Counted from the stretch's first letter, positions 1 to 44,333 are shown. The stretch is 44,333 nt of DNA from a bacterium (GCA_025774115.1 JALGWN010000001.1:1-44333), one strand, 5' to 3'. Notes: generated by a model not told the origin, from the letters alone. Program-made: numbers and translations.

Positions 1-335
1 CCCGAGATCTCCGCAGTTTCCACCGATCGACCACTGCCCAGCTTCGCTCCCGGCAGCGCCACTGCATACATTTGTCCTTCTTCCACATTGGGGGCGCCGC
101 AGACCGATTTCAGGGTGGCATAGCCGACGTTCACGTCCACAACCTTGAGATGGCTATCCCCGGGATGCGGATCCACCTTGATTGCCCGGCCCGCAACGAA
201 ATTCTCCAGGCATTCCCACTCGTTGGGTATTATCCGGGCATCGGCAAAACCCAGCATGATGAGATAGCCGCAGACTTCCTCAGGGGAGACGTCCATCTTC
301 ACAAAGTCCTGCAGCCATCCGAACGGAACTCTCAA
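1..335 (-). CDS. pheT: Phenylalanine--tRNA ligase beta subunit, N-terminal fragment (gene continues past the window start)
   Basis: Not in the ORF track because it is open at the window edge. Hand translation of the minus strand from TTG at 335..333 gives (M)RVPFGWLQDFVKMDVSPEEVCGYLIMLGFADARIIPNEWECLENFVAGRAIKVDPHPGDSHLKVVDVNVGYATLKSVCGAPNVEEGQMYAVALPGAKLGSG. This is a typical PheT N-terminus plus tRNA-binding OB domain. GGAGG lies at 342..338. The start is 11 nt downstream of the pheS stop, the usual pheST arrangement. Confidence 0.8.
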   Translation of the reverse strand, partial: MRVPFGWLQDFVKMDVSPEEVCGYLIMLGFADARIIPNEWECLENFVAGRAIKVDPHPGDSHLKVVDVNVGYATLKSVCGAPNVEEGQMYAVALPGAKLGSGRSVETAEIS

Positions 336-346
336 TTCCTCCCCCC

Positions 347-1372
347 CTAAAACTGTTTCAAAAATCTCGAATCGTTTTCATACAGAAGGCGAATGTCTCC
401 GATACCGTGTTTAAGCATGGTCAGCCGTTCAACTCCCATGCCGAATGCGAACCCCGTCACCTTGCGTTCGTCATATCCAACCTGTCTGAACACATTGGGG
501 TGAACCATGCCCGCTCCGAGGACCTCGAGCCATCCCGTGCGTTTGCAAAGCCTACACCCCTTCCCACCACAGACCAGGCACGATATGTCCAGTTCGGCGC
601 TGGGCTCTGTGAAAGGGAAGTAGTGGGGTCGAAATCTTACACGTGTTTCCTCGCCGAAGACCTCTCGTGCAAAAGCCGCGAGAGTACCTTTGAGGTGGGC
701 AAGACTGACGTCATAGTCCACATAGAGTCCTTCAATCTGATAGAAGCTCATCAGATGGGATGCATCCGGAGTGTCCCTGCGGTGGCATAGGCCCGGCACA
801 ACGACCCTCACCGGAGGGGGCTGTGACTTCATCACCCTGATCTGAGCAGGCGATGTGTGGGTCCTCAGGCAAAAACCACCGTCAACATAGAATGAGTCAT
901 GCTCATCCCGGGACGGATGGCCGGGTGGAAAATTCAGGGCATCGAAGTTGTTATATTCGGTCTCGATCTCCGGTCCTTCTACCGGTGTGAAACCCATGCC
1001 CACGAAGATTTGGAGAATCTCATCCATGACCCGGAGAACAGGATTCAGCTTCCCTATCGAGAAGATCCTGCCGGGCAGGGTGACGTCTATCGACCCGGCC
1101 GACAGGTCTGAGGCGTATTTTCGCTCTCTTAACTCCTGCTTCCGGGATTCCAGAAGCGAGGCAATCGCATCCCTGGCTTCATTGAGGAGCTTCCCCGCGG
1201 ACTTTCTTGCTTCAGGGTCGACCTGACCGAGTTTCCTCAGAAGAAGAGTCAAGGCCCCCTTCCTACCCAGATACCTGATCCTGATAGAGTCCAGATCCTC
1301 GAGGCTCTCACAAGAAGCGATTTCAGCGCACGCATGCTCCTTCGCCCCGGCAGCATCATCATGCAGATCCAT
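347..1372 (-). CDS. pheS: Phenylalanine--tRNA ligase alpha subunit
   Basis: 341-aa ORF with the PheS N-terminal coiled coil ([13 protein letters not shown]) and class II core motifs ([36 protein letters not shown]). Confidence 0.95.
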
Positions 1373-1733
1373 AAGCCTTCTCCAGGGCCTCTCTGGCCTT
1401 GCCTACAATCTCCCTGAAGGCTTCCTCATCGTTGACGGCCAGATCGGCCAGCATCCTTCTGTCTATCTCTATCCCTGCCTTATGGATCCCATCCATCAGC
1501 CTGCCGTATCCGATATCGTTCAGTCTGGCCGCCGCGTTTATCCGCACGATCCAGAGAGACCTCATGTCCCGCTTCTTGACTCTCCTGTCACGATAAGCAT
1601 AGGCAAGTGAGCGCCTTACACTTTCCAGCGCCGTGCGGTAAAGGCGGTGCTTGGACCCCACATACCCTTTTGCCGCTTTCAGTATTTTCTTCCTGCGTTT
1701 CCTGGACTCGACCGATTTCTTAGTCCTTGCCAT
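1359..1733 (-). CDS. rplT: 50S ribosomal protein L20
   Basis: 124 aa. [35 protein letters not shown]...[23 protein letters not shown] is the canonical L20 sequence. Confidence 0.95.
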
Positions 1734-2322
1734 CTCCCCCCTCCGTCACTTGCTCCGGCTCATGGGTTTCGCTCTTATCAGCGTCCTTCTTGATTACCTG
1801 TCTGGGACATAGAATCATGATCATACTCATCCGTTCCCTCTTGGGGGCGGATTCCACGTTGGCTATGTCCGAAAGTTCCTCCGCCGCCCTCTTCAGAATC
1901 CTCAAACCTATATCGGGATGTGTAACCTCCCGTCCCCTGAAAAGCAAGGAAAACTTGACCTTGTTACTCTGTTCCAAAAAGCGCCGGGCATGGTTCATCT
2001 TGAAGTCATAGTCGTGAGGTTCTATCTTGGGCCGCATCTTGACTTCTTTGATATGCATGATGTGCTGTTTCTTCTTGGCCCGCTTAGCCTTCTTGCTCTG
2101 TTCGTACTTGTACTTGCCGTAATCCATTATCCGGCAGACCGGGGGTTTAGCGTTGGGGGAGACCTCCACCAGATCGAACCCCTTCTCCCTCGCGATTTCC
2201 AGAGCCTCCCTGGTGCCGGTTATACCTACCATGCCGCCGTCCTCATCTACAAGCCGCACCTGGGCTACTCTAATCCTGTCATTGACCCTTACAGTCTTTG
2301 CTCCCTTTGCGATCTTACCCAC
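1720..2322 (-). CDS. infC: Translation initiation factor IF-3 (start codon uncertain, see findings)
   Basis: [23 protein letters not shown]...[39 protein letters not shown]...[17 protein letters not shown] matches the IF3 N- and C-domains. The gene sits between thrS and rplT as in most bacteria. Confidence 0.9.
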
Positions 2323-2325
2323 CTC

Positions 2326-4260
2326 CTAAGAATCGGGAAGTCTCTTCGATATCTCATCCTTCAGCCCGCCAATGAATTCCTTGATCGGGACCACACCCTG
2401 ATCACCTTCCTTGCGTTTCCTCACGGAGACACTCGAGCTCCCCTCCTCCTTGTCTCCAAGTACCAGGATGTATGGTATCTTTTCCATCGTCTTGGCTCTG
2501 ATGCGGTAACCCAACTTTTGCTGGGACCCCACCACCTCCGCTCGAATACCGCCGGAACGGAGATCTTCCAGCACGCCGTCGGCATAGGCCTGGTTTCTTT
2601 CCAGAACAGGAAGCACAGAGACCTGTACGGGTGCCAGCCAGACCGGAAAAGCGCCTCCGTAATGCTCGATCAGCGTTCCCATGAAGCGCTCCATCGCTCC
2701 CAGCACCGTCCGGTGGATCATCACAACATGATGGTGCTGCCCATCCTGACCTACATACTCCACTCCCAGCCTGCCCGGGAGATTAAAATCGAACTGGATG
2801 GTCGGACCCTGCCATGCCCTACCAAGGGCATCCAACAGCTTTATGTCTATCTTGGGGCCATAGAAGACCGCCTCACCCACCCTGCGGCAGAAAGGTATTT
2901 CCATACGGCCCAGGGCCTCGGCAAGCGATTCCTCGGCCTGCGTCCAGTCCTCGTCGGACCCCGCGTAGTCCTGGGGGATCTTAGGGTCCCGGACACTTAA
3001 GTCCACCTCATAGGAGGCGAACCCGAAACTTGTCAGCATGTATATGGCAAGATCCACAACCCCCACTATCTCATCCACAATCTGTTCCCTGGTACAGAAT
3101 ATATGAGCATCATCCTGGGTGAATCCCCTCACCCGCATCAGGCCGTGCAGCGTTCCGGACCGTTCTCGTCGGTAGACCGTGCCGAGCTCCGCCATCCTCA
3201 AGGGGAGATCCCGATAACTTCGTTTCCGGGACTTGTAGATGAGTATGTGCCCCACGCAGTTCATCGGCTTAAGCACATACTCCTCGTTGTCAACATCGAA
3301 CACGTACATGTTTTCCTTGTAGTAGTCGAAATGCCCCGAGGCCTTCCACAAACCCGCCCGTGCGATGTGGGGCGTATAGACCAGGCCGTAGCCCCGTTTC
3401 TCGTGTTCCTGCCTCCAGAAATCCTCAATGATCCTCCTGACGGTGGCTCCCTTCGGGTGCCAATAGGCCAAGCCCGCACCGGCTTCCTCATGAATCGAAA
3501 AGAGATCCAGATCGATCCCCAGTCTCCGGTGATCGCGCTTCTTGGCCTCTTCGATCCTCTCCAGATAGGCGCCCATCTGCTCGTCGGTCTGGAAAGCCGT
3601 GCCGTATACCCGCTGCAGCATCGGCCGTGACTCATCGCCGCGCCAGTAAGCACCCGCAAGCCCTGTCAGCTTAAACGACTTCAGAAAGCCGGTGGAAGGC
3701 AGGTGGGGACCCCGGCAGAGGTCCACGAAATCCCCCTCACGGTAAGCCGAGACAACAGGGTCTCCCATATCCTCCAGGAGCTCCACCTTGTACGGCTCCC
3801 CCAGCTCGGTGAAAAGACCGATCGCTTCCTCACGGTTCATCTCCACCCTCTCCAATGGTGTGTCGGAGCGGATTATATTCTCCATCTCCTTCTCGATCCT
3901 GGGGAGATCCTCCTCGGTGAGCTTTCCGCCAATATCGAAATCGTAGTAGAACCCGTCTTCTATGGCCGGCCCGATGCCGAACTTGGCCTCCGGGAAGAGG
4001 TGCTTTACAGCATGAGCCATGACATGAGCGGCAGTGTGCCTGTATACCTCCCGCCCTTCAGCCGAGTCAAAGGTTAGAAGCTCCACTTCGGTGTCCCCGT
4101 CCAGCACGGTCGCCAGACCGATGACATCCGTTCCCAAACGCGCCGCGATGATCAGTTGCTTTTTCTGTTTCCCTATCGACTCGGCAGCTTCGGACAGGCT
4201 GTTCCCCGCCTTGATATCGGCGACCAGACCCCGCCGATCCGGTTTGCTGTTTTCAGCCAT
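2326..4260 (-). CDS. thrS: Threonine--tRNA ligase
   Basis: 644 aa with a TGS domain, the second additional/editing domain (HTAAHVMAHAVK), a class II core (HRRLG, FTQDDAHIF, GPTIQFDF) and an anticodon-binding domain. Confidence 0.95.
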   Translation of the reverse strand: MAENSKPDRRGLVADIKAGNSLSEAAESIGKQKKQLIIAARLGTDVIGLATVLDGDTEVELLTFDSAEGREVYRHTAAHVMAHAVKHLFPEAKFGIGPAIEDGFYYDFDIGGKLTEEDLPRIEKEMENIIRSDTPLERVEMNREEAIGLFTELGEPYKVELLEDMGDPVVSAYREGDFVDLCRGPHLPSTGFLKSFKLTGLAGAYWRGDESRPMLQRVYGTAFQTDEQMGAYLERIEEAKKRDHRRLGIDLDLFSIHEEAGAGLAYWHPKGATVRRIIEDFWRQEHEKRGYGLVYTPHIARAGLWKASGHFDYYKENMYVFDVDNEEYVLKPMNCVGHILIYKSRKRSYRDLPLRMAELGTVYRRERSGTLHGLMRVRGFTQDDAHIFCTREQIVDEIVGVVDLAIYMLTSFGFASYEVDLSVRDPKIPQDYAGSDEDWTQAEESLAEALGRMEIPFCRRVGEAVFYGPKIDIKLLDALGRAWQGPTIQFDFNLPGRLGVEYVGQDGQHHHVVMIHRTVLGAMERFMGTLIEHYGGAFPVWLAPVQVSVLPVLERNQAYADGVLEDLRSGGIRAEVVGSQQKLGYRIRAKTMEKIPYILVLGDKEEGSSSVSVRKRKEGDQGVVPIKEFIGGLKDEISKRLPDS

Positions 4261-4483
4261 CTTCCGTTATTCCGCCCACTGCAGTCACCCCTATTCGGGC
4301 TCACTAAGATGAATATGGAACACCCCACGGGCAAACCCGTGGTAGGTACATTTAACCGCCTTCACCAGGGCTTCGGCGGACTATCCGCTTCAGGGCGTAC
4401 CCATCGAGCGACATCCGCTGAAGCACCTGCTTACGCATTCAACTATGGGTAGACCCGCGGTCTTCTGCGCAGACGGATAAATA

Positions 4484-4560
4484 TGGTGGGCGATACTGGA
4501 CTTGAACCAGTGACTTCCTGCTTGTCGAGCAGGCACTCTCACCATCTGAGCTAATCGCCC
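4484..4560 (-). tRNA. tRNA-Val (anticodon GAC), CCA encoded
   Basis: The reverse complement reads GGGCGATTAGCTCAGATGGTGAGAGTGCCTGCTCGACAAGCAGGAAGTCACTGGTTCAAGTCCAGTATCGCCCACCA. The acceptor stem is GGGCGAT/ATCGCCC. The anticodon stem is CCTGC/GCAGG with loop TCGACAA (GAC). The T-loop is GGTTCAAGTCC. Confidence 0.9.
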
Positions 4561-4653
4561 ACACACCTAACTTATGACTGTTCAACCAATTATACCTTCT
4601 GCTTCAATCATTACAATAGGGGATCCCGGGTGTCAAGTGAAATCTCCCCACTC

Positions 4654-6789
4654 TCAAGACCCGGCCTTCGTATCCTCTTCGTCTTCCCCCTTAGGCTCCG
4701 GTTCGGCCGTATCTTCGGTATCCGACCCGGCTTCTTCCCGTGGTTCGGGCTCCTCACAATCAGCAGATGGCTCTCCGGCCGCAGGCTCCGGTTCGGCCGT
4801 ATCTTTGGTATCCGACCCGGCTTCTTCCCGTGGTTCGGGCTCCTCATAATCAGCAGGTGGCTCTCCGGCCACAGGCTCCGCTTCAGGCTCGGGCTCTCCG
4901 GCCGCGTCGGCTTCGGCTTCACCACCGCTCTCGGTCTCCGGAACAGCCTCTTCGGGCTCTTGCCCAGCCTCCGGAGCATCACTCTCGGCGGCCGGTGCCT
5001 CTCCGGGAGTCTGCTCCTTGGCTGCCACAACCTCCCCCACAGTGGTCTTACGAGGGCCGTACTTCCTCATGTACTCTTCGACTTCCTCTTTATCCTGATC
5101 GGCCAGGTATTCCTTGACGCTAAGCAGGATCTTGCGGGCATCGGGATCGATACGTATCACCTTCAGAGGAATCTCGTCGCCCACCTCAAAGATATCCGAG
5201 GGTTTCTTTATGTTGTCGCGGCCCAGATGCGCGAGAGGCACAAATCCCTCAACGTCCTCCTCCAGCTCCACTACCACACCCCGATCCTGGATCTTCGTGA
5301 TCTTACCCTTGGTCAGGGCCGCCATCCCGTACCTCTCGAGTAGCCGCTCCCAGGGGTTCTCATCGATCTGCTTGAGTCCGAGTGAGATTTTCCTGGCTTC
5401 CTTGTCCACATTGAGGACCATAACGTCGATTTTGTCGCTTTTCCTGAGTATCTCACTGGGATGCCTGATGCGCTTGGTCCAGGACATATCGGATATGTGT
5501 ACGAGGCCCTCGATTCCCTCTTCGATCTCCACAAAGGCACCGAAGTTGGTCAGATTCCTGACTTTGCCGACGATCCTGCTTCCGACCGGGTGCCGCTGTT
5601 CGAGCGTCTCCCAGGGATCGGGCTCTACCTGCTTAAGACCCAGGGAGATCTTCTCATGCTCCTTGTCGATCTTGAGTACCACAGCCTCGATGATATCGCC
5701 TATTGCAACGAACTTGGAGGGGTGCTTAACGTGCTTCGTCCAGGACATTTCGGACTTGTGCACCAGACCCTCGACGCCTTTCTCAAGCTCGACGAAAGCA
5801 CCGTAGTCGGTGATGCTGACCACCTTACCCCTGACCTTGGAGTCCACCGGATACTTCTCTTCGATACCCTCCCACGGATAAGGTGTAAGCTGCTTCAAGC
5901 CCAGGGATATACGTTCCCTCTCCAAATCGAAATCGAGCACCATGACTTTGACGGTATCCCCGATCGCAACCATCTCCGATGGATGGCTGACCCGGCCCCA
6001 TGCAAGGTCGGTGATGTGCAGCAACCCATCGATGCCACCCAGGTCTATGAAAGCACCGAAGTCGGTGATGTTCTTTACCGCACCTTCCCTGATCTGACCC
6101 TTTTCCAGCTCGGCGAGGAGCGCATTCTTCTGTTTCTCCCGTTCCTCCTCCAGGACCATTCTGCGGGAGACCACCACATTCCGTCTTCGCTTATTGAGCT
6201 TGATGACCTTGACCCGCACGGCCTGGCCGATGAGGTCCCTGAGGTTCTGGATATGCCTTATTCCGACCTGAGAACCGGGGAGAAAGGCCTCCACCCCGAA
6301 AAGATCCACCACCGCACCACCCTGGATGCGCTTGAGCAGTTTACCCTCCACGACCTTCTGATTGTCGTAAGCATCCTTGATGGTCCCCCAGACCCGGAGG
6401 AAGTCCGCCCTCTGCTTGGACAGAACCACCAGACCGTCCTGATTCTCCATTTTCTCCAGATAAACGTCTATATCTTCTCCAACTCTGACAGTGGGACTCT
6501 CACCAAACTCATTGAGAGGTATGATCCCCTCAGATTTGAATCCCACATCAACAAGCACCTCGCTCTCGGAAACCTTTACAACACGGCCCTTGACAATTTC
6601 CCCCTCGCGGATTTCCCTGAAGGATTCCTCATACATCTCAAGGATCTCCCTAGGTATTTCCGGAGCGTCTTCGTCATCATCGAAAACGCGCTTGAGATGA
6701 GCGAGATTGGTGTCTTGCCCCCTTTCTTCAACAGGTTCCGTCCCCTCCGGGGACGCGCTTTCCCTAATAGGCTCTTCACTACCTGTCAT
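4654..6789 (-). CDS. rpsA: 30S ribosomal protein S1 with acidic N- and C-terminal extensions
   Basis: 711 aa with six recognisable S1 (OB) repeats (e.g. GEIVKGRVVKVSESEVLVDVGFKSEGIIP, GAVKNITDFGAFIDLGGIDGLLHITD, GKVVSITDYGAFVELEKGVEGLVHKSE). The C-terminal ~120 aa are an E/P/A/D-rich low-complexity tail. Confidence 0.93.
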   Translation of the reverse strand: MTGSEEPIRESASPEGTEPVEERGQDTNLAHLKRVFDDDEDAPEIPREILEMYEESFREIREGEIVKGRVVKVSESEVLVDVGFKSEGIIPLNEFGESPTVRVGEDIDVYLEKMENQDGLVVLSKQRADFLRVWGTIKDAYDNQKVVEGKLLKRIQGGAVVDLFGVEAFLPGSQVGIRHIQNLRDLIGQAVRVKVIKLNKRRRNVVVSRRMVLEEEREKQKNALLAELEKGQIREGAVKNITDFGAFIDLGGIDGLLHITDLAWGRVSHPSEMVAIGDTVKVMVLDFDLERERISLGLKQLTPYPWEGIEEKYPVDSKVRGKVVSITDYGAFVELEKGVEGLVHKSEMSWTKHVKHPSKFVAIGDIIEAVVLKIDKEHEKISLGLKQVEPDPWETLEQRHPVGSRIVGKVRNLTNFGAFVEIEEGIEGLVHISDMSWTKRIRHPSEILRKSDKIDVMVLNVDKEARKISLGLKQIDENPWERLLERYGMAALTKGKITKIQDRGVVVELEEDVEGFVPLAHLGRDNIKKPSDIFEVGDEIPLKVIRIDPDARKILLSVKEYLADQDKEEVEEYMRKYGPRKTTVGEVVAAKEQTPGEAPAAESDAPEAGQEPEEAVPETESGGEAEADAAGEPEPEAEPVAGEPPADYEEPEPREEAGSDTKDTAEPEPAAGEPSADCEEPEPREEAGSDTEDTAEPEPKGEDEEDTKAGS
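4694..4873. repeat. Tandem 90-bp (30-codon) direct repeat, two full copies plus a decayed third, inside the rpsA 3' end
   Basis: Copy 1 (4694..4783) and copy 2 (4784..4873) differ at 4 of 90 positions by my count. A third unit starts at 4874 (ggctccgcttcagg...) and diverges quickly. The repeat encodes AGEPxADxEEPEPREEAGSDTxDTAEPEP. Confidence 0.9.
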
Positions 6790-6845
6790 TCTGCTGATTC
6801 TCCTCCCTTTTATAGATTTAGCCCCGAGGGCTATAAAAGCCTTCC

Positions 6846-7700
6846 TTAAAACTCCTTGAGCGTGTCGACAATGTTCTCAACAAGCCACTTGGGTGTCGAT
6901 GCACCCGCCACTACTCCAACGGTCGAACCCTTCCCAAACCATCGCCCCTCCATCTCATCCGAAGTCTCCACGTGGTAGGTCTTGGGACAAATGGAACGGC
7001 AGAGGCTCTTGAGGCGAGAGGTGTTAGCACTGTTCCTGCCTCCGACTACAAGCAGAACATCGACCCGACCGGCGAGCACACTGGCTCTTTCCTGACGTCT
7101 GGCCGTCTCGCTGCAAATGGTATTAAATACCAACACCTCCCTCGCACGTTTGGATATCTCGCCGACCACGCCCGCAAACATATCTCCGGGTATAGTCGTC
7201 TGGGCTATAATACCTACTTTCAAACCAAACTTCAAATGTTTTACTTGGTCGGCACTCTCAACCACGACAGCCTTGTTACCCACATGGCTTCTTATACCTT
7301 TCACTTCCGGATGGGTCTTCTCACCGACTATCACCACTCTGTAACCCCGGCGGTGAAGTCGCTGCGCGTTTCTCTGGGCTTTCCGTACGAAAGGACACGT
7401 GGCATCGATTATCTTGTACCCCTTATCCCCGGCCCGCTTCAAGACCGCGGGGCTCGCCCCGTGCGAGCGCACCACAATCTCCCCTCCACCCTTGCCAAAA
7501 CGGTCGAGCGGAGTTATCCCCACCTCACGAAGCCTCTCCACAACTTGAGGGTTATGGATCAATGGCCCCAGGCTATACACCCCGCTTGAGGAGCGCCCTG
7601 CAGCGGCAAGGGCTATCTTGATGGCCCGTTTAACACCGGAGCAAAAGCCTACTCCTTCACTCACTATGATCTTGAGGTTCTTGCCTTGCTTCTTGCGCAA
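6846..7700 (-). CDS. ispH: 4-hydroxy-3-methylbut-2-enyl diphosphate reductase
   Basis: 284 aa with GFCSGVKRAI near the N-terminus, IHNPQVV, ATCPFV and a QTT...NTIC layout typical of IspH/LytB. TTG start at 7700 overlaps the plsC end by 44 nt, so the exact start is uncertain. Confidence 0.9.
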   Translation of the reverse strand: MRKKQGKNLKIIVSEGVGFCSGVKRAIKIALAAAGRSSSGVYSLGPLIHNPQVVERLREVGITPLDRFGKGGGEIVVRSHGASPAVLKRAGDKGYKIIDATCPFVRKAQRNAQRLHRRGYRVVIVGEKTHPEVKGIRSHVGNKAVVVESADQVKHLKFGLKVGIIAQTTIPGDMFAGVVGEISKRAREVLVFNTICSETARRQERASVLAGRVDVLLVVGGRNSANTSRLKSLCRSICPKTYHVETSDEMEGRWFGKGSTVGVVAGASTPKWLVENIVDTLKEF

Positions 7701-8295
7701 GATCCGCGATCCTCCTCATTACTTCCTGCGTTATCGCGCCATAGTCCTCTTTCCCAAGGCCCCCACGCCCCACCCTCCCGGGGGGCACGATGGGCTCTCC
7801 GAAAATCACTTCCAGCCTGGATTTTCGCAGGAGAACATCCCTGAGACGATTAGTACCCTTTATATAGGCCGGCACCACCGGTGAGGAGGTTAGCGCCGCG
7901 ATCATCCCGACACCGGGCTTGGGTTTCAAGAGTTTTCCGGTGAGGCTCCTGGTTCCTTCCGGAAACATGAGCACGGCCCTGCCCTGTTTCAGGAGACCTA
8001 CAACCTTCTTGAGGGCGCCTACGTCGCCAACCGACCTTCTCAGCGGAATTGCGTTATATTTGCTTATGAGCCAGCCGAACATCTTGTTCCGGAAGAGCTC
8101 CTCCTTGGCAAGAAAATAAACTTCACGCGGCACACCGCTTCCGACCACCGGCGGATCGTAATACGATACATGATTGGATGCGATTATCACAGCTCCTGCC
8201 TTGGGAATTCTCTCTCTGCCTGTCACCAGAAACCCGAAAAGGACCCGCTCCACCAGGTTCAGAAACATCCAGGACAACCTGTAGTGGATTCTCAA
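7657..8295 (-). CDS. plsC: 1-acyl-sn-glycerol-3-phosphate acyltransferase
   Basis: 212 aa with the HxxxxD acyltransferase motif (NHVSYYD), the FPEGTRS motif and an N-terminal hydrophobic segment. Confidence 0.85.
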   Translation of the reverse strand: MRIHYRLSWMFLNLVERVLFGFLVTGRERIPKAGAVIIASNHVSYYDPPVVGSGVPREVYFLAKEELFRNKMFGWLISKYNAIPLRRSVGDVGALKKVVGLLKQGRAVLMFPEGTRSLTGKLLKPKPGVGMIAALTSSPVVPAYIKGTNRLRDVLLRKSRLEVIFGEPIVPPGRVGRGGLGKEDYGAITQEVMRRIADLAQEARQEPQDHSE

Positions 8296-9008
8296 GTCCT
8301 CGCCCCCGTCTTCTTCCTGACCTCGTCGAGGACCCCGGTCACCTGTTCTTCGATCGTGAGATCGGTGGTATCTATGACCACAGCTCCCTCGGGGACGACC
8401 AGCGGGCTGTGCTCTCTTGATGAATCGAATACATCCCGCGCCCGGATATCGTTCCTTACCCTATCCAGGTCCACCGGCATCCCGGCGGCCTCGAGCTCCT
8501 TCTTGCGCCTCTCGGCCCGGCAGCCCAGGCCGGCCTCCAGATAGACCTTCACGTCGGCGTCGGGAAATACGACCGATCCCATGTCCCTTCCCTCCGCGAC
8601 GATGCCGCCGGCGGCACCGACACGCCGCTGCAGCTCCACCATCCTCTCCCTCACCGCCTTGACTGCGGATACAGGCGAAGACGCCCTGGTCACGTCCGCA
8701 CCCCGCAGTCGATCGGTCACGTCTTCCCCGTCTGTAAACACCCTGGTCCCATCGGGGTGGGTCTCGACGGTGATGTCGGTCCGTCGTGCCATCTCGGCAA
8801 GAAGATGCTCATTCCCGGGATCGATACCGTTTCTAAGGGCCTTGACCGTCATCGCTCTATACATGGCTCCGGTATCAAGATAGGTGTAACCCAGCCGGGC
8901 GGCCACAAACCTTGCAGTTGTACTCTTACCGGACCCCGCAGGGCCGTCTATGGTAACAACCAGCTTCTTCAAATCAACGTTTCCTTTTTGATAAATATGC
9001 TTGTTCAA
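8292..9008 (-). CDS. cmk: Cytidylate kinase
   Basis: 238 aa. P-loop IDGPAGSGKST followed by LDTGAMYRA, typical of Cmk. Sits in the cmk...rpsA neighbourhood. Confidence 0.93.
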   Translation of the reverse strand: MNKHIYQKGNVDLKKLVVTIDGPAGSGKSTTARFVAARLGYTYLDTGAMYRAMTVKALRNGIDPGNEHLLAEMARRTDITVETHPDGTRVFTDGEDVTDRLRGADVTRASSPVSAVKAVRERMVELQRRVGAAGGIVAEGRDMGSVVFPDADVKVYLEAGLGCRAERRKKELEAAGMPVDLDRVRNDIRARDVFDSSREHSPLVVPEGAVVIDTTDLTIEEQVTGVLDEVRKKTGART

Positions 9009-9798
9009 CCGAGCGCCTTAAGCCCCGGACTTCATCACGGGTCATGTGGCGCCACTTGCCGGGCTCGAGATCACCGAGACCGACCGGCCCGAAGCTGATC
9101 CTCTTGAGCCGGTCCACTTCAAAACCGCACGCCGCGACCATCCTGCGAATCTCCCGTTTCTTGCCCTCGGTGAGCGTGATCTCCATAGTGGTGCTCTCAC
9201 TACCTCTGTCTACCACCTCCACCCGCCTGGGCCTCACCTCCCCCTCCTCGAGCCTGACGCCTTTGCGAAGCTTCATTATCCGATCGTCGCCCATATCACC
9301 TCTGACTCCGACCCTGTATACCCGCTCTATTTCATACCTTGGATGGGACAACCTGAATCCCAACTTGCCGTCGTTGGTAAGGAGAAGGAGCCCCTCGCTG
9401 TTCATGTCCAGCCTGCCCACACTGAAAAGCCCCTCCGGAAGTCCGGTCATACCATCAAACACCGTCGTCCTTCCCTGAGGATCGCTCGCCGTGACAATCA
9501 CCCCTCTGGGTTTATAGGCCGCAATGTAGATTCTCTCTTGGATCGGGCTGACGATTTCGTCCCCGACACGAACCTCATCAAGCCTGGGATCGACCATCGT
9601 GCCCAGGTCTTCTACGACCCGGCCGTTGATGCTGATCTTCCCCTGTTCTATCAGTGTCTCGCACTTGCGCCGGGAGCCGAGCCGGCAGTCACGCAAGAAC
9701 TTGTTAATTCTTACAGTCTTCAACATCTGTCTCGGCCGGCCCGGAGCCATGCCTGCCCGCGGCATCATCCTCATGTGCGGGTTCCGAAGACGCTTCAC
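8974..9798 (-). CDS. rluB: rRNA pseudouridine synthase, RluB/RsuA family
   Basis: Has an S4 domain (RINKFLRDCRLGSRRKCETLIEQGKISINGR) and the catalytic motif GRLDMNSEGLLLLTNDG. The real start is probably an internal Met (e.g. MLKTVRINKF at 9726), since the first 24 codons overlap the scpB tail. Confidence 0.85.
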   Translation of the reverse strand: MKRLRNPHMRMMPRAGMAPGRPRQMLKTVRINKFLRDCRLGSRRKCETLIEQGKISINGRVVEDLGTMVDPRLDEVRVGDEIVSPIQERIYIAAYKPRGVIVTASDPQGRTTVFDGMTGLPEGLFSVGRLDMNSEGLLLLTNDGKLGFRLSHPRYEIERVYRVGVRGDMGDDRIMKLRKGVRLEEGEVRPRRVEVVDRGSESTTMEITLTEGKKREIRRMVAACGFEVDRLKRISFGPVGLGDLEPGKWRHMTRDEVRGLRRSVEQAYLSKRKR

Positions 9799-10516
9799 AC
9801 CCGCAAGAAGTCATGGGATCCCCGGGCCCGCTCCCGATCTCCTGCTTATTAATCGGATCGGCCGGTTCGGGGGCCGCGCCCGCCTCTGCGTCCGCATCTT
9901 CGCGCGAAGCCGGACCCTCACCCGGTCCCGGTTCTTCCCGACCTTCCTCGGCCGGAGGCTTCCCTCCGTCTTTGCCGCCCACCAGCTCCTCTATCTCCTT
10001 CATGCCCGGCAGATCGCTCAACTTGTTCAGGCCGAACTGAAGCAAGAACTCCCTCGTCGTCCCGAAGAGCAGGGGTCGTCCAGGGCCGTCTCCTCTTCCC
10101 ACAATCCGAATCAGGTCGCGCTCCATAAGGGTCCTCAAGACACCATCCGCGTTCACACCCCTGATACCCTCGACTGCGGACCGCACCACCGGCTGCTTGT
10201 ACGCGACAACCGCCAGCGTCTCCATGGCAGCCTTGGACAGTCTCTGCCTGGTTCGGCTCTCGACCAGCTTGCCCACAAAGACGGAATAGTCCGGCTTGGT
10301 AGCAAGTTGGTAGCCCCCACCGATCTCCACCATCTGAAAAGACCTCGATTCCTGGGCATAGTCGTCCTTGAGCGATTCGAGAGCCTGAGTTACTTCCTCG
10401 GTTTCAACACCTTGGAGTATCGACTTGATTCTCGCAACACTCAGCGGCTCGGGTGAGGCGAAGAGCAGCGCTTCTATGATTCGCTTAAGATCCTCCATCA
10501 ACGGTCTCCTTGGCAA
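9704..10516 (-). CDS. scpB: Segregation and condensation protein B with a low-complexity acidic/Pro-Gly C-terminal tail
   Basis: IIEALLFASPEPLS...YQLATKPDY...LSKAAMETLAVVAYKQPV...IRGVNADGVLRTLMERDLI matches the ScpB winged-helix pair. It directly follows scpA. Confidence 0.9.
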   Translation of the reverse strand: MPRRPLMEDLKRIIEALLFASPEPLSVARIKSILQGVETEEVTQALESLKDDYAQESRSFQMVEIGGGYQLATKPDYSVFVGKLVESRTRQRLSKAAMETLAVVAYKQPVVRSAVEGIRGVNADGVLRTLMERDLIRIVGRGDGPGRPLLFGTTREFLLQFGLNKLSDLPGMKEIEELVGGKDGGKPPAEEGREEPGPGEGPASREDADAEAGAAPEPADPINKQEIGSGPGDPMTSCGCEASSEPAHEDDAAGRHGSGPAETDVEDCKN

Positions 10517-11207
10517 CTCTATGAATCCAGATCCGGCCGAAAGGCCTGGTCTGCTTTATCCTGGCCAACCGTAGCCTGAGCATCTCCAGGAGCGCTAAGA
10601 ACGTGGCGATCAGGTCGACAGGCCGTGAATCTTCGGAGAAAAGCTCCTCGAACTCGATGACTTCCCGGTCGGCAAGCCTCGCCTTGAGGAATTCGATCTT
10701 TTCCTCGATAGACGTTTCGTCCGCCTTGACATCGACAAAACGGACCTTCGCCTTCTCAAGCACCTTCTGGAAGGAGGCTATAAGGTCAAACAGGTTATAG
10801 TCATACTCGACTTCGACCGTTTCGACCTCGATATCCTGATCCGGCCTGGCATAGAGCAGATTCCTCTGGTATTTCATGGCGTCGAGCTTGCCGGCGGCCT
10901 CCTTGAACCTCTGGTATTCAAGGAGCTGCTGCACAAGCTGCTGACGCGGGTCCTCAATCTCATCATCCTCTTCCTCCCTGGCTGGAAGCAGCATCCTGGC
11001 CTTGATTCTCATCAGGGTGGCCGCCACAACCAGAAACTCACCCGCGAGTTCGAGATTGAGGAACTCCAGCATCTTTATGTAGTCCAGGTATTGCTTGGTT
11101 ATCTTCGCGATGGGAATATCGTATATGTTGACCTCCTGCTTCTTAATAAGATAGAGCAAGAGGTCCAGCGGCCCCTCGAATCGCTCCAGTTTGACTTTGT
11201 ATTCCAT
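10485..11207 (-). CDS. scpA: Segregation and condensation protein A
   Basis: FEGPLDLLLYLIKKQEVNIYDIPIAKITKQYL is the signature ScpA (kleisin) N-terminus. 240 aa. Confidence 0.9.
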   Translation of the reverse strand: MEYKVKLERFEGPLDLLLYLIKKQEVNIYDIPIAKITKQYLDYIKMLEFLNLELAGEFLVVAATLMRIKARMLLPAREEEDDEIEDPRQQLVQQLLEYQRFKEAAGKLDAMKYQRNLLYARPDQDIEVETVEVEYDYNLFDLIASFQKVLEKAKVRFVDVKADETSIEEKIEFLKARLADREVIEFEELFSEDSRPVDLIATFLALLEMLRLRLARIKQTRPFGRIWIHRVAKETVDGGS

Positions 11208-11211
11208 AATC

Positions 11212-12198
11212 CTATCCCGCGAAGTGCATCGCCTGTCTCACCTGTTGCATGGTTTCCCGGGCGCGTTGGCGGGCCCGCTCGGCCCCTTTGGCGAGCATAT
11301 CCACTATTGCCGTCTCGTCGGCTTCCAATTCCTTCCTGCGCTCTCTGATCGGAGCAAGGTAACCTGATATGGCCGCCGCACACATGCGCTTACACTTCAC
11401 ACAGCCCAGTTCGCCGGACTTGCATCCTGCTTCGACGTCCTCAACGGCATCCGCGTTGAATCTGCCGTGATAGGCAAAGACATTGCAGATGTCGGGATGG
11501 CCCGGGTCCCCCATCCTTATCTTCTCAGGATCGGTCACCGCGGTCATCACCTTCTTCCCGATTGCCTCAGGCTCGTCGGAAAGCAGGATCACGTTTCCCA
11601 CCGACTTGCTCATCCGTTTGCCGTCCAGGCCGGGCAGCCTGGCGAACCGTGTCAACAGGGGCTCGGGTATCGGGAACACCTCTTCATAGAGTGTATTGAA
11701 CCGGCGGGCGATCTCCCGGGTTATCTCCAGATGAGGCAGCTGGTCCTCGCCGACCGGGACCGCATGAGCCTTGTATAGCATTATGTCGGCCGCCTGAAGC
11801 ACAGGATAGCCGAGGTGTCCGTACATGACGTTATCACCCATGCCCAAGTCCCGAACCTGCTCCTTCACGGTCGGGTTGCGCTCCAGTCTTGCCACAGAGA
11901 CCAGCATGGAGAGCAGCAGATGCAGTTCCGCATGCTCCTTCACGTCCGATTGAACGAATATGACGCTTACCTTCGGGTCTATTCCCGCCGCAAGCCAGTC
12001 CATAACGACCTCGATGCCGTCCCGGAGGATACCTGAGGTATCCTCATAGCTCGTGGTGAGGACATGCCAGTCTGCAACTTCGAAGAAACATTCATACTCG
12101 CTCTGAAGTTTGACCCAATTGGCCAGCACCCCCACATAGTTACCCAGGTGAAGCCTGCCGGTAGGCCTCATACCGCTCAGAATAGTCTTGCGTGGCAT
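11212..12198 (-). CDS. trpS: Tryptophan--tRNA ligase (variant carrying a four-Cys motif)
   Basis: 328 aa class I aaRS with HIGH-type GRLHLGNYVG, KMSKS, and GYPVLQAADI typical of TrpRS. The Cys motif C238-x20-C259-x6-C266-x2-C269 maps to 11392..11487. Confidence 0.95.
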   Translation of the reverse strand: MPRKTILSGMRPTGRLHLGNYVGVLANWVKLQSEYECFFEVADWHVLTTSYEDTSGILRDGIEVVMDWLAAGIDPKVSVIFVQSDVKEHAELHLLLSMLVSVARLERNPTVKEQVRDLGMGDNVMYGHLGYPVLQAADIMLYKAHAVPVGEDQLPHLEITREIARRFNTLYEEVFPIPEPLLTRFARLPGLDGKRMSKSVGNVILLSDEPEAIGKKVMTAVTDPEKIRMGDPGHPDICNVFAYHGRFNADAVEDVEAGCKSGELGCVKCKRMCAAAISGYLAPIRERRKELEADETAIVDMLAKGAERARQRARETMQQVRQAMHFAG

Positions 12199-12208
12199 CT
12201 TATCTCCC

Positions 12209-12817
12209 TCAATAGAGTTGTCCCGTGAAAAGGTAGAACAGGAATCTCGCCGGGACCCCCGCGATCAAACCTATGATGCTCACCCCACCGATCCCACCGA
12301 AAGCTATGAGGCCGATCAAGACCAGCGGGCCGTAACGCGCCAGCCTGTCATACTTCCTGGCGTATTCCACCGGAAGGACGGCTGAGAGCACACCCGATCC
12401 ATCCAGGGGCGGTATCGGGATCAGGTTGAAAAACGCCAGGTAGAGGTTTATCAAGGCAATGGAAACGAGAATGAGCTGGAACGAAAGGACCAGACCCTCC
12501 GCCGGCTCGGTGCCCACGATCCTCAGAAGGGTCCCGGCGATAAAGGCCAGGCATATGTTGGATGCCGGTCCCGCCAATGAGACAAGCAGGATACCCTTCC
12601 GCGGACTCCTGAAATTGTTGGGATCGACAGGGACCGGACGCGCCCACCCGAAGCCGATACGTCCACCCGAACTCACCAGCAGAACCAGCGGTACCAGAAT
12701 AGTTCCGATAGGGTCTATGTGGGCTAATGGATTGAGCGTTAGCCTTCCGAAATCCCTCGCGGTGTTGTCACCTTGAAGCTGAGCAACCTTGCCATGGGCA
12801 TACTCATGAATGCTCAA
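12209..12817 (-). CDS. Site-2 protease (M50) family membrane metalloprotease; the N-terminus probably extends upstream of the called TTG
   Basis: HEYAH (HExxH) lies 3 residues after the called start. The protein has several hydrophobic helices and NLIPIPPLDG (the M50 LDG motif). The in-frame upstream codons encode the missing first helix (SIQNIVAGVFAILLG) up to a stop at 12863..12865. Confidence 0.8.
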   Translation of the reverse strand: MSIHEYAHGKVAQLQGDNTARDFGRLTLNPLAHIDPIGTILVPLVLLVSSGGRIGFGWARPVPVDPNNFRSPRKGILLVSLAGPASNICLAFIAGTLLRIVGTEPAEGLVLSFQLILVSIALINLYLAFFNLIPIPPLDGSGVLSAVLPVEYARKYDRLARYGPLVLIGLIAFGGIGGVSIIGLIAGVPARFLFYLFTGQLY

Positions 12818-12975
12818 TCCCAGAAGTATTGCGAAAACGCCGGCAACTATATTCTGTATTGATCACAGCCTCCCCGCCCACCGGATGGGCCATAGATTTT
12901 GAGGGAATATACCACCCGCGGAGCCCCGGTGTCAACCTCTTTCGCCCCACTGCACAAAGGAGGATGGAACGTTTG

Positions 12976-13039
12976 CGTAGTGATGCCGCTCCTGTGGCAA
13001 CGAAGAGATGTTCGTCGTGACGGGAGTCACGACGCTACG
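12976..13039. repeat. REPIN-like inverted doublet of GTAG-headed palindromes (REP family 1)
   Basis: CGTAGTGATGCCGCTCCTGTGGCAACGAA (12976..13004), a 6-nt spacer, then TTCGTCGTGACGGGAGTCACGACGCTACG (13011..13039). The second unit is a 9-bp stem (CGTCGTGAC/GTCACGACG) with a GGGA loop. The two units are in opposite orientation. Confidence 0.8.
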
Positions 13040-13067
13040 GGTACGACGCAACGAGGAGCGGCGAGTG

Positions 13068-13225
13068 TAACGTAGCAGACGGGCGGTTTCGACCGCTTCC
13101 ACAGTCCAGACCGGTCAAAAGCGTACGGATGCAAGGCTTGCGAAGGTTTGAGGAACGAGGCGTACTTGAGGTACGCCGCAGTAACGAAAATCGAGCCTAA
13201 CGTAGCAGACGGGCGGTTTCGACCG
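13068..13225. repeat. Two perfect 28-nt direct repeats 130 bp apart (repeat family 3)
   Basis: TAACGTAGCAGACGGGCGGTTTCGACCG occurs at 13068..13095 and 13198..13225. A diverged relative, TAACGCCGCAGACGGGTATTC, lies near 25898..25918 and is likewise followed by CCTGGGT. Confidence 0.85.
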
Positions 13226-13233
13226 GCCTGGGT

Positions 13234-13593
13234 TCAGAGGTCGGCCACATCCACATAGCGTGTAAACCCGTTGCCTCCATCAACCTCAATCAACACCGGA
13301 TCGACACCGCCGGCAGACCATCTGAACGCCATGATATCCACGTGGTCCCCGGCGTTTATGAGGTGGGCCGCGGCCCCGTTCATACATATGACACCGGTCC
13401 CGCGTTCACCCTTTATAACGTAGGTCTCCAACCTCTTACCATTCGTGTGATCGACCACAAGGACGTTCTCGTTCTCGCTCAGATTGGCCTTCTCAATCAG
13501 GTCCTGATCGATCGTTATGCTGCCAACATAGTGGAGATCCGCCTGGGTTACAGTGGCGTCCAGTATCATAGACTTCAGGAGAAGCCGTCGCAT
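13234..13593 (-). CDS. panD: Aspartate 1-decarboxylase homologue (pyruvoyl-type) with atypical Met9/Leu11/Asp12
   Basis: 119 aa that aligns without gaps to E. coli/B. subtilis PanD as I recall them. Conserved: ADLHYVGSITID (Tyr22, Gly24-Ser25), NGKRLETYV (Arg54, Thr57, Tyr58) and CMNGAAA (Asn72). The N-terminus reads LKSMILDATVT instead of the usual xGKLHRATVT. Confidence 0.85.
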   Translation of the reverse strand: MRRLLLKSMILDATVTQADLHYVGSITIDQDLIEKANLSENENVLVVDHTNGKRLETYVIKGERGTGVICMNGAAAHLINAGDHVDIMAFRWSAGGVDPVLIEVDGGNGFTRYVDVADL

Positions 13594-13613
13594 AGAACCT
13601 CCTATCTGCCGGT

Positions 13614-13622
13614 ATTATAACA
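13614..13622 (-). promoter_or_regulatory. Candidate extended -10 promoter element (TGTTATAAT) in front of panD
   Basis: The minus strand reads ...catTGCACatccgaactatgTGTTATAATaccggcagatAGGAGGttctATG. There is a perfect TATAAT (13619..13614) with a TGn extension, about 20 nt upstream of the panD ATG. The -35 is poor. Confidence 0.4.
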
Positions 13623-13660
13623 TAGTTCGGATGTGCAATGAAGAATTTTCGTAATACTGC

Positions 13661-15382
13661 CTAAGCCTTTTCCCCCGCGATTTCAATTAGGTACCGGACA
13701 AACCTGTTGTTCTCATCGACGAGTATGTTCTTGAATTGGGCTTCGGTCTCCTCCGACCAGGTGAAGGACATGATGATTATCTCATCCCCGGCATGAACTT
13801 GCTTCGCCGCAGCCCCTGTGATCTTGATCTCCCCCATGCCCTTCTTGCCCTTCCGGACGAAAGTCTCAACCCTGGCACCGTTATCATTGTCCACGATAAG
13901 GACCCTCTCACAGGGCGCGATGTTGGCCAGGTCGAGGAGCTCTTCATCGATAACAATCCCATCCACCTTGTCGGGTTCCTCGCCGTTGACATACGCCTTG
14001 TGGATTTTGGACTTGACGACAAGCCGTTCCTCTATCTTTGAGACTATGAATCTGAACTTGCCGGAGCGAGCCTGCGGTATGTCGTCCACAATATCGAAGT
14101 CAACCCGAAAACTCTCGCCCATGTTGGCCTTGATCTTCTGCTCGAGTGTAGCCTTGTACTCATCCTTCCATTCGGGTCCGGGAACCAGCCGGAAGACTAT
14201 ACCGCTCCGGTCACGCTGCTCTATCTGGAAACGTGCTATGCCCGGTACGGCCCTGGAAAGGAACGTCCAGAAGAAACCGCCGGCCGATTTTCCCTCAGGT
14301 GAAACGACAACATCGAACGTTCGCCCTTCGATGCGGTCGAGCAGTGGGAAGGTCCTGCCGCAGGGGCACGTCCTGTCGGAAGGTACCGCCAGATCACCCG
14401 TACGGTACCTCAGGAACGGCATATAGAGATTGGTGAGATCGGTCACGACTATCTCACCGATTTCCCCGGGCTCCGCGGGCCGCCCGCTTTCGTGGAGCAC
14501 TTCCAGATAGAAGAGGTCGGTACACATGTGGAGTCCGTTGCGCTCTTCGCACTCATGGGCTATGTTCCCGAACTCATTGGTTCCGTAGCCCTCATACACT
14601 TTGGATTTGAAGACATCTTCGAGGAGCTCTTCCTGGTGGTCATAGATCTTCTCGCCACTCGCCAGGATGCTCCCGGGTCTTATATCCGTGATCCTGCGGC
14701 TCTTGCAGAATTCAGCAAAAAGCGTGAGGGCGGACGGAAATCCGATAAGCAGGTGCGGCTTGAAAAACCTGAGTCTGGCGACGTAATCTTGCATTATCTC
14801 ATCTGACATCTTGAACGCCGAGAGCTGGAGAATATTGGCGGCATAGTCCCGCAAGGCTTCGGTCATGCGGGCCCTGAAGGACACTCCGAAGTAAGTGCCC
14901 CAGATTCTCGCCTGCCTGTCGCCTATGTCTATCCCCATCCATCGGAAACTCCTGATGGCGCAGGCTCGCCGTGGCGGCCCCGCCGCCGTGTCCACATCGA
15001 AGTAGAGGGGTTCGCCCGTCGAACCGCTCGTGCTCAGGGGGACGCCCCTTCTGCCGGGTTCTTCGGTCACGATTTGCCTCCCGGCAGCCCTTATTCTCTC
15101 TTTCGTAAGAAGCGGTATATTGAGGAAATCGACCGGACTCCGAATCTCCTCGACGCGAAGCCCCGTCTGCTTAAAGAGATCCTTGTAATAGGGTACATTT
15201 GTCTCTACGTGCTTGAGGAACCGCTCGAGACGGCTCCATTGGAGGTTGCCGAGCTCCTCCTGAGACAACCGCTCGTGACTCTGAAGTTCCTCCACACAGG
15301 CTTGGAGCCCGTCACCCTTCAGACGCCTTAAGAAAGGATATATGACTTTCCTGACAGCCCAGGGCGGAAGCGGCGGTAGCAT
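13661..15382 (-). CDS. Adenylate-forming ligase (PaaK / F390-synthetase / CapK-like, ANL superfamily) fused to a C-terminal, non-processing PanD-like domain
   Basis: 573 aa. ANL core motifs are present: STSGSTGEP, YGTNE, YRTGD, SGKFRF. Residues ~451-573 (13664..14032) align to PanD end to end: KIHKAYV...KVDGIVIDEELLD...NGARVETFV...ITGAAA...GDEIIIMSF. Confidence 0.85.
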   Translation of the reverse strand: MLPPLPPWAVRKVIYPFLRRLKGDGLQACVEELQSHERLSQEELGNLQWSRLERFLKHVETNVPYYKDLFKQTGLRVEEIRSPVDFLNIPLLTKERIRAAGRQIVTEEPGRRGVPLSTSGSTGEPLYFDVDTAAGPPRRACAIRSFRWMGIDIGDRQARIWGTYFGVSFRARMTEALRDYAANILQLSAFKMSDEIMQDYVARLRFFKPHLLIGFPSALTLFAEFCKSRRITDIRPGSILASGEKIYDHQEELLEDVFKSKVYEGYGTNEFGNIAHECEERNGLHMCTDLFYLEVLHESGRPAEPGEIGEIVVTDLTNLYMPFLRYRTGDLAVPSDRTCPCGRTFPLLDRIEGRTFDVVVSPEGKSAGGFFWTFLSRAVPGIARFQIEQRDRSGIVFRLVPGPEWKDEYKATLEQKIKANMGESFRVDFDIVDDIPQARSGKFRFIVSKIEERLVVKSKIHKAYVNGEEPDKVDGIVIDEELLDLANIAPCERVLIVDNDNGARVETFVRKGKKGMGEIKITGAAAKQVHAGDEIIIMSFTWSEETEAQFKNILVDENNRFVRYLIEIAGEKA

Positions 15383-15400
15383 TTACGTCAACTCCTTCAG

Positions 15401-16606
15401 TTAGGTTCTCCCCATCAGATAGTAGCGCAATAAGTATCTTAGTTTATAGCTTCGGATTGTCCAAAGTGATTTTCGCTCTCCGGCAAACAGATCGAGCGCC
15501 GCCACGAAGAATTCCGGATCGGTATTGCGTACGGTCACCTTGCCTCGCCAGATCCATGGTGAAGCACACCCGATCCTGTTTATCTCACCGGCGTCCTGGC
15601 CGAACGTGTTGCGTCTGGCAGGATCTTCGTAATGAGTGGTTGATGCGAGATAACCGGCCTCCGAGGCGATCCGTAAGGTTGCCGGGCTGCGGGCCCCACC
15701 CGGCCAGCAGAGAAAATCGACCCGTGTTCCGAGGGCCTCCTCTATCAGCCGTTTCGATTCCGAAAGCTCGTATCTCACACGCTCCAGATATTCGGTTTCG
15801 GTCTCGACCCTGTCCTGTCTATTGCCGTATTCACCGACAACCTTTTGAAGTTCCTGCCTCCAGCCTTCTTCGCGGAAGAACGAAGGTCCTCCGCGCTCAA
15901 CCACGGTATCGACCAACCGCCTCGTGAGACCTGTATTTTCGAAGTACCGCGGCCCACCCAACGATTTCGCGTGCTCATATATCGGCACACCGTACGGGAT
16001 ATCGTCTTCAAGCCGGGCTGTGAGGCTTTCGTGCTTCCTCTCCGGGAAGATGTTCCATCCCAGCCAGGGAGGAGGGCTGTAACCGTCCACACCCGTCGGA
16101 CGGTGAAAATCAACCACCCTGGGGCCGCTCGGGTACCACGTGTGCGTCATCGCATGACTCTGAATCTCGACGTGGCCCCCCACCGCCATCCGACGCATTT
16201 CTGCCCAGGACAGATAACCTCTGTCGACAAGATCCGTGGCTCTCAGTCGCCCCGACCGGACATCGTCGAGTGTCGGCCTCGGATCCGTTAACGGATCGAC
16301 AAAGTCGGTGGTCATCCAGACCACGGCGTGCAGGCCGTATTGCTTGATTATGGGATACACATATACCCAGTTGTCCAGATAGCCGTCATCGAAAGTCAGA
16401 ACGACGGGCTTCGGCGGGAGCTTCGCACCTTTCGACATATGAGCATGGAGATCGGCAAGGCTTATCGCCGTCCAGCCTCGCTCCGCGAGCAACCTCATCT
16501 GGGCTTCGAAGACATCGACAGAAGTGGTGAGATAGTTCCATATCCAGTCGGGCCGCGGCGGCCCGACGGAGTGGTACATGACGACCGGAACTCCCCGGGG
16601 TGTCAT
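15401..16606 (-). CDS. Polysaccharide deacetylase (NodB homology domain, CE4 family)
   Basis: 401 aa with VVLTFDDGY (CE4 motif 1) and IQSHAMTH (the His-His metal motif), plus a long C-terminal extension. It is 18 nt upstream of the ligase gene, so probably co-transcribed with it. Confidence 0.85.
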   Translation of the reverse strand: MTPRGVPVVMYHSVGPPRPDWIWNYLTTSVDVFEAQMRLLAERGWTAISLADLHAHMSKGAKLPPKPVVLTFDDGYLDNWVYVYPIIKQYGLHAVVWMTTDFVDPLTDPRPTLDDVRSGRLRATDLVDRGYLSWAEMRRMAVGGHVEIQSHAMTHTWYPSGPRVVDFHRPTGVDGYSPPPWLGWNIFPERKHESLTARLEDDIPYGVPIYEHAKSLGGPRYFENTGLTRRLVDTVVERGGPSFFREEGWRQELQKVVGEYGNRQDRVETETEYLERVRYELSESKRLIEEALGTRVDFLCWPGGARSPATLRIASEAGYLASTTHYEDPARRNTFGQDAGEINRIGCASPWIWRGKVTVRNTDPEFFVAALDLFAGERKSLWTIRSYKLRYLLRYYLMGRT

Positions 16607-16646
16607 TCAGCCTCCTGTCTTCGCTTCTCCTACCGGTCTCAACCTA

Positions 16647-16750
16647 GGATTATTCACAAGCCCTCTGCTGCGGCGTCGTGCTTGTGACGTCACAGCTCAA
16701 GCGGTGACGCATCTGCCGGTGTTGACGGCGTCATCCTTGCTCGCCGACTC
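16647..16750. repeat. Dispersed intergenic element, family 2, copy A (carries a 34-nt internal insertion)
   Basis: GGATTATTCACAAGCCCTCTGCTGCGGCG[tcgtgcttgtgacgtcacagctcaagcggtgacgc]ATCTGCCGGTGTTGACGGCGTCATCCTTGCTCGCCGACTCC. Outside the bracketed part it matches the reverse complement of 26359..26431 almost exactly. Confidence 0.85.
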
Positions 16751-16792
16751 CTATTACATCGGCCCGACTCCGTGCCGGCTCAAGACTTCGGT

Positions 16793-17929
16793 CTATGCGG
16801 TCTTTCGCCTGTGGAGGTCAAAATAGAGATCCTTGATTCTCTGTGCTATGTGTTGCAGGCCGAACTTCTCGGCGGCGGTCCTGAGAGCGGCCCTTCCCAA
16901 CCTCTCGGCCAGATCCTTGTCGGTAAGCAGTTTCTCGACCGCCTCGGCCAGCGCGAGGGTGTCACCGGGCGAAACCAGTATTCCGTTTTCCCCGCCGGTA
17001 ATCGCATCGGGTATGCCCCCGACGTCGGTGGCAACGATCGCCTTGCCGCAAGCCATGGCCTCAATCAGGGAAACCGGGAAGCCTTCCCTTACCGAAGGCA
17101 AAACAAACACATCCGCAGCGTGCAGGAGGTCGGATATGTCACTGCGGGCCCCCGCGAGCTTGACGTTCTCCCCGACACCCACAACCCCTATCCGCGCATC
17201 TATCTCTCCTCTAAGCTTGCCTTCACCGGCGATCAGACACCTCACCGTCGGGATACGATCCCTTATGGAGCCGATCGAATCCGCCAGAAGCGGATAGTTC
17301 TTCTCTCTCACCAGCCGGCCGACCGACACAACCAGTGGGTCGGCGGCATCCCAACCGAACTCCGTCATGATCTCATGCTTTCCGCGAGTGGGGGTCTTGA
17401 AAAGATTCAGATCCACACCATTGGGCAAGTATTCCAGCTTGCCGCGCGGCGTGCCCTCCCGGCGGGCGCGGATCTCGAGAATATCATGACTCACGCAAAT
17501 CCTGAGATCGGTTACTCCGTTCAGCATCTTCTCGAACAAGACACGGCCCCGGGATTTCCACAGACCCCGGCCGTGTTCGGTGGTAATCCTGACAGGTACA
17601 CCGCCCAGCCAACCCGCAAGCCTACCCACCCAGTCCGCCGGCGGCAGGTGGCAGTGTATCACATCAATTTCCTGGTCCCTCAGATAGCGCGCCAGCCTGA
17701 GCAGTGCAAATGGCAAGAATCTCCATCGAAAACCTAGGTTGAAAAAGGAGTCCGCATATCGCCGAGCTTGTCTTTCCATCCGGCGGTCGCCTGAGGTTAG
17801 ACAACAGACCGAGACTCGCATACCCGATCGGTCCAGAACACGAAGCTGGTCGAGCACTTGCACCTCGGCTCCGCCGAGATCGAAGATCGGGATCAGGATG
17901 CAGACGCGAAGCGGCATATGGCTCTTCAT
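16793..17929 (-). CDS. Glycosyltransferase family 4 (GT-B, GT1/RfaG-like)
   Basis: 378 aa. N-terminal GGAEVQV donor-fold motif; C-terminal FVLPSVREGFPVSLIEAMACGKAIVATDVGGIPD (the E-x7-E region) typical of GT4. Confidence 0.88.
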   Translation of the reverse strand: MKSHMPLRVCILIPIFDLGGAEVQVLDQLRVLDRSGMRVSVCCLTSGDRRMERQARRYADSFFNLGFRWRFLPFALLRLARYLRDQEIDVIHCHLPPADWVGRLAGWLGGVPVRITTEHGRGLWKSRGRVLFEKMLNGVTDLRICVSHDILEIRARREGTPRGKLEYLPNGVDLNLFKTPTRGKHEIMTEFGWDAADPLVVSVGRLVREKNYPLLADSIGSIRDRIPTVRCLIAGEGKLRGEIDARIGVVGVGENVKLAGARSDISDLLHAADVFVLPSVREGFPVSLIEAMACGKAIVATDVGGIPDAITGGENGILVSPGDTLALAEAVEKLLTDKDLAERLGRAALRTAAEKFGLQHIAQRIKDLYFDLHRRKTA

Positions 17930-19155
17930 CTCCTGAGACGCACTCTCCTTCTTACATAGGCGATCTCATCCTCGGGAGAGGTCAGCTTGCCCTGAAGCCT
18001 GAGCTCGAGAAGCCGCTCCAGTACACGACCCACCAATGGCCCTTTCTCTATTCCAAGAGCCACGACTCGACGCCCGTTGAGGCTCGGCGACACATCGCGC
18101 CATGCTTTTAGATAAGCCGCAATCAGATTCCGCTCCCTACGCCCGGAGGCCGCAAAGAGATGGACTATCCCCTCCGGTGCTACCGGTCGAAGCAGCTTGA
18201 CCACGCGATAAGCACTGCCCGCATCCAGACGCGACAGCTTCACCAGTGTTCTTGGGACCTCGGCCGAAACCCAGAGGCAGGCCTCCCTCTCCCTCCCGGG
18301 AAGATCGAGGCGATCGGCGAGGTGCGCGGCTTGCCGCCGCTTCAGTCCGAAGAAGAGGCCTGCAAGCCAGCAAAGCCGCTTTTCTGCAAATACCTCTCCG
18401 GCCGATAAGTCTACCCGGGCTATGGCCGGAGCCAGGCGTCTCATGTGTCGGGACCTTACGGTCTTCCGGCCCAACACCGGGTCGATGCTCTCCGGAATCC
18501 GGTACTTGCCGAGCAGTCCGAGGGCCCTCCGGGCCTTATCTTCCATACAGATAAGATTGAGTTCGGTATAGATCCGTTTGCCTGAAACCGAGCCGACGCA
18601 ACCCTCCCGCAGACACGCTCTCAACCGGGCAAGAGTCCCACTCTCGAAAGTGAAACCGAATCTGGCGGCAAAACGCACACCTCTCAGGATCCGGGTCGGA
18701 TCGTCCCGGAAACCGGCCGGATGTAGGATTCTGAGTCTACCCCCGGAGATGTCGGCAAAACCTCCGAAAGGGTCCAGCAGCCGGCCGTACCGGTGGGGAT
18801 CGAGGGAGATTGCCATCGCATTTACGGTGAAATCGCGGCGCGCCAGGTCCGCCTTCAGGTTCGATGCTTCAACATCCGGCAAGGCACCCGGGTGGCGGTA
18901 TGATTCGCTCCTGGCCGTGGCCAGGTCGATGGTGCCGAAAGCTCTACTCTCTATCTTGCATGTGCCGAACTTGGTACGGCCCTTGACCGAAGAACCGGTG
19001 GCCCGCGCAAAAACGCCGGCCAGATCGAGAGCGTCACCTTCGATCACGATATCCAGATCGATATTGCGGCAGCCGATTGCGAGGTCTCGCACCATGCCGC
19101 CGACCAAATAGGCCGTCTGTCCCATGTCACGCGCAAGCACACCTATGGCCTGCAA
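17926..19155 (-). CDS. cca: tRNA nucleotidyltransferase (CCA-adding) / poly(A) polymerase family protein
   Basis: 409 aa with LVGGMVRDLAIG...DLDIV (the GG-x-VRD and DxD polymerase-beta head motifs) and RDFTVNAM. Its stop overlaps the GT4 start by 4 nt. Confidence 0.8.
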   Translation of the reverse strand: MQAIGVLARDMGQTAYLVGGMVRDLAIGCRNIDLDIVIEGDALDLAGVFARATGSSVKGRTKFGTCKIESRAFGTIDLATARSESYRHPGALPDVEASNLKADLARRDFTVNAMAISLDPHRYGRLLDPFGGFADISGGRLRILHPAGFRDDPTRILRGVRFAARFGFTFESGTLARLRACLREGCVGSVSGKRIYTELNLICMEDKARRALGLLGKYRIPESIDPVLGRKTVRSRHMRRLAPAIARVDLSAGEVFAEKRLCWLAGLFFGLKRRQAAHLADRLDLPGREREACLWVSAEVPRTLVKLSRLDAGSAYRVVKLLRPVAPEGIVHLFAASGRRERNLIAAYLKAWRDVSPSLNGRRVVALGIEKGPLVGRVLERLLELRLQGKLTSPEDEIAYVRRRVRLRR

Positions 19156-19199
19156 GACCTCATGGACCTGCGGTGGAACGGTTTTCTCGAACTCGGCCT

Positions 19200-20099
19200 C
19201 TATTTTTCCGTGGCTCGCGGATGGTATTTTCGATGCACCTCCTTCAGATATTCCATGTCCACCTTGGTGTAAATCTGGGTGGTGGATATATCCTTGTGTC
19301 CCAGCATCTGTTGAACATCCCGCAGACTTGCGCCGCCTTCCATGATATGTGTAGCAAAGGAATGCCTCAGAACATGGGGTGTTACCTTGCTCTTTATGCC
19401 TGACCGGCGGACATAACCTCTCAGGATTTTCCAGAAGCCATTGCGGCTGAGCGGCCCACCTCTCCAGTTAAGAAAGAACACCCCTTGGTCCTTGCCCCTT
19501 AGAAGACCGGGTCTAACCTCATCCCTGTACCGCACCGCCCACCTGATGGCTATTCCTCCCACGGGTATTACACGCTCACGCGATCCTTTACCCATGCATC
19601 GGGCCGTCCCTACATTCAGGTTGAGGCCCCGCATCCTGAAAGTGATCACCTCCGATACGCGCATACCGGTCGCATAGGTGAACTCCAACATCGCCTTGTC
19701 CCGAAGCCCTAGCGGCTTGCCGGTATCGGGCTGGGCCAGCAGTCTCTCCACTTCGGGCACCGTCAGGGCGGCCGGCAGCCGCCGCCAGACCTTGGGGGGA
19801 GGAATGTCCCCGGTGGGATCCTCCGATGCCATGGATTCAGAAACCAAAAATCTGTGGAACGCCCGTATCGAGGAGAGCTCTCTTCTCATGCTCGAAGGTG
19901 ACATGCCGCACTCGCTCAGAAAAGCCAGGTACGAATAGACGTCGTCGGATTGCGCGCAGGCCGGGTCACTCTTCCCCGCCGACGCCAGAAACTCGACATA
20001 CTTCTTGATGTCGCTGTGATAGGCCAGAGCGGTATTCGAAGCTACACCGCGTTCACTGACAAGCCAGTAGGAAAATTCTTCAAGCACCGTAGCCATCAT
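19200..20099 (-). CDS. xerD: Site-specific tyrosine recombinase XerD/XerC
   Basis: 299 aa with an N-terminal SAM-like domain (SNTALAYHSDIKKYVEFL) and catalytic residues in ATGMRVSE...HVLRHSFATHIMEGGASLRDVQQMLGHKDISTTQIYTKV. Confidence 0.82.
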   Translation of the reverse strand: MMATVLEEFSYWLVSERGVASNTALAYHSDIKKYVEFLASAGKSDPACAQSDDVYSYLAFLSECGMSPSSMRRELSSIRAFHRFLVSESMASEDPTGDIPPPKVWRRLPAALTVPEVERLLAQPDTGKPLGLRDKAMLEFTYATGMRVSEVITFRMRGLNLNVGTARCMGKGSRERVIPVGGIAIRWAVRYRDEVRPGLLRGKDQGVFFLNWRGGPLSRNGFWKILRGYVRRSGIKSKVTPHVLRHSFATHIMEGGASLRDVQQMLGHKDISTTQIYTKVDMEYLKEVHRKYHPRATEK

Positions 20100-20725
20100 G
20101 TCTGCAAGAATGGGTTGTGCATCTTCTCATACCCAATCGTTGTCTCGGGACCGTGTCCCGGATAGATTCGAACCCCCGGATCAAGGACCGCGATCCTACT
20201 CTTGAGGGTCTCCGCCATATCACAATCGGATCCCCCGGGCAAATCGGTTCGGCCGATAGAACCCCTGAAGATCACATCGCCGCTGAAGAGGGCGGAATCC
20301 AGCATATAACAGACGCTGCCCCTGGTATGGCCGGGGCTGTGAATGACTCTAATCCGAGAGTCGCCGATAGGAATCAGATCGTCGTCTTGGACTTCCTGAT
20401 CGACCCTGCAGGGTTCTCTCTGGAGCCCCCAAAGGCTGAGGACCTCTCCATTCTCGACCATCGCTCTATCAGCGGCATGGCATATCACCCTCGAACGAAA
20501 GCGACGTCTGAGAGCCCCGGCCGCGTTAGCATGGTCGATGTGGCCGTGCGTTAGGAGGATCGCCTCGGGATCAAGCCCCATGGCCTTCGCCTCCGCAGCG
20601 ATTCGGTCACCTTCGTCCCCCGGGTCTATGATCACTCCCTGACCCCCGGGATCACATTTCACCAGATAGCAATTGCCTTCCAACATGCCGACCACTACAG
20701 CCTCTATCTGCACCGTGCTAGCCAT
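20096..20725 (-). CDS. MBL-fold metallo-hydrolase (glyoxalase II-like)
   Basis: 209 aa with THGHIDH, SPGHTRGS and a later HGP motif, typical of the metallo-beta-lactamase fold. Confidence 0.85.
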   Translation of the reverse strand: MASTVQIEAVVVGMLEGNCYLVKCDPGGQGVIIDPGDEGDRIAAEAKAMGLDPEAILLTHGHIDHANAAGALRRRFRSRVICHAADRAMVENGEVLSLWGLQREPCRVDQEVQDDDLIPIGDSRIRVIHSPGHTRGSVCYMLDSALFSGDVIFRGSIGRTDLPGGSDCDMAETLKSRIAVLDPGVRIYPGHGPETTIGYEKMHNPFLQT

Positions 20726-20730
20726 CTCTA

Positions 20731-21285
20731 CTATGCTCCTTCGGTGCCCAGGCCTAAACTGGGCTGGCCGGATTCAAGCGCAAGAAGCCACCTCTTCAGC
20801 GGCAGTCCCCCCCCGAAACCTCCAAGGCCGCCGTGCGAGTCCAAAACCCTGTGGCAGGGGATGAAGATCGGGACGGGATTCCTTCCCAGGGCTCCGCCCA
20901 CGGCCCTCGCGGCGTTCGGATCGCCCAGTTTCTCGGCCACCCAGGCATAGGAACGCACCTGGCCGTAAGGTATCTTCGACGCCACTCTCCAGACCTTCCT
21001 AGAGAAAGGGGTGGAGCTCCTGAGATCGAGCTTCACCGAAAACCTCCTCAGCTTCCCTTCCAGGTAGAGGAGAAGCTCCCTCGCTGCGTGTTCCACGTGT
21101 TGCCCGCCCTTTTCGAAAACGATGCCCGGGGTCTTCTCATAAAGAGACTTCACCGCTTCCACGTCAAGCGGCCCGAGGTTCACCCAAAAGAGGCCCCTCT
21201 GAGAGGTCGCAAGCCAGATGTCCCCCAGGCGCGACTTAAGACTCAGATGGTTCACAATGAGCACCGATTCTCTCTTCCCGGCCAC
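20731..21285 (-). CDS. ogt: Methylated-DNA--protein-cysteine methyltransferase
   Basis: 184 aa with IPYGQVRSYAWVAEKLG...ARAVGGALGRNPVPIFIPCHRVL (the PCHR active-site motif). Confidence 0.88.
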   Translation of the reverse strand: MAGKRESVLIVNHLSLKSRLGDIWLATSQRGLFWVNLGPLDVEAVKSLYEKTPGIVFEKGGQHVEHAARELLLYLEGKLRRFSVKLDLRSSTPFSRKVWRVASKIPYGQVRSYAWVAEKLGDPNAARAVGGALGRNPVPIFIPCHRVLDSHGGLGGFGGGLPLKRWLLALESGQPSLGLGTEGA

Positions 21286-23126
21286 TATCCCCCCCCCTCC
21301 TCAGACTGCCCTTTGAGTGTCTCAAGCAACATCTCGACCTTTTTTCCGCTCATACCCGCAACACAGGCCAGCGCATCCGGCCCGGCTTTTCCGATGCCGT
21401 CCAATGAGCCGAACTCGGACAACAGCCGCTTACTCAATACCGGTCCTATGCCTTTCACATCCTCCAGCCGTGACCTCAGGCTCCGCCGCCTCCGCAGTTT
21501 GCGGTGGTAGGTAATGGCGAACCTGTGCGCCTCGTCCCGGATCCGCTGGAGCAGACGAAGCGCCGGCGAATCATGGGGTATCTGTAACGGTTCTCCGCGG
21601 CCCGGACGAAACAGCTCATCCAACCTCTTGGCGATCCCGGCAACCTCGGGAAGCGTATCCTCACTGCAGGCGGCTTCCAGCATCCCCTTGATCGCGCTCG
21701 ACACCTGTCCTTTACCGCCGTCAATCAACACCAGGTCGGGTCTCTCCTCCTCCCCTTCCTCAACGTGGGCCCAGGCCCGGCGGAGGACCTCCTTTATCAT
21801 AGCAAAATCATCCTGGCCTTGAACATCCTTAATGGCATATCGCCGGTAAAGGCTTTTTACCGGACGCCCGTTTCTGAAGTATACCCTCGAACCCACCGGC
21901 TCGGCACCTTGTATCGTGGATATGTCAAAAGCCGCTATCGCGATCGGGGGACCGGCAAGATGAAGCCACCTGGCAAGTTCCCTCACGGCCGCCGGTATTC
22001 TCGCCCCACCCTTCTCGGCATCTGCAATCTGCGAGAGGACGAGACTCGCATTCTCACCGGCCATCTTGAGGAGTTCCGCGCCCTTGCCTGTCCTGGGGCT
22101 CAATACCCTGATTTCCCTGCCCGTCCTTTCACGAAGCCAACGCTTGATCACCGGCATGCCTTCAGGGACCTGCTCGATCAGAATCTCATCGGGCAGCTGG
22201 GTGGTGGCGGCAAGATACTGCTCGAGAAAAGCCTCCTCGATCTCAGCCTGCCCGGCATCGCCCTCATAGGCCATCCGGTAGACCTCTTTGCCGACGAGTT
22301 TGCCTTCACGCACCTTGAGCGTCAAGCCTATGGCACAGCCGTTTCTGAAGCGAACGGCGGCGACATCCCGGTCCTTCGACCTCGATGAGACCACTATCTG
22401 TTTCCGGCTCACTTTCTCGAGGGCCTCGAGAGTGTCCCTTAAGTTGGCGGCCTCTTCAAACCTCAGCTTGCCTGCCTCGTCTTCCATGCGGCTCCTGATG
22501 TCCCTTATCAGGTCAGTCATTCTGCCTGAAAGATACTGGCAAACCTGGTGGACAAGTCGCTTATAGGTGCCGGGACTTACATCTCCACGGCAAGGTCCCA
22601 TGCACTTCCCGATGTGGTAATTCAGGCAGCCCCTGTCCGGCTTCTTAAGAGGCAAGTTTCTTCTGCAAGTTCGAAGGGCAAAGATATCGTTCAGGAATTT
22701 CAGCGTCCTTCGCATAGCCTTAGCGTCGGTGTAAGGTCCGAAATATCTTGATCCATCCTGTTTGAGGGTTCGCGTCGCAAAGACGGACGGAAAAGGCTCT
22801 CGTGACGTGACCTTTATGTAGGGGAATTTCTTGTCGTCCTTCAGGCTGACATTGTAGCGTGGCCTGAAGTGCTTGATGAGATTGCACTCCAGTATCAGGG
22901 CTTCGACCTCCGACCGCGTGACCATGAAATCCAGATCATGGGTCTTGCTTACCAGCACCGCAGTACGCGGGGGAAGCGGTTCGCCCTCCCTAGAGTACGA
23001 TCGCACCCTGGATCTGAGAGACTTGGCTTTGCCTACGTAAATGACCTTGTCTTTCCTATCCTTGAAGAGGTAAACCCCCGGAGACGACGGCAACCCATCG
23101 ATCTTGGCTCTTAGATCGTCTCTCAT
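21285..23126 (-). CDS. uvrC: Excinuclease ABC subunit C
   Basis: 613 aa with a GIY-YIG N-terminus (PGVYLFKDRKDKVIYVGKAKSLRSRV), a UVR domain, an RNase H-like endonuclease domain and a C-terminal (HhH)2 (IKGIGPVLSKRLLSEFGS). Confidence 0.95.
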   Translation of the reverse strand: MRDDLRAKIDGLPSSPGVYLFKDRKDKVIYVGKAKSLRSRVRSYSREGEPLPPRTAVLVSKTHDLDFMVTRSEVEALILECNLIKHFRPRYNVSLKDDKKFPYIKVTSREPFPSVFATRTLKQDGSRYFGPYTDAKAMRRTLKFLNDIFALRTCRRNLPLKKPDRGCLNYHIGKCMGPCRGDVSPGTYKRLVHQVCQYLSGRMTDLIRDIRSRMEDEAGKLRFEEAANLRDTLEALEKVSRKQIVVSSRSKDRDVAAVRFRNGCAIGLTLKVREGKLVGKEVYRMAYEGDAGQAEIEEAFLEQYLAATTQLPDEILIEQVPEGMPVIKRWLRERTGREIRVLSPRTGKGAELLKMAGENASLVLSQIADAEKGGARIPAAVRELARWLHLAGPPIAIAAFDISTIQGAEPVGSRVYFRNGRPVKSLYRRYAIKDVQGQDDFAMIKEVLRRAWAHVEEGEEERPDLVLIDGGKGQVSSAIKGMLEAACSEDTLPEVAGIAKRLDELFRPGRGEPLQIPHDSPALRLLQRIRDEAHRFAITYHRKLRRRRSLRSRLEDVKGIGPVLSKRLLSEFGSLDGIGKAGPDALACVAGMSGKKVEMLLETLKGQSEEGGG

Positions 23127-24709
23127 CGTCGCACCCTAACTCTAAGCATGGTCCTCAATAAGAAGATAATCTCTTCGGCTTTGATGGCCAAACCGGCCAC
23201 CACTAAAACCGCCAAACCGGCCACGGCTGAGACCGTAACCTGCAGGAGCTTACCCCAGATGTTCAGGGCCCATGGCTCGAGGGCGCCCGCGACAAGATAG
23301 AGCGCGATCCCTACAAAAGCCGACACGACGATCATCTTGACCACAGTCGTCCAGATCTCCCGGCCGCGGATATCACCCAGCCTCCGCCGGAGCAGCCAGC
23401 AGAGTATCGCGAAGCCTATGACCGATGAGATCGCCGTGGCCAGTGCCAGGCCTCCGAGGCCGAGGTACCTGACAAGCACTATATCGAGAACTATGTTGAG
23501 CCCGACACTGAATATGGCCACCTTCATGGGGGTTAATGTGTCCTTGAGCGAATAGAAGGCCTGGACCACCGCCTTTACCCCACCGTAGGCAAAGAGACCG
23601 GAGGCATAAAAGAGAAGTGCATTCACCGTCATGGGTGTCGATCGTGCCGCGGTGAACTCACCACGCTCGAAGAGAAGCCTGACTACGGGTTTCGCAAGCA
23701 CGATCAGCCCCACAGTCGAAGGGATAAGCAGGGCAAGCATGAGTCTTAAGGAGAAGGTGAAATCCTCGACCAGTTTCCGCTTATCGTTCCCGGCCGCGTG
23801 TGCCGCAAGGGTCGGAAGGACCGCGGTGGTTATGGCCACACCGAAGATGCCCAGGGGCTGAATGGCGATGCGGTTTCCCAGTCTCAGAGCTGTGACGCTC
23901 CCCTCCGGAAGCGTCGTCGCCAGCAGTGTATCCACCAGGACATTGATCTGTGTCACGGCAAACGCCAGCATACCCGGCAACATCAGGCGGCCTATCCACT
24001 TGACCCCGGGATGGCTGAAATCGGGATCGAACTTCAACCTGTGACCTGTCTTGCGAAGAAGAGGCACCTGTGATGCTATCTGCAACACACCGCCCACAAG
24101 GGCACCCACGGAGAAAATCGTTATAGCCCGCTCGCCGGCGCCCCAGGAGCTCCGGAGCAGTATCAATGCCGCCCCTATCAGAGAGATATTGAGGAAAGCC
24201 GGAGCAAAGGCGGGCAGACCGAAATATCCTCTGCTATTGAGCGTCCCCCCGGCAAGGGCGGCCAGGGCGACAAAGAAGATGTATGGAAAGAGCAACCGGG
24301 TAAGTTTCACCGTCAGAGCCATGGTCTCCGGCGAACCTCTCCAGCCGAAAGCGTAAACACTTACGATGGGGCTTGCCAGGACTGCCCCCAGAACAACTAC
24401 AGCCCCCAAGACAACAATCATCACAGAGAAAACCTTGCCTGCAAGCTGGACAGCCGGGCCTTCTCCATCCCGGCGCAGATAGTGGGTGTATACGGGCACA
24501 TAGGAGGCATTGAGTGTCCCCTCCCCGAGAACCCGACGCAGGAAATTTGGGATCAGAAAGGCGATGTTGAAAGCGTCTGCATAGAAGGTGGTACCGAATA
24601 TGGCCGCGAAGAAGATGTCTCTTGCAAGCCCCAGAATGCGGCTTATGCTCGTCGCACCGCTTATCCGGCCGGCGGACTTCGCAATATTCTCTTTCGAGCC
24701 ACTTTCCAT
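23123..24709 (-). CDS. murJ: Lipid II flippase MurJ (start trimmed to the internal ATG at 24709)
   Basis: A multi-pass membrane protein. The segment MESGSKENIAKSAGRISGATSISRILGLARDIFFAAIFG matches the MurJ/MviN N-terminus. The 48 codons upstream in the ORF-track call (to 24853) run across two promoter-like elements and do not look like coding sequence. Confidence 0.88.
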   Translation of the reverse strand: MESGSKENIAKSAGRISGATSISRILGLARDIFFAAIFGTTFYADAFNIAFLIPNFLRRVLGEGTLNASYVPVYTHYLRRDGEGPAVQLAGKVFSVMIVVLGAVVVLGAVLASPIVSVYAFGWRGSPETMALTVKLTRLLFPYIFFVALAALAGGTLNSRGYFGLPAFAPAFLNISLIGAALILLRSSWGAGERAITIFSVGALVGGVLQIASQVPLLRKTGHRLKFDPDFSHPGVKWIGRLMLPGMLAFAVTQINVLVDTLLATTLPEGSVTALRLGNRIAIQPLGIFGVAITTAVLPTLAAHAAGNDKRKLVEDFTFSLRLMLALLIPSTVGLIVLAKPVVRLLFERGEFTAARSTPMTVNALLFYASGLFAYGGVKAVVQAFYSLKDTLTPMKVAIFSVGLNIVLDIVLVRYLGLGGLALATAISSVIGFAILCWLLRRRLGDIRGREIWTTVVKMIVVSAFVGIALYLVAGALEPWALNIWGKLLQVTVSAVAGLAVLVVAGLAIKAEEIIFLLRTMLRVRVRR

Positions 24710-24772
24710 GTACAGACCTCGGCGGTGGAATACCCTACGGGTAAACCCATGGTCCTCTGCGTAGACGGATAG

Positions 24773-24801
24773 AATATACCAGAACATATATGACGCTTCA
24801 A
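24773..24801 (-). promoter_or_regulatory. Candidate sigma70-type promoter for murJ
   Basis: The minus strand reads TTGAAG (24801..24796), a 17-nt spacer, then TATATT (24778..24773), about 64 nt upstream of the ATG at 24709. Confidence 0.45.
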
Positions 24802-24846
24802 AGGAAAAGGCCCCGACAACCTGCGCAAAAACGCTTGCTCGGGGCC

Positions 24847-24875
24847 TTGACACGCCGGATGCCCACTGCTATATT
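24847..24875 (+). promoter_or_regulatory. Candidate sigma70-type promoter for the GT2 gene
   Basis: TTGACA (24847..24852), a 17-nt spacer, then TATATT (24870..24875), 24 nt upstream of the ATG at 24899. It is divergent from the murJ promoter. Confidence 0.5.
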
Positions 24876-24898
24876 GCTGCGCACAAGGGGCATGCTCT

Positions 24899-25849
24899 AT
24901 GAAAGACAGCGTCAAGGCCAGCGTGATCATCCCCACTTACAAGCGGGCCCATCTTCTCAGAAAAACACTGGAGTCGCTGACCGCTCAGAAAAGCGATTAC
25001 CCATTCGAAGTCGTGGTGGTCAACGATGCTCCGGATGAGGATCTATCCCGTCTGGAAACCGAATTCAGCGATATCGGGATCAATCTGATCAACCCGCCCC
25101 GAAACGTGGGGCGCGGGATAGCCAGGAACATCGGAGTCAGGAATTCGTCCGGAGAGATAATCATCTTCCTGGATGACGACATGACGGTCCCCCCACAGTT
25201 CATAAACGCTCACGTCCGCGCCCACACCGGGCCGGGCCTCGCAGTTGCCGGCAACATAGTCAGCGCACCGGAATATGCCTCTCACCCCTTGGCCCGATAT
25301 ATCGAACGGCAGGGGGCCAAGAAACGGAAAGGCGCCGCGAAGCTGCCCCCCAGGGTCTTCCGCACCGGCAATGGATCCCTTCTCAGGAAGCTCTTCATGG
25401 AGGCCGGGATGTTTGACGAGTCCTTCAGCACGTACGGTGAGGATCTCGATCTTGCCATGCGCCTGGATTACAGTGGCGCCAGGTTCGTGTTTGCCGAGGA
25501 TGCGGTATCCTATAACCATCATCCTCCTGACCTCGACGATATGCTGGAGAAAGTGCGTGAATGGGGTAGGTACACGATGCCGGTACTCGCAGAGAAGCAC
25601 CCCGAATTGGAAAGGGCCGTCCTTGCCCACTTGGCTCATCCCGTAAGGCTGGGCCGGGAAAGCCTGGGACTGAGCCTGCACAAGATCGCCGTCAGGTTCG
25701 CCCTCCTTCCTCCTTTCTACCGGCTGGCCCGCCTGATCTACAACCTGACATTCCTGGGCGGTCTCCTGTTTCCGCTCATAGACTATCTGCGTCTTTACAA
25801 CTACCTTGGCGCCTACCGCCTGGCCCTCAGGGAAAAGAACCAAGGGTAG
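24899..25849 (+). CDS. Glycosyltransferase family 2
   Basis: 316 aa with SVIIPTYKRAHLLRKTLESL, VVVVNDAPDED and FLDDD (DxD), the GT-A fold signature of GT2 enzymes. Confidence 0.85.
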   Translation: MKDSVKASVIIPTYKRAHLLRKTLESLTAQKSDYPFEVVVVNDAPDEDLSRLETEFSDIGINLINPPRNVGRGIARNIGVRNSSGEIIIFLDDDMTVPPQFINAHVRAHTGPGLAVAGNIVSAPEYASHPLARYIERQGAKKRKGAAKLPPRVFRTGNGSLLRKLFMEAGMFDESFSTYGEDLDLAMRLDYSGARFVFAEDAVSYNHHPPDLDDMLEKVREWGRYTMPVLAEKHPELERAVLAHLAHPVRLGRESLGLSLHKIAVRFALLPPFYRLARLIYNLTFLGGLLFPLIDYLRLYNYLGAYRLALREKNQG

Positions 25850-25941
25850 CAGCCCAATTGACTACACGGTTTTCGTGGCAGTGACAAGCCGCAAGCATAA
25901 CGCCGCAGACGGGTATTCTAATCCAGCCTGGGTCGTTTGGG

Positions 25942-25970
25942 TTGACTTTATCTGCCCATTAATGTTATAT
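25942..25970 (+). promoter_or_regulatory. Candidate sigma70-type promoter for rpsT
   Basis: TTGACT (25942..25947), a 17-nt spacer, then TTATAT (25965..25970; TATATT with an 18-nt spacer is also possible). It is followed by AGGAGG (25987..25992) and the TTG start at 26001. Confidence 0.45.
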
Positions 25971-26000
25971 TGACCCAAAATCGATAAGGAGGTAATCAGG

Positions 26001-26258
26001 TTGCCGAATCACAAGTCCCCAAAGAAAAGACTGCGACAGGACGCGAAGCGTAGAGCCAGGAACAAGGCGGTCAAATCCGAGGTGCGGAGCGCATCCAAGA
26101 AAGTCACCGTCGCATCGTCTCCCGAGGAGGCGGGCAAGGCTCTGTCCCAAGCCGCTTCGGTGATAGACAGGGCGGCCAAGAAGGGCATAATACACTGGAA
26201 AACCGCGGGGCGCAAGAAGTCCAAATTGGCCAAAAAGGCCAACGCCTCAGCCGCCTAG
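26001..26258 (+). CDS. rpsT: 30S ribosomal protein S20
   Basis: 85 aa. (M)PNHKSPKKRLRQDAKRRARNKAVKSEVRSASKKV...KKGIIHWKTAGRKKSKLAKK is canonical S20. TTG start with a strong Shine-Dalgarno sequence. Confidence 0.92.
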   Translation: MPNHKSPKKRLRQDAKRRARNKAVKSEVRSASKKVTVASSPEEAGKALSQAASVIDRAAKKGIIHWKTAGRKKSKLAKKANASAA

Positions 26259-26358
26259 CCCGGCTTATTCATAAACCTCGTCGCGAGGTGACGGAGATGC
26301 CAGTGGTGGCAAGGAAAACGAGTGAGCCGACCGGAGCCGTATCTTAGTGATACGTCGA

Positions 26359-26431
26359 GGATCGGCGAGCGAGGATGACGCCGTCAACACCGGCAGATAC
26401 GCCGCCGCAGCAGAGGGCTTGTGAATAATCC
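26359..26431. repeat. Dispersed intergenic element, family 2, copy B (inverted relative to copy A, without the insertion)
   Basis: The reverse complement reads GGATTATTCACAAGCCCTCTGCTGCGGCGgcgtATCTGCCGGTGTTGACGGCGTCATCCTCGCTCGCCGATCC. It lies between the convergent rpsT and proS ends. Confidence 0.85.
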
Positions 26432-26434
26432 GGG

Positions 26435-28156
26435 CTAAACCGCCAGCTTCCGCTTCTCGTCCTTGACAGTATCAACGATTATCCGCACCGCCTCCCGGCG
26501 GTCCAGCTTTATGGTCTCACCGGTCTTACGGTGGCGGAGTTCCACCTTGCCTTCCTTGGCGGCACGCTCGCCCACCGTGACCCTCAGAGGTGTCCCGACC
26601 AGATCCGCGTCCTTGAACTTGTTGCCGGCCCGCTCATCGCGGTCATCCAGGATAACTTCGATCCCGGCGTCGGTGAGCCCGGTGTAAATGGCCTCAGCTG
26701 TCTCTCGGAGATCCTCATCCGACACGTTGGTCGGCAGTATGTGAACCTCGAATGGGGCTATGCTTATCGGCCAGACGATCCCATCCTTGTCATTGTGCTG
26801 CTCGATCGCAGCAGCCACCGTCCTGGTGACGCCTATACCGTAGCAGCCCATGACGAATGGATGCTCCTCGCCCTGCTCGTCCAGGAAGCGGGCCTTCATC
26901 ACCTCTGAGTACTTTGTGCCAAGTTTGAAGATCTGCCCTACCTCAATCCCCCTCCAGGTCGACAGGGGCTTACCGCAGCACTTACAGGGATCCCCTTCGA
27001 TCGCCACGATGACGTCGTGGAACTCGCGGACATCAAAATCCCGGCCGAGATTGACATTCACGTAATGGGCATCCGCCTCATTCGCCCCCGTCACCATGTT
27101 CGCCATTCCCGCCACGCGGTGGTCGGCTATGAGCCTCACTCCCTTGAGACCCACGGGGCCTGAGAAACCCAGGGGTCCACCGGTCACCTTCTCGATTTCC
27201 TCGGCTGCGGCCATCACAAAGTCGGTGGTTCCGAGGGCGCGCCCAAGCTTGATCTCGTTAACCTCACGGTCTCCCCGGACCAGAACCGCCGCATACTCAT
27301 CGCCCACTTTGTATATTATGGTCTTCAAGAGTTCGCTGGGCTTCTTCTTAAGGAACTGCGTGACCTCCTCCACGGTGGTGGTACCGGGCGTGCTCACCTT
27401 CTCCAGGGCTGCCTGTCCTGCCTCAGCCGCCGCCTGTACCGGTTCGCATTCGGCCGTGTCTATCGTGGCCGCGTATCCGCAATCACAAGCGAATACCTGC
27501 GACTCACCCGTCTCGGCAAAAACCATGAACTCGTGCGTCACGTCTCCCCCAATAGCGCCCGAGTCCGCTTCCACCGGACCGAACCTGAGGCCGCACCGCT
27601 TGAATATCCTGGTATAGGCCTCGAACATCCGGTCGTAGGTCTTGGCCAGACAAGCCTCATCCCTGTGAAAGCTGTATGCGTCTTTCATCAGGAACTCACG
27701 GGCCCGGACCACCCCGAATCTCGGCCTTACTTCATCCCGGAACTTGGTCTGGATCTGAAAGAGAATAAGCGGCAGTTGACGGTAGGAGCGCACGTCGCGC
27801 CTCACTATATCGGTCACGACCTCTTCATGCGTGGGACCCAGGGCGAAGAAACGGTCATGCCTGTCCTTGACACGCATCAGTTCTTTTCCGTAAACGTTCC
27901 ATCTTCCGCTTTCGGTCCAGAGCTCCGACGGGCTCAGAACCGGCATGAGGATTTCCGATCCCCCGGCACGGTTCATCTCTTCCCGGACTATGTTCTCCAC
28001 CTTCTTGACGGCCCGGAGCCCCAACGGCAGCAGACTGTAGATCCCCGATGAGAGCTTCCTGACAAGACCCGCCCTTACCATCAACCGATGGCTTATTATC
28101 TCCGCTTCCGCAGGAGTCTCCTTGAGTGTCGGCAACAGATACTCAGTCCAGCGCAT
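26435..28156 (-). CDS. proS: Proline--tRNA ligase (bacterial type with INS editing domain)
   Basis: 573 aa with HRLMVRAGLVRKLSSGIYSLLPLG, a class II core, an inserted editing domain and a C-terminal anticodon-binding domain. The start overlaps the aldolase gene end by 14 nt. Confidence 0.95.
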   Translation of the reverse strand: MRWTEYLLPTLKETPAEAEIISHRLMVRAGLVRKLSSGIYSLLPLGLRAVKKVENIVREEMNRAGGSEILMPVLSPSELWTESGRWNVYGKELMRVKDRHDRFFALGPTHEEVVTDIVRRDVRSYRQLPLILFQIQTKFRDEVRPRFGVVRAREFLMKDAYSFHRDEACLAKTYDRMFEAYTRIFKRCGLRFGPVEADSGAIGGDVTHEFMVFAETGESQVFACDCGYAATIDTAECEPVQAAAEAGQAALEKVSTPGTTTVEEVTQFLKKKPSELLKTIIYKVGDEYAAVLVRGDREVNEIKLGRALGTTDFVMAAAEEIEKVTGGPLGFSGPVGLKGVRLIADHRVAGMANMVTGANEADAHYVNVNLGRDFDVREFHDVIVAIEGDPCKCCGKPLSTWRGIEVGQIFKLGTKYSEVMKARFLDEQGEEHPFVMGCYGIGVTRTVAAAIEQHNDKDGIVWPISIAPFEVHILPTNVSDEDLRETAEAIYTGLTDAGIEVILDDRDERAGNKFKDADLVGTPLRVTVGERAAKEGKVELRHRKTGETIKLDRREAVRIIVDTVKDEKRKLAV

Positions 28157-28925
28157 GTTTTCCTTCCCTTAAGGTCTTGACTACCTCTTCAACAATCATC
28201 TTGACCAGCCGGCTCTCGTCGACCGAATCCCCGACCGAGCAAGTTCCCGATTCCACACAACCCGGATAAGGCCCCTTTATACCTAGGTGTTCGCGGAGAT
28301 TCACAAGCTTATCGACCTCTTCACGGGCGAGAGGCTTCACCCTGCCCAACTGCCCCGCAATGAAACTTATATGTGCGAAATGTTCCACGGTTTCCATCTT
28401 ATGATAGGCGCCGAGGACGTCGGGCCCGACGGTCATCACACCATGGTTCTTAAGCAGGAACGCATCACTCCGCATGACCACTCCCTCTATGGACTCGGGT
28501 ACCTCCTCGGTCGACGGCGTGCCGTAGCGGGCCAGAGGCACCGACCCTAGAGTGAGAATTACCTCCGGGAGTATGCATTCCTCGAGCGGGATGCCGGCCA
28601 CCGCATAAGCGGTCGCATAGGGTGGGTGGGCGTGAGCCACCGCGTTCACATCGTCCCTCAGCTCATATGCACGCACATGCATCTTGACTTCGGATGTCGG
28701 TTCACGCTTGCCGCTTACCTTCCGGCCGGCCATATCGACTACCACAAGATCGCTACGAGCCATGAAGCCTTTGCTCATACCCGTCGGAGTGACGAGCACA
28801 CGGTCCTGTGAGATCCGCACACTGACGTTGCCGTCGTTGGCGGCAACATAGCCGCGTTCATACATCCTGCGGCCCACGTGTATGATGGCCTCACCTGCTT
28901 CCTCGACGGAGATCATGCGACTCAT
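28143..28925 (-). CDS. Class II aldolase/adducin-family enzyme (fuculose/rhamnulose-1-phosphate aldolase-like), microcompartment-associated
   Basis: 260 aa with NDGNVSVR, PTGMSKG, AVAHAHPPYATA (Zn His pair) and LLKNHGVMTVG. A ~45-aa C-terminal extension ends in an amphipathic segment, SRLVKMIVEEVVKTLRE. It is the last gene of the BMC operon. Confidence 0.88.
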   Translation of the reverse strand: MSRMISVEEAGEAIIHVGRRMYERGYVAANDGNVSVRISQDRVLVTPTGMSKGFMARSDLVVVDMAGRKVSGKREPTSEVKMHVRAYELRDDVNAVAHAHPPYATAYAVAGIPLEECILPEVILTLGSVPLARYGTPSTEEVPESIEGVVMRSDAFLLKNHGVMTVGPDVLGAYHKMETVEHFAHISFIAGQLGRVKPLAREEVDKLVNLREHLGIKGPYPGCVESGTCSVGDSVDESRLVKMIVEEVVKTLREGKHALD

Positions 28926-29206
28926 GTGTCGTCGCCCCGCTTGAAATCGATCCGGTCCACCACACCCAGAATCAGCGTTCTTATGGTCGGATACTTCACA
29001 TCCATCACGGTACGCGTCGCCGTTCCCTGGTCGATGATCAGGACAACATCGCCGACACCCGAGTCCACCATGTCTATGGCAATAAGCGGCTTGCCGTACT
29101 CGGCCCCGTCGGGCTCCAGCGGCTGCACCAGCAGGAGCTTCCGTGCATTCAGAGTCTCGTACTTTACGGACGAGACCACATCACCTATCACCTTGGCTAT
29201 GTACAT
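28922..29206 (-). CDS. BMC vertex protein (BMC-P, EutN/CcmL family), paralog 3
   Basis: 94 aa. MYIAKVIGDVVSSVKYETLNARKLLLVQPL...IAIDMVDSGVGDVVLI is typical of EutN/CcmL pentamers. Confidence 0.88.
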   Translation of the reverse strand: MYIAKVIGDVVSSVKYETLNARKLLLVQPLEPDGAEYGKPLIAIDMVDSGVGDVVLIIDQGTATRTVMDVKYPTIRTLILGVVDRIDFKRGDDT

Positions 29207-29209
29207 GGC

Positions 29210-29473
29210 CTATAGATCCACCCGGTCTACAATCCCCATGATAGCCGCATCCGCCGGATTGAACTTGTCCTCAAGCGTATGCGCGGCCTCCCGGCCCTTG
29301 ACGAAATAGACGATATCCCCGGGCCCCACCCTGACCGTGTCGATTGCCACTACGGGACGACCGTCAGGTTTGCCTTGGGGATCGAGGGGTTGGACTACCA
29401 GGAGCTTTGAGCCCTTGAGCGGCTCGACCTTCATGGTGGCCACCACAGTCCCTATAACCTTCGCAATGTGCAT
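29210..29473 (-). CDS. BMC vertex protein (BMC-P, EutN/CcmL family), paralog 2
   Basis: 87 aa. MHIAKVIGTVVATMKVEPLKGSKLLVVQPLD...VAIDTVRVGPGDIVY. Confidence 0.88.
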   Translation of the reverse strand: MHIAKVIGTVVATMKVEPLKGSKLLVVQPLDPQGKPDGRPVVAIDTVRVGPGDIVYFVKGREAAHTLEDKFNPADAAIMGIVDRVDL

Positions 29474-29476
29474 ATC

Positions 29477-30034
29477 CTAACCCAGCTTCCCTTTGAGATC
29501 GCCGTGCGGACGCGGGATGACGACTGACTTGACCAGCATTCCCGTAGGCTTAATCAGACCCACGCCGACATCCACACCGGCAGTTACATCACTGACATCG
29601 CCTGTCATAGTTACAAATGACTTCCCGGCCAGCCCTTGCGCAAGCCTAAGGTCCTTGAGTCTCACCTTCGCAGCCTTAGCCGCCCCGTCACCGGCGATGA
29701 TGGATGCCGCGACGGAGAAAGTCTCGATCACGCCCAGGGCCTTGATCTCTCCCACGTCGGCGGTCCCCATGATCGCAGGGAAGACGTCCACGTGGATGTT
29801 GGGGATAAACAGGCTATCGACCATGAACTCCGATCCCACCTCTTTGCCCCGCCTTACCGAGGACTCCACCGCCGACACCTCACCGCCTACCAGGGAGATG
29901 TACTTGCCTGGACATATGGTCATCGCCGCAATGAGTGTGACCGGCGCGACCTTCACCATCTCATCCGCCGTCATTATGCCTGCGGCGATGCTATTGAGCT
30001 CCACCATCCCTATGGCTTCGATGTCGCGCTTCAT
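29477..30034 (-). CDS. pduT: Tandem-domain BMC shell protein (BMC-T), PduT-like with the conserved pore cysteine
   Basis: 185 aa with two BMC domains (IGMVELNSIAAG... and LGVIETFSVAAS...). The TICPGKY motif corresponds to the Cys that ligates the [4Fe-4S] cluster in PduT as I recall that sequence, and VIPRPH lies near the C-terminus. Confidence 0.85.
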   Translation of the reverse strand: MKRDIEAIGMVELNSIAAGIMTADEMVKVAPVTLIAAMTICPGKYISLVGGEVSAVESSVRRGKEVGSEFMVDSLFIPNIHVDVFPAIMGTADVGEIKALGVIETFSVAASIIAGDGAAKAAKVRLKDLRLAQGLAGKSFVTMTGDVSDVTAGVDVGVGLIKPTGMLVKSVVIPRPHGDLKGKLG

Positions 30035-31386
30035 TGCTTCTCCACAACCACCACATTGTCGAGTTCGACCACCATACCGTCTATGCTGGCGTGCACCCTG
30101 GCTCCCACGGCCTCGCGATCCATCTCTCCGACAACCTGTCCGCGGCGCACGATATTCCCTTCCTTGACAACCGGAGTCGCCGGCACGCCCACATGCTGCG
30201 TGAGCGGGATCCTCACTTGCCGAGGCTCCACGCGGCCGGCGAACTCGAGATCATGCTCGTGGGGGCGGAGTCCGGTCCGTTCCACTATTCTCGCATGAGG
30301 CACCAGCCTGCCGGCTCGGACCGGCAATACGTCACCGGCGGGTTCCCCCTCCTGTCTTACCCCACGCTCCCCCATTTGCGCCCGAACCATGAAGCTTATT
30401 CTATCCGGCGAGAGAAGCATAGGGCAAACATAAACACCGCAGAGACCGCAACCCGAGCAGAAGAGAGCGCCTGCAAGATCGGGAACATACTCCCTTCCCC
30501 ATGAAATTGCCCTCATGATCTTGTGAGGGCTGATATCATGCCCCATCAGATGCCTCGGGCAAAGCTCCGTACACTGGGTGCATTGGCAGCAAACCGAGGC
30601 GGCCCGTCTCACCATGACATCAACAGGCAGCGACTTTCTCACCATGATCTCGCTGTCCCGGGGCAATACCGCAATCGACCCGACGCGCTTGTCTATAGGG
30701 GTCGTGAGATCCTCACAATACTGCCCCATCATGATTCCTGAAAGGAGCATCCCCTTATCATCCAGGCCCGAGCGGTTACCGGTAAGATCGAGGGCTTCCC
30801 CGACCGTCGTCCCTACCGGCACCTCCACAACACATGGATGGATGACATCACCGCAGATAGAGATCACGCGGTCGGTCACAGGCTCTCCGTCAACGGCCCG
30901 CTTGACATTCACCAGGGTGTTGGCATTTGAGACCACCACACCCACATCCGGGGGAATACCGCCCCCGGGGATAACCCGCTCGGTTGCCTCGTAAACCAGT
31001 ATGTGCTCATCCCCCGCAGGATACATATCCGCCACCGTCACGACCTCGACACCCCTCGCTCCTTTCACCCCATCGCCCACCCGACCAAGGACGTCGGCCT
31101 GCCCTTCACGCAGGGCCACATATCCACGGCCCGCACCCGTCGCAAGCATCATTATGAGAAGCCCGTCGATCATTTCATCGAGGCGTGAGGTGAGGACGTG
31201 CCTGTCGGTCCCGAGCAGAGGCTCGCACTCGCAAGCGTTGGCAATCACCGTATCGGCCGCCGCTGCGGCCTTTATGTGGGTCGGGAAGCCCGCCCCTCCG
31301 GCACCCACTACCCCGGCCTTGAAAATCCTGTCCCTTATTTCCTGCTTAGAGGTTGGGAAATCCCTTGCCAATGGAAGAGACCTCAA
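30031..31386 (-). CDS. pduS: PduS-like RnfC/Nqo1-family flavoprotein with two 4Fe-4S motifs
   Basis: 451 aa with VGAGGAGFPTHIK (NADH/FMN-binding region), an SLBB-like middle part, the Cys clusters CCQCTQCTELCP and CSGCGLCGVYVCP, and a C-terminal barrel-sandwich domain. Confidence 0.83.
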   Translation of the reverse strand: MRSLPLARDFPTSKQEIRDRIFKAGVVGAGGAGFPTHIKAAAAADTVIANACECEPLLGTDRHVLTSRLDEMIDGLLIMMLATGAGRGYVALREGQADVLGRVGDGVKGARGVEVVTVADMYPAGDEHILVYEATERVIPGGGIPPDVGVVVSNANTLVNVKRAVDGEPVTDRVISICGDVIHPCVVEVPVGTTVGEALDLTGNRSGLDDKGMLLSGIMMGQYCEDLTTPIDKRVGSIAVLPRDSEIMVRKSLPVDVMVRRAASVCCQCTQCTELCPRHLMGHDISPHKIMRAISWGREYVPDLAGALFCSGCGLCGVYVCPMLLSPDRISFMVRAQMGERGVRQEGEPAGDVLPVRAGRLVPHARIVERTGLRPHEHDLEFAGRVEPRQVRIPLTQHVGVPATPVVKEGNIVRRGQVVGEMDREAVGARVHASIDGMVVELDNVVVVEKQ

Positions 31387-32807
31387 ACGATACGGAAATA
31401 GTCAACAAGCACGCAGCGTCGCATTCTGGTGAAGGTGCGCGCGGAAGTAAGCCCCTCCCCGGTCGGGCTTGCTATCGTGAAACTCGTGAAGCCCTCACCC
31501 CCAAAACCCAATCCGGCGTATGACGGCCCGTTCTTGACGAAGATGGTGGTGTTTATGAATCTCGCCATCTTGGAGAGCATAGTGATGTCGGTCGAATGCA
31601 TCACGGCCGAATGCCCGAAGCCGTGCTCGACCCGCTTTGCGAGCACGATACCCTGGTCGGCATCTCGGACTCTCACGATGGGCAGAACCGGCATCAAGAG
31701 CTCCGTCCATACGAAAGGATGGGACTCGGGGGTCTCACATATTATGAGTCTGGGGTCCCCCCCGCTCTTGATCCCGATCTCGGAAAGAAGCAGGGCCGCG
31801 TCTTTGCCGACAAACTCCCTCTTGGTGACCGCGTGTTTCGACGGACCACGGTCCTCCTTGATGATGAGATCTCTGAGTCTGTCGATGTCCCGCCCTTTGA
31901 TTTCTATGGCACCATTGTCGGCCATTTTGCTCTTGAGCCGGTCGACCACGCTGTCGACCGCCAGCACCTCTTTTTCACAGATGCATACGATGTTGTTGTC
32001 AAGCGAGGCCCCGCTTACAAGGTGCTTGGCCGCACTATCAAGATCGGCGGTCTCATCCACCACGGCAGGCGGGTTGCCGGGGCCGGCCGCTATCACCTTC
32101 TTGTGGGAGTTCATCGCCTCTCTTACCACCGCACCGCCACCGGTCACAACAACCAGCTTGACCTTCGGGTGTTTCATCAGGGCCTGGGCCGTCTCGATCG
32201 TCGGCTCGGTCACACATGCAAGCACATCGGGCGGCCCCCCCTCCGCAGTAATCGCGGAGTTGAGGAGCTCGATGGTCCTCAGAGTGGTCCGGGTTGCCCC
32301 CGGATGCGGATTGAAGACGACGGAGTTGCCCCCTGCTACCATACCGATTGCATTGTTTATGACCGTTTCCGATGGATTGGTGGAAGGCGTGATCGAACAG
32401 ATGACGCCGTAGGGTGCCCTTTCCACAATCGTGACACCGTGATCTCCGGACACCGCATCGGGTTCGAGATCTTCGACACCCGGGGTCCGGGTCGCCGCGA
32501 GCAGGTTTTTGTTTACCTTGTCCTCGTACCTGCCAAGCCCCGTCTCCTCCAGGGCAAGGCGCGAGAGCTCCTCGGCATGCTCGCAGGAGATCTTCCTCAT
32601 CGCGGCGATTATCTTGCGGCGTGTTTCCAATGGGACATCGCGGAGTCCCTCGAACGCGCGCCCCACAGCGTCCAGGGCCCCATCGACCGAAGCAAAAGCC
32701 CCCCCGACACCTGAGGTCGGCGGAGCCGGTGAAACACCCATACCTTCGGTCTTTAGCTTCTTCAGGACCTCCCCGACAATCGCACTTATGGTTTTCTCAT
32801 CAAGCAT
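31383..32807 (-). CDS. CoA-acylating aldehyde dehydrogenase (PduP/EutE family) with an N-terminal encapsulation-peptide-like helix
   Basis: 474 aa with the catalytic region NNIVCICEKE, a GPGNPP motif, and the N-terminal amphipathic segment TISAIVGEVLKKLK followed by a Pro/Gly-rich linker. Confidence 0.9.
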   Translation of the reverse strand: MLDEKTISAIVGEVLKKLKTEGMGVSPAPPTSGVGGAFASVDGALDAVGRAFEGLRDVPLETRRKIIAAMRKISCEHAEELSRLALEETGLGRYEDKVNKNLLAATRTPGVEDLEPDAVSGDHGVTIVERAPYGVICSITPSTNPSETVINNAIGMVAGGNSVVFNPHPGATRTTLRTIELLNSAITAEGGPPDVLACVTEPTIETAQALMKHPKVKLVVVTGGGAVVREAMNSHKKVIAAGPGNPPAVVDETADLDSAAKHLVSGASLDNNIVCICEKEVLAVDSVVDRLKSKMADNGAIEIKGRDIDRLRDLIIKEDRGPSKHAVTKREFVGKDAALLLSEIGIKSGGDPRLIICETPESHPFVWTELLMPVLPIVRVRDADQGIVLAKRVEHGFGHSAVMHSTDITMLSKMARFINTTIFVKNGPSYAGLGFGGEGFTSFTIASPTGEGLTSARTFTRMRRCVLVDYFRIV

Positions 32808-33093
32808 ACTTCTGGAAGATAAGGTCGCCCTCTATTTCTATGGTATCGACTATGCCGATTATCACAGCATCTATGGGGCAATCACGGGTCTTGTCGGTCA
32901 GGCGCGCCGAACTGCCCTGGGCACAGAGAACCGTCTCCCCCTGCCCGGCCCCCACCGCATCCGCCACTATAAGGAACTGGCCCGTAGGCTTAAGATCCAT
33001 ATCGATAATCTTAACGATCTGTAACTTGAGCCCGGACAGCCGCTCTTCTTTCCTGGTCGCCACAACGGTGCCGACAACTTCACCGATAAGCAA
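32800..33093 (-). CDS. BMC vertex protein (BMC-P, EutN/CcmL family), paralog 1
   Basis: 97 aa. MLIGEVVGTVVATRKEERLSGLKLQIVKII...IVADAVGAGQGETVL. Confidence 0.88.
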   Translation of the reverse strand: MLIGEVVGTVVATRKEERLSGLKLQIVKIIDMDLKPTGQFLIVADAVGAGQGETVLCAQGSSARLTDKTRDCPIDAVIIGIVDTIEIEGDLIFQKYA

Positions 33094-33117
33094 AGCTACC
33101 TCCCGAACCGATTCAGG

Positions 33118-33447
33118 CTACTTCTTCTTTGCCTTGAAGAGCTTCCCTATAGGCAGCACGTCCTCAAGATTCGCGTGAGGTCTCGGTATCACATGAACCG
33201 ATACAAGTTCGCCAACCTTGCTTGCAGCTGCGCTGCCGGCATCGGTCGCAGCCTTTACGGCTGCCACGTCCCCACGCACTATCGCGGTGTTGTAACCCCC
33301 GCCGATCTTCTCGTAGCCCACCAGTGTTACCTTCGCCGCCTTGACCATGGCATCCGATGCTTCGACCATAGCAACAAAGCCTCTGGTCTCGATCAGCCCC
33401 AAAGCCTCTCTGTAGATTCCCTCAACTCCATCGGCCACCTTATCCAA
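33118..33447 (-). CDS. BMC hexamer shell protein (BMC-H, PduA/EutM-like)
   Basis: 109 aa. [57 protein letters not shown]...VHVIPRPH is a canonical Pfam00936-type BMC domain. Confidence 0.9.
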
Positions 33448-33485
33448 CCTCCTTCTTGTATCCGCTTTTTTGTGTTATACCTTCA

Positions 33486-33755
33486 TCAATCAAGCATTAT
33501 GTCTTCAAGTGACTCGTCCGGGGCAGGAATGACATGCGCGCTCACCAGCTCGCCGACCTTCTGGGCCGCAGCCTGTCCGGCATCGACTGCCGCGAGGACA
33601 GCCCCGACATCCCCCCGCACCAGGACTGTAACCATCCCACCACCCGTCCGCTCGTACCTTGTGAGTGTTACCTGTGCCGCCTTGACCATGGCGTCCGCCG
33701 CTTCCACGGCGGCAACAAAACCCTTGGTCTCTATCTTACCAAGTGCTCCCGGCAA
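33486..33755 (-). CDS. BMC hexamer shell protein (BMC-H, PduA/EutM-like)
   Basis: 89 aa. [57 protein letters not shown]...AHVIPAP. Confidence 0.9.
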
Positions 33756-33776
33756 ACCGGATCACCTCCTCCCCAT

Positions 33777-34436
33777 TCAGGGAATGATCTCAACCAGGCT
33801 TTCGTTCTCAAGCCCGGCAGCGTTAGCATCGTCTGTATCAACATGGAAGTCAAGCGCAAATCTATCGCTTACCCTAACAAGTACGTTATCAAACACAAGG
33901 CCTCTTTCGCCGGTGACCCGGACCCTGACGATCTGACCGTCCCGGAGACCGAAGCGCTCTGCATCCCCGGGCGTCATGTGGATGTGACGCGTTGCACCGA
34001 CAGCACCTTCCCTGAGGTTCACGGTCCCCCGGGAGCCCACAACCGTAAGTCCGGGGGTTCCCGAGAGGTCACCGGTTCGTCGGATCGGAAGGTCGATTCC
34101 CAGCCTTAGACCATCACTTCGTGAGAGCTCGACCTGGGTGAATTTGCGGGTTGGCCCCAGAATGCGGACGTTCTCAATGGCCCTGCCGCTCGGGCCGATT
34201 ATGGTGACACGCTCCTTGGCCGCGAACTCTCCGGGCTGGCTGAGCTTCTTGTCGACCGTAAGCTGGTATCCCTTGCCGAAGAGGCTTTCGAGCACTTCCG
34301 GGGTGAGGTGAATGTGGCGGCCGGAGATGCCCACCGGTATCAGGCTCTTGCCACGAGGAGAGGTCTGGGTCAGGCGGTCCCGTACCCTTCTTGTTACCTC
34401 CTCGCTGATCCTTCCGATGTCCAGGCTCTCAGTCAA
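33777..34436 (-). CDS. pduL: Phosphate acyltransferase PduL (PTAC) with an N-terminal encapsulation-peptide-like helix
   Basis: 219 aa with two PduL repeats (GISGRHIHLTPEVLESLFG... and GATRHIHMTPGDAERFGL...). TTG start with GGAGGG 7 nt upstream. The N-terminal segment is DIGRISEEVTRRVRDRL. Confidence 0.9.
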   Translation of the reverse strand: MTESLDIGRISEEVTRRVRDRLTQTSPRGKSLIPVGISGRHIHLTPEVLESLFGKGYQLTVDKKLSQPGEFAAKERVTIIGPSGRAIENVRILGPTRKFTQVELSRSDGLRLGIDLPIRRTGDLSGTPGLTVVGSRGTVNLREGAVGATRHIHMTPGDAERFGLRDGQIVRVRVTGERGLVFDNVLVRVSDRFALDFHVDTDDANAAGLENESLVEIIP

Positions 34437-34523
34437 CGACGGCCCTCCGGATTTGTGGGAGCGTGCATGCCTACACTTACCCGATCCGATTCACCGGAGC
34501 GTAACAGAAGAGAGGGCCGAGTG

Positions 34524-34763
34524 TCAATCCGAATGCGGCGAGCTCACGCCTCTTACCATATCCACAATCTCAGGTGTACTTATGAAGCCTCCCCGCTCCT
34601 TCTTCGAGAATATGACATCCCCGTCCACGGCGACCTCGAACACCCCGTGGTCTCCCTCAATGAGGTCGGCCGTGATACCCAGGTTGTTTTCCAGAGCTGC
34701 CGCCACCCGGGCAGCGCGTACGTAGTAGTCTCAAGGTGCACAATAGGTGATCGTGACTCTCAT
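34524..34763 (-). CDS. SelW/SelT/Rdx-family selenoprotein with CxxU motif (in-frame TGA at 34731..34733 read as selenocysteine)
   Basis: The ORF track shows only the 60-aa part after the TGA. Hand translation from ATG 34763 gives MRVTITYCAPU-DYYVRAARVAAALENNLGITADLIEGDHGVFEVAVDGDVIFSKKERGGFISTPEIVDMVRGVSSPHSD. GGAG lies 8 nt 5' of the ATG, and a hairpin follows the TGA. Confidence 0.75.
34696..34715 (-). promoter_or_regulatory. Candidate bacterial SECIS hairpin
   Basis: The mRNA reads UGA + 15 nt + GCUGCC-CGGGUGGC-GGCAGC. This is a 6-bp GC stem with a G-rich (GGGU) apical loop beginning 21 nt after the UGA, within the usual bSECIS distance range. Confidence 0.55.
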
Positions 34764-34880
34764 CCACATATCTCCTTAACGGGCCGGAAAAGCATGCATT
34801 CCGCGCTTGAGCCATTCGTGCAGTTGCTTTGCCTCAGGGGAATCATTCGTCAGCCTCTCTTCACAAACTCGACAGCACCC

Positions 34881-35402
34881 TCAGTCGGCCGCGAACACTT
34901 TCAGCCGGTCGACCAACATCGCACTTCCCGTGTAGCCCCCGGAAATCATGTAGACAGTGAGTGTACTGTCTGCCGGCCAGCGAATCGCACTCTCACAGGT
35001 GTAATGGGTCCATGTGGTATCGGTAGCTGTGAAACTGACGCTTTGAGAGAAAACCGCTCCGATATAGAGGCCCACCGATCCCCCGTAGAGCAGGTTCTTG
35101 CAGTAGCACTCCACAGACACAACCCTGCCCTTCCCCGGAGGGGAGAAGGTCAGTGATGCATGCGGGACCAGACAGCCGCCTGAAACGAAAAGCGACCTCT
35201 TGTCCCCGTGCGGAGCATGGTCGTCTCTGAGATCGTCGACCGTGATGCCCTGCCACCCGACAAGATCCTGCTCACTCTCAAAGGAGGTCCGGTAGACTGT
35301 GACCCCTCCCGACCCGTCACAATCAAGCGGGCCTTCGCAGGAAACGACAAGTAGCAAAAGCGGAAGCAACAAGAAACCGAAATCACTGTGCCTTAGACTC
35401 AT
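34881..35402 (-). CDS. Hypothetical lipoprotein (small Cys-containing beta-rich domain)
   Basis: 173 aa. Signal peptide with a lipobox, FLLLPLLLLVVSC. No motif I can assign. AGGAGG lies 5 nt upstream of the ATG. Confidence 0.6.
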   Translation of the reverse strand: MSLRHSDFGFLLLPLLLLVVSCEGPLDCDGSGGVTVYRTSFESEQDLVGWQGITVDDLRDDHAPHGDKRSLFVSGGCLVPHASLTFSPPGKGRVVSVECYCKNLLYGGSVGLYIGAVFSQSVSFTATDTTWTHYTCESAIRWPADSTLTVYMISGGYTGSAMLVDRLKVFAAD

Positions 35403-36219
35403 GCTTCCTCCTCCCGGGCACGGTCATTCCCGCCCGGATCAGAGCATTCATGCGCCGGCCGTTCAGCCGGATCGGGCTAGGGCGACACCGATCGGCGGCG
35501 GGCACATCGCTGCAACTCACCAGCCTACACAGTTTCAATACCCCAATTCCCAAGCCCTGTCAATATGGAATACTTGCGGTGTTGACAGATACATTGGTTT
35601 GGGCTAATTAGACACTGTAAGTCGTTGCTTCTTGTCAGGGTCTGACTCACGCCGGTGAGATGGGAGTGCTTCAAAGCCAATGAAAATCTTATCTGTTGCA
35701 GTCACGCTCTTCCTGATAAATAAGACCTTACAGGGATCTTACATGGCTCGGCAGACTGCGCCGGTGGTTTCCATATTGAGATGTCAGGCGGTTGGGGATG
35801 CGTGTGCCGCTTTGGCGGGGTATGCACAGAATCGGGAAAAAGAAAATGGAGTTCCCCACTGCAATGCCGTGCGCGAGGTATCCGTGAAACTCGAGGTTCA
35901 GTTTTCCCAGGAGATCAGCCCACGACCTGGCGAATCACGAACAAAGCAGGGAACTCCATTCGGCTTCTTCTCTATTCAGTTGTGCTTAACTGGTACTGCA
36001 ACCGACATGCCAGGAAGACCTCAACGCGAGGAAAAGTGGGGTTTTAAAGCTAAGTAGATTCGCCGAACCTGTAAGGGGCAATACTCAAAGCGGTTAGGGC
36101 GGCACTTCTTGAAGGTACGCAGAAGAAAGACACACGCGGCAGCAGGCCCGCCACGGTCCCGGCGGCCGGAAACACCCATAGTATTGGGCCATACCACCCA
36201 ACGCGGTGGGTGAATTCCC

Positions 36220-38052
36220 TCAGCGGCGCCGAGGGAATGCCATGCTACTATAGAATTCCTCCTTGAAGTCGGGCTTCGAGAAAAGCTCCACATGCTCGGC
36301 CTCTGATGCTACTCGTTCGGCCTCCCGGCGGGCCGCTCTCGATGCGAGGAATATCTTTGCCCCTTCGATCGCAGAATTCCCGATGATTTTGATTCTACCC
36401 TTGAATTCCGCAGGCACGAGGCCGATCCTCCGGATGTTGGAGCTGCGAAGAGCCGAGCCGAAGCTGCCGGCTATGAGAATCTGCCGGATGTCTCCGATAT
36501 CGACGCCCGCTGCACGGGCCAGACTTCCCATGCCCGCGCACATGGCCGCCTTGCCCAGCTGCACTTCCCTTATATCGCCTTGTCTCAATCTCACGGAGGG
36601 TTTGCGGCTCAGTATAAACTCCCGGCCCCTGTCTCCGGACACTACCCTGCCGGCCAGCAAGCGGGACCTTATCTCTTCCGGTGTCTTGATTCTTCCGCTC
36701 GGCTCAATCACTTTCGCCCGGAGGAGTTCTGCCACCGAGGCGATCAGGCCTGAGCCGCAAAGACCCGCCGGCCTGCCCCCACCTATGGTCTTGAGATTGA
36801 CTCCGTTACTGTCTATGCGCACATCCTCCACCGCCCCCGTGATGGCCCTTACCCCGTTGCTTATCCGTTCACCCTCGAAGGCCGGCCCGGCCGCCGTCGA
36901 ACAGACGACGAGCCGGCCGTCGGCAGCCAGCGCAATCTCGCCGTTGGTGCCGAGATCGATCGCCATAATGGGGACCTTACGCTTGTGCAGCGACTGGGAG
37001 ATTATCAGGGCCACCAAGTCTCCCCCAACAAAACCTCCAAGCGAAGGAGGCATGATCAGTCTGCAATCGCCATGAACATCGAGTCCGCTCCTCGAGGCGA
37101 GGGTCTCCACCGAGCTCATGAGCCGCGCACGATAGGGAGCCCGGCCCAGGTCGGCTGGGGACACGCCGACCAGAATGTGCTGCATCGCCGTGTTGCCCAC
37201 CGCACTGCACAGATATATGCGCCTGGGATCCACATCCATGGTTTTGGTGAGCTCCCGGCATAGGCCGTTAATAAGATGCACGATCTCACGTTGAAGCATG
37301 TCTACACCACCCGATACCTTGGCAAACCGTATCCGTGATATTACGTCGTCGCCGTGGATTATCTGAGGATTGATGGTCGAGGTCGTCCCCAATTCCTTCC
37401 CCGTGATGAGGTCAACCAGCGAGCAGACAACCGTATTCGTGCCCACATCCACGGCCAAGCCGTAGCATTCGGATGAGGTATCGCCGGCTTCGAAACCGAT
37501 GATGCCGTCATGCGCGGCCACAACCGTTGCATTCGTATGAAGGCCGAGTCGCCACTCATGGTCCATCCTGAGATCACGGTCCATCAGGTCCGCATCGGCC
37601 ATACGCAGGGCGATGTCATCTATCCCGATGTGGAAGCCCTCGGCAAGCTTACGCATACTGCGCGCATCTCGTACACCGAGGAAGACCTTGATGATGCCCG
37701 GATCGAACCTGTAGGACCGCGACGTGCGGCCGCGCGTTGTGATCTTCTGTATGGTGATCCGGGAGGTTTCCGGAATTGTGACCTCGGCATCGCCTTCAAG
37801 CCTCGCCATACATGCAAGCCTGGCGTGCTTTACCCCCTTGGGCAGTATGGCTTTCTCCTCCGGCTCGATGGCAGAGACCTTCCCTTTTACCTTCACGATA
37901 CACTTCCCACACCTTCCATGCCCTCCGCACGGCATGGACACCGGAATGGCCGCTGCGAAGAGCGCTTCCTTCACTGTGGAACCCGACACCACCCACACCT
38001 CTTTGGCGTCCGGCTCAAACAGCACCCGAACCGATTGCTTATTCACCATCAC
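36220..38052 (-). CDS. 2Fe-2S ferredoxin domain + ASKHA (DUF4445) protein, RACo-like reductive activase family
   Basis: 610 aa. The N-terminus has plant-type ferredoxin cysteines (PCGGHGRCGKCIV...RLACMA). A long ASKHA/actin-like ATPase region follows (AVDVGTNTVV..., AIDLGTNGEI...), as in corrinoid activation proteins. Confidence 0.82.
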   Translation of the reverse strand: MMVNKQSVRVLFEPDAKEVWVVSGSTVKEALFAAAIPVSMPCGGHGRCGKCIVKVKGKVSAIEPEEKAILPKGVKHARLACMARLEGDAEVTIPETSRITIQKITTRGRTSRSYRFDPGIIKVFLGVRDARSMRKLAEGFHIGIDDIALRMADADLMDRDLRMDHEWRLGLHTNATVVAAHDGIIGFEAGDTSSECYGLAVDVGTNTVVCSLVDLITGKELGTTSTINPQIIHGDDVISRIRFAKVSGGVDMLQREIVHLINGLCRELTKTMDVDPRRIYLCSAVGNTAMQHILVGVSPADLGRAPYRARLMSSVETLASRSGLDVHGDCRLIMPPSLGGFVGGDLVALIISQSLHKRKVPIMAIDLGTNGEIALAADGRLVVCSTAAGPAFEGERISNGVRAITGAVEDVRIDSNGVNLKTIGGGRPAGLCGSGLIASVAELLRAKVIEPSGRIKTPEEIRSRLLAGRVVSGDRGREFILSRKPSVRLRQGDIREVQLGKAAMCAGMGSLARAAGVDIGDIRQILIAGSFGSALRSSNIRRIGLVPAEFKGRIKIIGNSAIEGAKIFLASRAARREAERVASEAEHVELFSKPDFKEEFYSSMAFPRRR

Positions 38053-38104
38053 TCTCCGGTCATTGGCCCGGCACGTAAGGGGTCGGATCTTAGATCCGAC
38101 CCCT

Positions 38105-40078
38105 TTACCCGACTTTCACCAACCTGCATCTTACATCGTAGTAGGTTGCACTCTCACCCATATCACTCAATTCATCCGATGTCAATCGGTTGACGGATCC
38201 TCCGAGGCTGTCCCACCACCCTTCGTATATCAGCACGGTCTCGGGTCCAAGCGTGTCGGTGATGACTGCTCTACACGTCAACGACCCATGCAGCGATTCC
38301 ACAACCACCGTGTCCCCGTCGGCGAGGCCGTGCCGCTTTCCAACGGCGGCAGCCATACGGACCTCCGGCGGAGTGGGTTCTTCCGAGCCTGTAAGCTGCG
38401 AGTGGGTCCTTGCGTGGGGGTGTGATGAAATCAGGGTATAGGGGTAGGCCTGCCGGTCGTCTTCCGGTGGCCTTACGATGTCGGTCACGAATCGGAATCT
38501 GCCCGAAGGGGTGGGAAACGATCTCTCCTTAAAGGGCACATCCACAGCCCCGGGCGACCGGATGGGGCCTGCCATGATTTCATCTATGCTGACGCCCCGG
38601 GCGGCAAGCGGGGCGGCCAGCCGCTCAAGGTAGTAGTCCGGATCGGCGGGAAACTCCTGTCCCACACCGAGGGCGCGGGCCAGGAGCGAAAAGATCTCCA
38701 GATCGGTCTTCTCCTCTCCGAGCCTTGCCTGGGCCACATTTACAGGCATCACGAAATTATGCCAGTAGCTTCCCAGCATGTCGCGCTCCTGAAGGAAATG
38801 GGTGGTGGGAAGCACCACGTCGGCCAGGAGCGCCGTATCGGTCATGAACATATCCAGCACAACGACGAATTCGACACTCCGGAAGGCTTCACGCACCAGG
38901 TCGGTTGAAGGACATTGAGCTACCGGGTTGGAGCCCGAGACAACGGCCACCTTTATGGGCGGATCGGCAGCCTCCATGAGCCCCCTCCCTACCCGGGGCT
39001 TCCGGATGTATCGGCGCGCCCGGCCTCGCTCTCTGAGTAAAACCCGCTTGTCGAACCACCTGGTCTCGTCCATACCGTGGCTGACACCACCTCCGGGGAT
39101 ACCTATGTTCCCGGTAAGCGCACCCAGGGCATCGATAAGACGGTAGGTGTTCGCCCCGTTACGCCGCCTTTGTACGCCCCATCCCCCCAGGATGGCGGCC
39201 GGCTTTGTTGTACCGTACCGAAGCGCTAACTCTCTTATAGTGTTTGGACTTACGTTGGTCATCTCACCTATTGTATCAAGCGAAAATCTCCTTACCAGTT
39301 CCAGAAACCCCTCATACCCGTCCGTATGCCGGGTGAGGAAATCCATGTCGATGAGATTCTCATCCAGAAGTGCTCGCGCTATCCCAAGCGCGAGATACCC
39401 GTCGCTGCCCGGCCTGGGTTGGACATGCGCATCACAGAGACGTGCACTTGCAGTTGCTACAGGATCGATGAGCACTACAAAGACCCCCCGCCTCCGGGCC
39501 TCGTGAAGCAGTGGGACCAGGTGTACATTTGTCCAGGCCGGGTTTCTTCCCCATACTATTATCATCCGGGCGTTGGCAAGGTCCGCCGGATCGTGGCTTG
39601 TCCGCACGCCGAAGTCGGCGGTCTGCCCGGCTATCCCCGCACCCCCACACAGCGAGCCGCTCGTGAAGGTCCCTCCTCCCAGGAGATTGAAGAAGCGCTC
39701 ATTCACATGTTTGAGCGCAGCTATCGAACCCGCATCCTTGTAATAGAAGACCGATTGCGGGCCGAATTCCCGGACAGCTTTCTCGATCCGCGAGCCTACA
39801 AGCCCGGCGGCCTCCTCCCAGCTTGCCCGCTCCCAACCCGAGCCGCTTCGCCTCAGTGGATGGAGCACCCTCTGAGGGCTCAAGATCCGCTTCAGGAAGT
39901 TATGCGACTTCCGGCATAGAAACCCGCGGGTAATCTCGAAATCAGGATTTCCTCTTATGCCTGTGACCCTGCCGCCATCAACCGTTGCCACAATCGAGCA
40001 TGTATCGGGACAATCACAGGTGCATGAGGTTATTACGTGCTTCAAACCCACTGTGTTCTCCTCACCGAGCTTCTCCAA
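38105..40078 (-). CDS. Cytoplasmic molybdopterin (bis-MGD) oxidoreductase with N-terminal 4Fe-4S domain
   Basis: 657 aa with C-x3-C-x3-C...C (SCTCDCPDTCSI...GFLCRK), a GSLCGGAG candidate Mo-ligand region and a C-terminal MGD-binding barrel (GDTVVVESLHGSLTCRAVIT). I see no twin-arginine signal. Confidence 0.88.
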   Translation of the reverse strand: MEKLGEENTVGLKHVITSCTCDCPDTCSIVATVDGGRVTGIRGNPDFEITRGFLCRKSHNFLKRILSPQRVLHPLRRSGSGWERASWEEAAGLVGSRIEKAVREFGPQSVFYYKDAGSIAALKHVNERFFNLLGGGTFTSGSLCGGAGIAGQTADFGVRTSHDPADLANARMIIVWGRNPAWTNVHLVPLLHEARRRGVFVVLIDPVATASARLCDAHVQPRPGSDGYLALGIARALLDENLIDMDFLTRHTDGYEGFLELVRRFSLDTIGEMTNVSPNTIRELALRYGTTKPAAILGGWGVQRRRNGANTYRLIDALGALTGNIGIPGGGVSHGMDETRWFDKRVLLRERGRARRYIRKPRVGRGLMEAADPPIKVAVVSGSNPVAQCPSTDLVREAFRSVEFVVVLDMFMTDTALLADVVLPTTHFLQERDMLGSYWHNFVMPVNVAQARLGEEKTDLEIFSLLARALGVGQEFPADPDYYLERLAAPLAARGVSIDEIMAGPIRSPGAVDVPFKERSFPTPSGRFRFVTDIVRPPEDDRQAYPYTLISSHPHARTHSQLTGSEEPTPPEVRMAAAVGKRHGLADGDTVVVESLHGSLTCRAVITDTLGPETVLIYEGWWDSLGGSVNRLTSDELSDMGESATYYDVRCRLVKVG

Positions 40079-40187
40079 TCATCGACCATGCGAAATCGAC
40101 AGTCAAGCTCAAGCCTCGCACCCTAAGGTGCTCCGCGCCCGGCCGGTCTTGCTCCCCTTGCCACTCGGTTGCTGTTCATGTCGACAC

Positions 40188-40274
40188 TCGTCGTGACGGG
40201 AGTCGCGACGCTACGAGGCGGGAGGCTTCACTCCGCCCTCTCCCACGTAGCGTTGCCACTCCCGTGGCAACGAA
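40188..40274. repeat. REPIN-like inverted doublet (REP family 1)
   Basis: CTCGTCGTGACGGGAGTCGCGACGCTACG (40188..40215), a 30-nt spacer that contains its own imperfect hairpin, then CGTAGCGTTGCCACTCCCGTGGCAACGAA (40246..40274; perfect 9-bp stem). Confidence 0.8.
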
Positions 40275-40291
40275 TAGGTCTTGTGTCCCCT

Positions 40292-40317
40292 GTAGCGTCG
40301 GGGTTCCATCCCCGACG
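40292..40317. repeat. Third GTAG-headed hairpin unit (variant stem)
   Basis: GTAGCGTCGGGGTTCCATCCCCGACG has the same GTAGCG head as the other units. The stem GTCGGGG/CCCCGAC has a 6-nt loop. Confidence 0.6.
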
Positions 40318-40539
40318 GCCGTAAAGCAGCATCCGGATGTTCTTCAACAGTCCCTACATACCCTTACGAATCTGGTGGAAATCGCAATAGAGAAGTTGTA
40401 GGCTTTGCCCAACAATAGAAGGACGCAAGCACCCAGACTGCAATCCAAGGACTGAGAACGGGAATGGTCGGGAGAGAGCCTTGGCCGCCAACGAGCTCTT
40501 GAGCGCGGCCGTAACGCTCTCGGCAAGTCAGGGAGGACC

Positions 40540-42039
40540 ATGATGAGCAGGCGAAAAAGCGGAATCCTGATGCACATAACTTCCCTCGCCTCCCCATTCG
40601 GTATAGGGGATCTGGGGCCCGGGGCATACAGGTTCGCAGATTTCCTGGCCGCCTCCGGCCAGAGGCTCTGGCAGGTCCTGCCGCTCAGTCCGACCGACCC
40701 TATCGAAGGCAATTCACCCTATAGCAGCCCATCGGCCTTTGCGGGTAACCCCTTGCTCATAAGCCCTGAACACCTTATCCACGATGGTTTCTTATCCGAA
40801 GCCGATCTGGATTCGGTTCCGCCCTTTCCGACCGATCGTGTGGACTACCCGGCAGTCATTGCGTATAAGAGCAAGCTCGTAGACATTGCGTTCGAGAGAT
40901 TCTCTCAAGCCGGAGACCGGCAGGAATTCGAAGGCTTCTGTTTCAAGAACAGCCACTGGCTTGAGGACTTCGTGCTTTTCACGGCTCTTAAGGCCCACTT
41001 CTCAGGGCAGGTCTGGAGTGACTGGCAGGCCGAGACAAGAGACAGAAGTCCCGCTACGCTGGCCTCCATGAGGAGCCAGCTTGCCCGTGAACTTGAGCAA
41101 CACAGATTCACCCAGTTCCTCTTCTTCAGACAATGGCATGCTCTCAAAGCCTATTGTAACGAAAGAGGAATCGAGATCATAGGCGACATCCCGATCTATG
41201 TGAGTTATGACAGCGCCGACGTATGGGCGGACGCCCGGATTTTCAAGCTCGAGGATAACAAGAAACCCACCCATGTCGCGGGTGTGCCGCCGGACTACTT
41301 CAGCTCGACCGGACAGCTCTGGGGCAGTCCTGTCTACGATTGGGAGGTATGCAAAGAGAGTGGCTTCAAGTGGTGGCTTCGTCGCATGGATCATGTCCTG
41401 AGTCTTTATGATATTGTGAGGATCGATCATCTGCGGGGTCTCGTGGCCTATTGGGAGGTACCGGCCGGGCATAAGACCGCCGTCCATGGTGCCTGGATCG
41501 AAGCACCGGCCAGGGACTTCTTCGACGCAATGCTCAAGCACTTCCCCGACTTCCCGATTATCGCCGAGGACCTGGGGCACATAACTCCCGATGTCAGAGA
41601 GATAATGGATCATTATGGTTTCCCGGGAATGAAAGTGCTGCTCTTTGCCTTCGGCACCGACGAACCCGATCATCCGTATCTGCCTCATAACTACCAGCCC
41701 AACTTCGCCGTGTATACCGGAACCCATGACAACAATACCGCCCGGGGCTGGTTCGAGAACGTGGCGGCCCCTGCGGACAGGAAGCGTCTCAGCCGTTACG
41801 TGGGGCGCGAAGTCACTGCTGAGAGTGTGCACTGGGAGCTCCTGCGGCTTGCCATGGCTTCGGTAGCCCACACAACGATCACCCCTATGCAGGACATCCT
41901 GGGACTCGGTGATGAAGCGCGAATGAACAGGCCCGGCGAGCTCGGGGGCCATTGGGAGTGGCGCCTTGTTGCCGAGCAGCTGACGCCGGAACTGGCCACC
42001 GCCCTCCGCGATCTCCTGCAAACCTACGGCCGCATTTAG
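40540..42039 (+). CDS. malQ: 4-alpha-glucanotransferase (amylomaltase, GH77)
   Basis: 499 aa with SGILMHITSLASPFGIGDLG, WQVLPL, IGDIPIYV, RIDHLRGL and TGTHDN, the canonical GH77 blocks. Confidence 0.93.
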   Translation: MMSRRKSGILMHITSLASPFGIGDLGPGAYRFADFLAASGQRLWQVLPLSPTDPIEGNSPYSSPSAFAGNPLLISPEHLIHDGFLSEADLDSVPPFPTDRVDYPAVIAYKSKLVDIAFERFSQAGDRQEFEGFCFKNSHWLEDFVLFTALKAHFSGQVWSDWQAETRDRSPATLASMRSQLARELEQHRFTQFLFFRQWHALKAYCNERGIEIIGDIPIYVSYDSADVWADARIFKLEDNKKPTHVAGVPPDYFSSTGQLWGSPVYDWEVCKESGFKWWLRRMDHVLSLYDIVRIDHLRGLVAYWEVPAGHKTAVHGAWIEAPARDFFDAMLKHFPDFPIIAEDLGHITPDVREIMDHYGFPGMKVLLFAFGTDEPDHPYLPHNYQPNFAVYTGTHDNNTARGWFENVAAPADRKRLSRYVGREVTAESVHWELLRLAMASVAHTTITPMQDILGLGDEARMNRPGELGGHWEWRLVAEQLTPELATALRDLLQTYGRI

Positions 42040-42098
42040 CACTGCCGCGGCCGCGATGATCTGCAGGCATTACGGTAAGCGCAACACACGGTAAGCGG

Positions 42099-42671
42099 AT
42101 GAAGCCTACGGGTATCTTTGAAGCACATATTTGCCTTCAGCCGAGTCCGTTCGGTCCGGTGGCCTTAGTCTGGTCTCACTATGGATCAAAGTCCCGGGTG
42201 CTTCGCATCTATCTCTCGAAACCCGGTCCCGCCGCCAAACGGCAGGCATCGGCTTCTTATCTGGAGGCAACGAGTGCCTCATGCCCGGAGATTGACGCGC
42301 TTGCCAAAGACATCGTTGCCTTTCTCCAGGGCCAGGACATAAGATTCGAGCTGGAGCATATCCGCATGGACCTCTGCTCACCTTTCCAGCGCAGGGTGCT
42401 ACGGGCCGAACATGCCATACCGCGGGGCCGGGTGGGCACCTACGGGCGGCTTGCTAGGCATCTTGGAAGTCCTGGGGCGGCGCGTGCGGTGGGTAACTGC
42501 CTGGCCACCAATCCCTTCCCCATCGTAATCCCCTGCCACAGGGCTATCCGTTCCAACAGGACATTGGGCGGATATCAAGGTGGGGTAGAGATGAAACGCG
42601 CCCTCCTCGAAACGGAAGGCATCCGGTTCGACAAGTTCGGACGGGCCGTGGTCAGGGAGTTCTTCTACTGA
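42099..42671 (+). CDS. ogt: Methylated-DNA--protein-cysteine methyltransferase, second paralog
   Basis: 190 aa with IPRGRVGTYGRLARHLG...ARAVGNCLATNPFPIVIPCHRAIRSN (the PCHR motif). Confidence 0.85.
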   Translation: MKPTGIFEAHICLQPSPFGPVALVWSHYGSKSRVLRIYLSKPGPAAKRQASASYLEATSASCPEIDALAKDIVAFLQGQDIRFELEHIRMDLCSPFQRRVLRAEHAIPRGRVGTYGRLARHLGSPGAARAVGNCLATNPFPIVIPCHRAIRSNRTLGGYQGGVEMKRALLETEGIRFDKFGRAVVREFFY

Positions 42672-42750
42672 AAGCCTGCGGGTGACAATCGCCCGTCTTT
42701 GCCCAGGGGCTTCGACGTGACACCACGCCGTAGCCTTCGGCGTAGGCGGG

Positions 42751-42826
42751 TGGTGGAGCTGACGGGGATCGAACCCGTGACCCCTTGTCTGCCAGACAAG
42801 TGCTCTCCCAGCTGAGCTACAGCCCC
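42751..42826 (-). tRNA. tRNA-Ala (anticodon GGC), CCA encoded
   Basis: The reverse complement reads GGGGCTGTAGCTCAGCTGGGAGAGCACTTGTCTGGCAGACAAGGGGTCACGGGTTCGATCCCCGTCAGCTCCACCA. The anticodon loop is CTGGCAG, and the acceptor stem contains the G3:U70 alanine identity pair. Confidence 0.92.
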
Positions 42827-42901
42827 AACCGTGCATTAATATAGCAGACACGACCCCCATGTCAATAGCTATCGCCGGCATCAGGGGTGGACCCCGGGCC
42901 A

Positions 42902-43018
42902 ACGTCGCGCACGGAGACGCGACGCTACAGAAACCTGCGTTGCCGTAGCGTCGTGACTCCTGTCGCGACGAACCATACCACAGCACACATTCGTTGCCAC
43001 GGGAGCGGCAACGCTTCG
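42902..43018. repeat. Cluster of three REP family 1 units in alternating orientation
   Basis: ACGTCGCGCACGGAGACGCGACGCTACAG (42902..42930), CGTAGCGTCGTGACTCCTGTCGCGACGAA (42944..42972) and TTCGTTGCCACGGGAGCGGCAACGCTTCG (42990..43018). A further head fragment, GACGCTACG, lies at 43030..43038. Confidence 0.8.
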
Positions 43019-43039
43019 AACACTGGAATGACGCTACGC

Positions 43040-43068
43040 TTGACACCGCCAGGTGCCATGAATATTAT
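43040..43068 (+). promoter_or_regulatory. Candidate sigma70-type promoter for tRNA-Leu (and possibly the DUF362 gene)
   Basis: TTGACA (43040..43045), a 17-nt spacer, then TATTAT (43063..43068). The mature tRNA 5' end is 10 nt downstream. Confidence 0.55.
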
Positions 43069-43077
43069 TGGGAGGGT

Positions 43078-43163
43078 GCCGGAGTGGTGAAACTGGTAGA
43101 CACAGTGGACTCAAAATCCACCGGGCCTCACAGTCCGTGTCGGTTCAAATCCGACCTCCGGCA
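43078..43163 (+). tRNA. tRNA-Leu (anticodon CAA), long variable arm, no encoded CCA
   Basis: GCCGGAGTGGTGAAACTGGTAGACACAGTGGACTCAAAATCCACCGGGCCTCACAGTCCGTGTCGGTTCAAATCCGACCTCCGGCA. The acceptor stem is GCCGGAG/CTCCGGC, the anticodon stem is GTGGA/TCCAC with loop CTCAAAA, and the T-loop is GGTTCAAATCC. Confidence 0.88.
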
Positions 43164-43185
43164 TATTTCATTATAGGAGGGCAAT

Positions 43186-44262
43186 ATGGCCAAGGTCGCA
43201 GTAGTGAAGACCAAACCCGAGACCGTGCTGGAAGACATAGCCAGGGCCATGAGAATGGCCGGCTATCGTGAGGCCCTGCCTCAGGACAAGGAGCTGGCAC
43301 TCAAGATAAACATCTCCTGGCACCACTGGTACCCGGCTTGCTCGACCACACCGTGGCAGCTCGAGGGTGTCATAAAGGCACTCGTTGAGGACGGCTACCC
43401 CAAGGAGAAGATCTACGGGGCCCACAACCGCACCGTGGTGGTGAGCGCGAAGACGGGCGAGGTCGCAAACAAGCACAAGCAGGTCCTGGAAAGGCACGGG
43501 ATACGGAACATCCACCTCTATGAGGGTGAGGAATGGGTGCGGTACGAACCCAAAACGAAGATGCTCGTCCTGGACTCCATATATCCGGAAGGTATTCACA
43601 TACCCAAACGCCTCGTCGGTTCGAACATCATACATCTGCCCACCATGAAGACCCATGTGTTTACCACGATAACCGGAGCCATGAAGAACGCCTTCGGCGG
43701 TCTGCTCCATGAACGTAGACACTGGACCCACTCGGTCATACATGAGACCCTGGTGGACCTCCTCAGCATCCAGAAGGAAATCCATCCGGGCGTCTTCGCG
43801 GTCACCGACGGGACCTTCGCCGGCGACGGGCCGGGCCCACGCTGCATGGTGCCCCATGAAAAGGATTTCATTCTGGCCTCCGCCGATCAGGTGGCCATAG
43901 ACGCCATATCCGCCAAGCTGATGGGCTTCGATCCTCTCAAGCTGGACTTCATTCGCCTGGCCTACGAGCACGGCCTGGGAGTGGGCGACCCCAGGGAGAT
44001 CGATATCGTAGGTGAGGACATCTCACAGGTGAACTTCCACTTCAGGGGCGCCCAGAACACCTTTGCAAGCCGAGGCCAGAAAGCCATCTATTTGGGGCCT
44101 CTTAAACCTTTGGAGAGACTGCTCCTCAGGACCGTTATAACCCCATGGTCCTATGCCGCGTCGAGATTATACCATGATGTCTACTGGTATAACCTAATCG
44201 GCAAGAAAAGGGTCAGGCAGGCGCTCGGCACAAAGTGGGGGAAGCTCTTCCTGGAATACTGA
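43186..44262 (+). CDS. DUF362 domain-containing protein
   Basis: 358 aa with VAVVKT...LKINISW..., LPTMKTHVFTTITGAMKNAFG and ADQVAIDAISAKLMGFDP, which I recognise as the DUF362 family. AGGAGG lies 6 nt upstream of the ATG, and the gene starts 22 nt after tRNA-Leu. Confidence 0.8.
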   Translation: MAKVAVVKTKPETVLEDIARAMRMAGYREALPQDKELALKINISWHHWYPACSTTPWQLEGVIKALVEDGYPKEKIYGAHNRTVVVSAKTGEVANKHKQVLERHGIRNIHLYEGEEWVRYEPKTKMLVLDSIYPEGIHIPKRLVGSNIIHLPTMKTHVFTTITGAMKNAFGGLLHERRHWTHSVIHETLVDLLSIQKEIHPGVFAVTDGTFAGDGPGPRCMVPHEKDFILASADQVAIDAISAKLMGFDPLKLDFIRLAYEHGLGVGDPREIDIVGEDISQVNFHFRGAQNTFASRGQKAIYLGPLKPLERLLLRTVITPWSYAASRLYHDVYWYNLIGKKRVRQALGTKWGKLFLEY

Positions 44263-44263
44263 T

Positions 44264-44290
44264 GGGGTCAGGTCGACTTGACCCCATTTG
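44264..44290 (+). terminator. Possible intrinsic terminator after the DUF362 gene
   Basis: GGGGTCAGG-TCGA-CTTGACCCC is a 9-bp stem (one G:U pair) with a 4-nt loop, starting 2 nt after the stop. It is followed by ATTTG only, so the U-tract is weak. Confidence 0.4.
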
Positions 44291-44333
44291 CTCTAAGATA
44301 GAGCACCAGGGCGTCCATGCCGAAAAGGATGAT

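Follow-up and report, generated by a model that had tools for sequence, protein, structure and literature searches.

Two adjacent genes coding for proteins with the fold of aspartate 1-decarboxylase (PanD) are found in the DNA analysed here, a window of 44,333 nucleotides from a bacterium (GCA_025774115.1 JALGWN010000001.1:1-44333). The first encodes a protein in which a CapK/PaaK-type adenylate-forming ligase is followed by a PanD-like domain, the second, after 67 nt, a small PanD. Two additional genes complete a cassette conserved in other microorganisms. The features are as follows.

13234..13593, minus strand: stand-alone PanD paralog, 119 aa (profile matches, gap-free alignment, relatives, codon check)
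13336..13338, minus strand: Asp86 codon of the small PanD; Ile in canonical PanDs, same face as Lys9 and His11
13519..13524, minus strand: Gly24-Ser25 codons of the small PanD, intact predicted self-cleavage site and pyruvoyl precursor
13561..13569, minus strand: Met9-Ile10-Leu11 codons of the small PanD (Met9, 13567-13569); Lys-x-His in canonical PanDs
13598..13603, minus strand: AGGAGG ribosome-binding site of the small PanD, 4 nt before the ATG (sequence read)
13661..15382, minus strand: fusion gene, ORF of 573 aa, ligase followed by PanD-like domain
13664..14032, minus strand: PanD-like domain, residues 451-573; cleavage serine absent, model pLDDT about 86-93
13871..13873, minus strand: Arg504 codon (PanD position 54), Arg in 108/108 relatives; supplied by the adjacent subunit in canonical PanD
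13958..13963, minus strand: Asp474-Gly475 codons, at the Gly24-Ser25 site (alignment, codon check)
14000..14008, minus strand: Lys459-Ile-His461 codons (PanD positions 9-11), Lys and His in 108/108 relatives
14033..15382, minus strand: residues 1-450 of the fusion, the ligase part, intact up to and including the A10 lysine (K442 in SGKFRF)
15401..16606, minus strand: CE4 (PgaB-type) polysaccharide de-N-acetylase, conserved cassette partner (profile matches and synteny)
16793..17929, minus strand: GT4 glycosyltransferase, first gene of the conserved cassette (profile matches and synteny)

The start codon of the small PanD, and hence its residue numbering, is confirmed by the AGGAGG box located 4 nt before the ATG. 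The CE4 gene lies 18 nt upstream of the fusion gene, and no N-terminal signal peptide is evident in its product. The best matches of the GT4 protein among solved structures include BshA and MshA enzymes (entries 2jjm and 3mbo are presumably BshA). In the window the cassette resides amid housekeeping genes, as trpS, scpAB, cmk, uvrC and murJ, and neither panB nor panC is found. A second ORF of 573 aa in the window (26435..28156) was considered as a paralog of the fusion and rejected, as it corresponds to prolyl-tRNA synthetase.

The ligase part features both the N-terminal and the C-terminal ANL subdomains. The core motifs STSGSTGEP, YGTNE, YRTGD and SGKFRF (P-loop A3, A5, A7 and A10 lysine) were all found, and their codons checked; motifs, ORFs and the 67-nt gap are as given in a preliminary description of the locus made from the sequence alone. 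The Pfam AMP-binding match is weak, NCBIfam models for PaaK, F390-synthetase and DVU1553-type ligases match residues 34-378, and the precomputed Pfam annotation of fusion relatives reads CapK_C plus Asp_decarbox. The ligase part was matched by HMMER to PaaK and BT_0428 (E 6e-34), and by Foldseek to BT_0428, PaaK1/2, HCL, NatL2, ClxA and AjiA1, PaaK-family structures superposing over about 430 residues at TM-scores of 0.66-0.69. An assignment as phenylacetate-CoA ligase (PaaK equivalog) was rejected, scores being far lower than the cut-offs (90 vs a cut-off of 646 bits for TIGR02155, 104 vs 700 bits for NF041878), and the name "phenylacetate-CoA ligase" given to the fusion by JGI is not supported by these equivalog scores. 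A genome-contig search with a single protein as query gave one close relative and two distant ligases among the matches listed.

The coexistence of a ligase and a PanD fold in one protein, as proposed earlier, is borne out by profile matches. Residues 454-561 of the fusion match Pfam Asp_decarbox (E 6.8e-28, 97 bits, cut-off 25), and residues 455-563 match NCBIfam panD (TIGR00223) with 78.5 bits, below the 106-bit cut-off. The small protein matches PF02261 Asp_decarbox with E 1e-37 and 129 bits (cut-off 25), and TIGR00223 with 121 bits, above the 106-bit cut-off. In HMMER alignments to solved PanDs, residues 453-549 of the fusion correspond to PanD residues 3-99, and residues 1-91 of the small protein to M. 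tuberculosis PanD 1-91, with residue 1 on residue 1. Because both alignments are gap-free, the register is fixed for both proteins; for the fused domain, an alignment without gaps was already given in the preliminary description. A shift of register, looked for as a possible cause of the residue pattern described below, was rejected.

In the small PanD Tyr22, Gly24-Ser25, Arg54, Thr57, Tyr58 and Asn72 are at the canonical positions known from E. coli, and canonical residues are replaced by Met9, Leu11, Asp12 and Asp86, Lys9, His11 and Ile86 being missing. The fused domain retains Lys9 and His11 (Lys459, His461), has Asp-Gly at positions 24-25, and features Lys472, Phe508 and Thr522 at positions 22, 58 and 72. 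Alignment and codons agree with the residues originally noted in the two proteins; only the list of those kept by the fused domain was incomplete, as Arg54 and Thr57 (Arg504, Thr507) are also retained.

Canonical PanD is a homotetramer, and both faces of the active site are present on every subunit. Lys9 and Arg54 come from a subunit other than that bearing Pyr25, Thr57 and Tyr58 (PMC3314653); Arg54 is on the adjacent subunit, the Ala74/75 backbone on the pyruvoyl subunit (PMC6969166). The adjacent-subunit side is made of strands 2-14, 41-48, 52-59 and 82-94 (PMC11808261). Since strands 2-14 and 82-94 both belong to it, residues 9, 11 and 86 all fall on one face. Lys9, His11 and Ile86 are strictly conserved among aspartate decarboxylases (PMC3314653), Thr57 is required for activation, and Tyr58 is the proton donor (PMC3975893). 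Given the position of Lys9 and Arg54 next to the pyruvoyl subunit in the structures, the small and the fused PanD have lost opposite faces of one site, and the faces that canonical PanD combines are divided here between two proteins. Arg54 had been placed in the half contributed by the small protein, but structures set it beside Lys9 on the neighbour subunit (PMC3314653, PMC6969166). As it is also invariant in the fused domain, Arg54 belongs to the ligase-borne half, and this reassignment makes a heteromer of the two proteins fit better.

The same partition is seen in relatives. Lys9 and His11 are absent from all the 120 nearest relatives of the small PanD, which carry Asp86 in 120/120 and Met9 in 116/120 cases. 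Gly24 and Arg54 are kept in 120/120, Ser25 in 119/120, and each of the residues involved in processing and catalysis in 119-120 of the 120. Position 11 varies (Leu, Met, Ile, Phe, Val), as does position 12 (Gly, Lys, Arg, Gln). Mean identity within the small family is 79%, which denotes strong constraint. Loss of Lys9 is rare elsewhere: among the best 149 PanD representatives (50% identity) about 143 retain Lys9, and only 3 show the Lys9-less, Asp86 pattern. In the 108 relatives of the fused domain, Lys9, His11 and Arg54 are invariant (108/108), and the family has lost Tyr22, Gly24, Ser25, Tyr58 and Asn72. Position 24 is Asp in 105 and Glu in 3 members, position 25 Cys in 73, Gly in 20 and Ser in 15; Phe is found at position 58 in 93/108, and Asn at position 72 in 9/108. 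Some processing of the fused domain may occur in lineages with Cys or Ser at position 25 after Asp24 (88/108 relatives).

At positions conserved in at least 90% of canonical PanDs, the small family deviates at just three (9, 11 and 86) and the fused family at just seven (22, 24, 25, 26, 58, 60 and 75), to which position 72 is added. In the fused domain mean conservation is 0.85 in the neighbour-face strands vs 0.51 in the pyruvoyl-side loops; no such drop is seen in canonical PanDs (0.77 and 0.74) or in the small family (0.87 and 0.92). The fused domain thus appears to be under selection exactly where a heteromer needs it. The recurrence of the substitutions in 108 fusion and 120 small-PanD relatives is beyond chance, and decay to pseudogenes was rejected, both PanD families being conserved. 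In a neighbour-joining tree each family is monophyletic, and the two may or may not be sisters; residue covariation across matched small-fused pairs mirrors phylogeny so closely as to give no information of its own. No stand-alone "dead" PanD was found, searches with the fused domain yielding only contig-end fragments and canonical PanDs.

We estimate at about one in two the probability that the two genes encode an obligate heteromeric aspartate decarboxylase whose beta-alanine serves an amide ligase engaged in glycan tailoring. Each product would be one half of a pyruvoyl-dependent aspartate alpha-decarboxylase, and activity would require an oligomer containing both. The small protein would self-cleave at Gly24-Ser25 to form the pyruvoyl cofactor, and provide the pyruvoyl side of the site (Tyr22, Thr57, Tyr58, Asn72 and the 73-75 backbone). 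The ligase-borne domain would be its neighbour in the ring, and give Lys9, His11 and Arg54, which would bind the two carboxylates of the substrate. In a ring of alternating subunits, two of the interfaces would hold a complete active site and the other two would be dead. The PanD-like domain starts about 10 residues past the catalytic A10 lysine, so that beta-alanine would arise beside the ligase. The latter would couple it, in amide linkage, to a sugar that the GT4 enzyme makes and the CE4 enzyme de-N-acetylates. Either the freed sugar amine would attack beta-alanyl-AMP, or the amine of beta-alanine would attack a uronic acid adenylate, the latter being the route proposed for VpsH and glycine.

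A face that is simply lost would require neither the Arg54 kept by the small family nor its nearly fixed Met9 and Asp86. The neighbour face of the small protein could still take part in a working site, formed either between small subunits or together with the fused domain. These residues resemble a selected new pocket more than decay, and suit a reading that we consider less probable, though to be taken seriously, in which the proteins act in the same pathway at separate sites. The small PanD would be a self-sufficient homotetramer, its altered kinetics or substrate arising from a reshaped neighbour face (Met9, a hydrophobic residue 11, Asp86 and the retained Arg54), and the dead fold an oligomerisation or an aspartate- or beta-alanine-binding domain. 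PanD homologues acting on other substrates are known, such as CrpG, a beta-methylaspartate decarboxylase, and in principle hydrophobic or anionic surroundings of the leaving carboxylate can aid decarboxylation. Left unexplained are the presence of Lys9, His11 and Arg54 in 108/108 dead domains and the relaxation of their pyruvoyl-side loops (0.51 vs 0.85). If a ligand were bound between fused domains, both sides of the pocket would have to be conserved, and in beta-alanine Lys9 would have no alpha-carboxylate to bind. The variability of positions 11 and 12 in the small protein is more readily reconciled with relaxed constraint than with a new and precisely shaped pocket.

Whichever of the two genes serves as search seed, the other is almost always found beside it. 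A second PanD ORF lies beside the fusion at 22/25 loci, and beside ligases lacking the PanD domain at 0/70 loci (518 kb of flanks together); the Fisher p of 1e-18 is nominal only, the loci being related by descent. No PanD was found near related ligases of 51-56% identity that end right after the A10 motif. Starting from Lys9-less PanDs, each of three look-ups led to a gene beside a fusion, and nowhere in look-ups or locus survey was a Lys9-less PanD found without a fusion, which argues against self-sufficient small enzymes. Any two enzymes of one pathway are expected to co-locate, and a shared pathway without physical contact would also give linkage. At one locus (L092) the stop codon of the fusion overlaps the start of the small PanD; at another (L094) the small PanD is disrupted, and at a third (L013) it is absent within 3.7 kb downstream of the fusion. 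No natural single chain joining small PanD and fused domain was found among the matches: the longer proteins P0060 and P0068 merely have N-terminal extensions, and P0249 seems to be chimeric, with the fused domain joined to the tail of a small PanD. Pairing in relatives, partition and ligase-only controls agree with the hetero-oligomer envisaged in the preliminary description, the side of Arg54 being the part which had to be changed.

The recurrent gene order is GT4 glycosyltransferase, CE4 deacetylase, fusion, small PanD, and the cassette lies inside Wzx/Wzy-type polysaccharide loci in three cases (L005, L087, L092). Both PanD copies are conserved, with intact ORFs, across clades down to about 48% ligase identity. 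These data, the 79% mean identity of the small family, which is incompatible with decay, and the lack of panB and panC in the window make it very improbable that the pair is a housekeeping PanD for pantothenate and CoA, with the fusion and glycan genes incidental, or that the PanD copies are decaying remnants. The housekeeping surroundings of the cassette in the window, and the score of the small protein above the NCBI panD equivalog cut-off, are what such a role would predict.

Linkage is fitted equally well by a fused dead domain acting as activator of the small PanD, promoting self-cleavage or relieving inhibition, with no donation of residues. PanZ (PanM), which has an acetyltransferase-like fold, is not a PanD paralog and gives no Lys9 or His11 to E. 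coli PanD, whose own active site lacks nothing. E. coli PanD likewise depends for activation on this partner protein (PMC3975893). In T. brucei the pyruvoyl enzyme AdoMetDC is active only when complexed with a catalytically dead paralog, the prozyme, which switches it on (PMC5201418). In the pair described here, a putatively active and a putatively inactive paralog are encoded together and co-inherited (22/25 vs 0/70 loci). AdoMetDC differs in having another fold, in being eukaryotic, and in that the prozyme is unfused; the prozyme relieves autoinhibition allosterically and donates no active-site residues, unlike what is proposed for the fused domain. An activator is nonetheless unlikely, as a purely allosteric role needs no invariant Lys9, His11 and Arg54, and the function of a small protein without its own Lys9 and His11 is left unexplained. 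Impaired and dead paralogs are also combined in the deoxyhypusine synthase of trypanosomatids, a heterotetramer whose activity exceeds that of the impaired subunit by itself about 3000-fold (PMC3663545), in an enzyme of unrelated chemistry with no fusion partner.

For the ligase side of the proposed heteromeric enzyme, a close parallel is VpsH, a CapK/PaaK-like protein genetically required for a glycine amide on a lipid-linked uronic acid of a Vibrio polysaccharide (PMC13463779). By description, both are adenylate-forming enzymes found in polysaccharide loci; VpsH, in contrast, is devoid of a PanD domain, and the amino acid that it uses is a free proteinogenic one. The cassette also suggests an order similar to that of the bacillithiol and mycothiol pathways, in which a GT4 enzyme (BshA or MshA), a deacetylase and an ATP-dependent ligase follow each other. 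There the deacetylase is of the LmbE type rather than CE4, and the ligase is BshC or MshC rather than a CapK/PaaK-type enzyme. The likeness is a resemblance only, GT4 similarity being generic and the cassette lying in Wzx/Wzy loci elsewhere.

A wider scenario, to which we give somewhat less than even odds, is that a PanD was duplicated, the copies lost opposite faces and became functional only as a heteromer, and beta-alanine made on the ligase is handed straight to a de-N-acetylated sugar. This would yield either a beta-alanylated glycan not described so far or, by a bacillithiol-like logic, a small glycoside based on GlcN, and the system would be among the core traits of Krumholzibacteriota and of neighbouring candidate phyla. 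A literature search found no paper on PanD-like domains or PanD fusions, none on K9A PanD mutants, none on beta-alanine amides in O-antigens and none linking Krumholzibacteria to beta-alanine. The statement that no ANL-PanD fusion had been described holds for the literature so searched; in databases the fusion is present in more than 100 protein clusters, named automatically, for example, "aspartate 1-decarboxylase" or "phenylacetate-CoA ligase".

Both automatic names, the first of which is also given to the small PanD, are likely to mislead metabolic reconstruction of uncultured phyla, including the inference of pantothenate synthesis. The conservation of GT4, CE4, ligase and PanD as a group suggests that a glycan or glycoside receives an amino-acyl modification not recognised so far. 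The polysaccharide amide ligases of the CapK/VpsH class, which are poorly understood, would thereby gain a variant fed by a decarboxylase. Because donors (Lys459, His461, Arg504) and acceptors (Ser25, Thr57, Tyr58) are named, the idea of a split site is directly testable. Bacterial paralog pairs in which each member misses one face of a shared site, and which are active only when mixed, are uncommon. If the heteromeric enzyme is real, the two genes would provide a bacterial case, readable in sequence, of complementary degeneration leading to an obligate complex with built-in hand-off of the substrate.

Four genes of the window follow one another in the order GT4, CE4, fusion, small PanD. The last two encode a ligase with a C-terminal domain similar to aspartate 1-decarboxylase (PanD) and a stand-alone PanD paralog.

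16793..17929, minus strand: GT4 glycosyltransferase, first of the four-gene order
15401..16606, minus strand: CE4 PgaB-type de-N-acetylase, between GT4 and the fusion, with no evident signal peptide
13661..15382, minus strand: fusion, 573 aa, read as an ORF
13234..13593, minus strand: small PanD, 119 aa, read as an ORF 67 nt downstream of the fusion

The start and the numbering of the small PanD are secure because an AGGAGG site lies 4 nt before its ATG. The Pfam model Asp_decarbox spans nearly the entire small PanD (E 1e-37) and matches residues 454–561 of the fusion (E 6.8e-28); residues 34–378 of the latter match PaaK, F390-synthetase and DVU1553-type ligases (NCBIfam), all far under the equivalog cut-offs. 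The two-part domain make-up read in the preliminary description agrees with these matches. Measured against the NCBIfam panD equivalog cut-off of 106 bits, the small PanD is above (121 bits), the fused domain under (78.5 bits). In relatives of the fusion, the ligase part is labelled CapK_C (precomputed Pfam). The AlphaFold2 model of the fusion has a mean pLDDT of 85.9, and of ~86–93 in the PanD-like domain; in this predicted model the first ~430 residues superpose on BT_0428, PaaK1/2, 2-hydroxyisobutyryl-CoA ligase, NatL2, ClxA and AjiA1 (Foldseek). The A10 lysine of the ligase is located ~10 residues ahead of the PanD-like fold. Judged by sequence, the small protein is a PanD by homology, although three of the strictly conserved residues are missing. 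The fused domain is a PanD fold devoid of the cofactor-forming site, and the ligase falls within the PaaK/CapK branch without being a PaaK equivalog.

Residue equivalences were derived from gap-free HMMER alignments to solved PanDs, and codons were verified. Residues 1–91 of the small PanD align to M. tuberculosis PanD 1–91, residues 453–549 of the fusion to PanD 3–99, and no register shift was found in either protein.

Residues of the small PanD and of the fused domain at canonical PanD positions
Position 9: small Met; fused Lys459
Position 11: small Leu; fused His461
Position 12: small Asp; fused Lys
Position 22: small Tyr; fused Lys472
Position 24: small Gly; fused Asp474
Position 25: small Ser; fused Gly475
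Position 54: small Arg; fused Arg504
Position 57: small Thr; fused Thr507
Position 58: small Tyr; fused Phe508
Position 72: small Asn; fused Thr522
Position 86: small Asp; fused Ile536

The residues previously listed for the two proteins are correct; the list for the fused domain had left out Arg54 and Thr57, which are also kept there.

More than 100 full-length relatives of the fusion, measuring ~573 aa, were found down to ~47% identity. Most are metagenomic, and the named ones belong to Candidatus Krumholzibacteriota, Latescibacterota or Eisenbacteria. Lys9, His11, Arg54 and Gly73 of the fused domain are invariant in 108/108 relatives. In the same set Asp (105) or Glu (3) occupies position 24, and Cys (73), Gly (20) or Ser (15) position 25; Phe is found at position 58 in 93 and Asn at position 72 in just 9. 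None of the 120 nearest small-PanD relatives has Lys9 (Met 116, Val 3, Ile 1) or His11, the latter being replaced by Leu, Met, Ile, Phe or Val. Tyr22, Gly24, Arg54, Thr57, Tyr58, Asn72 and Asp86 are present in all 120, Ser25 in 119. PanDs were surveyed by HMMER over 1.84 billion cluster representatives, and 149 of the best 150 matches were analysed. Lys9 is kept in ~143 of these 149, the Lys9-less pattern of this family, with Asp86, marks 3, and in a further 3 the Lys at position 9 is missing or unaligned for other reasons. The residue patterns of the small PanD and of the fused domain are a family trait, no one-off; that the system is a plain housekeeping or decaying PanD is highly improbable.

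Variants were observed within the families. Gly25 of the fused domain in the window (codon 13958–13960) is a minority state, as positions 24–25 read Asp-Cys in 73/108 and Asp-Ser in 15/108 relatives. Asn72 is also kept in the fused domain of a distant fusion clade (L005, L016, L019, L092), as is Tyr58 in locus L005; in some lineages the fused domain may self-process. P0249, a protein of 148 aa encoded by a 4.2-kb metagenome contig, resembles the fused PanD-like domain in the first two thirds (Lys9, His11, Asp24-Gly25), and the small PanD C-terminus, Asp86 included, in the last third. It seems to have arisen from the two paralogs by recombination, or as a chimera during assembly.

In published structures the PanD active site sits between two neighbouring subunits (PMC3314653, PMC6969166). 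Pyr25, Thr57 and Tyr58 are provided by one subunit, Lys9* and Arg54* by the other; Lys9* forms an ion pair with the alpha-carboxylate of the substrate, Arg54* attends to the beta-carboxylate and to specificity (PMC3314653). In the M. tuberculosis PanD-pyrazinoate structure Arg54* comes from the adjacent subunit, and the pyruvoyl subunit contributes the Ala74/Ala75 backbone (PMC6969166). Strands 2–14, 41–48, 52–59 and 82–94 form the pocket wall contributed by the adjacent subunit (PMC11808261), and residue 86 is therefore on the same face as residues 9 and 11. The preliminary description had proposed a hetero-oligomer receiving Lys9 and His11 from the fused domain, and Arg54 from the small protein. 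Within that model Lys9 and His11 stay where they were, and Arg54 is to be moved to the donated face beside them (PMC3314653, PMC6969166).

The comparison of the faces covered 120 small proteins, 108 fused domains and 28 canonical PanDs, and was confined to positions at least 90% conserved in the canonical set. In the small family only positions 9, 11 and 86 deviate, and all three belong to the neighbour face; the only deviations of the fused family, at 22, 24, 25, 26, 58, 60, 75 and also 72, fall without exception on the pyruvoyl side.

Face conservation, as mean frequency of the majority residue
Fused domain: neighbour-face strands 0.85; pyruvoyl-side loops 0.51
Canonical PanD: neighbour-face strands 0.77; pyruvoyl-side loops 0.74
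Small PanD: neighbour-face strands 0.87; pyruvoyl-side loops 0.92

The fused domain is selectively relaxed, and is conserved just where donation of residues to a neighbour would need it. We favour, with a probability of about one half, the reading that fusion and small PanD form an obligate heteromeric aspartate decarboxylase, the beta-alanine being passed to a glycan-tailoring ligase. The main rival, that the small PanD is self-sufficient, its pocket having been remodelled, and that the dead domain serves merely for ligand binding or oligomerisation, agrees with the fixed Met9 and Asp86 and the retained Arg54 of the small family, but fits poorly with a dead domain featuring invariant Lys9, His11 and Arg54 next to relaxed pyruvoyl-side loops, and is held to be unlikely.

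Linkage of the two genes was analyzed in 94 loci, collected by scanning genomes and metagenomes and by exact-protein look-ups, and searched with a PanD profile in all six reading frames. A second PanD ORF was found in 22/25 fusion loci, the window counted, and lacks Lys9 in every fusion locus read. No PanD ORF was detected by the six-frame search in the flanks, 518 kb in total, of the 70 loci hosting related ligases without PanD domain (22/25 vs 0/70, nominal Fisher p 1e-18, the loci being phylogenetically non-independent). The pairing of fusion and Lys9-less paralog, described at first in the window, extends to the other fusion loci, with L013, which has no PanD in 3.7 kb downstream of the fusion, as the only informative exception. 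L006 and L008 have no second PanD either, but in L006 just 170 nt are available downstream of the fusion, and in L008 the 513 nt available are filled by an opposite-strand ORF resembling the insert of its relative L007. Four of the 70 PanD-less ligases are close relatives (51–56% identity) which stop just past the A10 motif, at the very point at which a PanD-like domain would start. Lys9-less PanDs on long contigs, used as seeds, reside beside a fusion in 3/3 look-ups, and no free-standing dead PanD was found by searching with the fused domain alone. In L092 the fusion stop codon overlaps the small PanD start.

In one subclade the pair is split by an opposite-strand ORF of ~1 kb (L007, 9107–10084, minus strand; L008, 1849–2271, minus strand). 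In L094 the small PanD (7975–8326) follows an intact fusion and carries an internal deletion (~residues 31–65) and a frameshift; it is a pseudogene, or else the assembly is wrong here.

The four-gene order is found also in L001, L004 (a complete 4.1-Mb genome), L010, L011, L015, L086, L087, L088, L092 and L094. The cassette resides among housekeeping genes in the window and in nearer relatives, and inside polysaccharide loci in L005, L087 and L092, with Wzx-type flippase genes and many more glycosyltransferases and sugar-nucleotide enzymes; Wzy_C, Poly_export and Bac_transf genes are present too in L005. Distant PanD-less ligases often still adjoin GT4 and CE4 (e.g. L025, L023, L032, L089), and the GT4-CE4-ligase trio therefore looks ancestral, the two PanD elements a joint addition. 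In L010 (12185–15797) the small PanD is directly followed by a second CapK-like ligase without PanD domain, and by a second and a third CE4, a paralogous ligase-deacetylase set beside the PanD-containing one. A FemAB-like Acetyltransf_6 protein is encoded directly after the fusion in L005 (11900–13003), and in L087 (12049–13098) next to a second GT4-CE4 pair, ~3.7 kb past the small PanD, a hint of one more step in which an aminoacyl or acyl group is transferred.

Downstream of the small PanD, a 416-nt spacer precedes a strong promoter-like site and the next gene. The spacer hosts a 56-nt direct repeat (13040–13095 and 13170–13225), the copies of which are 80% identical overall and start 130 nt apart. 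The exact 27-nt core, GGTCGAAACCGCCCGTCTGCTACGTTA (minus strand), does not occur elsewhere within the window, and the repeat has no Rfam match above gathering score. Elsewhere, a gene run typical of bacterial microcompartment loci (28143–32807, minus strand) encodes a class II aldolase, a tandem BMC-domain shell protein, an RnfC/Nuo51-like Fe-S flavoprotein and an aldehyde dehydrogenase. Two separate genes (20731–21285, minus strand; 42099–42671, plus strand) encode proteins in which an N-terminal region of ~90 residues leads into the O6-methylguanine-DNA methyltransferase DNA-binding domain (PF01035). A RACo-type corrinoid activase (2Fe-2S and ASKHA domains) adjoins a molybdopterin oxidoreductase at 36220–40078 (minus strand), unrelated to the PanD pair.

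Searches of the literature gave no paper on either a CapK-PanD fusion or a PanD devoid of Lys9, although automatically named database entries do exist. The nearest functional precedents are the pyruvoyl enzyme AdoMetDC with its dead paralog, the prozyme (PMC5201418), and the trypanosomatid deoxyhypusine synthase heterotetramer (PMC3663545), both of which, unlike the fusion, have no fused downstream enzyme. A purely allosteric role of the dead domain, as activator in the manner of PanZ or the prozyme, is judged improbable. For the ligase class, the best functional precedent is the PaaK/CapK-like VpsH of Vibrio cholerae, required for a glycine amide on a lipid-linked uronic acid (2026 study, PMC13463779).

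In the favoured heteromeric decarboxylase, the small subunit would form the pyruvoyl group and give Thr57, Tyr58 and Asn72, and the ligase-borne domain would give Lys9, His11 and Arg54 across the interface. We infer aspartate as substrate and beta-alanine as product; the latter would be formed beside the ligase, given the short distance of the A10 lysine from the PanD-like fold. The ligase may then couple beta-alanine to the sugar on which the GT4 and CE4 enzymes act, the amide being made either from a beta-alanyl adenylate and the freed sugar amine, or from a uronic acid adenylate and the beta-alanine amine.
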